Of a stretch of DNA of 64,000 bases, positions 1 through 64,000 are shown piece after piece; position 1 is the first letter of the stretch; each line of letters begins with the position of its first letter. The stretch comes from Takakia lepidozioides. Taxonomy: Eukaryota; Plantae; Bryophyta. The notes under the pieces are model-generated. The model had not been told where the DNA came from. It searched no databases and was given only the letters and a program-made list of their open reading frames with translations. Location: positions 46,066,001 through 46,130,000 of the forward strand of contig CM060731.1 of assembly GCA_030704615.1 (NCBI GenBank), given 5' to 3'. Both the position numbers and the translations under genes were made by a program.

Positions 1-135
1 TTGTGATGGTAATTGGAAAGAAGAGAGTACATAAGGTTTCCTCCTTGATCTTTGACTAATGCTTGTGCGGGATAAAAGAAGGGCCATATTATCCACAGAG
101 ACGAGCAGGCACCAAAGGGCGCGGGGTCGATTTGA

Positions 136-231
136 CTGTTTGGGATTGTTCGAGTAGAAGAAATTAAATTGACGGCCGATCTCCTGTTTGGGATTGTTCG
201 AGTAGAAGAAATTAAATTGACGGCCGATCTC
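136..231. repeat. Exact 48-bp tandem duplication
   Basis: ctgtttgggattgttcgagtagaagaaattaaattgacggccgatctc occurs at 136-183 and 184-231. Confidence 0.9.
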
Positions 232-3200
232 CTGGGCGGCTGGAGCAGCGTTTAACCCCTAAGCGTCAAAACGACCCAACTTGGGTCGGTTGGGTTTAGA
301 AAACAGGGCAGGTTATCCCTAAGGTTAAGCCTGATGTGGGCCCACATAGGCTCAATCGATTGGAAATCAAGTCAAGTATGATGTGGCATTGCCCAATTGG
401 TCATATGTACTGGCAATTGCCACGTGGAGAGCGTAGAGTCCGCCACACTCCTGATTTTGAGGCCACTTTCCACCATCTAACTTGCCCAAAGGATGACCTG
501 ACAACTAGGGTCCGGTTAGGGTGAAATTCCATGCACCCCCAAAGGGAGGGTGGTGCGTCTCCTAACACCTTTTATTGCGCCACTTACCCCCTAAATGGCA
601 CCCGCAGTCGACCTCCCTCGGAGATCTCCATGCCTAAGCTGGAATCAATGGCGATGGTAGCTCCAGGCGTGATTTGGTGTCAAACCTGTTGTTGTCGGAG
701 GGTGGGGGAGAGCGCGGGTGGAGACTCAATTGATGCGTGGCGGTGCGCACCTCGAGAGCGGCCTGGAGATGCTTATTCGACATTTTTTTTATTATCGCGT
801 TGATGAACCTGGGTGGGGGGGGGGTGGACATGCCTTGGGAAGGGTGGAGACCTAATCAATTTAGGGACGGTAGAATGAGGCACCCCCTAAAACCCTCCAC
901 AAGAGAGGGCTATTGGCCAAAAATTATAGGCCCACATAGGTGCAATTGCAAGTCTCATGGGCAAGGGGTAAAAAGACCTAGTAGGAGACTCAGATTGGCC
1001 CGAAATGTTTTTAGGGAAAACCCATACCCACCCACAACACTCCGCCATCATAGGCAAGCTGTAAACTGAACACCCAATCACCGAGGATCCCTTGTGCAAA
1101 GCACATAATTTTTGAAATCGCAGATGTATTATATATTGGTTATCAAAGTACATATTTTTTTTTTAGTCCAACTTTTTTTGGAAGGTGGACATCTTCATGA
1201 CACACCAAACGATGGTTTGAACCCACAACCACATCCAACGTGGTATGTGCCCATTACCACTGGGCTACATGCTGGTTGTCAAAGTACATATCATCCCACT
1301 TCTGCTGAGTAGGACGGTCCCTCCTGTAAAACCAATTAATATTTTTAATATTTGACGCATCCCGAAGGAAGCGTAAATTATGGTGTCTCTTCACCCAGAA
1401 GGCCCTCGATGGCATGTGTTGAGCAGTAGGCTCTGTAAATTAGGCTCTGTAAATTCAATGGACGCTAAAGAAACTTTATCTTATCTTATCTCTTTACATG
1501 CAAGTGTGTAAGAATATGAATACACTTATGCGAGAGTAGATTGTTGTGAAGGGGTGATTTTCCATAGCTTGGGGTGCCCTAGGCTCGACCCTTTTTGAGT
1601 GATGTAGAGGACATTAGTATTGAAGGGGGGGATAACATGGGATTGGATCATAGCTCTGTGGGAGCGGGAGATGGTTGAAGTGCTCAAGCGCATGGTCGGC
1701 TTGACCATGAAGTATTGGAGTCATTGGCTTCAATGAGTAGCTATACATCTCAGTCCGGACTCCGAGGATACAGCCTAGTCCCCCAAGTAGTGAGAGTTTC
1801 AGTATGAACCCTCAATATGAGCAAAACATTTTAGGTTCTTACTTATGTAGCGCTGAATCCTAGGTTGCTCTTCCATGTATCAAGATACGAAACATACATT
1901 TTGATCTTTCATGTATTTCATTTCGCACTACCTCACCCTCAATTCATGGTTGTTCATGGTGATGCTTTTTATGTAATGTTTGAGCCTGCTAAATCGTTGT
2001 GTATGAAGCAATGAGTGAATTATCCCAAGTAGTGGCGGATCTTCTCCCCGTAACCAACCCACGACGTGTTGAGAGCAACCACCCGACGTCAGCTTTGCGA
2101 CACTTGTGCGATGGTACCTGGGCTTTAAAACCCCCCCCCCCCCCCCCGTTTTCCTGTAAGTGGTTGTGATGGTGTGCTTCACAATGCGCAGAGCTACATT
2201 GTCGCTTGGAGGCGACCACCACCCATAGGGTGGTGGTGTCTCTGCATGCTAATGAGTAGGGGAAGGCTTTATTAGGCTGAATATGGACCATCAATTGAAC
2301 TTCACAAATTTAGACTATGGTTGATTTCTGGACAGGTTGACAAGTGGTTGAAGAGTGGTAATGGGCATATACCACCTCAAAAGTGGTTGTGGGTTCAATC
2401 TACCCTTGGTGTCACAAAGGTGTCCATCTTAGCGAAAAGGCATGGACGGTTTGAAGGTTTGAAGGCATATGTTGAAGGATTGAACCCGGATCACATAAGA
2501 GATCTCTCCGTCGTGCAGGCTGAACTCGAGACAGACGAGTCGCACGAGTGACGAGCGTGAGGATAAGATATTTCAGGTGTGAAGTTTAAATCTTGATACT
2601 TGATTTTGACAAAGACCTTTTTTTTTTTTTTTTTTTTTGGTGAAAGGGTTTGGAGCCCTTGTTAGCTTTATTTATAGTTATTGCAGGGAAAAAAATTAAA
2701 ACCCTTACATGCCCGTAGTCTGCCATGAGGCTTAACACAGGAGAACCATTTTCCAATGAAACATACATCCATTTATATAACAAAATCTAAACCAGAAGTG
2801 TACAGAAAAGAACAATAGTACAATTGGACCAGAAGTACAATTGAAATGTCCAATTTGATCTGTGACCATTTTATTATTGTCATTTTTGGAAAGAAAACAT
2901 AGGATAGAGGCTCTGGAGTGACTTTATTTGGGATTGACCAATTGAATTGCAAATTATTGTTTTATTACAAGGTCAATCTGATTTTTATTGTACATAGGTT
3001 AAGTTGTAGATTTCAGTGGATTGCTACTAAACTGTACACTGTGACTACATATGGTGGCATATGATAGTGATATGATTGTGAGATGAAAAGATAGATCAGT
3101 TAATGAATAATATTTATAATATCATTTAACGCCATAGCCTCCACTTCCACTTGTCTCTCGCTTCAGGACTACATTTTGGGGTTGGGGTTGGGGGTGCCTG

Positions 3201-4166
3201 CATCCATCCAGCCCACCATGCTCCTCTCTCGATACTTTATTTTCGTTTAAACTTTATTTAATTGGTTAGCACGGTATAGCATCAGTAAACTAGACACTTT
3301 CAAGTTACTGATGCAAGATAGTTGTGCGGACTTTGGTTGGGGCATCTCAGTGGGTATCAGAGGTATGGTGCAGGATGATGCAGCATATTCTTGGCAAAAT
3401 GCTCTACTTCTGACTTTCCTCCTTTACTTGGCAATGCAAAAAAGCCAAGAAAAAGCTTGGAATCCAGGTTCTACTCTACACACATGATGATGATCTCACT
3501 ACAAAACATTGGGGGTCTAGTGCTTGGTATTTGACACTTAGTGAGATTGTTGGCATGCAACTGGCTACACAACCAAGGGTGAACTCTCTGCAGTGAAGAC
3601 ACTGAAACTCTTAAACAACCTTCTTTCTAGTCTAAATCCCGAGTGCTTTGCTACATTTGGATTTCATTTTGAAGTTTGTTCAAGCTGGGATACAAACATG
3701 AATTCACATATAATTGCTGTGTTGCTGTGTGCCATGGTCTTGCATACGCAGTGTGCGTTACTGGAATCGGAAACCTTCAAGAAGATAAGATAGAGTAACC
3801 TCCTTTGCTTGCTCAGATGATAGTGGCTTCAGGAGAAACTTATCAAGGGAGCAGGTAAGAGGAGGCTCATGCCTCATCAAAAAGCTATTTGGTGGTAATT
3901 GCAACTTGTAAGGACCATCACACCTTAACAGCTAGCAACAAATAGTCTAAAACCGTGTTTGCTTACAACACACGGTGTTTGCTGCAACCCTGTTGGTTTA
4001 TGAACACTAGCCTCATACTCATAATTCTCTTTGAAACCATTGGTGATCTCTCTAATGGGACCTCAAAAAGGCCACTCTTGCAGTTTGCTATTACATACAT
4101 GTGCAATGTGGAGATATCAACAAAGAGAGATGAGGAGGAGAGGGGTAGAAGGTGAAATGCATCAGT

Positions 4167-4383
4167 TTAACTTGCTTGTGCCAAGGTTCGGGGGTTTTTG
4201 AGACAGCCAGGGGGCTTGAGTATGTGCTCTCGCCAACCTGCATCACCAGGCTGTACCGTGTGGCGGCATAGTGGGCATCGAACAAACTTGTGTTGCTTGG
4301 ACCTCCGACAATCTTTGCTCTTTTGGTGTGCTGGCAACCGTAGTTCTGCGACCGCCAGGTAACATCTCTGACACTCCACATGC
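4167..4383 (-). CDS. CEP104: CEP104-like terminal exon
   Basis: cag|g HVECQRC..RCPLCRH..WREHILKPPGCLKNPRT..TAA. Confidence 0.85.
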
Positions 4384-7300
4384 CTGCACAGTTATATGTT
4401 GGTCCCATCAAGTTGAGATGATGAAATGGCAGTCCACCTTCAAATCCTACACCAAAAGTTCTTGAGCTGCATGATGAAATCTGTGCATCGGCATTGCCTA
4501 GCTGGCCTCAGGCACAAACATCAAAGCAAAACATGTAGCTTACTTTTCCTTTAGTGATTTCAAAAAAATCTCCTGCGGTACAAGTTCCTCGAAGGACTGT
4601 TACAGATTTTGTGTGGGCCAACAATGGAAGTTGATGCTCATCAGGTCAGCAAGTCTCAGGTCTCAGGTCTCACTTGGACAGAATTCTTTTCAGTGATAAT
4701 GTCTGATCTCATTGAAAATTAAAACAGGTGTCCACATTTAACATAAGCTGATAATGGTCAATGATGGATGATTGGCTGGCTCACCATCCATATCCTCATG
4801 CGACCATTGTACATCACTTTAATTGATTGTTGTGTACTTTCTTTTATTCATCTTTCTCAAACTGGCTTTGCGGTGAGGTGGAGGCTGAGAACCCCACAGA
4901 TTCCAATGCACACATGTGTTTGCTGAAGGTCCAAAAATAAGCCACAATGGACACACAGACTCACCAGCAGCTGGGGAGAAAATACATACTGGATTGATGT
5001 GACATACTTGTCACATCTTACAATATACCTGTTGTACGTTCTTCCAAACCACATTCCCACTCAGAGAAGGGCTGCGAGGGGGATACTCAGAATACTGGAT
5101 ATGTAACCTTACCTTTTCTTGGACGCACATTCAAACAACAAATGGTCTTTCAGAGAAGAGATCTCAACAATTTGCCGGCAATTGCTGCAGCTCACAAGCA
5201 TGGGACACTTCTGGCAGAAATGGAGGTCCAAATTATCCCCTTCCAGAAATCGTGTATCTTGTTTGCCACAAAAGAGGCATGAGTCAGCGCTGTCGTCCTT
5301 GTCCATTCCCAATGCATCATCCTCTCCCTGTCCACCAATTTGACTACAACCAACTTATTTTCAAGATTAGTGCAAAAATATAATCTGCTCACAGTGACAA
5401 ATTCGATTACTCATGGAGCCTCAGTTATGTGCAGCGAGAACCCTGTCCAACCTGTCAGGAATTGAAGGTGAGAAGGTGTACTCCTATGTCTGAGACAGTC
5501 CCAGAAACTTGAACCCTAAGCACCTAGAACACAGGAGCAGGCTATGACCAGTTCTTTTGGTCAATTTAAGCTCATTAAAACACCAATTCCCATAAAAAAA
5601 GGCCTTCATGACATTGCCATTTGGAAAAACCAGTGTGGCAAGAGCTCTCCAAACTATGAAAAACTGGAATATTTCACAACACCTCATACATCTAAAATGC
5701 ATGACACACATGAGGTCCTTCTGGAGATGTCAGCCACATGTGTTCGTAAGGGAGAAACTAGTGGGGACAGGTAGATTTTTCTTACAATTAGAGGAGTCCA
5801 ATATAGCCCAATATCTGGACATTGGATAGTCACAATAAAGTACCAAGCAGACTAAAGTGTTTGAATAAAATATAGGCAAGGCAATGCTAAAGCAAATATG
5901 GGCAAGCCATGGATAGAGCAGAACTTAATGCAGATCATTCAGAATGTACTTTCGAGGTGGTTAAGGAAGGGGATAGAGCATTCCCCCTTATTATCATTCT
6001 CTTGTGTCAGCCCAAGAGCAGTGGACAGTTATCTCCTTGCTTGTTATGGGCCTTGGCATGATACACACACATAAAGTGGCATATAAGGTTCATATATCAG
6101 CTTGTAAGGGGATGCCATAAATATCAAGTATTTTGCACTAGTAAAGTTAGGAGGCATCAGTGAAGTGGAATATTTTTTTATTGGGCTGCATACCTGAGGA
6201 GCATCATTTGTCAAGTCCAAGGAGGCCTCTCCTTCCAACCATTGGTTTTGTTGCAACACACAATTTGAGTTCAAAACAGTCCCATTCACACTTGCAAGCT
6301 CTCCACTTTGTGATCCACCCTGTGACTGTACCAATGCCAGCAGTCAACACCTCACCTAAAGGACAAGGTTCTCAGTTTGGGTGCCTCACCTCTCTCCCTT
6401 CCAATACTCCTTTGCTGCTCACTTTGCTTCTACTTAAACAATGAGGTGAAAGAACGTCATCGAAAATTCTGATCACCCTAGTTGTCAAGAATGTAGCATC
6501 TAGACAGTCTGGATAAGAGTTTTTATAATGACAAGAAAGTAGTATCCTCTTCACGAAAAACAAGTAATCAGATGCTGTGTTGTCCCCAGATCATGTACTC
6601 GCCTATTGTAGGCCCTTGAGAAATGACATTTTAAGCACCAAAATTCACAAACGCTTAGCATTGTCATCTCTGGCAAGACAATAGCTTACAATACGTATGC
6701 TGAAAGAAGGCATATGCTAACCTCAGATACAAAAGAGGTATTATCTTCACAGCCTTCCTGTGAGTTTTGTTGGCTTGATTGAGAGAGCTGTTGAACAATT
6801 GGCATCTCACATCCTTTCTCTGCAGTCACTTCCAGCCCTGACTGTGCTGCCAGGAGAGAGACAAAAACAATTCAGACATTGAAAACGTTCCTCATCTCCC
6901 TTGAGTATATTAACGGGTAGAGCTCTCAATCACTGAGAGGGGACTCCCAACGTTTTAGGATGCCCGTCCCCAGAGAGCCATCCCTCTAGAGAATCTTGAG
7001 TTACCCACACATAACAACTACATCAGAATGGAATATCAAAAGTGACAAAATGCTTTAGGTGCAAAAGTTACCATCCAGAGCAGTCATCCTATATCAGAAG
7101 TAGAACATCAAAAGTTGTAGCAAGTGCTTAGGGCAGCCAATGGCAAAAAACTGTAATGTGAAGGGACAGTCATGGTAAGGAGCACACAAACCTGTGAAAG
7201 CAATTCTCTCTTCATCTCTCCCCTGCAGTCCTGGCTCTATCCCTCGCTACTTACCCATTCTCCTTCCTCCTCCTGCAGTGGCATGTTTTGAAGTGTGTTT

Positions 7301-10300
7301 CCAGAAAATAACCTCCCTCTCAACAAAAAGGAAGTCCTATACCTGGGCTGAAGTGCTTGAAGATCTTGTTGATTTGCTGGAGCTCCTGATAGTGTGTCCA
7401 CGGCCCTTGTCATGGCCATTGGCAAGTTCCTCAGGTTGCTCATCAACCATGGAGTGAAGCCCCAAACTTTTAGATCTTTTAGAGGACCCCACAGGTGTGT
7501 CATCAAAGCTGAACGGCATCAACTTTGTAGGGACTCTGAGACTAGGTAGCAGGTCATCTGAGGAAGCTCGGTCTCCTCCAGGATGACTCTCGTCCAATTT
7601 TTCAGTTTCATGCGTCACTTTTCCCACCACATGCTTAGATCTTTTGGAGGTTCCCACAAGCTTCTCATCAAAACTGAACTGCATCATTTTTTGAGGGCAT
7701 CTGAGAATAGGCATTGGGCCATCAGAGGAAGACGGATCCCCACCAGGACAGTGGTTCTCCAGTTTTTGGGTTTCATGCGCCACTCTTTCAAAATTACCTG
7801 TCAAAACCTGCACTTAGAAATCATGCCAAACCCATGAACCATGTTATTGTGGATCTGCAATCATTGAGCTTTCAATCGAAGAACTTTGACTCAACGGTCA
7901 CATGGTCGACACACCTCTGAAACGATTAAGGTTGAAGGAGGGAAACCAACCTCATGAATAACAGGTCTGACGCCTTTTAAGTACTTCTCAACAGGTGCCC
8001 CCATCAGTCTGTAGACCTCTGTTGTCACCTTCACAGCTGCATTCCTCACGTCTCCGTTGGGACTATTGAATGCCTGGCCCACAAAAGACATGAGAGCCTC
8101 TGACGGAAACCCCATGCGATTTGGAGGTTGTAATCCATATGCAGGTATTGCAGCTAGAAGCAACTGCAGGCGCCCCAAGACTGGCCTCCATATCCCCTGG
8201 CCACGTATACAGTCTGGTCAGTGCCCCAACACATGCCCTCTTGGAAAGCATAAAAATCACTGTAACTTTTTTGGAGAGGTTCAAGACAATGCCCAAAGCT
8301 CTGGCCCTTTGGGGATTTTCTTGTTGGGTGGTTGGGCAGATCTAATCAATGCTGTGGCTCATTCATTGATTTTTGAGACAATCTGGAAAACCACAATTAA
8401 GTTCAATTTTACACCAAGTCCACTGGAGGGAGCCTCCTGCAACATGCATGCGATTGACCAGTGTCTGAACATAGCAGACAAAGGAGAAGGTGGGGCCAGG
8501 AGAGAGCAGATTGGAGGCACTATGATCACTAGGGGGACATAATAGTCAAACATATGGAGGTCTCAAGACGTCCCTCATGGCTGAAGAGCTCATTTTACAC
8601 AGACTCCAGATTGATGGCTTAGAGAAGCCACACCCATCAGTCATCAGAGTCCACAGGGATGAATTAGCCATCATCAGCCATAAACTCAATATTGTACTGT
8701 GGATTCAAGCCATTGAATCAACATCATGCACCTTCAATCCGCTTAGAAGCATTACGGACTCTGAGATTATGTCCAGATTGGTAGATCCTTTTACCTGGCA
8801 GGCTAGCATCTAGATAACACTCCCTCAAACATAAGGAGGAAGGAGTAAAGGAATTCCATTCCTTTGCCAAGTACTTGACGTCGTTAACGAAAAAGCTGTT
8901 AGGAGACTTGCATACATACATATGCTTCCTGAAGCTAACCTTACCTGTACACAAGCATAGACGTTCTTGTGGAATGTACCTGATTTTTCGTTGGTCGCAG
9001 TAGTGGAACAGAAACAATATGAAGACCAATCTCCTTCTTGGATGCAAGAAACATTAGCGATTCTGAAGAAGCCTCCCTTGAGCGTGCATTTGAGTCTCCT
9101 AATTTTTCCAGAAGAATGTTGACCAAATCGCTCATACAATTCTGGAGGTCTCTGCTCGGCACTTCAGATGAGTACCTTGTCACAAAGGCACGTAACAACT
9201 GCAGAGGAGAACCACTGTTTCAAGATATAGCTCAATAGCCATCTTCACTGATTGTGCATCCAAGAATGAAAGACATTACACAAATGAGAGAAAAATAAAC
9301 AAAAGAAGAATTAGAAGAAAAAGAAGACATTAATACAGACTGGAGGGCCTCTGGCTGGGAACAAGAGATCCAAGCTGGAGAGCGTGGAGGTAGGTGTCTA
9401 GGAGATCGTCAAAATCAAAACTCTGCCAGGTTCCACTGGTTTTTGTCAAAAAAAGCTCAGATACTTCATGCCTCGTGCATGGACGAGAGAAAGAAAGAGA
9501 AAAATTGTGTACAACGTCCAACTTGAGGGAGAGAGAGAGTTGACCTGCATAGAACTATTAAACACGTTTGCGACTCTGTCATTAAGAGCTCGAATCAGCA
9601 CCTTGTGCAACACTCTGTTGACAACAGCACCCCTCAACACACCATCATTATTGAAGTCATCCAAGAGTTCAATATCAAACTAACCGTCAGAAAGTTGTTT
9701 TGGGGACTGTAGAAGATGGGACCAAACCTTCCATAGCATTACAGAGACGATAAACATGCTAAGACCCCAATGTGCTTGACTTGCACAACATACTTCAACT
9801 TCCTGACCCTTCATTTTTTCCAGAATATCAGATCGTTAGTCTAAAAATAGCTGCATTTCATAGGCACTTACAAAAATTAAACACATCTCAAATACAGTCA
9901 CAAATGCCACAACTGGCAGGCTATGTTTGAATCAAATGACTTTTTCTGTCTGTTCCTGAAATGATCATTTCTTTGATCATTTCTTGCCCTCACAACATCT
10001 ATGAGGCTCAAAGCTGCAGGTTTCAGGAACTCCTGGTATGCTCGAGTGGACAGTTTATTTCAACGTAACGGACTTTCTACTGCTTTCCTATTACCAATGA
10101 ACCCAGATGAGGTGGACATCACATCCAGACATGACCGCAACAGACTCATTCGGAGAGAGCTTATGGAATTACATGTCAAGAGAACTTGGATGCTACCCAA
10201 TCTCACTACAAAGCTCCACTTCTATCGAGAGACATTCTTGGTGCTCCGCGATGATAGAATCTTGAGACCAAATTACCTTTCAGCACCCTTATCTCCTTCC

Positions 10301-13300
10301 CTCTTGAGGGCATTGGGGCGGTTCAGGGTGGGTTCCCACAACCTACGGATAGATTGTACTCATAAGACGTTGTTTGCCGTAGCCTTGTGGCCATTGACCC
10401 CGCGCCCAGTTTGAGCGGGAACAAAAGGGACAGAACCTACCTCTGTCAGGGGCTGACGTTGGTAGTAAGACTTACCTTCATATATAGAATTAATCCGGGT
10501 TTTCCAGATATCCTCTAGAAATCCCTTCACACAAGCATCAATCTGCTGTGTGTGATTTGCCCAAAAACTAGGCCTCAGGAGGGCCTGGGCTTTTGGCTCA
10601 GCCTCGAGACTTTCAAAGTTGGTAAACAGGGGTACAGGCACAATTCCCTTGAAGAGAGCGTCTCTTTGGTGAGAGAACCCCGGACAGTGTATCAGAAAAA
10701 GAATACTGTCTTCAGATTGGCCACACAACGGGCAATTGCACTCTCCCTTTCCTCTCTGCTTCTGTTTGCTGTTCAAAGGTAGGCTTCCTGCCCTGAGTTT
10801 AAATTGCAGTCTAGTGCCGAGAGTGGGTAGACCCTTGAGGTCATCCAAGATGTCCTCCCCCATGTCACAGACTGGAAACAAGTTCAGGGAAGTTTTCTGC
10901 CTAACTTCATTTTCATCAGACAATCTCATGGCAACAGGCATGGCTGAGGACACTACAGCCTCTAAGTCAGATTTATCCAGCAGGGTCAAGACTTGCGGAT
11001 CCAGGTCCAGGTCCTTGAGGATCTCTTCTACTCTCTTCTGCCAGGACTTAGCCTGTTTGACAGGGCGGTCCTGTTTCCAAGATATAGAGTCGATTAACTT
11101 AGGATATCTGGTGTTGGGCATATGTTGCAGCTGACCCCACCATCTGACCTTGAATTCATCTCGTCGGGAGCTTAAGGACGGAATGCCAAACTCACCCCAA
11201 ACAGCCACATTGGCTGTTTTGGAGCATGCTGACATACACTCCTTAAGCACCCCCACTTGAATGGATTCTAGAGACTTAGCCTGGTTGGAGTTATCAACCC
11301 ATATAGCAGATCCGTACTCCACGGATAGAGACTGGCAGATGGGAAAACCTGCAACGGGAGGACCGCCTATGTCCAGCTTGCATAGGGCGCAGCAAGGAAA
11401 TTGAAACTGAAGAACACTTCTTCTTCTACTGCCCTCTATACTACGAGATCCGTGGGAGATTTCACTGTTTATTCAGTGGAACCCAAACTCTCACTGATGT
11501 CTTTCACTATGAGGATCAAAAATGCGTGGCAGCCTACCTACACGAGGCCTTCACCCTTAGACAATCGCTAGAACATTAATTGTGGTTTCTGGATTTGTTC
11601 CTCTCTCATGTTTTCTTCCATTTTGTCCCATAAGCTCTACGAGCTTTCCGCGGACGTTATAAAGCACCATTTCATTTCATTTCTTTCAATTCATAGTACA
11701 TGACTCCAAACAACCTTCAGAGTGTGAAACAATATGTCAATGTCACACCCCTTTTTACAAGCTGGTAACCCACTAGGGTCTGTGGTCGGTACTCAGTGCC
11801 AGCAGGTTGGTGGTGATGGTTGATTTGAACAAACCTGAAAGCAGAAAGCGCGTCACCTGCAAACTGCTTGGACTTCACTTCCTGTATAATAAATTGAAGG
11901 GCTTTCTCACGCAGCTGCCATTGTTTACTGTGCAAGCATTCCACATAGTACAGGTCTAGTATTGCCAAGAGAGGTCCAGCCTCACTCATCACTGCCTCAG
12001 TGAGGGGTTCTGGTGTAAGTAGATCCTCAGGAGAGGGACGGGTGCGTGGTGGGTGCATTGCTGGCGCCCCCTTCTGATTTGAGAATGTCGCTGATATTTT
12101 TGGAAGCTTAGCTGGTGATTCACTCTGGTTGGAGAATGGTGGTAACATTGTGAGATGCATCTCAGGTGCTCCATCCTCATTGGAGAATATGGGTGCCATT
12201 GGTGGAAGCATCTCTGGTGACTCATCCTGATTGGAAAATGTGGTTGCCGTTGTAGAAATAATCTCTGGTGGCCCATTCTGATTGGAAAATGTTGTTGCCA
12301 TTGTTGAAAGGGTGCCTGTTGGATGGTTGTGATTGGGCAGTGTAGATGCAATTGACAAGAGTGTAGTTGGCGAGTCATTCTGGTTTGGGAAGGTTGAAAC
12401 CATAGTTGGAAGTATGGTCGGAGAACCGTTCCGATTAGAGAACATTTGCACCATTGTTGGATTCATGCCTGTCGAAAAATCCTGCATGGAGAACATTGCT
12501 GGTGCTGTGCTGTGATTGGAGATAGATGGCACTGTGGTTACTGGTACTACTGCTGGAAGGGCTGATGGTGGCACATTCTGATTGGGAAAGGTTGGTGTAA
12601 TCTCTGGGAGCATGGATGCTGGCCCATTCTGAGTGGAAAACATCCCTACTATTGCTGGAAGCATGGTTGTTGGCCCATTTTTGTTGGAGAATGTTGGTGC
12701 AACTGTTGGATACATTGGTAGCAGTCCATTCTGACTGGAAAATGCTGGCGTCATTGTCGGAAGCATGGTTGTTGGCCCATTTTGATTCAGTGGTGTTGGG
12801 GCCATCGAGAACATTGATGCCATGGTTGAGTGTGTGGTTGGTAGCTCACTCTCATTACAGTATGCTGCTGCAATTGTTGAAAGGGTGGGTGCTGGTCCAC
12901 TTAAATTGGAGAATGTCATTCCCATTGATGGAAGCCTGCCCGGCGGCCCATTCTGATGTGAGGATGTTCGCACCATTGTTTGAAGCATGGCCAAGGGCCC
13001 ATTCTGATTGGAGAATGTTGGTGCCATCGTCGGAAGCGCTTGTGGCCTAATCTGATTACAGTATGCAGGTGCCATTGCTGGAAATACTGTTGCCGACATG
13101 TTCTGACAGGGGAATGCTGGTGGGACTGGTTCACTCATCGCTGCAGGTAACAAGTTGGGTGCTGTCATAGCTGGTATAAATGGGTCTGGAAAAACAGTAA
13201 AGACAAGATGTTAAGTCAAAGGTAATCACTTGACAGAAAACCAACTTGCCTGGAAATCTTAATAGTTGTCCAAAAGACACTATGATAAGACGCATGAGCT

Positions 13301-16300
13301 TCAAAAAGTAGCTTCGGGAGCACAATGGCATGCAAGATATAGAAGAAGACAGTTTCAGTCAGTAGTTGGGACTGTAAATAAGCCATAACCCCCATCCACT
13401 ACCTCATTACAAGCAGAGCACAACATAAAAGGACCTTCTATGGAAGTAAGGTAACCTCTACATAGATGCTACAGGCCACAGCAGAGGTCATGCTCTGGAG
13501 CAGGCACCGAGAAATAACCAACACGAGCAGTGGTCTTAGGAGAAAAGATATGAAATAAAATAGAGGAAAAGTCTCAGTCTGCAAAAAGGGACACCCCATT
13601 TTAAACCGAGAACCTCTCACTCTCTCTCTCTCTCTCTCTTTCCCGCTCAAACTGGGCGCGGGGTCAATGGCCACAAGGCTACGGCAAACAACGTCTTATG
13701 AGTACAATCTCTCTCTCTATCTGAAAGGTTGCAATGACCAAAAGTGCTTCTAATAGAGTCCCGCATCAATTCAATCTCAAAGAAGTTCGTCCCTTGACTG
13801 GCTGGAGAGCGGTCTTAGACATTGGTGATTCAATGGGGCGCTCTAGGAAGACAACCAAGGGCAACAACTTCAACTTGAGAGTTTCCAATCGGTTTGATGC
13901 TCTGGATGAGGCTGAATCCAAACAGCCAGAAGGACAAGATGCCCCTAAATGTACAGAACCTGAACGTCCTGAATCTGAAGGATTTGGTACTCTGAATGGT
14001 TTACCAATCCTCAAGGTTTACACAAGACGAACAAATTCTATACACGGGGTAATTGTCCCCAAGCCGTCAGATGGACAATCTGTCCCTAAGTGTGCAGAGC
14101 CTGAACGTCGTGTAACTGAAGGATTTGGTACTCTAAATGGTTTACCAATCCTCAAAGTCTACACAAGACGAGCAAAATCTATACACGGGGTAATTGTCCC
14201 CAAGCAGTCTGACGGACAATCTGCCCCTATGTGTGTGGAGCCTGTGCGTCGTGTAACTGAAAGATTTGGTACCCTGAATGGTTTACCAATCCTCAAAGTT
14301 TACACAAGACGAGCAAAATCTACACATGGGGTAACTGTCCCCCCTTTGCAGAACGGTTGGCCGTCCAGGAGCAATCACAAGCTACCTAGACGACAAACAA
14401 TTCATATGCAAAGGGCTGGCTTGCGGCTGGCCACTTTCAACTTCTCAGGGTTGACCAACCAAAGGAAACAACTCGAAGTGGGACAAGTTCTTCGGACTAA
14501 TGATATTCATATCTGTGCTGGGCAAGAAACATGGGAAACGTCGGATAAACTGGTTGGAGATGTCAATGGTTATAAATGGGCAGGTAAGATGTGTACTCTC
14601 AAGGCAGCCTCTGCCAAACGCGGTCAAAACGGGGTTGGATTCTTTGTCCGTGATTTCTTGTTTGACAATTGTGAAATTATCAACAAGGGTTTGAGGTACG
14701 AGCATAGTATCTGGCTAAAACTGAATCTGAAGGGCGGCATGAGTACAAAGGACCTCTTTGTTGGTTGTGTTTACATGCCCACAGAGGGGACCCTTAGTGC
14801 TGACGCAGACAAGGCCTTCGAAGATGTAAAGCTGGACTGTGCTTCGTTCCTTGCCAAAGGTCAGGTGGTACTATTGGGGGACTTCAATGCCCGGGTGGGC
14901 AAAGAGATCCATCAGGACGATATCATTGGACCTTTTGGTGAGGACGAGCTGAATTCTAATGGCAGACGGTTAATTAACTGTCTAGAAGAGCTTCAGCTTT
15001 TGACCTTGAATAACAGGACAAGAGGTGACCAAGTGCAGTGGACTCGTGAGAAATCCCAAACTGGGGAACGTTCCATTGTGGACTATATCATAATGGACAA
15101 AATTTTGTTCCCCCAGTGTGCCAATGTGTTGATCGACAGAACTGATATTGGTACCTCTGACCACTTCCTGGTTTGGACTGAGATCAAAAGGTGTTTTCCC
15201 ACCACCAAGAGATCTGTGAAACGTTCGATTTGGAAGTGGCGCATAGAAAAATTCCACAATGAGGAGGTCAAGGCTGAGTACGTCCAGGCCTTGCAAGAGG
15301 CTCTCCCTCATTTTGTCCAATCGCTCCAAGAACTTCAGTCACGCTCTGTTAACGCAAGAAATGAAGTCGAAAGAGCAGTGGACTCTTGGGAGAGTTTCGT
15401 TTCAAGATCATTGGGAGGAAACTAATTGTCTGCGGTAGAGCAGTTAATTGGTGGACCAATGACATTAAACTCAAGATAGCTGAGAGACGAGCCCTCTATA
15501 AAGAGTGCTGCAATTTGGAAACCAACAGAGAATTGTGGGCGAGGTACTACCAGCTCCGTAAAGATATCAATCAGCTTGTTAGGTCTCAGAAGAAATTATA
15601 CTGGGACAAGTTATACAGTGAAATAAACTCAAACCACCATGGTGGTAATGACAAGAAATTCTGGTTGGCCCTTCAACGTTTGTACAAGCCGAAAAACGGT
15701 CAGCAAGTACAAGCGCTGAAGACTACTAAAGGTGCAGTGGTGACTTCATCGGTTGACATTGTCAAAACCTTTGAAACTCACTACAGTATCCTTGGCAGAA
15801 CTTCTAGGTCTAACAGTGAGGGGTCTTCTGCTGAATGGAGGGACACAGTTGGAAAAACAGTTCCTATGATTCAAAACAGCCCTGATGAACTGGAGTATAT
15901 TTCAATGGCTTATAATGCTCCCATTAGTTCTTCTGAGATTGTGGAAGCAATTGAACATTTAAATGGATATAAAGCTGGTGGACCTGATGGTATTGTCAAC
16001 GAGCTTATCAAGCACGGTGGCGATCCCATGATAGAGGCCCTAGTTCTCCTCTTTAACCTTATCTGGAAGACTGAAATGATCCCCTTTCGCTGGCGACAGG
16101 GGGTCATTGTCAATCTATACAAGAAGGGTGACAGAGAAGAACCGGGGAACTACCGTGGCATCACGCTCCTCAATGCTGTTGGCAAGACAATCTGCAGAGT
16201 TATAAGTACTCGTCTCGAGGTTGATCTGGAGTCTAGAGGTTGTTTCCACGAAGGCCAAGCTGGCTTTCGGCGAACAGGGGCTGTGTGGATCATATCTTCA

Positions 16301-19300
16301 CTCTAAGCCAGATTATCCAGGGAAGGAAAAAAGAAGGGAAACCCACTTATGTTTTTTTCCTGGATGTCAAAAAGGCTCATGACACACTGTGGAGAGATGG
16401 CCTATGGTTCCGCCTCTGGTCTTGTGGAATCAAGGGAAAGATGTGGAGAGTTGTCCACAACTTGTATGCTCACACCAAAAGCTGTGTCACTGTTAACGGA
16501 CAGAAGTCCAACTTCTTTGACATAGACCAAGGTGTAGCTCAAGGATGTACTCTCTCCCCTCTGCTCTTCAATGTTTTCATCAATCAACTCCGCGAGGATG
16601 TGGAAAGTGAGGGATTTGGGTTAAGGGTGGGTGATACCACCATACCAGCCCTTATGTTTGCGGATGACTTCGCAGGCATAGGGGAGACTCCAACCAATCT
16701 CCAGGAGTTGATTGATTGCGCGAAGAGATACTTTGATCTTTGGGGCTAGAGGCTAATGTCAGCAAAGGGCAGTGGTAGCATTCAACGACAGAGGAGAGGG
16801 AGGAAGTGATCTTAAGTGGCAGTGGGGTAGCCAAGAGATCCCGGTCCTCCCTTCCTACACTTACCTGGGCGTTGAGTTTTCCTCCAATTGTAATTGGGAT
16901 GCACATATCCGGAAAGTTGTTCAAACTGGCAAGGGCAAAGCTCTGGGGCTCACTAAATTTTTCCACTGCAGAGGGGTCAACTCTGAGGTTAAGAAAACCA
17001 TTCTTTGTCGCGTTATTAGACCTGCCTTGGAGTACGGATCTGCTATATGGGTTGATAACTCCAACCAGGCTAAGTCTCTAGAATCCATTCAAGTGGGGGT
17101 GCTTAAGGAGTGTATGTCAGCATGCTCCAAAACAGCCAATGTGGCTGTTCGGGGTGAGTTTGGCATTCCGTCCTTAAGCTCCCGACGAGATGAATTCAAG
17201 GTCAGATGGTGGGGTCAGCTGCAACATATGCCCAACGCCTGGTTGGAGTTATCAACCCATACAGCAGATGCATACTCCAAGGCCAGCCTGATAATGCGGC
17301 AGATATCCTAAGTTAATCGACTTTATATCTTGGAAACAGGACCGCCCTGTCAAACAGGCTAAGTCCTGGCAGAAGAGAGTAGAAGAGATTCTCAAGGACC
17401 TGGACCTGGATCCGCAAGCCTTGACCCTGCTGGATAAATCTGACTCAGAGGCTGTAGTGTCCTCAGCCATGTCTGTTGCCATGAGATTGTCTGATGAAAA
17501 TGAAGTTAGGCAGAAAACTTCCCTGAACTTGTTTCCAGTCAGTGACATGGGGGAGGACATCTTGGATGACCTCAAGGGTCTACCCACTCTCGGCACTAGA
17601 CTGAAATTTAAACTCAGGGCTGGAAGCCTACCTTTGAACAGCAAACAGAAGCAGAGAGGAAAGGGAGAGTGCAATTGCCCGCTGTGTGGGCAATCTGAAG
17701 ACAGTATTCACTTTCCGATACACTGTCCGGGGTTCTCTCACCAAAGAGACGCTCTCTTCAAATCTATCAAGGGAATTGTGCCTGTACCCCTGTTTAACAA
17801 CTTTGAAAGTCTTGAGGCTGAGCCAAAAGCCCAGGCCCTCCTGAGGCCTAGTTTTTGGGCAAATCACACACAGCAGATTGATGCTTGTGTGAAGGGATTT
17901 CTAGAGGATATCTGGAAAACCCGGATTAATTCTATATATGATGGTAAGTCACACTACCAACGTCAGCCCCTGACAGAGGTAGGTTCTGTCCCTTTTGTTC
18001 CCGCTCAAACTGGGCGCGGGGTCAATGGCCACAAGGCTACGGCAAACAACGTCTTATGAGTACAATCTCTCCTCTAAAGAGATACTTTGATGTTTGGGGG
18101 CTAGAGGCCAATGTCAGTAAATGCGCAGTGGTGGCATTCAACGACCGGGGGGAAGGAGGAGGCGATCTCAAGTGGCAGTGGGAAGCCAAGAGATCCCTGT
18201 TCTCCCCTCCTACACCTATCTTGGCGTTGAGTTTTCCTCCAACTGTAATTGGGAAGCACATATTCAAAGAGTGGTTCAATCTGGCAAACGCAAAGCACTG
18301 GGTCTCACTAAATTTTTCCACTGCAGAGGATCAACTCTGAAGTAAAAAAAACCATCTTGAATCCATCCAAGTCGGGGTGCTCAAGGAGTGCATGTCAGCA
18401 TGCTTCAAAACAGCTAATGTGGCTGTTCGGGGTGGGTTTGGCATTCGTCCCTTAAGCTCCCGACGTGATGAATTCAAAATCAGATGGTGGGGTCAGCTGC
18501 AACATATGGATAATACCAGATATCCTAAGTTAATCGACTCTATATCTTGGAAGCAGGACCACCCTGTCAAACAGGCTAAATCCTGGCGGAAAAGGGTAGA
18601 AGAGATTTTCAAGGATCTGAATCTTAGTCCACTAGCCATGACCCTGCTGGATAAATCTGGCTTAGAAGCTGAAGTTTCCGAAGCCATGTCTATTGCCAGG
18701 AAATTGTCTGAAGAAAATGAAGTTAGGCAGAAAACTTCCCTCAACCTGTTTCCAGTCTGTGACATGGGTGAGGCCATCATGGATGACCTCAAGGGTCTAC
18801 CCACCCTCGGCACTAGACTGAAATTCAAACTCAGGGCGGGTAGCCTACCTTTGAACAACAAACAGTCGCAGAGAGGAAAGGGGGATTGTAAGTGCCCGTT
18901 GTGTGGGCAACCTGAAGACAATATTCACTTCCTGATTCATTGTCCTGGGTACTCTTACCAACGAGACACCCTCTTCCATTCCATCAAGGAAATTGTGCCT
19001 GTACCTCTGTTAACAACTTTGAAAATCTTGAGGCTGAGCCAAAAGCCCAGGCCCTTTTGGGGTCTAGCTATTGGGCAAATCACACACATCAGATTGATGC
19101 TTGTGTGAAGGGATTTCTGGAGGATATATGGAAATCTCAGATCAACGGTTTATTCCAAGGTAAATCATACTACCGGCGTCAGCCCCTGAAATGAAATGAA
19201 ACGGTGCTTTATAACGTCCGCGGAAAGCTCGTAGAGCTTATGGGACAAAATGGAAGAAAACATGAGAGAGGAACAAATCCAGAAACCACAATTAATGTTC

Positions 19301-22300
19301 TAGCGATTGTCTTTCAGTCAACACCATAAAACAACGGCAAACATACTCATTCTGTCTGTCTGTCTGTCTAGCAGCTTCTCTGCTTGTGGCACGTCATGCA
19401 TGTGGCCCACTGTCTAGATAGGGACAAAGACCCCAAGAGGACAAGAGGAGCACCACAGCGAAAAACCAAAACATCGTACTAAGTTTGTTCATGCTCAAAA
19501 GAAGGAAGAGGCTTGACGATGTCTCAACCTGGCCCAGGTCTGAACCTGGGTATAATGGCTGACTCTTACAGACAGATTTGCCTGGTACGACATAAAATGG
19601 TAGTCAGATAATGAATTGTTGGTGACAGAGGATACCCACTCCTCAAGTGGCTTATCACTCCATTTAAGCAAAACATTCAGTAAGTCCATTCGTTCATTCA
19701 TAACTTCACATCAAAAAACAAAATCCAGAACTAAAATCCAGAGGGAGGTGGCGGCGGGCTGACCATGCTGCCCGCCTTTACTGGGAGGTGGGAGTTCGGA
19801 GGGTTTAAGAACACTCTTCCCTCGCCGCCATGGGAAAACGCACGATAGCAGCCCCATCCGCTTCTCGTCTGCAGGGTTCGTCATACTGACGGCTCCAGGA
19901 AGGTCTGCTGGCCCTACTTGAGAGCAACATCAAAGCCCCAACGGTCAAATGATGTAGTCAGGTTACATTCAATTGACCCCTGGCACTACACAATCTACTT
20001 CTACAGTGAGCTTGGATGCTCCGTCTATCTTGCTGTAGTGCTACTTTTTGGAGGGTTAGGGTATGGCTGGATTGAGGTGGCACCTCCATTTCTAGTGAAT
20101 GACATCAAAACTTGTGTTGTGCTACTTTCGACTTAAATCAACATCCTCTACACATTGGATGAGAACAGAATAATTATGCAGGACTCAATGGCTCAATGAT
20201 TCCACATGCATGGGACACTAAAAGACAACTGCACTGAAAAACTGCGTGCTCACTGCCTATTGCAAGGCCTTTGGAGCCAGATCATACTGAGGGCTGGTTT
20301 TTGACCAACAGTGATGGGATTGGAAGGCTCACATGAGCAAATCTAGCTCACATGGTTGACAGGGGTTATTGCCACAATGATTTATATCACTCCTATCATG
20401 GCGGGTGCAAAACAGATACAAATTCCACTGATACTTCTCTTCCCTCTTGAGACTCTTCTCCCTCCACTTCCTTTGATCTGTCTGTTTCTTTCTCTCTGAT
20501 TGTCCTCCCTCAGACTCTAAGTTGAAGTAAAGAGGAAATAGAATGTCAAATTGTACAAGATAATCAGATATGTTTTCTGTAAGAACAGTGTGCACCTTTA
20601 GAGGAACAATCTCATCTTTGTTTTTCACACAACTTATGCAGGTATGAGCCACTTTTTGCGCAGACAATGAGCCATGTAAGAAGCGACAGAAGTAGAGACT
20701 TACGAGCCTTGAGAGGAGTACTGTTGGGATCAGGCCGGGGATCAAAGGTGGCCTGAAAGATCGCAAATCCTTTATCTATCTGAACTTCTGCCTTCTTGTC
20801 CTCAAGTGTTTGTGTCCCAGTTTCTGCGGTCTTGGAGTTGTCCTACAACATAAGGAGGGGTTCAAATTGGTGAACAGCCTCCAATTAGCTCTTACCCATG
20901 AAACAATGTAGCTCCTTTACCTTTGCTCGCAGTAATAAAAGTGCCTTAAGTTGACAATGGTCCTCCAAATATACAAGGAAGAGGCGGCCCTCCTCATTTC
21001 ACCTATTAGTTTTTGGCTTGGCAAAGGTCTTGCCTATGTTGTTAGTCAAGGTTTTGGTTTTATGAATTTTGTTTCTGGGCATTTGGATGTCCTTTGCAAA
21101 GGAAAAAGGACAGCACCAGCAAAAGGAAGAAAGGAGAGGAAAAGGAGCAGATTATGGCCTCAATGGACTCCGCTCCTTGTAGCCTTATTATGGCTGTACA
21201 CCCCATGTCTGCCTAGGATGGAACAGAAAAGTGGGGAAGTGGGGGGAAAGGGGGTGAAAGGGGGGTGAGAGGAGAGCAGACTGATGCTCTCCACCATTGT
21301 TTGAAAGTTCACTCCATCAGTTGAAGCGAAGTTGACTCTAGCTTGCCAGAGAGGGAGAGATAGAAGGAAGGAGAATAAATATTTGTTACGTCCATTGGAA
21401 GCGCAACTGGCATAAAGGGATTAGTTCCCCAGTTCCCACCATCACAAACTTGTTATTCCCTTAAGAGTTAGATCGTGTGAATGCCTGGATGCCTAGGCTC
21501 TTCCTGGTAGTTTCCATATAAACAGAAATGTTTGATAGAACTACCATACACAGATTGCACAGACAGGGATACAACAACCAAACCTCAAACAATTTCCACT
21601 GTTTACCATGGTGTGGAAAAATTTGAGATGGTTGGCTTCCTGCCTTTTATGGCCTAATGAATCACTTCTGATACCTTGGTTTCAAAAACATCCCTGACCT
21701 CCCCAAGTAGATTGCTTCTATGCTAAAAGTGAATTTGAATTGTAGGCTCTCCTTGATGTATGGGTGTAACTTGAATGTTGTGACAGAACAAACAGACGTA
21801 AGAGACAGCAAGTCCTTTCTTTGATGAGAGAAAGGGCCTCCCTCTCTCACTTGTGAGACAGCAAGAAAGGTTGCAGACATGTCTCATTTATGAATTGTCA
21901 ATCATAAGAACCATAAACATGGGTGGAGAAAAATCACCTCATAGACTGCCTCTGCTTGCATGGCTGCCTCAGCTGTCAATGCATGGTTTACATGTTCCTC
22001 CATTCTTTTCAAGACACTGGATACGTTTACATACGACACAAAACTGTAGTTCAGTACTGCACTGAATTTTTGTCCTCTAATTGTGCTTGACCGATTGAAT
22101 CCGTCAAACAGAAGTTTGAAGGTTTCTGTTCAATAAGCAGTGTTGGCAGTTGAGAGATGAGAAAGCTAGTTCTAATGATGCTGATAAAGAGGAATGATGA
22201 TCATGCCGGCCAAAGCTTAGTGTAAACAAGTGTCGGCATCCCATTTGGCATCTCTAGTGTTGATGAGAGTCGTCATCATAATCATCTTCATCATGAAGAG

Positions 22301-25300
22301 TGTTGATAAGAGTTATCAACATAACTATAACTAATATTAGTTGTAGTAATAACTCAAGTTGTTCGTTAACTCTCGACTAACAAGTACCTCTTATTGTCAA
22401 TGGGGAGAGGCCATTTCCCTTCAAGATCCAAAATGCAGGCAGTGGGTGTACTCTTGCTGCATCTCTGAATTGGAAACTGACCTTTTATTTTCTGAAAGAG
22501 GAACCACTTTCTGAGAGAAACCAACAAAAGCAGACGCCGGCAATCAATCAAATCCCAAAATACAGTGGAAGTCAGCTGCCAAAGAAGCTGGCATGATTCA
22601 ACCCTCACACAGAACAAACTGTCACGAGTCCAAGCCTTGTGGAAGTCATCCAGCAAGGCACCCTGACCATTGAATCTACAATTCTCAGCAGGAAGGTTGA
22701 TGGGAGTGCTGGAATAGTTAAGAGTCTGCCCTGACATGGCCCCGAGCCTTTCTTTACCTCAGGGTGCAAAAGGAATCATTCCAAGCAAGGCAACAGGCTG
22801 TTTTCAGGGAATTGGATGGGACATGATCTGAGGAATATGCAGATCTATGTTCTGGAACAACCTACAAGTGCACTTGACTATCAGATACAGAAGCTTTTAG
22901 ACAGGAAATGTGCTGCCATTAAAAGGTTTTTTTTGGCCTCAAACAGCCCACGGAAAGGAGCAGATTCTGTGCACACCTGACTGAAGTCTCATGCTTGCTA
23001 CTGTGCCCTTTGTCTGGCAACTCCTCATCAGTTTCCCTCAGCTTCCCTATCTCCATCTGCTTATCCACAACACCCCCAGCCCCAACGGAAAAGACTACAA
23101 TGAGGCCAGTGCTAGCAGATGTGACGCCAACACAGCCACCATAAAGAACTTGTAAGATAGCTCTATTAGACAGTGATGCAGCCTGGGATTACCACTTCTG
23201 TTAGTACCCAGCAACAATGCAATGATGACTAGCAAGTTTTGACAACCGGGGGCAGGCCAGGTTTTACTGCTGGTGACCCACCACTTCATACATCCATATA
23301 CCTCATAAAACCGTTACCATAATGAAGGTAGTCACTAACATGTTCATGAAGATCTAAATTCTACATCATTTGAATAGTTAGGATTAACCAGAAACACTCA
23401 AGATGTCCCGGTGTCCAATGTGATATCACACAAACTTTTCAGGAACCTTTATGTCCATCCACTCACCGAGCATTCCTGCTGTTTGAATGCACCTACTGGT
23501 CGAAGGCATTAGCCTAATTTGAAACTAGCAGCTTCAGCATGGCCCCGAGTAACCACAAAACTTGCAGATCTCCCCCTAAACCGGCATGCCGAAAAGACAA
23601 GCCAGATATCATGCTCAAAGGAGGACTGGCCTTGCAAAGTTTTGCAGCATCGTAGTCCTCAACATCCACTGCTGCACGCTTTTGGAGCTCCAGTTGCTTG
23701 ATCTGCTCTCCAAGCACCTTCAATCTCTCAATCATCATCTGCCAATCATTTCATCATTAGAGACAGCGAGAGTCTTGAAGGTCCAAATCTTGAGGCCTTT
23801 CAATAAGATATACTCATTGGCCAGACACTTCACCTCGTTGAGCATGAAACCATGCAGGCTCTACCATTTTCACCGCTACCGAGAAGCACAAGAGATAATC
23901 ATAATATTTTAGGAGGATTTCATGCCAACCTCATGTCAGCAGCCATTTTGGACTAAGTGCAGCAAACTACAGAGTACGAAAGGGAAAATGTGCATGTGTG
24001 ATAGCATGGGCGCTGAAATAAAATGTTGCTTGCCCAAAAAGACGAGACAAGCAATCTGAGGCCTTTCGGCACAGATGAAAACATATACCTTGAGACGCTT
24101 GGCCTCATCATAGTCTTCGTCTTTCACTGCAGCATTCTTCTCTTGTTGCAACTGCCACAACCATGATAGAGACTAAAATTTCAAAACCATCAAAACCTGA
24201 GATGCTCACCAGGAAACAACCATTCTACTGAAAGTTCGGTCATTGGACAGGCAACTTCCTAGCCTTTTCCACTATCCACCTGAGGAAGCTCTGCCATGTT
24301 AATCTTGTTTCAGAACTTGAGTTTGTACTGGGGAATTCTGACAGGCTGTCCCTCTCTTTGGAAGGCAAGCAAGGCTAATTGATCCTCTCTAATCCTGTTT
24401 GTTGTATCAAGGTAAGTTATACTACCGGAGTCAGACCTCACAAAGGTAGTTTCTGGTCCCTTTTGTTCCGCGCAAACTGGGCATGGGGTCTACGGCCACA
24501 AGGCTACGGCAAGCAAAGTCTTATGAGTACATCTAATCCTGTTTGACTAGGGCCACCAGGCTACGGCAAACAAAGTCTTATGAGTACATTCTAATCCTGT
24601 TTGGGAGGCTACGGCAAACAACATCTTATGAGTACACTCTAATCCTGTGGGGCTTCATTGGCATGACAAGGGAGATGCATAGAGTTTTCAGCTGGAAACA
24701 GAATTGTCCTCACCACTTAACTTTAAGAAGATATTGGACCCCTTCCCAAAGCCTACAGAAATGTGAAAATGCAAGACTTGGTCCCAGGAGTCTGGATGGA
24801 AAAGGCAGGCAGAGATCAGATCTGATTGCTGCTTGTTATGAGCTTAAGACGTCTGCAAGCACATACCATGCAGTTGATGTACTCAGCTCTTCTATCTTGA
24901 TTAGAGGCTCCATGAAGCACTGGCTAATCTATTAATGCACTCTTCATTGACTCCAAAAACAGATGTTCAGCTCAGTAAAGGACGCCTACGATGGAGGAGT
25001 TCATGTTTCTTAGCATGGTTCAAGATGGACACTTGGGTGGGGAAAGCTTGAAGGAGTGGGGAGCATTTTTGGACATACGCGGTGAATACGGTTCGCAGTG
25101 AAGGAATCGACAGCTGTCAGATTGGCATCTACATGCCTAGGGCTTAAAACCTGGGTCCTCGTATCCATCGCCTCAGGACTTGATACCTGTTTCCTGGACC
25201 CACATAGCTGTTGCTCATTACTAACCATTTGTCGGTTTATTTCCAGAAGTGCAATGTTACCCAAACTCTCCTTCAACAACAAATGAGGCATTTGCCTGCT

Positions 25301-28300
25301 CTGGCAGTCAGATGTTCGGATATGACGCTAAAGTTCATTTGGACTGACAGGGAGGAGGATGGCCTGTGGTGAAAACTCAGACATGGTGCCCACAGTGCCT
25401 TCCTTTCATGGCTTTGTATGTGCCAGAGCACTTGATGGCAGGTGAGTCTTCAATCAGAATTGGAAAGGACATTTATAAATTTGTTTGTGGGTGGGCTGAG
25501 TGGGTGTTCTATTTCTAGTGTTTTCTGCTTCTTTTCCTTGCATGGTGTGGCACATAAATCCTTGGCATCTTCTCCAGTAGGCTGTCTGGCAGGGCTACTT
25601 ATTCATTTGCAAGTAAAGATCTCACTTACCGATGCCCACACCATAGCTGGGTTTCTGAATTCAGCTGACTTCAATCTCCTGACTCACACCTACTAGAGCT
25701 CCATCAGAAACAAAACCTAAACTCAAAATTCACTGAACTTCACGGACGTGCGAAAGATATGAAATGAAATTCATAATGTCTGCGGGAAGCTCAAAGAGCT
25801 TATGGGACAAAAGAAAATGAAATGAAATGAAATGGTGCTTTATAACGTCCGCGGAAAGTTCATAGAGCTTATGGGACAAATGGAAGGAAGAACATGAGAG
25901 AAAATAAAAGAAAGAAATGAAATGAAATGAAATGAAATGAAATGGTGCTTTATAACGTCCACGGAAAGCTCGTAGAGCTTATGGGACAAAATGGAAGAAA
26001 ACATGAGAGAGGAACAAATCCAGAAACCACAATTAATGTTCTAGCGATTGTCTAAGGGTGAAGGCCTCGTGTAGGTAGGCTGCCACGCATTTTTGATCCT
26101 CATAGTGAAAGACATCAGTGAGAGTTTGGGTTCCACTGAATAAACAGTGAAATCTCCCACGGATCTCGTAGAAAGAAACAAGCAAGAGAGAGGGGGACCT
26201 CACAAGAAATGAAATGAAATGAAAGGGAACATTATAACGTCCGCAGCAAGCTCAAAGAGCTTATGCGACAATAGGAAAGCAAGAAACAAGAAAGAAAGAC
26301 AAAGAGCCAGAAGCAGCCCAAAAGCAACTACTGCTCAAGGGATCGCCTAAGGGTCAAAGCTTTGTGCACATAAGCTGCCATGCATTTCTGATCCTCATAA
26401 TGGAAGACTTCAGTGAGAGATTGGGTTTCACGGAATAGACAGTGGAATCTCCCACGGATCTCATAGTAAAGAGGGCAGTAAAGAAGAAGTGTTCTTCAGT
26501 TTCGATACAACGGTTGGGCCCACTGCATGCTGGGCATAGGCGGTCTTCGCGTTGCAAGTTTTCCCATCTACCAGTCTCTATCCGTACATTGTGGGAGCCC
26601 ACCCAATGCCCTCAGGAGAGAGGGAAATGAAATGAAATGGTAATTTAAAACGTCCACGGAAAGCGGAGTAAAGAAGGCAGAAAGAAGAAAGAAGGGAGAA
26701 ATGAAATGAAATGGTACTTTATAACGTCCGCGGAAAGATCATAGATCTTATGGGACAAAATGGAAAAATACATGAGAGAGGAAACAAAACCAGAGCAAAA
26801 AATTAAACTATTGCTCGAGGGATTGTCTAAGGGTGAAAGCCTTGTGCAAGTAAGCTGCCAAGCATTTCTGATCCTCATAGAAGAAAAAGAAGAATCCACT
26901 ACAACCACTTGAGACCCAAAGGGCCAATGGAGCCTAGAAATGAAAAGGTACTTTATAACGTCCACGGAAAGCTCATAGGGCTTATGGGACAAAATGGAAA
27001 CATGAGAGAGGAACAAGTCCAGAAACCACAATTAATGTTGTAGCGAATATCGAAGGGTGAAGGCCTCGTGCAGGTAGGCTGCCAAGCATTTTTTATCCTC
27101 ATAGTGGAAGACATCAGTGAGAGTTTGGGTTCCACTGAATAAACAGTGGAATCTCCCACGGATCTCGTAGTATAGAGGGCAGTAGCAGAAGAAGTGTTCT
27201 TCAGTTTCGATTTCCTGGCTGCGCCCTATGCAAGCTGGACATAGGCGGTCCACAGCAGATTGATGCTTGTGTGAAGGGATTTCTAGAGGATATCTGGAAA
27301 ACCCGGATTAATTCTATATATGATGGTAAGTCACACTACCAACGTCAGCCCCTGACAGAGGTAGGTTCTGTTCCTTTTGTTCCCGCTCAAACTGGGCGCG
27401 GGGTCAATGGCCACAAGGCTACGGCAAACAACGTCTTATGAGTACAATCTATCCGTAGGTTGTGGGAACCCACCCTGAACCGCCCCAATGCCCTCAGGAG
27501 GGAAGGAGATAAGGATGCTGAAAGGTAATTTGGTCTCAAGATTCTATTGTCGCGGAGCACCAAGAATGTCTCTCGATAGAAGTGGAGCTTTGTTGTGAGA
27601 TTGGGTAGCTTCCAAGTTCTCTGGACATGTAATTCCATAAGCTCTCTCCTAATGAGTCTGTTGCGGTCATGTCTGGACGTGATGTCCACCTCATCTGGAT
27701 TCATTGGTAATAGGAAAGCAGTAAGAAGTCCGTTACGTTGAAATAAACTGTCCACTCGAGCATACCAGGAGTTCCTGAAACCTGCAGCTTTGAGCCTCAT
27801 AGATGTTGTGAGGGCCCTTGCCACGAGCCCCTTGGGTGGAAGGGCCTGTAATCTATGGAGAAAGATTGTAAGCCGGAAGAGGGCCTCGGATTGCAATGGT
27901 ACACATGCGAACTCTGCCCCTAGGATCTGAGATGGAGTTGTGCTCCTGGCGCCAAGCATTGCTTGGAGAAAAGATGACTGTAATGGCTCCAAATTCTTTT
28001 CCCACCAGGAGACAGGGACACCAGGTGCCCAGAACTCACAACCATAGATGGTAGCAGGGCTGACGACAGTGTCAAACAGCCACTTTTTGGTTGGGGGATG
28101 ACGCAGATGTATTTGCTTGCATTTGGCCTGAAGGCGGACGGAGGCCGCCTTACCGTTAGTCAATCTGTCCAAGGCAGTGGCTGCAAAGTGAAACTTGGGG
28201 GAGTGGATAACCAGACCCAGGTATCGGTATGATTTCACAATCTCAATTTCTTGCTGGTTGAAGATGAATCTACGATCAGCCTGGCCATTGAAGACCATGA

Positions 28301-31300
28301 TCTTGGTCTTGCTAAGATTGACTTGCATCCCATAGTCTTTGCAGAACTGTTCCAAAATTTTGAGATGGCGTTGCAGGAAGACCGGGGATAGTGCCAAAAG
28401 GGCAACATCATCTGCGTAGAGGAGATCTGATTGCGTTGGTCCCCCTTCCAATGGTACCCCAACCCCATGGTTTTTTGATATGTAATTCTCCAAAGCGTCA
28501 ATGTAGATCCCGAACAGGGTAGGTGAAAGGGGGCAGCCCTGTTTGACTCCAATGTTGCTGTGGACCTCGGCTGAGAATTCACCAGCGACATGGACCATGC
28601 CAGTGACAATCTCATACATAGAAGAGATGGCACAAAGGATGTCTGGAGGGACTTCCACTCTATGGAGCCGTTGGAAGAGAAGGTCCCGAGGAACTGCATC
28701 AAAGGCTTTGTGAAAGTCCACGAAGCAAACATAGACCATTCTTTTGTCATAGCGTGCACTTTCCACCATAACCTGAAGAGTGAAGATGTGGTCAATAGTG
28801 GATCTGTTGCGACGGAAACCAGCCTGTCCCTCAGCACAAATGCGAGAGGACTCAGCCCAATCATCCAGTTCCATGGCCACTACTGCCCCAAACAGTTTAG
28901 CAAGTACCGAGGACACCATGATAGTACAATAGTTGGTCGGTGCGAGCCTGTCACCGCTCTTGAAGAGTGGGTGGATGATGCTCTTTGTCCACTCTGTGAG
29001 AAAGCCCCGTTGCACACCTCATTGAAGAGGTTAGCTATAAAAGGGGTTAAAGTAGGTGCAGCATGCTTGATGAATTCACTCTGAAGTCCTGAAATGTCCA
29101 CTGCTCTGCCATTTTGCAGCTTCTTGATTGCCTTACTGACATTGGCCGTAGTAAAGAGAGAGAAGTGAAGTGGTTTAGATGTTATAGGAGAGGGAGTTTG
29201 GGTTGGGGAATGGTACAAAGACTGTGCATACTCATGCCAGACGTGAATGTCAGTGATTGGGGGAGGGTCTCTATGAGGTTTAAGGAGGGACCAAAAAGAA
29301 CGAGGAGAAAATCGAACGAGGAGAAAGAAAGAAACTATATAACATCCACAGGGGGGCCGCCAAGGGCTGATGGGACGTTATTTATAAGTCAGTCGAACAT
29401 TTCACATGCTTGAAAACAACAAAGTAGGAGGAGGTACTTGGGGGTCTGTACAAGGGTTGCAAATCCAGGTTGATTGAGCTGTCCCAAATGTTGCTCGTCA
29501 AGGGGGTCACCGGTGATTACGAGGGCCACTAGACCCACCTGCAAATTTGTTAAATTTCTCAGTCAAGGGTATTATAACACACAATTTACTGAAAGACATT
29601 TGCTTTCGGTAGAGGGCGGAGTTAGATAGTAGCTTTCGAGACTTACATGTTTGCAGTGAAGTGGGGGAGAGGACTTTGGAGTGTGGGGAGGAAGAAGAGA
29701 TGAAGAATTTGAGGAAGCAGCCTTCGTTACGGAGAACACAACAGAGAACAGCACGAATAAATTGAAGGCTGAACAGACAATACACTCATCATTGTACACA
29801 TCAAAGTGCAGACACAAGAAAGCCTCAAAGTGATATCTGATGCTTCAGCCACAAATCTACACAACAACAAAGCCACGGGTCAACATGGACACCTGATTGT
29901 AGACATTGAGCTCATTGGTGTAGCAATTATGGAGCACCAGGCGAACAACTGCTGCTGGGGAGTCTACATAAATACTCTTGAGCTCCCTTGCCTGATGCCC
30001 ACTGCGATCATTGGGATCCAGTGACAAGTATCTGAAGTACAATGAGAAAAAGTTTAAGAGTTTGAAACATGTCTGAACAAAGTAGAATAAAGAGGATGAT
30101 GCTTGGGTTGTCCAAGGGAAGATAGGGAGGGAGACAATGGAATAAGAAACAAACTATCCACAGACATACACACATTCACTGACAATAAAGCAGAGAGCCT
30201 TCAAATGGATTAGACAGAAAAAGCATTATTCATGTGCAGTCAATAGTTGAAAAGACGTGTACAACAAGGAGAAGCAAAGGAAGGTCTACCCAAGGCGCTT
30301 CATCTTTCCAACAGCCTGCTCACTATGCACATAAGGTATCATCAAACTCACGAAGACCTCCACCTTTGATGGAATCTGCAACAAGAGCATTTGGATTAGA
30401 ATGGACAGGAGCTGAAAGAAATTGCCATGACTTCCTTCAAAGGGTTCAGCAACTGAAACTTGCCACATCCTCTGCTGGCAGATAGGGTTCCAAGGAGACA
30501 TCCATTGGCAATTCATCCTATGAACGTCCGCTTCCGCTGATTCACAATAGTGAAAACCAGAAATCTTACTGCCTCCTAGGCTGCTCTTTGAAAACCTGGG
30601 AAGGTGTTCAATGGTGTGTCCTAGCATCCTACATTCTCTGTTACAGGTGACCACTGTATTCAAGCATAACCTGAGATATGAAGGCATTGTAGAGGTAGTA
30701 GGGGCCAACTCCTTACCAAAAGGATCAAGATGGCAGAGCAAAAAAAAGACAGACGGGTGAAAGCAGAAAAAACTACCTTGAACTCGTGGCAGAGTATCTG
30801 CATGTTGATGATGCGTGATGGCCACTGCAGTTCCAGTACAAGCTCCTGGGGATAAAAGCAGAACCTGCATACGTAGCCAAGGATCAGGCTTCATGTGTCA
30901 TATGTCAATGCTGGTATGGGGATAATACAGTATTGTGGTTTATCGACTGACCAGAAAACCCTATCTAGGCCAGATTTGTTGCTAGCAAAGTCGAGCCACT
31001 GTAAGTGGGTGTGCAAGCCATGCCTGACAGTTTTGCAAATGAAATGACCAGCACCCATAGTGCCCATAAAGTGTACACTAACTGGAATGTCATGCAAACA
31101 CTGCTGGAGCTGCTGGAGCATTCTGCCAGTCAACATGCTGTTGAACCTAGTAAGATTTCAAATGCTCTTGTTGCTGTACTCAATCTTATCTCCTGTAAAT
31201 TGCTGGCATGTTGCATGTTGTTAAGTGATATGTGAGCTGTGCTTTGACCAGGGACTAGAGAAGTGATGGAAACATACACCTCACCCCTGGTAGTTCTAGT

Positions 31301-32924
31301 CACAGATGTGGTGCAATGATTCCTAGAGGTTAGGCAATGAATGTGACGTGCCTGGAGCTTTGCCAACCTCGACCCAACACTCCCTTGTTCAGCTCACTTG
31401 CAGGGAAGTCTTCATCCTGCTTCATCCACCAGCAATGAAGCTCCAGCAAGACCAGGAAAAAGTAAAGGAAAATAGGAAGAAAAATTATTAGATCCACTGG
31501 AATTCCAAAGGGCCTGTATGGGCCTATGAAGGTCCAAATGAGGTTTACAAAGTGAAGCAGCTCTGAAGAGAGTAAGGGATAAAGGAGAAAACAATCTGTG
31601 GGAGAGCGAGAAGAATGCAATTGCCTATCTGCCGTAACACAGAGGGAGAGAAGGGAGAGGGAATCGCTCAGCTTGTCACCGAATCTGTGGATTTCTTGAA
31701 GATTTCCACAAACTACATTTCATTAAACAAGTTGCTTCTACTTTACAGTGCTCGAAAGTCACTACTAGTTTGGATGTCATCCTATGCCCAGATTTCTTGC
31801 CATACAATTTGGCACCAGTCTTCATTTGAATTGCAATCCTCCACTAAAAGAAGATCAATGTGAAACCAACAACTCAGTTCCGGACATCTTATTAATAGCA
31901 CAGTGCAACTTCCGAGATGCACCAAAGGCTTAGGATGAGGTTATTATGAGTTTGACATCATCCTATGCCCAGTTTTCTCGCCATACAATTTGGCACAAGT
32001 CTTCAATTGAATTGCAATCCTCACTAAAAGAAGATCATTGTGAAACAAGCAACTCAGTTCGGGACATCTTATTAATAGCACAGTGCAGCTTATGAGATGC
32101 ACCAAAGGCTTAGGATGAGGTTACTGTAACCGCGGAGCATGCAATTAATTGCATATGGTCTTGTGGCTTGGGTGAATCACTTGAGCCCCCATACATTTTC
32201 GGCTGAACCAGTGAGCTATGAGTAAGCTAAGCTGACATCTCTCTCTCTCTCTCTACTATAGTTCTTTTCTCTGACTCTGGTTTTCCTATTTTCTCTCATG
32301 TTCGTCCTTCCATTTGTCCCATAAGCTCTATGAGCTTTCCGCGGACGTTATAAAGCACCATTTCACTTCATTTCTCTACAAATATTCCCGCTCAAACTGG
32401 GCACGGGGTGAATGGCCACAAGGCTACGGCAAACAACGTCTTATGAGTACAATCTCTCTACATATATGTACACAGACTGACTGGCAGTGTTACATTTGTG
32501 ATTATCATCAATAGATGTTTTTCATATGATGACAGACTTGTACATAGTGCAGCATAAAGTGATATTGCAGAAATTCTGAAGCTGTGAACAAATCAGTGCC
32601 TAAGAGACGCCTTGCCCCCACTGGCACATATCACGCATAATTCAAAATCGACACTTTGATCTTCTTGAAGAACAATTTTATATTTATCATCATTTGGTCA
32701 CAAATATATCTCTTATTAGTCAAACACTCTGATTATCTTGTTGATCGAAAACTTAAGAGGACAGACCATACCTGTCCCGAGCAAGAGACGACATTGAAAG
32801 GAATGTGTTTGGCAGCCGAGGAATCCTGGCTGGTCTCTTCTCTGCTGGAGGCTCCGACCATGGATGCTCGTAAAGGGGTTGGATCTCCATTCATAAGTGG
32901 CAACCGTTCCATCATGTGCACCAC
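4167..32924 (-). CDS. CEP104: Centrosomal/ciliary-tip protein CEP104-like, multi-exon gene (N-terminal jelly-roll, UVR-like coiled coils, TOG domain, C-terminal Zn fingers); some middle exons unresolved
   Basis: Spliced exons join in frame to KHIPFNVVSCSGQ-DEDFPASEL..GWQSSR-FCFYPQELVL..QILCHEFK-IPSKVEVF..KRLG-YLSLDPNDRSGHQARELKSIYVD..NVYNQ-VGLVALVITGDP. Then AVKDEDYDEAKRLK and AVDVEDYDAAK, TOG motifs (SKQWQLREKAL; LLEKLGDSNAR; NGDVRNAAV), CLFCG..LDLHF..CPML and RCPLC..W..H..GC. All match recalled CEP104 architecture. Confidence 0.88.
5113..5327 (-). CDS. CEP104: CEP104-like Zn-finger exon (5' boundary approximate)
   Basis: CLFCGKQD..LDLHFCQKCPMLVSCSNCRQIVEI..HLLFEC; donor ag|gtaagg. Confidence 0.85.
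7343..7807 (-). CDS. CEP104: CEP104-like linker exon with an internal ~55-aa duplication
   Basis: cag|VLTGNFERVAHET..SAQ|gtatag; HET.KL..H.PGGD..FSFD...VG.SKRSK occurs twice. Confidence 0.7.
7951..8196 (-). CDS. CEP104: CEP104-like TOG exon
   Basis: cag|GIWRPVLGRLQLL..NGDVRNAAVKVTTEVY..RPVIHE|gttggt. Confidence 0.85.
8980..9198 (-). CDS. CEP104: CEP104-like TOG exon
   Basis: cag|LLRAFV..LLEKLGDSNARSRE..RPTKNQ|gtacat. Confidence 0.85.
9545..9614 (-). CDS. CEP104: CEP104-like TOG exon
   Basis: cag|a VLHKVLIRALNDRVANVFNSSMQ|gtcaac. Confidence 0.8.
9987..11685 (+). mobile_element. 5'-truncated RTEX-like LINE, family B, (ATTTC)n tail, interrupted by a family A copy
   Basis: LRALGRFRVGSHNLRI|ETGRWENLQREDRLCPAC..ETEEHFFFYCPLY continues across the insertion; ends catttcatttcatttc; catttctt occurs on both flanks. 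Confidence 0.85.
10351..11320 (-). mobile_element. 5'-truncated LINE family A inserted antisense in family B; TSD acggataga
   Basis: Near-identical to 17029-18067; acggataga at 10345-10353 and 11321-11329. Confidence 0.9.
11835..13185 (-). CDS. CEP104: CEP104-like large exon: ~20 x 17-aa repeats followed by the start of the TOG domain
   Basis: 483-aa ORF; acceptor tttttccag near 13186; PEPLTEAVMSEAGPLL..SKQWQLREKAL; donor ttcag|gtttgt. Confidence 0.8.
13640..13718 (+). mobile_element. ~70-nt stub of the LINE family A 3' end next to a (CT)n microsatellite
   Basis: ttcccgctcaaactggg..atgagtacaatctctctctct is identical to 17998-18070; preceded by (CT)n at 13621-13639. Confidence 0.85.
13721..18073 (+). 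mobile_element. Near full-length RTEX-like LINE, family A (N-terminal extension + APE endonuclease + RT + CCHC-type Zn motif), frameshifted
   Basis: APE motifs ATFNFSGL, QETW, LGDFNARVG, VDYI, SDH. RT motifs NYRGITLL, QAGF, FFLDVKKAHD, GVAQGCTLSPLLF, FADD, YTYLG. C-terminal CPLCG..HF..HCP. Frame breaks near 15400, 16270, 16760 and 17237-17300. Confidence 0.92.
18074..19190 (+). mobile_element. 5'-truncated diverged family A copy, head-to-tail behind the previous copy; its 3' end is replaced by a family B tail
   Basis: Paralogous to 16724-17972; ORF 18377-19108. Confidence 0.88.
19187..19312 (-). mobile_element. Family B 3'-end stub
   Basis: Reverse complement of ~11559-11680, with a gaaatgaaatgaaa tail. 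Confidence 0.85.
23631..23738 (-). CDS. CEP104: CEP104-like second UVR-like exon (probable GC donor)
   Basis: cag|MMIERLKVLGEQIKQLELQKRAAVDVEDYDAAKLCK|gccagt. Confidence 0.75.
24089..24151 (-). CDS. CEP104: CEP104-like UVR-like exon
   Basis: cag|LQQEKNAAVKDEDYDEAKRLK|gtatat. Confidence 0.85.
24386..24648 (+). repeat. Three family A-like 3'-end stubs separated by a 4x repeated target tctaatcctgt
   Basis: tctaatcctgt(tt) occurs at ~24388, 24532, 24590 and 24637; each segment between them ends ggctacggcaa..cttatgagtaca. Confidence 0.82.
25079..25291 (-). CDS. CEP104: CEP104-like exon (5' boundary uncertain)
   Basis: ..AVDSFTANRIHR|gtatgt joins in frame to the LQQEK exon. Confidence 0.55.
25759..29315 (-). 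mobile_element. Head-to-tail array of at least 7 family B LINE 3' ends of different lengths and subfamilies; the last is a ~2.4-kb RT-containing copy
   Basis: Units start gaaatgaaa..ataacgtcc.cggaaagct..gagcttatgggacaa (variably degenerate) near 25760, 25814, 25913, 26206, 26624, 26698 and 26937. RT ORF 27387-29015 has QAGFR, CFVDFHKAFD, GVKQGCPLSPTLF, LLYADD, YRYLG. Confidence 0.9.
27251..27450 (+). mobile_element. 200-bp family A 3' end inserted antisense in family B at the same nucleotide as the 10.35-kb insertion
   Basis: Junction atgagtacaatct|atccgtaggt is identical to the reverse complement of 10341-10363. Confidence 0.88.
29438..29538 (-). CDS. CEP104: CEP104-like exon 6 (3' boundary uncertain)
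   Basis: cag|VGLVALVITGDPLDEQ..; possible donor gtacct. Confidence 0.65.
29893..30031 (-). CDS. CEP104: CEP104-like exon 5
   Basis: cag|a YLSLDPNDRSGHQARELKSIYVD..NELNVYNQ|gtgtcc. Confidence 0.88.
30290..30375 (-). CDS. CEP104: CEP104-like exon 4
   Basis: cag|IPSKVEVFVSLMIPYVHSEQAVGKMKRL gg|gtagac. Confidence 0.78.
30777..30864 (-). CDS. CEP104: CEP104-like exon 3
   Basis: cag|g FCFYPQELVLELQWPSRIINMQILCHEFK|gtagt. Confidence 0.82.
31352..31416 (-). CDS. CEP104: CEP104-like exon 2 (GC donor)
   Basis: cag|DEDFPASELNKGVLGRGWQSS ag|GCACGT; frame continuity into the next exon requires this donor. Confidence 0.8.
31776..32123. repeat. Imperfect ~180-bp tandem duplication in CEP104 intron 1
   Basis: tcatcctatgcccag..caccaaaggcttaggatgaggtta occurs twice. 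Confidence 0.85.
32283..32466 (+). mobile_element. Family B 3' stub immediately followed by a family A ~70-nt stub, near a (CT)n tract
   Basis: gtcccataagctctatgagctttccgcggacgttataaagcaccatttcacttcatttc, then ttcccgctcaaactggg..atgagtacaatct; flanked by tctctaca(a/t)ata. Confidence 0.85.
32772..32924 (-). CDS. CEP104: CEP104-like coding exon 1 (start ATG could be 32924 or a nearby in-frame Met)
   Basis: ..KHIPFNVVSCSGQ|GTATGG donor. Confidence 0.75.
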
Positions 32925-35298
32925 TTTTAATGATCTAATCCGGCATCATTACGTGCAAAGATGGAAAAATCCTGCTTGTTAAAAAGATTGCACGTAGGTT
33001 CTCTTTTGCCCTGAAGTCGTTATGCCATTCACCTCTCCTAATCGTAGTGAGCATCTCTCTCTCTCTTCCATATAAGCACACTTCTGATCCGGCCTCAGTG
33101 CGTGCATAGTTTTCCTCTTCGTTAAGATCCAGGGAATCGTGTTATTCTATACTGTGTTTTGGAGTAAGACTCTGTAGTATATTCCCCCGTCTCAGATATT
33201 TCTCTCCATCATCCTAGTGATACAGTGAAATATATTTCACATGTAATGAAAGTGATAACCCCCTCAAGCATGCGTTGTTTTGATACGAGCTCAAGAGAGT
33301 AAATGGCATTTCATCGTTGAAAATTGCATTGCGTTGTATCCTCTCTTCCTACCTACCTCCCACTAGTGTCTGCATTAGAATACTCAAATCATCAGTCGCG
33401 GAGATTCATCAGGTTCTTCCAGAGGAGTATTCGGATTCCAGTGCTGAGATCTAGTAAAACCGAATTCCGTTATCTCCTAACTACTGCTTTCTTCCTCACA
33501 TACACACAACAAACTATCCGCTATGTGTGAAATAAAATTGTCGGATTCCCATCAGATTCCACAGGAATCACACATTGGAAGGCTGAACCAATGGAGTCAG
33601 GTCCTCAAAAGATCAGTATGGTTAATCTCAGAGTTCAAACAATGCCTGTACCTCCCCCCCCCTCTCCCTCAGAAATCCTAAATCAGTGCTCCATGAGAAA
33701 GGAATGGTGTAATTTCAGTATTGAATCCAGACATCGCTGTCCAATTCAGTTGTACCATCGCCTCCACCATTCTCTCCGCCCCCGGTAAGACACGACTTGT
33801 AAATTCACAATGCAAACCGTCAGTGCACGTACTTTTCACTGCACACTCCACAAGAAGATCACCCTCGGCATACTACTCTGCGCAGATCGTTACAGGAGAT
33901 CCAACAACGACTTGCTAGAAAGTTTTAGGGTGTGCGATCTCCGTCGTTTTCTCCCACCGAGCACACAACGCCATAGAACTCGGAGAGATGTCCTGCCCTT
34001 CGGCACGTCACACGTGCCACCCCACATGGCGCCCACGCCACCCCTACTAGGTGACGAACCGTTAGGGCCTAGATCGCCTCCTGTGACAACGGTAATTTCG
34101 AAACCTTCCTCTTTTATTTCGACAGTTCTGGATAAGTTCCCATGGACCCTCGTGATTGATTGGTAAGGAAAGAAGACGAAAGTAAAGAGTGGGAAAGTTT
34201 TACTGTCGCTGATACATACATCAGTCTTGAGGGCGTTCAACAACATAGCCACAACCACTCCGTAGTCGCAGGAATGCACAGGCTATTTCGCGACCACAGC
34301 AGGCTGATATTGTATCATAAGCCTGGAGAGAACTTCCACAACCACTGGCAGGAAACCACAAGCAATTTCGTGACAACAGAAGACTGAAATTAGCTTCAAT
34401 TTGTGACGTTGTGTTGCTGTTGCGAGCGCAGAATGCGCCACACTCAGCAAGAAACACCATACCATGAAGAGGCAATCTATATCATGCACACAGGCAGGTT
34501 CTAGCAAAGCACAGGCAGGTCCTCTTTCCTTCGAATTTATCGACGAGTTTGGGAAAACTTTACTGAGTACGTTGAAGTGTGGCATCACAAGAACTATGAA
34601 ATTAGGCCCTGTATGGAATACGACTTGACTACCTTACAATGATGAAGTCAGGCCTGAATGACAGGCTTCAGAACGAGGCAGATTAGCATGATGGTTGACC
34701 TGTGAAGCTAGGGGTTTGGTCTGTTACAACCAGCGCAGAAAAGGAAATGTCTGCAATTAGATTTGTCAACCAAGGTCATCATCATTCATTGCAGAAAATA
34801 TGAAGAGATGCAAAGTAGAGATGAACGTGAAGCGAAGTAGTGAGAAAGAGAGAAGCAGACAATGGCACATCTCACGGGTGAAACCAACTTAACCTAATAC
34901 TTACAAATGTCAAAGACCATCAAGTGATGTAGCCAATAGCACAACATCAGACTTTACCACGCATGTTCGTCTTAATGCTTCCGAAAATGCAGAAAACATG
35001 ACAGTCACTCGACATTGCTGGTGTTATACATAACCAGAATTAGAAACCTCGGCATTTTATTCTGGCAGAAGAACGCATCAAGGTCTTGAAAGACAGAATC
35101 AAATCAACAAGGCAATAGGGGCCTGTTGCCGCCACAGTTAAGTGGCACGGTGCATCACAAAAACATCGTCATCCAACTCCAAGGCCTGGTCCTCATACAA
35201 CAACCTTTGAGGTCAAGGTGAAGATGGTCTGGATCTACATTCTCGGATCAGAGCGAGTGCCATGAGTCATGACTGGGATCTTCATCTCTTGCGAAGAT

Positions 35299-35685
35299 CT
35301 ACTTTCCACCGAACAGATACCCCAAAGATGACCCTCCACCAGGGGCACTGTGTACCTTCGTTGAGGGGCGATCCGTGATGAAGTTGCCCGTATTCTGGCC
35401 ATCGGCCCGGTGATAGTTGTTGGAGTTCCTCCCCAATCTGGATTGCCCCATGTTCAGAGACGTCCCCCGATCCTCTCCCTTATCGGCTGCTGGCGGGGCC
35501 ACCGGAGGTTTCTCCTCCGTTGAAGCACTTGTCGCAAGACCTGCAGGGCGCTGTTCAGCAGCAGGCTGCTGGCTCCCGGCGTGATGAGCAGCACTTCGCG
35601 CAGGCTTAGCTGGTGGAGGATCACCTCCAAACAGATATCCCAACGAACTCGACCCGCCACCGCTGCTCGCCCCACCACGCACCAT
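35299..35685 (-). CDS. SPR1: SPIRAL1-like microtubule-associated protein (128 aa, uninterrupted CDS)
   Basis: [60 protein letters not shown], the diagnostic N- and C-terminal SPR1 motifs; real ATG at 35685. Confidence 0.93.
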
Positions 35686-36048
35686 TCTGTAAGAGATCTG
35701 TACAAAGATAAGCAAACAGATTCTTGAAACCAACCCCCCTCCACGCAAACCTCACAGATCTTCTTACTACAGAAAAATGAGAAGCTCTCTCCTCCACAGT
35801 GTATCGGTAGAGTTACAGGAAGGAGAAAGCCAGAGAGGCTAAGTGCAATGTTCTCACAGAGGCACAATGTAGGTACCAGGTACGCCTTCGCAGACAGACA
35901 GACAGCTGGGTGAAAGACGAGACAGTGAGGCAGAGCTGCAAGCCAAGCCCGAGTACTGGTGAGTTAGGTTAACCAATACATCTCACTAACCCTTGTTGTT
36001 TTTACTAATCCAACCGACTCAACGGTGTCTCGTAACTTACTGTACACA

Positions 36049-36110
36049 TTTTATTTTTATTTTTTCAGAACAGGGGACAAGGGCCCCGGGGAATTTTATT
36101 AATAAGAAAA
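36049..36110 (-). mobile_element. 3' tail (poly-A) of an L1-like element, split from its body by the MULE
   Basis: T-rich run 36049-36065; the sequence resumes after the TSD at 51251; candidate TSD tgtacacat at 36041-36049 and 58072-58080. Confidence 0.7.
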
Positions 36111-38410
36111 GGAAGATAATAGGAATAATGTAAGAACTTAATGCAAGCGCGTCAGGACGGTCCAGCCCTGACACCCGTACCGCCGGTTCTTCGCCTCCGG
36201 CAGACATCGAAAGGCAGCCGGCTGGGCTCGGTCAATCCCTCCCCACCCCCCGCCCTCATCCCATCGGCGTCGTCACCCCAGGCGCGTCGTCGCCCCTGCG
36301 TCGTCGTTCTGCGACACCAGTCCGCCGCTTCCAGCAGTCCACCAGTTCCCTGTAACCCCCGCCCCGGGTTCAACCATCACCCCCATGTAACCCTCTGTAA
36401 CTCCGCCGAGTGTAACCCACACCACCGTGTAACCCTCTGTAACCCTATAACCCCATGACCCTCTGTAACCCTCACCACCATGTAACCCTCTGTAATCCAT
36501 GTAACCCTCTATAACACCGCAGAGTGTAACCCCCACCCCTATGTAACCCTCACTACATGTAACCCTCTGTAACCCATGTAACCCTCTATAAACACTGCAG
36601 AGTGTCACCCCCACCCCTATGTAACCCTCACTACATGTAACCCTCTGTAACACTTTGCAACCCATGTAACCCTATGTAACCCTCTGTAATCCATGTAACC
36701 CTCTGTAACACCGTAGAGTGTAACCCTCACTCCCTGTAACCCTCTATAACCCTTTGTAACCCATGTAATCCTCTGTGACACTCTGTAACCCATGTAACCC
36801 TCTGTGACCCTCTGTAACCCATGTAACCCTCTGTGACCCTTTGTAACCCTCACCACCATGTAACCCTCTGTAACACCGCAGAGTGTCACCCTCACCCTAT
36901 ATGTAACCCTCACTCCATGTAACCCTCTCTGACCCTCTGTAACCCTCCCCACCACATGACCCTTTGTAACCCATTTGTAACCCCTGTGACCCTCTATATC
37001 CCTCACCAGGTGTAACCCTTACCACCATGTAACCCTCTGTAACACCGCAGAGTGTCACCCTCGCCACCATGTAACCCTCACTCTATGTAACCCTCACAAA
37101 CCTTCTAAGGCTCTGTAACCCATGTAACCCTCTGTAACACCGCAGAGTGTCGCCCTCAACCCTTATGTAACCCTCACTCCATGTAACCCTCTATGACCCT
37201 TTGTAACCCTCACCACCATGTAACCCTCTGTAACACCGCAGAGTGTCACCCTCACCCCTATGTAACCCTCATTCCATGTAACCCTCTCTGACCCTCTGTA
37301 ACCCATGTAACCCTCTGTGACCCTCTATATCCCTCACCAGGTGTAACCCTTACCACCATGTAACCCTCTGTAACACCGCAGAGTGTCACCCTCTCCACCA
37401 TGTAACCCTCCGTAACCCTCACAAACCCTCTGTGACACCGCAGAGTGTCACCCTCATCCCATGTAACCCTCACTCCATGTAACCCTCACAAACCCTCTCT
37501 GGCTCTGTAACCCAATGTAACCCTCTGTAACACCGCAGAGTGTGTCGCCCTCACCCTTATGTAACCTCACTCCATGTAACCCTCTGTGACCCTTTGCAAA
37601 CCTCACCACCATGTAACCCTCTGTAACACCGCAGAATGTCACCCTCACCCCTATGTAATCCTCACTCCATGTAACCCTCTCTGATCCTCTATAACCCTCT
37701 GTAACCCATGTAACCCTCTGTGACCCTCTATATCCCTCACTAGGTGTAACCTTACCATCATGTAACCTCTGCTGTAACACCGCATAGTGTCACCCCATTC
37801 CCTATGCATCCTCACTCCTTGTAACCCATGTAATCCTCTGTGACCCTATGTAACCGTGTAACCCTCTGTGACCATGTGTAACCCATGAAACCCTCACTCC
37901 ATGTAACCCTCTGTGACCTCTATCTATAACCTCTCACCAGGGTGTACCTTCACCACCATGTAACCCTCAGTAACCCTCTGTAACACCGTAGAGTGTCACC
38001 CTCACCCCTGTGTAACCTCACTTCATGTAACCCTCTGTGACCCTTTGTGACCCTCTGTAACCCTCACCAGGTGTAACCCTCACCACCATGTAATCCTCCG
38101 TAACCCGTTTATCCCTCTGTAACACCGCTGAGTGTCACCCTCACTCCATGTAACCCTCCCATGTAACCCTATGTCACCCTTTGTAACACCATGTAACCCC
38201 ATGACCCTCTGTAACCCTTTGTAACATGTAACCCTCTGACTTCAGCCTTTAGCTCCGCCTCGTGTAACCCTCATTGTGCAACTCTCACATTGTAACCCAC
38301 CATGTAACCCTGATACTGTATCAATCCCCTCCGTGTAACCCCCGATTGGGTCACTCATAGCTCGTGTCACCCCGGATCATTATCCCCAACGCATGTCACC
38401 CCTGTTCGTG
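36111..38410 (+). repeat. Left TIR: ~240 bp unique GC-rich terminus plus ~2 kb modular (GTAACCCT) repeat
   Basis: Dense copies of tgtaaccct, gtcaccct and gtaacacc, with higher-order units such as tgtaacaccgcagagtgtcaccctcac. Confidence 0.92.
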
Positions 38411-38632
38411 TAGCCCCTTGGTGCCGGCAAAAATTGGCGGGCTCCAAGAGGTGTCAGATATTTTGAATTCAAACCTGGGTTACACGATTCGGTGACATCA
38501 ACACCCACGTGTAACTCCATCATCGCTCGTCATTTTCACCGGGTGCGTAGACGAGTGCAGTCCCGAGGGCTCCCGCTGCGTTGCCCGCGTGTGTTATCGA
38601 TTTGTACTGTATGGTGGTACTGTTGCTTGCTA

Positions 38633-41600
38633 ATGGCATGTGCTGCCGCGAAGGTGCTAGACGAGGAACGCAAAGCAGCATTAGAATCAAATGGTTTGAA
38701 GATAGGCGGGAGGAGGGAGAACTCTGTCATTTGCAGCATTTGGTATCTCATTTGAAATGCATCCTCCAGCTGCCCATAGACGGGCTTTTCAATCACACAA
38801 ACCTCCGTTGGATACGCCAGGTTTCCCAGGAAAGGGAAACGGATATCCATCGAAGTAGCTGTCATTCCATGGTCTAGCCTTCTGATTTTCTGGAGGGGAG
38901 GAGAAAGGAGGACCAGTGGATGGGAAGACCCAATTTTATCTTTCACAGATGCGAATTTTACCGTACAGTGATGTTGTCAGATTTGACAACACCGCGTGTG
39001 CAAAAGGTTACCGTCAGTGGCATAAGTAAGTCAACTTATGAGGGTTGTATAACATATCCCGCCCCGCCCACTTCTTTTTTGCTGGCCTAGCACAAGTCGT
39101 CGTATATGGCGATAACCCTCCTCGCTTTATATGCTTTTTGCAGGTACCACTGCTGCTACGGCCCGATAGATAGGCGACGGACCCGCCGATTGTGAAAGAG
39201 AAAGAAAACCGATAGCAGCCTCCGATAATCAACAAACCAGTCATACGCGAATCAGACGTTAAAGCAGCGGATTTCGGAGAGTCATACAAACGGGGTGGTT
39301 GTACGTGTAGCTTCAAAGTTGGCCAGTGTTTTCTAGATTCAGAGTTGGCAGTTGATCATCGCATACTTTCAAGAAATAGCATGTGGATGCAAAAGGAAAG
39401 CCATGTCTGGTTCAGCTGACCCTCTCTTCCTATTTCTCGCGATTCGTGACCATGCCCCTCGTTCTTTAGCCAGAAGATATGAAACGTGGTGGACGCGATA
39501 GTCTTCGCAGTGGCCTTATCTCCAGCTATGATTATGACACAACACACTCCACAGTTCCAGGAAGCTTGTGCGTGTCTCAGCCAGCATGGCATTGGAGTCA
39601 GCTTTATTGTTTATTGTTCGAGTACGATCGTGAGATAAAACATTGCCGGACACGCTGCGATTGAGAGTTACAAAAAAACATCCAGATGATGCATCAAAGT
39701 GTACGTATGTGGGTCGATAGCAATCCTGAAAGCGTCTTCTTCTTACATGAAGAGACATGCCGCCAGTGCGGGTGGTGGGTGATTTGAAGTTCGTAATTGG
39801 AATACAAACGGAGTGGCAAAAAAACAAGAAAAATGATCGACCTGGGACACAACCGTGTGGTATCGTGCGATTGCAACATTTGGGAACCAACGAATAAAAA
39901 ATAAGGTATTCGTGTCACGCTTTTCCCTTTCATTGCGTTCTGAAATGTGAGTGCCATGCAACTGTTGCCAATATATAACACTCACCTTATTAATTTTTGT
40001 ACCATTGCGACATTGCAGTTCCCAATGTATACCATGATGGTGTTCAACGAATGGCTCAACGGCATAATGTGGCTTATATTATATCAGCGAACACAAAACG
40101 AACTGACCTGAGCCCCTGGATTGAAACGTCTTCGCGACCGATCTTCAGAGCAAAACCAGATTGGAGGACCAAATGCTTTGGTTGTCGTCGATGCAGATGC
40201 AGAAATCATATCGCTATGTCAGGTACCTGGCTAGAAGTTACCAATGTTCTGAGTCACACAGTAATTCACACACACTGTGCATGCACGAGGGGTTTCATGT
40301 GATCGGGCTACACTGCTGCTAGTTTACACTGAGAATCACAGTAAGAGTTAAAAATCTGCCCAGTTACAGAGGGGGTGCATTGCTGCCCTGTAACACTTGG
40401 AGTTACACTGTCAGTTGCTTGAGGGGTACATGAATTGAGTTTGCAGTGCTGTCTGTTACACTGAGGGTTACACTATCAGTGTAGACGATGGTTATACTGC
40501 CTTGAGTTGGACGGAGGGTTACACTGCTGTGAGTTAGACCGAGGGTTACACTGCTATGAGGTAGAACAGGGTTACACTGTGAGTTACACTGGGAGTTACA
40601 CGACGTGTCATCCGCAAGTCCTGCATGGATTAGGTTGCACTGCTATAGCCTGTGAGTTACACTGGGCAGCATCGCAGAGGGTTGTATGGGTTGTTGGGTC
40701 GCTCTGAGGTTACACGGTTGTAACACGGATTGCGTTACAGCGCTCGAGGGGTTATATGGTTGGGTTACACTGCTGTGAGTTTCACTGATAGTTACATGAC
40801 CAGATGCACAAGGGGGTTACATGAGTACACTACTAAGTGTGACACTTTGACGAGTTACACTTCTACGAGTTACCACTGCGAAAGAGTTCCTCTGATAAGA
40901 GTTACACTGAAAGAGTTACATGATGGATTGGGTGGCATGATATGTGTGTGCGTGTAGGGAATCGTTTGGGACGTAGCGATATTCTACGCCTTGGAATGTT
41001 CGCCGCGCTTGGCTGAAACATTCGTGGCGTAAGATGCCCGATCCATACACTCGCAATGCTGTCTTGAAAAGCTTGGCGACGTAATGTACGGCATTAACGC
41101 TGTGTGTGGGAGTCACCCAGAAGAGTGGGGCGCTGGAGCGACTGGAAGATTTGAATTATTCATATCCGCTTGCGCGTGACTTCCTACATTCCATTAGAAT
41201 GGATGGGGTCCAAAACTGAGCATGTGATCACGGGGCTCGTTATATCCCCACGCAAGTCAGGATTACTAATGCCGCAATTGAATCTTGGCACGGAAATTTG
41301 AAGGCTCGTTTCGCCGGCGGAAAGCAAAGGCTTGATTTTTGGCAGGAGAATCGATTGGCTAATCAGCGACAACTCGTGGTGTCTGTTGTTTCAACCCACT
41401 ATTGTAGAGTATAGAGAGTAACTGAAATCGAAAAGGCTTCAAAAGGAAAATGTACGACAGAGGAGGAATTTATCAGTAATGTTGTTTGGACTGCAAGGAT
41501 GGATCCCTGATGTCATGTTCACTTGCCCACTGTTCCTGGTCGTCCCCGGCAATTGCGGATAGTGTTCAAAACGGCCGGTCGAAGCTAAACAATCTATGCA

Positions 41601-42080
41601 CCTGCGACCACCTGGGTTGTTGCGATTGTCCATGGGCTTGGAAGGGTAACTTGTGCAAACATCAAATCCGCGTTCTTCAATTGATTGTTGAAGCAAATCT
41701 GAAGGAAGGGCTTATTGTGAAGCTCTGTGGCACAAAGCTCGGGACATTCATGGAGGTCTTCACATGTTGATGAAATCGGAACTTCCAGATGCAGAGGAGG
41801 AAGTTGTGAATTAGCAGAGCCTACGGAGTGCTCAGCATCATCCCAGCGTGGTCGGCAGGAGCCATCGGATGTTTCATCAATTGAATCTGAGATGAAGTCC
41901 CTGTCGCTTCTTGGCAATGAGAGTGAAACAATGCGCAAACATTGCTTGCCGAGCTTCGTTGTGTGTGGGAGGCTGTCACTTTACAAGTTAGAATCGACAA
42001 AGGTCTCTTGCACCCTCTTCAAGCGTTCCATTCATAAAAAAATGATGATGGAAACAAAGTCCCTTGCCAGAAAGTAGATT
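38633..42080 (+). pseudogene. MULE transposase-like SWIM gene, intron-containing, many frameshifts
   Basis: Frame-hopping motifs: VIPWS..DF; YHCCYGP.D; KRG.CTCSFKV..HVDAKGKPC; IQTEWQ..GHNRVVSCD..FG; MMVFNEWLNG..AYIIS..PWIE..KPDWR..DADAEI; WNVRRAWLK; SWIM CDCPWAWKGNLCKH (41622-41663). GT-AG intron 40223-40957. Confidence 0.72.
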
Positions 42081-43477
42081 TTGTAGACCGGTTCCGTAGT
42101 AAGTGACCATTGAGTCCATTGGCAATGACACTTTTTTGTGATCACCAAGTTTAATATGAAGTACATGTTGTTCATGGGTTGTTATTCACTTTGCCATTCA
42201 TCCCACATTCAACCTATGTAACCCACTCAATGGGACACCCATGGGCCGGGGGGGGTACCGTGGGTGACACACGCGAAGGGTTCCACCGTCTGGGGTTCAT
42301 AACGTAACATAGTTCTTATTAGGGTAACTCGCATCTGTGGTACTCCACACAGTTTAACACAGATGAGTGTGAACCTCTTCAGTGTAACTCCAAGTGTAAC
42401 TGCAATGTAACTATCAACAGTGTAACCCAGTATGTAACCCATAGAATATTGCTGTCAGTGGTGTGTAACGATGAGAATTATAAGTCGATGATTACAATGT
42501 GACTACAGGGTCTTGGTTAGTCTGCCGGGGTTAACTGACCCTTCAATACAGAGTGGGAAGATGCTGAAGTCGAGCACCTTTAGTCACCAACACTAGCCCC
42601 TGTATGTGTAACCCCTCTATGTGTAACCCAATTTGTGTGTAACCCATGGACGTGTAATCCATGAGAAAGATAATCATTCCGTTCAACCTATGTTATGGAC
42701 CGTGTAGCCCTCCGGAGTGTAACTGGTTGTTGTGTAACCCCAAGAAGTATGTATCCCGACCACATGTACCCCCATTGATGTCACCCATCGCATGTAACCC
42801 ATTGTACAATTGGGGGTGCACGCTATAAAACCCCGATGCTACATCACCCATCTTATGTATCCCCACGACACGTAGCACTTGTATAGGCTACCTGCCCACT
42901 TTCATGTGCACAGTGTAACTTAGAACTGTGTAACCCTCTTGAGTGAGTGGACCCAAAGTGTTGTAACTCCAAGAAGTATGCAGCCCGACCAGATGTTACC
43001 CCCACACTATTGTGACCCCATCGTATGTAACCCATTGTACAGCCCTCATGTATGTAACCCCATGTAGTATAAATCTGAGAACTTCAGTTCACAAACACTT
43101 CAGTGCGAAAAAAAATAAAAATAAACAAATGCGCATAGTCGAGGTGGGGTTACATGCCACGAAGTATACTATTTCAGCAACGTGACCCTGACATAGCCAG
43201 GAAGGCCCAACCATGTAACCCTAGGCCCATGGTATGTAACCCATAAGTGTAACCCACGTTGTGAGACCCGGCATGGTGTAACCCATCACTTATGTGTGAA
43301 CCCCACAGAGTGTAAGCCCATTGCCCCGGGGCCAAAGGTGTACCCAAGTACTTGTCTATGATTCCACTCATGTAACCTTATAAGGTGTAACCCCATGTAA
43401 GCCCATGCATGAAACCCAAACTGTGAAGTGTACGAAAACAAACCACATAGAAGCAAAAATGCATCAAGAGACGTTAT

Positions 43478-46400
43478 TTATTTCTTTGGCCATCTGACCA
43501 AGTCTTTGTCCATCTCGTCACACAGCCAACTAATCATATGAGTACGGGAAGCTATCATGGTTGACTCGTTGAACCAACTTGCAGTAAACGCCCGCCTATG
43601 ACGGGTTCGATCTTCTGTGGTTTTCACATTGAACTTCCACTCAAAGTAAAATTGCACAAAAACAAAGTGCATAATAGCGCTCCCAACAGCTCCGTTGCTG
43701 GGGGACATGGCCTCAAACCATTCCATCCTCTCCATGACGTAACTGAAGTCATCGATCCAGGCATGAAATCAAAGAACGCTATGGCAAAATTTCGCAAAAT
43801 TCCTTCAATGAGTTTGGGTCGGGCAATGGTTTTATGGGAGTCCAAATGTACTATCCGACCTCGGCGCTCTAAAACAGCAACACTCCAGTGATCACTGCAA
43901 CACAAACAAAGCCGTTACGTCAGAATAGAAAAAAACATCTCCAATGAAACCCATTGTGGTTGTAACCCAGTAGTGTAACCCTTTGTACTGCTAACTCTAA
44001 ACGGTGTTAAACAACTAGTCAGCAGTCACTAGTGCAACTCAGTCTAGAATAGAGGAGTGTAACCCAACATGCTCAGTCAACGCTGAAATTACTTACTCGA
44101 AGACAATAGGGATGACAACCACGTCACAAGATCTCGATTCTTTGTGAACACCATCCCTCGGGCATCCTGAGTGTACCATCCTTGCACCAACCCGAATAGC
44201 GTCTGCAGATCGTTACCATTGGTACGCATGACATGCCATTGGAAAGGAGCACAGATGACAAACGCAGGTGCGATAGCCTTAAACAATTGGCCTCCAGAAG
44301 TTGTTGTAACCCGAGAGCAATGCATCTGTGACAGTTGCTCTTATTTTTATACATCGCTCAAAATCTGTCTCTTCCAAGTAAAACTGTAACGGACTAGAAG
44401 CCAGGAAGGCATCGTCATAATAAAACTTCACTTCGGGCGCCCCAGGAGGTCCGACACCATTCTGAACTTTGTCAAGTACCGTTGTTTTAGTCCTGCACAA
44501 CAAACCGCACATTACGAACATTACGATGCATCATACAAGAGTTATAATCAATATTCAAAATCAGAGAGGATCAAAGTACAATGAGGTACCTCGAACGCTC
44601 CCCGCAAATGCTTGGCAAGGACCTCTTGCTGCTGGACAACGTCAAACGCAGAGACTCCTGCACTTTTTGGCCTTCGGTTTGGTTTCGCTGTTTTTTGGGT
44701 GCGACAAGAACATATTAATCTTGTCAGCGCTAGGGGGTTCAGCCAACCGCTTTCTTTGAGCAGGCAGGCCGTTTTTTGACCTCCTGGGATTCTCTGCAAC
44801 CCTGACAATGCCGCCGGGTAGGGGGAATTTCTGAGCCAGAGGTGCCTTGTTCTGAGTTTGTTGCAAGTGCTGAAGACTGCACTTCCTTGTCTAAGACGTG
44901 CTGGGGAGGTGATTGACCAAGGCAGAAGTGTCACAGCTCACCTCCTCGGTGCTACCCTGTCGGTGTCACCCTTCTGTTCAAACCCCTTGTCAGAGTCACG
45001 CTTCTTAGTGTCACCCTTCTCTTCGGCTACCTCCTCAGTGTCACGATTCTCAGTGTCCCTTCTTCGGCTTCCTTCTCAATGTAACCCTTCTTCTTCGGCT
45101 ACCTCCTCAGTGTCACTCTTCTTAGTGTCACCCTTTCTCTTCGGCTACCTCCTCAGAGTCACGATCTCAGTGTCACCCTTCTCTCCGGCACCTTCTCAGT
45201 GTCACTGGTCTCAGTGTCACCCTTCTCTTTGGCCGCATTAACAGTGTCACTCTTCACAGTGTCACCCTTCTCATTCACAGTGTCACCCTCAGGTGCAGTG
45301 TAACCCTCGGTTTCAGGGCATCCTCCCTTGTGCAGTGTCACCCTGCGCATCAATGGGACCCACGAAGGCTGGGTCATTCTGAGAGAGGTTGACCACATGA
45401 TCCTGACAATACTTACATTGCTGCATCGAGGGTTCAAAACCAGCATCTCCAGATTCAAAAGTCATACACAGACTCTGGGTCGAGCGGGTCCCTGATTCTT
45501 CGATTAAGACCTTCAAAGAAAATGACTGGGGCTGCGGACAAAGAGGTTCGCACTTGGTGTTCCACCTTGATGTATCATCTTCAGTATCAGTATCAGAATT
45601 CATGGGCAAATCCCGCGTCAAGTCTGCTAGGTTCACCCCTAAGTGCAGCTGGGTTGAGTACAATTCACCAACCTGCGACAAAGATACAACGGCAGATTGA
45701 CTTGGAATGATGTCATCGTCATGTACATCGTCGCTCTGCGGGGCGGGGAAATTGGCCCATCGCTCGTCTGCGCGCCCCCTGCGCCCCCTGCATCGCATTG
45801 TGGAGGGGCCCCATACACAACTTCGTGAAGCTCACGTTGAGCCTCGAAAAAGGTTTTTGAACGCATTGGCGACTTGATTGGTCATGAGCTCGGACTCATC
45901 TGCATCGGGGAAAAGACAAAGGTTTTTAGTCGTGGAACGAGGTTTGAAAGTGCAAGGGTTACACTATGTAAGGTTACACTGACTAGGACAAGACAGTGGT
46001 TCGGATTACACGATGTGGGTTACACCACCCTGTTAGAGACAGTAGTTTGCAATGGGTTACACTACCATGGGTTACACTACTGAGATTACACAACGAGAGG
46101 GTAACAAATCTAGGGTAACACAACGAGGGGTACCATTAGGGGTACACTGATTACAGGGTTACATACTCCGAGGGTTACACTGATTACAGGGTTACACACA
46201 GCGAGGGGTACATGAGTACAAGGTTCCACATAGCGAGGGTACACTGATTACAGGGTTACACACAACGAGGGTTACACTGAGTTACAAGGTTCCACATAGC
46301 AAGGGTTACAATGATTACAAGATTACACACAAAGGGGTTACACGACAAGAGGGGTGACAGTGGATGGAGTAACACTTACAGAGATACCGGCACTACAGAC

Positions 46401-48312
46401 CCAAGGTCTCTCATATACTGGATGCCCAAACGCGCATTGAAGTCCATTTTTGTTGGTGATTCGCTGAAGAGGCCACAACACCAAAGCTGGATAAACGATT
46501 CTCTCTATTGGATCGTAAAGTGATGGGCGACGCGACGACGGCTTGCCTTGCAAAACTGTATAGCTCCGTTGATCTTAATTGACCGGTCACCCCACTCTTC
46601 TGTATCAAACTCGATCTTAAGTCTTCGAGCTCAGAATCCAAGGTCGCAATTCCGTCACCAGGTTGTGCAAAGTACATCAGACTAAAGCCGTAATACTCAT
46701 CGACCAGGTCCTTACCTTTGAGGCCGTAAGAGCACTTTCCAGAAGTTCACTCGTGAACCCCAACCTGGGATGCATTTGGGAAACTGACCTGCCATGATTT
46801 CTTACATCGTTGTGGGCCAGAATTCTCAAAAGGAGTGGTGGTGGTCCAATGTGCGGTTTGGTGAGATTCTCCATTTGACTGATCAATCCTTCGGCAAAAC
46901 CACGAGTGAATTCCAACGGATCTGGAAACAACCAAACCTTGATTCCATCTACAGTAATAGTGATGACAAGAGGATTTGAAGTTCTGGCATCGTCAGGTCG
47001 GTATTGCCAACAGCTAGTTCGTCCATCGTGTCATCATCATGTGAGGCTTGGCTCTCTCGATGGACTCGTGTAAGTCTCCCACCTTTTTTCTTTTTCTGCT
47101 TTGGCATGTCAGGATGCCCAATGCTCTCTAAATACTCCTTCACCGATTCAATTCCTCTATCATTAACGGACCATGATCCGGCTGGGCAGTAAACGCCTTG
47201 TGGGAGCAACAACACTGTCCATATCATCGCTTCTAAGATGATATCGAGCTCCCTGCGCAATACAGCGTGAGGGGGTTACACCAGAGAAAAGGGTTACAGC
47301 ACGAGGGGTTACACATGAAAATGGGTTACAAACAAGATGGGCTACACGGGGTTACACAGAGGTGGGTTACACACCATAGGGGTTTTTAAAAAGGGTCCTC
47401 TGTAGGTGGGTTACACGCCACAGGAGAGACAGGGGGGGTAACACAGGGGTTACATGGATAGACAACAGCCCAAAATTTGAAAAACAGGAGAAAATGGCAG
47501 GGAATCCAACTTGATTGTCTGTCGATAGAACCCAACTTGATTTTGCAGTTGTCGCATGGACTGCGCCCTGCCTCGCGCAACAAATTCTTGAATGCTGCCA
47601 AAACCCCTTCAAATCATTGGAATGACAGGAAATGGGAACTGCAGACAGAATAAGGCCATGCGCGCAGCAGAAGATTGATCCTGGAGTTCGCTTTCGCAAG
47701 ATGAACCTTGAGCTCCGGTTTTCCCCGGTTTCCAATGTTGATTTTCTTTGCAATAGGGATAGGTAGAGGCGGGCTCAATCGCCGCTTGTCTCTCTCGTTA
47801 GAAACCTGCCGAATAGAAGGACCAGGGACAGAAACAGCAGGAGCATCAGAAGATGGAACCTCTGTAGCAGAAATAGCCGAAGAAGGTACAACAGCAGGCA
47901 CTTCAATAGGATCTGCAATCTCACCCTATTTTGCAGAATCCATGCATGATATGCATCAACAGAAGAAGCTGGAACAGAATTCATTCACATTTTCAACAGC
48001 CATGGCATGCTTGAGCTCCGCATTAGGAAACGGTTTTGTTCCTTTCGGTCTGGCCATACATGCGGCCATTCCATCGACAATATGCCGATTCAATCTGCTC
48101 TTATCTACCTTTACTGCCCCACAATAAAGACATTTGAACTTAGGCCGGCCCTTTGCTCCCTCCACCTTGGCCTCTCTACACCTGGTGTGGCAGTACGCGA
48201 TCATTGTAGCATGCTCATGCTCAGTGTACCAGAAGCGAACTCGTTCGCCATCCCTTTTCAAGTGATCAAATGGAATAGTAGCCTCTCCAGGGAACAAATA
48301 ACAATCAGCCAT
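43478..48312 (-). pseudogene. Second MULE gene, convergent with the transposase: N-terminal Zn finger, acidic linker, C-terminal Ulp1/C48-like protease; multi-exon and degraded
   Basis: MADCY..FKCLYCG..LNRHIVDGMAAC; GT-AG introns ~45900-46379 and ~43896-44095; DHWSVAVL..IVHLDS and PQQRSCWE at 43680-43895 resemble the Ulp1 H/D/Q-C motifs. Confidence 0.55.
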
Positions 48313-49560
48313 GACAAAAGAAAAAACTGACAGAAGAGAAGAGAAGAGCAAGAGCAAGAAAAGACAAGACAAGAAAAGACCAAGACCAAGAGAATTCCGA
48401 AGAACGCACAACATGGAGCACGCACAGCAAGGAGTGCAGGAAGAATAGGAAAGGCTGCGAGAAGGGGAAAACTGAACAATGATCAAAGAACGAAGAACGA
48501 AGCTAGCTAGATGTCACCCGTAAGGCACGTCGGTTAAGCGAAAGACGGCGGTTCATTAAAATCTGGCGGCTTGCAATCAATTATATCCGCACTGACTCAC
48601 ACGTGTATGAGTTGCAATCCCGGTGTCACCCGGAATAGCGGAGTGTAACCCGTAACCCTACTCTTGTGAGCGCGACAAACCGGCCGTTACCGCATGCCAG
48701 GCACGTCAAGTGTAAACCTCCGTCAGGTACCCACATATGATGTAACCCTTCGTCACAACCTCATGTGCCCCTAGTCTATGTGACCCCCGAACACAACATC
48801 GATGTAACCCTGTCATATCAAACCATTAGTATGCAACCTCCAGGTAAACATGGTCAATGTAACGCCCCACCCATGTAACCCTAGCCTATGTGGCTCCGCG
48901 AGCGCAACATCCACGTAACCCATCAAACATGTCAACCCCATCTAAACTTCCATTACTAAAACGTCTACCAAGCCAGCATGTATTGAGAAAGAAAACACCG
49001 TGTAACCCCCTGTGTGTAACCATAGCACACGTGAGGTAGTCTTATAAACCATCAGACATGTAACCGGTTGACAGTGCTTGCAAAACACGCATGATTCGAT
49101 ACGTATTGCATCCATAATTAGCGATGAGTAGGCTGCCCCGACTGGTGTGTGAACAAAAGATACACGAGAGGAGAATGAATGGGCACCCCGTCAAATGAGC
49201 GGCTGCTTGCATGGCTAGACGCGAAAGAAACAAAACTTTTCCTAATGCGGATCTTAGGAATACCATAGCCATCGGGGGACGGTGACAAAACAACAAAATG
49301 ACATTGACAAAGAAAAAGAAAAAGAATAGAGACAACCGTATCAATCGTAGAGAAAACCGTAGTAATAGATTTGACGGATCGTGGCACGGAAAGCGTTGTC
49401 TTGTATGTTGCTGGGATGACGATACTGAACTGAATGAACTACAAATCTTTCGCATTGATGTGTGAAGCCGATTGGGCGCCATGGGAATTGTAGAAAGCTG
49501 ATGCCCCAAAGCAAAAAAACGAGCGAGCTAGGAATCTGAAAAATGGATGGAGAGAGCAAA

Positions 49561-49590
49561 TTAGGGTTTCGGCCTCTATTTAAACCTCCA
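49561..49590 (-). promoter_or_regulatory. TATA-like box plus telobox just inside the right TIR, candidate promoter of the minus-strand gene
   Basis: Minus strand reads tttaaatagaggccgAAACCCTAA, followed by a CT-rich tract. Confidence 0.35.
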
Positions 49591-49627
49591 TTCGGCCGTC
49601 GGATAGTTTACACGTGTATGATGTATT

Positions 49628-51241
49628 CGAGGCGGTGTGTTACAGAGGGTTAATAGGTTACAGAGGGTTCAATGGTGGTGAGGGTTACAAAGGGTCACAG
49701 AGGGTTACATGGGTTATAGAGGATTACATGGAGTGAGGGTTACATAAGGGGTGAGGGCGACACTCTGCGGTGTTACAGAGGGTTACATGGGTTACAGAGC
49801 CTTAGAGGGTTTGTGAGGGTTACATGGTGGCGAGGGTGACACTCTACGGTGTTACAGAGGGTTACATGGTGGTAAGGGTTACACCTGGTGAGGGATATAG
49901 AGGGTCACAGAGGGTTACATGGTGGTGAGGGTTACAGAGGGTCAGAGAGGGTTACATGGAATGAGGGTTACATAGGGGTGAGGGTGACACTCTGCGTGTT
50001 GTTACGAGGGTTACATGGTGGTGAGGGTTACAAAAGGGTCATAGAGGGTTACATGGGTTACAGAGGGTTACATGGAGTGAGGTTACATAAGGGGTGAGGG
50101 TGACACTCTGCGGTGTACAGGAGGGGTTACATGGGTTACAGAGCCACAGAGGGTTACATGGAGTGAGGGTTACATGGGATGAGGGTGACACTCTGCGGTG
50201 TCACAGAGGGTTTGTGAGGGTTACGGAGGGTTACATGGTGGCGAGGGTGACACTCTGCGGTGTTACAGAGGGTTACATGGTGATAAGGGTTACACCTGGT
50301 GAGGGATATAGAGGGTCACAGAGGGTTACATGGGTTACAGAGGGTTACATGGTGGTGATGGTTACAGAGGGTCAGAGAGGGTTACATGGAATGAGGAGGT
50401 TACATAGGGGTGATGGTGACACTCTACGTGTTACAGAGGGTTACATGGTGGTGAGGGTTACAAAGGGTCACAGAGGGTTACATGGAGTGAGGGTTACATA
50501 AGGGTGAGGGCGACACCTGCGGTGTTACAGAGGGTTACATGGTGGTGAGGGTTACAAAGGGTCACAGAGGGTTACATGGATTACAGAGGGTCACAGAGGA
50601 TTACATGGATTACAAAGGGTTACTGAGGGTTACATGGAGTGAGGGTTACACTCTGCGGTGTTACAAAGGGTTACATGGGTTACAGAGGGTTACATAGGGT
50701 TACATGGGTTGCAAAGTGTACAGAGGGTTACATGTAGTGAGGGTTACATAGGGGTGTGGGGGTGACACTCTGCGGTGTTATAGAGGGTTACATGGGTTAC
50801 AGAGGGTTACATGTAGTGAGGGTTACATAGGGGTGGGGTGGGGTGACACTCTGCGGTGTTATAGAGGGTTACAGATTACATGGTGGTGAGGGTTACAGAG
50901 GGTCATGGGGTTATATGGGTTACAGAGGGTTACATGGGGGTGGTTGTGGCTTACACTCGGCGGAGTTACAGAGGGTTACATGGGGGTGATGGTTGTTGAA
51001 CCGGGGCGGGGGTTATAGGGAACTGGCGGACTGCTGGAAGCGACGGACTGGTGTCGCAGAACGACGACACGCCTGGCCGACGACGCCGATGGGATGAGGG
51101 CGGGGGTGGGGAGGGATTGACCGAGCCCAGCCGGCTGCCTTTCGATGTCTGCCGGAGGCGAAGAACCGGCGGTACGGGTGTCAGGGCTGGACCGTCCTGA
51201 CGCGCTTGCATTAAATTCTTACATTATTCCTATTATCTTCC
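49628..51241 (-). repeat. Right TIR: (AGGGTTAC) modular repeat plus unique terminus
   Basis: Reverse complement of the left arm; ORF 50966-51211(-) mirrors ORF 36141-36458(+). Confidence 0.92.
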
Positions 51242-51250
51242 ATAAGAAAA

Positions 51251-53220
51251 GGGGGGGAGAACACCGCGGAGGAAAAAATAACCTCCAGGAATGCCGTGAA
51301 GGCGTATCGCATGGGGAACATCCAGAGCACCTAGGGACGAGGGGGAGAAGCGTCGCCTAGCAGAACTAGGAGATATGTGACAACTTTCACAAAACAAGAT
51401 CACGAGGAGAAAAGACCAGCGCAGAAAGCATTAAGGTTCAGAAGCTTCATCTACGCAGGTAGTTCAGATTACTAAATGTCTGGTCCTATTGCGCCCACTT
51501 TCTGAGGCACACTACTGGCTGCCACTCCCAAAATCCAGATGCGCTTTCGATTTGGAGGAGCTCAGTTTTGATGTCGCCAATTGAGGCGCTTCGGAGAGTC
51601 AGCTGGCGATTTGCCAATCCCGGGGGATGTCGTCATTCCATTGGACTCTGCTCTGATTCCGATAGCCGGGTGCACGGTGTTGCCTTTTGCCCAGGAGAGG
51701 TCGAAGTCCGAGTATAGCTGCTAGCACCTTCCTTCACTACACCTGCTGCTGCTGCAATCAAAGTCATCCATGTTTTTTGCCCTCAATCATCAAATCCACA
51801 TATATTTTGCAGAGAATGGATCTGACATTGGGGCATTTTCCTTGATAAAGTAAGGAGCATCTAGCCTTCCATATAGACCAGAGAGAGAGAGCTCTAAGGG
51901 TCATCCATACTGGGCAATTGGACCATGAAGAAGAAACATTGTGCAAATGAGTAGCAGAAGGGTCGGAGCTAAAGAGGGTAGAGGTCCCCCCAATTAGAGA
52001 ATAGAAAAGAAATTCCTGACAGAGTGCCACACCCTGGCAGCAAACCGGACAGTGAATCAAACAGTGCTCTATCGTTTCACTTCTCCATTCTGGCATGATT
52101 TGCAGGCTGGGTCAATATCAGGTATGGAGATAGCTACTGGGAGGATCCTGTTGGCAATTATCCACAAAAAAGCACTGATTTAAGCAGATCTATGCTTTGC
52201 CCATATGTCCTTCCAAACACTACTCCATCCTTGGTTGCAGCTGCAAGGACCATTTCCCGTCCATTTAGACTTAAAATCTGGTTTCCAAGCAGTAGTCTAT
52301 AACCTGTTTTGACCGTGTAGCCCAAAAATGGAGTTATTGGAGGTGTTTTTCCAAGGCCCATTCTCCTGGGTCTATACTTGTAATCTGCTCAAAGGGAAAC
52401 GCAGGAACGAAAAGCAGCGGCGTCATGAATGCCCAGCAGAGCTCTTGACCAGGTGAGGGCTTGGGATCAGGCTTACCTGTGAGAGTCTCACACACTCTAA
52501 TCTTAAAGGCCTCTTCATGATGGCGATTGCCTTGAGCCCTGGAGCGAAAGAAGGCATCTTCGAAGAGTGGAAGACAGGGCCAAGCCACCACTGGTCATCT
52601 CTGGATTCAACGGCCAAGAGGGCTATGGGCACGTTTTCCCTGTAACTGCCAAAACCAACAGGGGAGGGGTACTGGCATTGCATCCATCGCCTGTTAAGAG
52701 AGGTAGAATATTCAGGACTCCCTGTCTGACATGCTCCCACCACTACGAATAGAGGAGGATGACAGCAGGTGGAGAAGCAGAGCAGGGTCAGAAATTTCTC
52801 CATTCTCCCACACATTTTCCACATGTGAAAGCCCCCTTAGATCCCAGGTTGCCCATTTTTTTGCTTAGAACAGTCAGGGGCACATGTCTAAGTTCTGATT
52901 TCCAACTATCCCTTTGGAGTGAGAGCCAGGCTGAGCAAAAAAGAGCCGCAACTCTGCATGGTCAAAACTGGGGTCCCAACAGAAGATTTCGCCCAAGGTA
53001 TAATCCCACTTGTGCAATAGATCCTATCCAGCCTAGACATCAGTAAGTCTTGGGGAGCTCTACAGTTAGACCAGATAAATTCAGCCCTTTTCTCCGGGGA
53101 TGGGAGATGTCTATGAAACCTGAAATGAAGAGGCAGACAGGCAGGGCGTCCCAGGCATTGAGCTCTTCGGTGTGAGATAAGACTGGATCTTGGATTTCAA
53201 ATATGACAGATAGATAGGCT
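51251..53220 (-). mobile_element. L1-like LINE remnant (error-rich duplicate of 56128-58071)
   Basis: SETIEHCLIHCP..LWSIWKARC; colinear with the post-gap copy. Confidence 0.75.
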
Positions 53221-54177
53221 TGTACAAATGTATATTGAACAACATCTCTGGTAAGGGTTTGAATTTTGAACTTTCATCCATTTTAGAAAATGCAGAAAGT
53301 TATTAGTTATTACCCGCCCAAAAATCCGAGTCATCCGGATGAAACGGCTTAGGTGCTAAACTCGATAATATTCATTAATTTGGCATAATTAAGTAATAAC
53401 ATTCTAATTTGAAAACTCTAATTCCTTATCCCGTAAAAAAGAGAAAAAAAGTTAAAAGGTAAAGTCTGTCTAGCGGATTACTGCTCAATGGCGTCGTGTT
53501 GAAGGAAAGGATGTCTCTTGATGGGGTGAAGGTTGAAGGTTGTTGGTGTGGTGTTGGTAATCGGTTCATCACTCAGATTTCTGGGCAGGTGTGACGCCCT
53601 GCGTTCTGTACATATTATACTTACTGACTTCAGATTTGGCTTTCGGTTGTTTTTCATTTGCAATTGCTAGTAGTAGCATACACTCCGAGGGGAATCAATT
53701 GCTGGTTGGTCTGTAGGTTGCTTCTCACTTGGGATCGGTGGTGAAGGAGATCACGGACAGGGGCTGGTAATGTGGGACCCAAGTAGAACTGTTTTCATGC
53801 ACCGTGTTACTTGACACACGTCTAGACAATCAATTGGGTAATTAATTTATGGGGGAAATACTGTGATTTCTGATTCTGACTCTTGATATGGCGTGGAGTT
53901 TTGCAGTGATTCTCTTTGGTGATTCTTTGGCTATATTGGCTACAGTATGTGTAATTCTGGACATCTGCTATGAGCCTCTTCAAAAGTGTATGGGCATCAA
54001 AACGAGGAGTGTTGGGTGCCTATATTTCCCATACCTGCTCCCTCCTTCTGACTCCCACCACTATCCGCTGAGGTGTGCTTTGATCAAACACAGTAAGGGC
54101 AAAGGGCATATAAACATCCGTTAAAAATGTGTGATCATGTTACCGAGTGTCGAGAGAAATTACGCATTCAACTTGCG

Positions 54178-55627
54178 GATGTTTTCAAAAAAATCCAGGC
54201 TTGTCAGCGCCTTAAAATGTCTAGAATTGGAATCCAAATTGGCATGCAGAGAGCTCCGGCTTCAACTGCTGGAAAGCAGACGGCAGCGTCTGTTCGACAA
54301 TGGACGTGGCGGAAAGCTTGGTCCCTGACGCGTTCATGGTTCACTCCATCACCACCATACTACAAGAGGAAAGCATTGAAATAAGAAGAGAGGCATGGAG
54401 GTCACAAGACTCTTATTGCAACCAGTGTGGATGTCATTCTCACTGTGTAAGGAAGGACGATTGAAGGAGGCACTGCGCATTTTGGACCTTATGGTCCAAC
54501 GAGGCATTCGAGCAGACTCTGCGGCTATGCCAGTCTCTTGCAGGGATGTGCCAAAAACAAAAGCTCTGGCAGATGGAAGGAGTCCATGCCCAATGAGTCA
54601 AAAGCGGATTCCAGGCAGACATCTTGTAGTGAAAAAACCTTCTCCGCCTTTGTATGCTCAAGTGTGGGAGTGTTTGTTTGGGATGTGCGTAGCGTCAAGT
54701 CTGTTCGATAAAATGCCCAAACGGAATGTGGTCTACTGGACCTGCAATGATTGCAGGATTTGCTCAGCATGGTTACAATGATGAGGCTTTTGTAACTCTT
54801 TCAGCAAATTGCAACAAGTAGGTGTTAAAGCCAATACCTTATCGATTCACCTTCCAACAAGCATGCCTGAATGCATCATTCTTGTGCCAGCCCCACGGCT
54901 CTGGGACGGGTGCAGGCACCTATGGTGCAGGCCGACCATCATCAAAGCGGATTTGACCTTTGAGTCGGCTGTTCATGTGGGAACTGCGTCCCCCAGCATG
55001 TATTTCAAATGTGGGAGTGTGGTGGATGCCTGCAAATGTGTCAACAAACATAATATCCCTGAACGAAATGTGGTCTCATGGAATGCAAGATTGGAGGATT
55101 TGTTCCGATGGTCACTACGAAGAGGTTTGATTCTTCGAGCAAATGCAAAATGGTTGATAATGGTTGTGAATCCAGAAGGTTCACATTTTGTTGGCCTGTC
55201 CTTAATGGCATGGCCAATCCTAGCCGCCCTGGAAGAGGGCCAACAACAAAAAGGTCCATTATCCCACTATCATTGAAGCCTGGATTGGTATCAGATTGTC
55301 TTGTGGCGGACTTGCACAAGTAAGCCGTGTATGCAACATGTGGGACGTCTGTTGGTGACTGCCCGCCAAGCATTGACCAAGATGCCGCCCCAATTATGTG
55401 GTCTCCTGGACTTGCAATGCTTGTCATGGACTTACACTCAGCCAAGGGCTGATAGTGGAACGAGTCGGTTTTCATATTTTCGAGCAGATGCACAAAAGTA
55501 TTCAGGCCCGCCGGCATCAGGCCTGACCAAACAAAGTTACCTTGACTAGCATGCTCGGCGTGTGTTTGCCCGACCAGCAGTATCGCAACAAGTGCATCAC
55601 GCTGGTCCAATGACCCACATCATCAGA
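54178..55627 (+). pseudogene. Indel-riddled partial copy of the PPR gene; probably an assembly artefact
   Basis: Colinear with 59041-60361; error density rises toward the gap. Confidence 0.6.
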
Positions 55628-56127
55628 NNNNNNNNNNNNNNNNNNNNNNNNNNNNNNNNNNNNNNNNNNNNNNNNNNNNNNNNNNNNNNNNNNNNNNNNN
55701 NNNNNNNNNNNNNNNNNNNNNNNNNNNNNNNNNNNNNNNNNNNNNNNNNNNNNNNNNNNNNNNNNNNNNNNNNNNNNNNNNNNNNNNNNNNNNNNNNNNN
55801 NNNNNNNNNNNNNNNNNNNNNNNNNNNNNNNNNNNNNNNNNNNNNNNNNNNNNNNNNNNNNNNNNNNNNNNNNNNNNNNNNNNNNNNNNNNNNNNNNNNN
55901 NNNNNNNNNNNNNNNNNNNNNNNNNNNNNNNNNNNNNNNNNNNNNNNNNNNNNNNNNNNNNNNNNNNNNNNNNNNNNNNNNNNNNNNNNNNNNNNNNNNN
56001 NNNNNNNNNNNNNNNNNNNNNNNNNNNNNNNNNNNNNNNNNNNNNNNNNNNNNNNNNNNNNNNNNNNNNNNNNNNNNNNNNNNNNNNNNNNNNNNNNNNN
56101 NNNNNNNNNNNNNNNNNNNNNNNNNNN
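55628..56127. other. Assembly gap, 500 N
   Basis: Run of N. Confidence 1.
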
Positions 56128-58071
56128 GAGAACACCGCGGAGGAAAAAATAACCTCCAGGAATGCCGTGAAGGCGTATCGCATGGGGAACATCCAGAGCA
56201 CCTAGGGACGAGGGGGAGAAGCGTCCGCCTAGCAGAACTAGGAGATATGTGACAACTTTCACAAAACAAGATCACGAGGAGAAAAGACCAGCGCAGAAAG
56301 CATTAAGGTTCAGAAGCTTCATCTACGCAGGTAGTTCAGATTACTAAACTGTCTGGTCCTATTGCGCCCACTTTCTGAGGCACACTACTGGCTGCCACTC
56401 CCAAAATCCAGATGCGCTTTCGATTTGGAGGAGCTCAGTTTCTGATGTCGCCAATTGAGGCGCTTCGGAGTCAGCTGGCGATTTGCCAATCCCGGGGGAT
56501 GTCGTCATTCCATTGGACTCTGATTCCGATAGCCGGGTGCACAGGGTGTTGCCTTTTGCCCAGGAGAGGTCGAAGTCCGAGTATAGCTGCTAGCACCTTC
56601 CTTCACTACACCTGCTGGCTGCTGCAATCAAAGTCATCCATGTTTTTTGCCCTCAATCATCAAATCCACATATATTTTGCAGAGAATGGATCTGACATTG
56701 GGGCATTTTCCTTGATAAAGTAAGGAGCATCTAGCCTTCCATATAGACCAGAGAGAGAGAGCTCTAAGGGTCATCCATACTGGGCAATTGGACCATGAAG
56801 AAACATTGTGCAAATTGAGTAGCAGAAGGGTCGGAGCTAAAGAGGGTAGAGTCCCCCAATTAGAAAAGAAATTCCTGACAGAGTGCCACACCCTGGCAGA
56901 AACCGGACAGTGAATCAAACAGTGCTCTATCGTTTCACTTCTTCCATTCTGGCATGATTTGCAGGCTGGGTCAATATCAGGTATGGAGATAGCTACTGGG
57001 AGGATCCTGTTGGCAATTATCCACAAAAAAGCACTGATTTAAGCAGATCTATGCTTTGCCCATATGTCCTTCCAAACACTACTCCATCCTTGGTCTTGCA
57101 GCTGCAAAGACCATTTCCCGTTCCATTTAGACTTAAAATCTGGTTTCCCAAGCAGTAGTCTATAACCTGTTTTGACCGTGTAGCCCAAAAATGGAGTATT
57201 GGAGGTGTTTTTCCAAGTCCATTCTCCTGGGTCTACTTGTAATCTGCTCAAAGGGAAACGCAGGAACGAAAGCAGCGGCGTCCTGAATGCCCAGCAGAGC
57301 TCTTGACCAGGTGAGGGCTTGGGATCAGGCTTACCTGTGAGAGTCTCAAACACTCTAATCTTAAAGGCCTCTTCATGATGGAGATGCCTTGAGCCCTGGA
57401 GCGAAAGAAGGCCATCTTCGAAGGAGTGGAAGACAGGGCCAAGCCACTGGTCATCTCTGGATTCAACGGCCAAGAGGGCTATGGGCACGTTTTCCCTGTA
57501 ACTGCCAAACCAACAGGGGAGGGTACTGGCATTGCATCCATCGCCTGTTAAGAGAGGTAGAATATTCATGACTCCCTGTCTGACATGCTCCCACCCACTA
57601 CGAATAGAGGAGGATGACAGCAGGGTGGAGAGCAGAGCAGGGTCAAGAAATTCTCCATTCTCCCACACATTTTCCACATGTGAAAGCCCCTTAGATTCCC
57701 AGGTTGCCCATTTTTTTGCTTAGAACAGTCAGGGGCACATGTCTAAGTTCTGATTTCCAAATATCTCCCTTTGGAGTGAGAGCCAGGCTGAGCAAAAAGA
57801 GCCGCAACCTCTGCATGGTCAAAATCTGGGTCCCAACAGATAAGATTTCGCCCAAGGTATAATCCCACTTGTGCAATAGATCCTATCCAGCCTAGACATC
57901 AGTAAGTCTTGGGGAGATCTACAGTTAGACCAGATAAACTTCAGCCCATTTTCTCCGGGGATGGAGATGTCTATGAACCCAACTGACAGGCAGAAGGCGT
58001 CCCAGGCATTGAGCTCTTCGGTGTGAGATAAGACATGGATCTTGGATTTCAATATGACAGATAGATAGGCT
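56128..58071 (-). mobile_element. Internally deleted L1-like LINE (end of APE joined to the C-terminal zf-RVT region, no RT core seen)
   Basis: FIWSN..SRLDRIY (57819-58052); WKDIW; CKSC..SETIEHCLIHCPVSARVW; LWSIWKARC. Confidence 0.75.
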
Positions 58072-59040
58072 TGTACACATGTATATTGAACAACATTCTC
58101 TGGTATAGGGTTTGAATTTTGAAACTTTCATCCAATTTTAGAAAATGCAGAAAGTTATTAGTTATTACCCGCCCAAAAATCCGAGTCATCCGGATGAAAC
58201 GGCTTAGGTGCTAAACTCGATAATATTCATTAATTTGCATAATTAAGTACTATAACATTCTAATTTGAAAACTCTAATCCTTATCCCGTAAAAAAGAAGA
58301 AAAAGTTAAAAGGTAAAGTCTGTCTAGCGGATTACTGCTCAATGGCGTCGTGTTGAAGGAAAGGATGTCTCTTGATGGAGGTTGAAGGTTGAAGGTTGTT
58401 GGTGTGGTGTTGGTAATCGGTTCATCACTCAGATTTCTGGGCAGTGTGAGCCTCCCTGCGTTCTGTACATATTATACTTTACTGACTTCAGATTTGGCTT
58501 TCGGTTGTTTTTCATTTGCAATGCTAGTAGTAGCATACACTCGGAGAGGGGAATCAATTGCTGGTTGGTCTGTAGGTGCTTCTCACTTGGGATCGGTGGT
58601 GAAGGAGATCACGGACAGGGGCTGGTAATGTGGGCCCCAAGTAGAACTGTATTTCATGCACCTGTGTTACTTGACACACTGTCTAGACAATCAATTGGTA
58701 ATTAATTTATGGGGAATACTGTGATTTCTTGATTCTGACTCTTGATATGGCGTTGGAAGTTTGCAGGTGATTCTCTTTGGTGATTCTTTGAGTATATTGG
58801 CTACAGTATGTGTAATTCTGGACATCCTGCTATGAGCCTCTTCATAAAGTGTAATGGGCATCCAAACGAGGAGTGTTGGGTATGCCTAATTCCCATACCT
58901 GCTCCCTCCTTCTTGACTCCCACCACTATCCGCTGAGGTGTGCTTTGATCAAACACAGTAAGGGCAAAGGGCATATAAACATCCGTTAAAAAGTGTCTCA
59001 TGTTACCGAGTGTCGAGAGAATTACGCATTCATCTTGCGG

Positions 59041-61699
59041 ATGTTTTCAAAAAAATCCAGGCTTGTCAGCGTAAAATGTCTAGAACTTGGACTCCAAATT
59101 GGCATGCAGAGAGCTCCGGCTTCAACTCTGGAATCAGACGCAGTCGTCTGTTCGACAATGGAGTGGCGGAAAGGGTGTCGGTCTTGGCACCTCCATCACC
59201 ACCACTACTACAAGAGGAAAGCAGCTTGAAAAAGCAGAGAGGCATGGAGGTCACAACGACTCTTTTGCAACCAGTGGGGATGTCATCTCACTGTGTAAGG
59301 AAGGACGATTGAAGGAGGCACTGCGCATTTTGGACCTTATGGTCCAACGAGGCATTCGAGCAGACTCTGCGGCCTATGCCAGTCTCTTGCAGGGCTGTGC
59401 CAAAACAAAAGCTCTGGCAGATGGGAAGGAAGTCCATGCCCAAATGGTCAAAAGCGGATTCCAGCCAGACATCTTGCTAGTGAACAACCTTCTCAGCATG
59501 TATGCCAAGTGTGGGAGTGTTTTGGATGCACGTCAACTGTTCGATAAAATGCCCAAACGGAATGTGGTCTCATGGACCGCAATGATTGCAGGATTTGCTC
59601 AGCATGGTTACAATGAAGAGGCTTTTGAACTCTTTCAGCAAATGCAACAAGTAGGTGTTAAGCCAAACAAGATCACCTTCACAAGCATCCTGAATGCATG
59701 TGCCAGCCCCACGGCTCTGGGACGGGGCAGGCAGGTGCATGCCGACATCATCAAAGCCGGATTTGAGTCGGCTGTTCATGTGGGAACTGCGCTCACCAGC
59801 ATGTATTTCAAATGTGGGAGTGTGGTGGATGCCTGCCAAGTGTTCAACAAAATGCCTGAACGAAATGTGGTCTCATGGAATGCAATGATTGGAGGATTTG
59901 TTCAGCATGGTCACTACGAAGAGGCTTTTGATTTCTTCGAGCAAATGCAATGGAATGGTGTGAATCCAGACAGGTTCACCTTTGTTGGCCTCCTTAATGC
60001 ATGTGCCAACCTAGCAGCCCTGGAAGAGGGCAAAAAGGTCCATACCCACATCATTGAAGCTGGATTGGTATCAGATGTCTTTGTGGGGACTGCACTAGTC
60101 AGCATGTATGCCAAATGTGGGAGTGTGGTGAATGCCCGCCAAGCATTTGACAAGATGCCGAAACAAGATGTGGTCTCATGGACTGCAATGATTGCAGGAT
60201 ACACTCAGCAAGGGTATAGTGAAGAGGTTTTCATACTTTTCGAGCAGATGCAACAAGTAGGCATCAGGCCAAACAAAGTTACCTTGACTAGCATGCTCGG
60301 AGCTTGTGCCAGCCCAGCAGCTCTGCAACAAGGCAAGCTGGTCCATGACCACATCATCAGAGCTGGATTCCACTCGGATGTTGGTGTCGGGACTGCCCTT
60401 GTCAACATGTATGCCAAGTGCGGGAGTGTGGCAGATGCACGCCTAGTGTTTGACAAGATGCCAAGACGGAATGTGGTCTCCTGGACTGCCATGATTGCAG
60501 GATATGCCCACCATGGTCATGGTGAGGAGGCTTTTGAACTCTTTCTGCAAATGGAACGAGAGGGCGTGCAACCAAACAAGATCACCTTCATAATTATTCT
60601 CAATGCATGTGCTGGCTTAGCAACCCTGGAAGAGGGCAAGCAGGCTCACGTCCTTTTAATTCAAGCTGGACTTGAAACAGATATCTGTGTACAGAATGCT
60701 CTTGTCAGCATGTATGCAAAGTGCGGGAGTGTCACAGATGCACGCCAAGTGTTTGACAAAATGCCTGAGCGAGATGTGGTCTCCTGGAATGCGATAATTG
60801 CAGGATATGCACAGCATGGGGATGGCAAAGAGGCCATTCTACTCTACAAACAGATGCAACAGGGAGGGTTGCCCCCAGACGAGGTTACTTTCATTGGTGT
60901 CCTCTCTGCATGCAGTCATTCAGGCCTAGTAGATGAAGGACATTATTACTTCAGTTCGATGAGCAGAGATCACAGCCTCGTACCAACAGAAAAGCACTAC
61001 AGCTGCATGGTTGGCCTTCTTGGCAGGGCAGGGCGCCTGGATGAGGCTAAAGATTTTGTCCGCAGAACCCCATTTGAGCTTGGTGCTTTAGGGTGGGGGG
61101 CATTGCTTGGTGCATGCAGAGTTCATGTCAATGTCGAGCTAGCAGAACATGCAGCTGAATGTAAGCTCAGGTTGGAGCCAGAAAATGCTGGAGTGTATGT
61201 GATACTATCAAACATCTATGCCGCAGCTGGCAGATGGGACGATGTAGCAAAAGTGAGAAAAATTATGGGGAACAGAGGTCTGAGTAAGGAGCCAGGGCGC
61301 AGCTGGATTGAGATTAAGAACAGGGTGCATGTATTTGTTGCGGAAGATAGATCACACTTACTAACAGAAGAGATCTACGTGGAGTTGGAGAACCTAACTG
61401 GGAAAATGAGGAAGGCAGGGTATGTACCGGACACACGCTTCGTGTTGCATGATGTGGATGAGAAGCAGAAGGAATGGGCTGTCTGCCACCACAGCGAAAG
61501 GCTGGCCATCGCATTTGGGCTCATCAGCACACCCCCTGGAACATCTATTCAAATCATCAAGAACTTGCGCATATGTGGCGACTGCCACACTGCCTCCAAA
61601 TACATCTCAAAGATTGTTGGACGAGAAATTGTTGCAAGGGATGTCAACCGCTTTCATAAGTTCAAGAATGGGGTGTGTTCATGTGGGGATTATTGGTGA
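59041..61699 (+). CDS. PLS-class pentatricopeptide repeat protein with E and DYW cytidine deaminase domain (organellar C-to-U editing factor), intronless
   Basis: 870-aa ORF with ~101-aa P-L-S periodicity (MYAKCGS..FDKMP..VVSWTAMI); PG box PGRSWIE; HSERLA and CGDCH Zn ligands; ends CSCGDYW. The start is inferred at ATG 59041 across a probable 1-nt error; first in-frame ATG is 59339. Confidence 0.95.
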
Positions 61700-64000
61700 A
61701 GGTTAGCAAAACCACCTACCAATCTTTGTTAGCCAATGTATGTTGCCATCTTTCTCAAGTGCCCTCACTTGGAAGGTCACTGCGAAATGTGCAAGTCTCC
61801 AGTTTTTCTTTCTTGTTTTAATTTCTAGGGAAGGGGAGACACCCCAGATCAAACTAATAAACAGAATACTTTGAATAGAAGGGTTTCTCTCTGTCCCTGT
61901 CCTTGGACATTATAAAGTTTTTCTCTTTCTGTCTATCCCTGTTTACACTAAACCCTGAATGACAGTGTCAACCACAGCAATACATGTGAGGTCTACGTTC
62001 AGCGCTGATAACATAATGCTGGTCCTTAAACCTACATTCAGTTTCGTTTAAATTGGATTGTTGTCGGCTATCAGCTTGCAGCTTCTTAGAGACTTGTGTT
62101 CCTCCTCTGAGTGTGAAAGCCAGTTGTTGTTACTCAGGGTTCTTGCATTTGTGAGGTATGTTGGACACCTTCCAGGGTACTGTTCGGTCACAAGGGAAAA
62201 CCTGAGCTGGACACAAACAGGTGATAATCTGTTGTGATGTTGCAGGCTGTATCATGAGAACTAGATGGGATTGCAAGCTGCTCAGATCAAGCATTCTTTC
62301 GTAGCATTGGATCTTTTCTTTTGGCAGTTGGATGCAGTAACGTCATGCTCGGCAATCTTGAGATATCTGGGGTGCTTTGCTTGAGGACATAATTCACAAG
62401 GTAAGAACAAACTTGGAAATGCATGCTGCTCAGGGCACTGTTTATTAGGATATTCCCACTCGAGGCTTACCGGTGTAAGCAATGGCTCTGTCACAATGGT
62501 AAAATGGATCCTGTTGCAAAATCTTCTCACCAATACTCTCACAAGAGCACTCCTGAACTCCAAACTTGGTTCAACATATATTTGTTTTAACCTTTGCAGG
62601 TGGTGTTCCAGCCTACCAGATGGTGAATATGGCAAAGTTAGAGCATACGTCATGTGGTTGTTGGAGAGCAATTCTACCAAAGCAATGTTAAATCTTCACA
62701 GCTGCACAGGTGAGGATCAGTCGTGGACAAATATTGCAATATTGCACATGCTATGTTGTCCCTCTCCCCTCTAATACCATGTATTGGGTCATGTGCTAGA
62801 AGAATCCTAATCCTGTATTAATTTCCCTATCCAGCGTACAATCCATGTTGCAAAATATCTACAGTCTTCAGGAAGGTCATGCAACACCTTCACAGTAGAG
62901 AGCGCTTGTGTTAGAAGGTGTTGCAGGTTTAAATGCAAGGAAAGTCCTTCTGGTGTGTATGCACGGTTAGGAGGTCTTCAAGGAGAGCCTAGTGCAATGT
63001 TTGAGAGCTAGTATATCCCAAGGCTTGCATGGTGTTGCAAGGGAGAGTGCTTGTATGTGCACTTAGGGTTTCAGAGCTTGAAAAGAGGGCTCTTGCATCA
63101 CAAGAGGAGTGTCTTGTGTATGGAAAGAAGAGAATATAGGGTTTTTGGAGCTTTGCAAGGCTTTATGGAGTGAAGGCGTGTATGTTACGACATTTGGATA
63201 GCCACCAAGAGGCTATGGAGTGCTTCTTCTTGCTAAAGTCAAGCTAGATTCAAGGTTTCCATGGTGTGGAAGGAGAGCCAAGGAGCGGCGCGAGCTTGGG
63301 CTTGAAGCACAAGGAAGGAAGAGGGCTGATTTCCCTTGTGAGGAGGGAGTGCATGTGTGGAGCATGCTTTCAGCCCATTGAGCCCATTGAGGCTTGTACT
63401 TTAAGTTTTTGGAGTGCAAGAAAGGAAGGAAGGGGCTGATTTCTCTTGATTAGTCACACTATTGGACAATGTAATTGATAGAATACAGTACAAAGGGTCA
63501 AACTTCCCTATAGCAATAGCTTGCAGCATAGTTTTGCTGCAAACTCTTTGGGTTCTCTGTTGCCTTAGCCAAGGCGGTTGGTGTAATCTGGAAGTGTGAT
63601 CTAAATGACTCTAAATGACTCTACTACATCCAAGATCAGTTGGATAACCAGATGAGAGAAATAGATCATCTTCTCGAACAATTATCAAATATGTCAAGCA
63701 CGACTGCCAGGGCTATTCCCACTATGATGGCTCATGAGTACGTGGAGTTTCAGACTGAACTCGAACTCGATAGAGAGAGAAGACTCCGGCCGTAACCGGC
63801 GTAACTAAGAGCCACTTCACCTTGCAGCTACCACCCCCTTTGGGGGGTGGGCCCTATAACTCGATCTGAATATTGGACGATCTGAATATTGGACGAGAGG
63901 TCGATTTGGAAGATGACATTTTGGAAGATGACAATTTGTCAAAAGCTCAAGAACCTATTGTTACATATTACTGTGTGTGCAAGCCTAGCAAACCTTCGCT

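Follow-up and report, generated by a model that had tools for sequence, protein, structure and literature searches.

The window analysed here (the whole stretch of 64,000 nucleotides) holds a 15-kb Mutator-like DNA transposon, whose termini we read at 36111 and 51241, and in which a recurrent word of 8-9 bases, RTGTAACCC, occurs in ~180 copies across the inverted ends and seven non-coding interior blocks. Related transposons each carry a word of their own, which suggests that an element-encoded protein reads the whole element. With rather more belief than doubt, we lean towards a reading based on sequence comparison: this foldback Mutator-like element (MULE) would have spread the cognate site of its own DNA-binding protein element-wide, with a self-specific role in activation or anti-silencing.

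Termini and foldback arms of the element

The element is flanked by two perfect 9-bp copies of ATAAGAAAA, i.e., the target site duplication (TSD) that the original prediction had described; a TSD of this length around TIRs is typical of MULEs, for which the range is 8-11 bp. The terminal features are as follows.

36102-36110, no strand: left TSD ATAAGAAAA, read directly and identical to the right copy
36111-36350, + strand: left TIR tip, unique, G+C 0.64, CpG o/e 1.08, free of the motif
36351-38350, + strand: left subterminal array in the dialect CATGTAACCCTC; TGTAACCC occurs 75 times, on the + strand throughout
49640-51000, - strand: right subterminal array; TGTAACCC occurs 52 times, on the - strand throughout
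51001-51241, - strand: right TIR tip, complementary to the left tip
51242-51250, no strand: right TSD ATAAGAAAA, a perfect 9-bp match to the left copy

The outermost 140 nt of both arms are 99% complementary (the right-hand partner is 51102-51241), and over ~1.6 kb the two arms can be aligned with 81% identity. On the left, the array extends to ~38350, i.e., over 2.24 kb, and the right arm begins at ~49640-49680. Words of the left array commonly follow each other at 9-10, 16-17 or 20 nt, and higher-order units measure ~95, 191 and 393 nt. The long TIRs built of one motif, which had been claimed at the outset, are thus present as foldback arrays of 1.6 and 2.2 kb, and a unique tip of 240 nt followed by 1.4-2.0 kb of repeats is the composition of a foldback-type (type 2) element. 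Assignment to the MULEs with TIRs and a TSD is supported by sequence, because a SWIM finger is found in the element and a homologue of its transposase carries a Pfam MULE domain. The window as a whole had zero matches in Rfam.

Transposase gene

Two features define the transposase on the plus strand.

38900-42103, + strand: transposase gene with a tentative start, with the MULE core at 39944-40222 and the C-terminal half at 40958-42103
41615-41746, + strand: SWIM finger (PF04434, E = 0.003), CxCx(n)CxH intact

The intron 40223-40957, predicted originally, has GT..AG ends and splits a MULE domain that is contiguous in the homologues P0002 and P0001. P0002 matches PF10551 (E = 1.9e-6), and the window aligned to it on both sides of the intron (40037-40240 and 40992-41746); the conserved TNAAIESWHGNLK stretch is present in the window transposase as well. 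The SWIM finger, which is common in plant transposases of the MULE/FAR1 type, scored 17.5 bits, just under the gathering score of 19.6, and 17 library proteins match the exon that bears it. This sub-threshold match was the only one that Pfam returned for the exon pieces of the window, and the N-terminal transposase pieces gave zero Pfam domains. A putative WRKY/GCM1-like Cys-His stretch was read by eye at ~39216-39416, and the N-terminus of a sister transposase, folded without an alignment, reached a pLDDT of 36.

Distribution of the word

GTAACCC occurs 189 times in the window vs 5.5 expected from shuffles (shuffle maximum 11), and 188 of these copies fall within 36352-50979. The 8-mer TGTAACCC is found 181 times inside the element and not once in the 48 kb outside. 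The proposed comparison of inside with outside has thereby been carried out, and the motif is, as had been stated, essentially absent from the flanks, where a single GTAACCC and no TGTAACCC occur. Conservation reaches beyond the 7-mer used as the anchor: among the 56 interior sites, position -1 is T in 54 and position -2 is a purine in 50. The interior dialect is GTGTAACCC, vs CATGTAACCCTC in the TIRs. The count of exon vs intron has also been made; none of 54 interior sites lies in coding sequence (4.36 kb, supported by ORF runs or homology; binomial P = 3e-12), and the avoidance is seen with the homology-supported transposase exons alone (P = 5e-5).

Motif clusters are located at 40400-40960 (-), 42200-43400 (+), 43900-44320 (+, sparse), 44984-45310 (+, variant GTGTCACCC), 45950-46345 (-), 47270-47455 (-) and 48480-49010 (+), and the strand of the motif is uniform within every one of them. 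The blocks that contain them are listed below; those described earlier were recovered where expected, each with a uniform orientation, and B4 is a newly added seventh.

40223-40957, motif on the - strand: B1, equal to the transposase intron; dialects GGGTTACACTG and GAGTTACAC, 27-nt tandem unit
42104-43480, + strand: B2, the spacer between convergent genes, 17 motif copies, 16 of them on the + strand
43915-44330, + strand: B3, a sparse cluster, 4 motif copies on the + strand
44984-45310, + strand: B4, made of the 1-off variant GTGTCACCC, which recurs in tandem units of 15 nt
45950-46345, - strand: B5, 11-12 motif copies on the - strand, 33-nt tandem unit
47270-47455, - strand: B6, 8 motif copies on the - strand within 190 nt
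48480-49010, + strand: B7, upstream of the minus-strand ORF, 7 motif copies on the + strand

When each of the seven blocks is taken separately, GGGTTACA or a variant one base off ranks first among its 8-mers. Neither among themselves nor with the TIRs do the blocks share a match >27 nt, and only the core is common to them; the tandem units also differ from block to block (15, 27 and 33 nt). The motif copies of B2 are mostly dispersed, with unrelated flanks and yet an exact 9-nt core. The minus strand of B4 stays open and would encode KGDTE-like peptide repeats. Both promoters of the element adjoin motif arrays. We considered nested MITE or solo-TIR insertions as the source of the interior blocks and rejected them, the blocks having no similarity to the TIR tip or arrays.

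The family, its probable host Takakia and the state of this copy

Several independent sequences contain the same blocks. B1 is also found in the independent contig L001, which is 92.7% identical to the window over intron and exon together. B2-B6 lie within contigs of word depth ~2000 in the organism's own DNA run, and also within 1.5-2.4-kb contigs of a second, independent Illumina data set; B5 is covered by a 1817-nt Illumina contig of run X5. The earlier doubt that the blocks might be a satellite inserted later is not upheld, given their presence in L001 and in the high-depth consensus of the family. One of the two Illumina data sets is a Takakia lepidozioides sample, and a family contig comes from a sample of this species, in keeping with the seed-free plant host that had been proposed, and the element very probably belongs to a high-copy, foldback-type MULE family of this moss.

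Compared with P0001, the window copy has stops and frameshifts in its transposase. We do not accept that it is a long-dead pseudogene, since its differences from the two Illumina data sets are mostly single-base indels: 10 of the 12 listed indels against Illumina contigs are changes of homopolymer length, and most of the contig pieces listed have more gap letters than substitutions. Such a pattern points to long-read assembly error, and the frameshifts of the window copy look like assembly indels.

Sister lineages carry words of their own

The proposal to compare motifs among sister families could be followed up with metagenome contigs that contain related transposases, in which the enriched words are TTGTAACCA, YGTAACATG or CGAGACR. 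TGTAACC occurs 19 times in L005 (0.49 expected) and 7 times in L016 (0.2 expected). CATGTTAC occurs 13 times in L002 (0.59 expected), all 13 inside the TIR-bounded element, and in L013, where CGAGACR occurs 45 times (3.45 expected), the TIRs enclose 44 of the copies; L009, L015 and L006 have the same word as L013. In both sister lineages with mapped TIRs the word is thus confined to the element. The sister lineages do carry different words, and the word class follows the transposase tree, where the CGAGAC clade is supported at 93/97 and 100/98 and the GTAAC clade of P0002, P0005 and P0013 at 88/92; the window family has no firm placement. Sister words are dispersed, occur in both orientations and lie partly within called ORFs (the gene calls ignore introns), so strict coding avoidance and arrays are special to the window family. 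Two candidates from this comparison were discarded: CAGCATG as the motif of the L012 element, which is spread over the whole contig, and the contigs L007 and L008, chance single matches from a metagenome scan for the TIR motif dimer.

Only for the transposase was it shown that all the lineages compared have it in common. The accessory ORFs of L002, L009 and L013 gave zero matches to the window and zero Pfam domains. Please note that accessory genes co-segregate with the transposase; the tree therefore cannot separate the two candidate readers considered below.

Minus-strand ORFs

Two minus-strand features bear on accessory proteins.

43627-43914, - strand: Ulp1-like (peptidase C48) candidate exon, His/Asp box present, from a language-model match
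47959-48393, - strand: 145-aa ORF from ATG with one C-x2-C-x12-H-x7-C finger

For the exon, Peptidase_C48 accounts for 91 of the 100 nearest named Atlas clusters, with a top score of 0.92. In the downstream piece 43481-43768 the catalytic Cys is seemingly missing on reading by eye, and support for Ulp1 was found neither in Pfam, PDB or the homologue search nor for the second supposed exon in Atlas. What stands of the Ulp1-like gene that had been predicted is thus one candidate exon with a language-model match; the second exon, Pfam, PDB and homologues were blank. Going inward from the right TIR, one meets the 145-aa ORF before any other on the minus strand. The predicted Zn-finger protein retains its C-x2-C-x12-H-x7-C pattern, with a weak C2H2-like match only (E = 0.08) and zero usable matches in the Atlas and homologue searches. 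A PDB sequence search with five minus-strand pieces (ORFs fragmented by indels) returned one weak C2H2 and no match to VANC, whose VANC21 structure (PDB 9LNK) should be among the entries compared. Homologous-protein searches with short exon queries, for which short proteins alone were eligible, gave zero matches.

Proposed self-recognition and alternative explanations

We propose that R-TGTAACCC is the putative recognition site of an element-encoded DNA-binding protein. Its likeliest reader would be the putative N-terminal DNA-binding region of the SWIM-type transposase, and the orphan minus-strand Zn-finger protein is a second candidate. The ~50-75 sites per arm may load many protein molecules and aid synapsis and excision. 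In the interior, further copies of the word would have arisen by local tandem duplication and been retained wherever the DNA is non-coding: in the intron, in the spacer where the genes converge, near the two promoters and between the minus-strand ORFs; with the word in all of these, the protein would cover the element from end to end. The purpose may be self-specific transcriptional activation or protection from silencing, as with VANC/VANDAL21 or AtMu1c, with no VANC homologue among the pieces searched. The structure of the element, the motif statistics, the avoidance of coding sequence, the conserved blocks and the words of the sister lineages are seen in the sequences; a bound protein, its identity and the effect of its binding we infer.

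The same layout could arise as a neutral by-product, in which the word is merely the transposase site of the subterminal repeats, and the interior copies are functionless, being either relics of TIR-array DNA that aberrant gap repair moved inward or products of chance seeds, in both cases amplified by replication slippage where selection is lax. Several blocks are indeed tandem repeats of a sort that non-coding DNA tolerates, foldback arrays are recombinogenic (the arms are unequal by 0.7 kb), and read depth peaks over some repeats. We regard this explanation as unlikely, however, because it has to account for blocks without similarity to the TIR arrays beyond the core, an interior dialect that differs from that of the TIRs, the 17 sites of B2 with their exact core amid unrelated flanks, and seven separate arrays built of different units around one word. 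Sister elements without foldback arrays are, moreover, still enriched element-wide in their own word.

Mimicry of telomere/telobox DNA, by which the word would recruit host Myb/TRB-type proteins, was raised as an alternative in the original prediction and is now disfavoured. The TIR dialect GTAACCCT does include AACCCT, AGGGTTA is a 7-mer of TTAGGG repeats, the arrays have strong strand asymmetry, and 16 of the 22 canonical G-quadruplex patterns in the window lie in the two arms. In the interior blocks, however, T follows CCC at 12-64% of sites only, whereas the preceding T-G-T, which is not telomeric, is invariant, and the sister words YGTAACATG and CGAGACR have no telomere likeness and track the transposase tree; this points to an element-encoded reader rather than a shared host reader and leaves the mimicry quite improbable. 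Hardly any more probable, and to us slightly less so, is a role of structure or RNA, i.e., that foldback hairpins, G-quadruplexes or hairpin small RNAs tune silencing or replication. Inverted arms of 1.6-2.2 kb in which the G-quadruplex patterns are concentrated would suit such a role, as would interior blocks in both orientations, whose transcripts could pair. Yet interior spacings of 15-33 nt and more leave just one such pattern in the interior, pairing between blocks is limited to 8-9 nt because their flanks are unrelated, and one exact conserved 9-mer is what a sequence-specific reader predicts, not structure alone. We thus keep to an element-encoded reader as the preferred explanation.

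Comparison with known systems and significance

The targets of VANC21 are found in introns and upstream of genes; within a cluster they share one orientation, and they expand by tandem repetition (Hosaka et al. 2017, PMC5735166). The moss element resembles VANDAL21 (Hiun) in being a MULE with a transposase and accessory genes (PMC5735166; Sasaki et al. 2023, PMC10398659), and in having a short (9-nt) word in non-coding regions, in single-orientation clusters with tandem growth, which is dense and unique to the family while related families have other words. All features of the VANDAL/VANC motif layout, i.e., a family-specific, dense, non-coding and tandem motif with one orientation per cluster, are hence found here. 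VANDALs, in contrast, are non-TIR MULEs, and the 1.6-2.2-kb TIRs made of the same word place the moss element outside the VANDALs, even if its mode of action may be similar. VANC is reported to be confined to dicots and to have originated from a host protein like MAIN/PMD (PMC13547354). Binding and hypomethylation have been shown for VANC21, whereas in the moss element we infer them; of the VANDAL analogue originally predicted, the target layout is borne out, and binding and an anti-silencing effect are predicted. Because copies of the word occupy the transposition ends as well, the transposase itself may act as the reader, unlike in VANDAL21.

The composite TIRs, with a unique tip and then many short subterminal repeats, together with a 9-bp TSD and a MULE transposase, are shared with Muta1 of Aedes, Tm1 of Meloidogyne (PMC3169594) and FARE of Arabidopsis (Windsor and Waddell 2000, cited in PMC5499845 and PMC3169594). 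For Muta1 it was shown by experiment that the subterminal repeats promote binding and cleavage by the transposase as well as excision, with binding and excision increasing as repeats are added (Liu and Wessler 2017, PMC5499845). The 145-bp TIR of Muta1 contains a 12-bp repeat nine times, vs 50-75 sites per arm of 1.6-2.2 kb in the moss element, and the portions of the Muta1 and Tm1 reports consulted here describe the repeat in TIRs only, with no mention of introns or internal spacers. The AtMu1c transposase, which binds its own TIRs, reduces their methylation and switches on cognate copies (Sasaki et al. 2026 preprint, 10.64898/2026.08.24.746577). An element-encoded protein that recognises reiterated sites of its own family, reduces methylation at them and turns on transcription, as in AtMu1c and in TnpA of En/Spm, is the mechanism that we propose for the moss element. 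AtMu1c peaks are at TIRs only, whereas the moss sites also fill the intron and the 1.2-kb convergent spacer. TnpA sites are subterminal. A possibly captured Ulp1/C48-like gene beside the transposase recalls Kaonashi (KIU) elements (Hoen et al. 2006; PMC13317346), whose Ulp1 capture is dated to about the monocot-eudicot split and took place in non-TIR MULEs (review PMC13317346). The moss case would be an independent capture, and rests on one exon with a seemingly missing catalytic Cys.

Sequence-specific anti-silencing by transposons has been described for VANC, i.e., one dicot-specific family, and recently for the AtMu1 and Spm proteins of Arabidopsis. More tentatively, and with somewhat more doubt than belief, we suggest that a whole clade of SWIM-type TIR-MULEs, represented by the early-diverging moss Takakia and by relatives on metagenome contigs, would run a VANC-independent self-recognition. 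In each lineage the transposase, or else an orphan accessory protein, would read a word of 7-9 nt peculiar to that lineage and present in ends, introns, spacers and promoters alike, by which 'self' would be marked for activation or shielded from silencing; word and protein would co-diverge. Element-wide saturation with a motif would in that case be ancient and convergent, not a speciality of dicot VANDALs. For annotation of the Takakia genome, the word is a clear signature of a high-copy DNA transposon family, and indels in such repeats are flagged as probable assembly errors. If a moss MULE family and its relatives share this target layout without VANC, self-recognition through a reiterated word would be a device that Mutator-like elements have long used and arrived at repeatedly. 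The idea of transposases as intrinsic, sequence-specific regulators would then gain an independent natural test set of four words, each paired with one of four related transposases, and words that are short, exact and confined to families would offer a recognition code that can be mapped by swaps between lineages.

Element ends and the repeated word

The foldback element is flanked by a perfect 9-bp target-site duplication ATAAGAAAA on both sides, and both arms (the long TIRs) consist of a unique G+C-rich 240-nt tip followed by an array of the word RTGTAACCC, with 81% identity between the left and right arms across 1.6 kb aligned. The ends, the duplication and the arm arrays of repeated modules claimed in the original prediction were all seen, and by its structure the element counts as both a MULE and a foldback element. 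The window contains 22 canonical G-quadruplex patterns (four G3 runs, loops 1-7 nt); 16 of them lie within the TIR arms (36237-38179 on the C strand, 49682-51115 on the G strand), in which word copies follow each other every 9-10 nt, and only one is in the element interior.

Features of the element (B1-B7, interior non-coding word clusters from the motif map)
36111 and 51241, element termini, tips 99% complementary over 140 nt
Left arm array, 75 word copies over 2.0 kb
Right arm array, 52 word copies over 1.4 kb
40400-40960, - strand, B1
42200-43400, + strand, B2
43900-44320, + strand, B3
44984-45310, + strand, B4, additional to the blocks originally predicted
45950-46345, - strand, B5
47270-47455, - strand, B6
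48480-49010, + strand, B7

GTAACCC has 189 matches in the 64-kb window versus 5.5 expected and a shuffle maximum of 11, and 188 of them lie within 36352-50979. The true core is longer: beyond this anchor, interior sites have T at position -1 (54/56) and a purine at position -2 (50/56), and these two extra fixed positions make the word R-TGTAACCC. There are 181 copies of TGTAACCC within the element and none in 48 kb outside, in line with the claimed near-absence from flanking host DNA; in the proposed exon-intron count, coding stretches (4.36 kb of ORF-run or homology-supported sequence) hold 0 of 54 interior sites (P = 3e-12).

The interior map, made with the pattern TGT[AC]AC[CT]C, gave seven clusters of uniform orientation, as expected from the earlier description of dense blocks whose orientation switches from one to the next. 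The commonest 8-mer of every block, taken singly, is GGGTTACA or a one-off variant; the blocks have differing repeat units, and any match they share with the arms or among themselves is at most 27 nt long. The interior dialects, i.e., the word with its typical flanking letters, are (CA)GTGTAACCC or GAGTTACAC, whereas the arms use CATGTAACCCTC. B4 repeats the variant GTGTCACCC in units of 15 nt, and this variant is present in the TIR unit too. Both promoters of the element adjoin word arrays. On its - strand B4 is an open frame which, if coding, would yield putative KGDTE-like tandem peptide repeats; VANC, the anti-silencing protein of VANDAL MULEs, is reported to have tandem peptide repeats in its variable regions. 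Contigs of two sequencing runs, X6 and X7, have only 30 nt in common with B3 (window 43961-43990), and in their flanks GTGTAACCC and ATGTAACCC recur in different surroundings; the word may thus be transcribed from other loci or from diverged copies, X6 and X7 being RNA by guess only.

Genes of the element

Exon 41480-41767 (+) encodes a SWIM finger and matched 17 proteins in a representative protein library. Window 40923-42103 is colinear with the homologous transposase P0001 (393 aa), and P0002 (443 aa; Pfam MULE) aligns to 40037-40240 and then 40992-41746. Since P0002 aligns on both sides, 40223-40957, with GT..AG ends, interrupts a domain contiguous in relatives; the predicted transposase intron is therefore upheld, and corresponds to B1.

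The - strand has fragmentary ORFs only. For the predicted Ulp1-like gene, one candidate piece stood: 43627-43914 (-) resembles the His/Asp box of Ulp1, and among the 100 named Atlas clusters nearest to it 91% are Peptidase_C48 (top score 0.92); no support came from Pfam or PDB, from the homologue search or from a second exon. For the predicted Zn-finger protein, the candidate is ORF 47959-48393 (-), the first ORF counted inwards from the right arm, whose single C2H(C)-type finger matches C2H2 weakly (E = 0.08).

Elsewhere in the window, 59087-61699 (+) is an intronless 870-aa ORF whose PPR product bears an E motif and a DYW deaminase domain (PPR_2, E = 2e-116; DYW, E = 8e-43), a type of organelle RNA-editing factor consistent with a land-plant (bryophyte) host, and 55628-56127 is a scaffold gap of 500 N.

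Family copies and assembly quality

The P0001 gene lies on Logan contig L001 of SRR15431198, which is 92.7% identical to window 40527-42126, B1 included. In the DNA run of the organism itself, Illumina contigs span 42150-48149 completely, at a word depth of ~2000, with variant contigs near 50, and the same stretch is covered by contigs of 2414, 1817 and 1540 nt in a "plant metagenome" run. The family is clearly multi-copy (word depth is not equal to copy number), and the interior blocks, sought in other copies as originally proposed, are part of the family consensus.

The window transposase has stops plus many frame changes relative to P0001. Compared with Illumina contigs of two data sets, window 42150-48149 and 40527-42126 differ mostly by one-base indels, 10 of the 12 listed being homopolymer-length changes, and the alignment with L001 has 80 gap letters in 1638 columns. 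Because of these homopolymer indels, we read most frameshifts of this copy as likely long-read assembly errors and do not accept it as dead; polishing of the assembly was probably insufficient in this high-copy repeat. CpG observed/expected reaches 0.9-1.1 in element coding parts (38401-42103) and TIR tips versus 0.41-0.43 in the flanks; this points either to a young family or to escape from long-term CG-methylation decay.

Sister lineages

Sister lineages are represented by metagenome contigs encoding related transposases; their gene calls ignore introns. Over 340 aa, the L005 transposase shares 42% identity with P0001, and TGTAACC has 19 matches on the L005 contig versus 0.49 expected (consensus TTGTAACCA) and 7 versus 0.2 on L016. 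L002 carries a 10-kb element with TIRs of ~330 nt and a convergent gene layout as in the window element; CATGTTAC (= YGTAACATG) has 13 matches versus 0.59 expected, 13/13 within it. On L013 (TIRs ~7249-7559 and ~17036-17353), CGAGACR has 45 matches versus 3.45 expected, 44 within the element, and this word is common to L009, L015 and L006. Sister families with different motifs, sought in the original proposal, do exist.

TIR-MULEs on metagenome contigs (10-11.6 kb)
L013, 7249-17353
L009, 6140-17713
L002, 6914-17230

Each of these three combines a transposase with orphan accessory genes in convergent arrangement, and its own short word (CGAGACR or YGTAACATG) is confined to the element. The transposase tree groups the CGAGAC lineages in one clade (support 93/97 and 100/98) and P0002, P0005 and P0013, with GTAAC words, in another (88/92); the window family is placed without resolution. 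Accessory ORFs are conserved among the CGAGAC lineages; between L002 and L009 their conservation is weak, and searching them against the window gave no match. Sister word sites are dispersed, in both orientations and partly inside called ORFs. In L013 and L015, which do not differ over this stretch, two neighbouring ORFs have one in-frame stop between them (L013 8793-8795), and the L015 gene call fuses the two into a single 328-aa product.

Discussion

Subterminal repeats of Muta1 increase transposase binding and excision and are required for cleavage (PMC5499845), and the arms here fit this foldback-MULE design. VANC21 targets lie in introns and upstream regions, with one orientation per cluster, tandem-repeat growth and family-specific density (PMC5735166), and the interior pattern fits these, binding here being putative. 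The AtMu1c transposase alone binds its own TIRs, causes their hypomethylation and switches on cognate copies (preprint 10.64898/2026.08.24.746577). On these three likenesses, the best reading, to which we give somewhat better than an even chance, is that RTGTAACCC is a putative binding site for a protein of the element itself, the N-terminal part of its transposase being the likeliest candidate; multiplication of the word in the ends would serve transposition, and that in all non-coding compartments self-specific regulation.

Neutral spread of TIR-derived repeats into the interior is unlikely, given unrelated block flanks and differing arm and interior dialects. The telobox or Myb mimicry offered as an alternative in the original prediction is disfavoured by the words of sister lineages and because TGT is invariant while the base that follows CCC varies, and we regard it as highly improbable. 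Least probable of all is a purely structural or small-RNA role of the arrays; it is only in the arms that G-quadruplex patterns cluster.

The element is no VANDAL: its TIRs are long, no VANC homologue was found in its searched pieces, and VANC is reported as dicot-specific (PMC13547354); relative to Kaonashi, any Ulp1 gene here would be a separate capture. What is new is the combination: a single word that fills both the foldback ends and all of the non-coding interior, an early-diverging moss host, and word turnover among sister lineages. For the Takakia genome, frameshifts in repeat-borne genes should be checked before they are read as decay.
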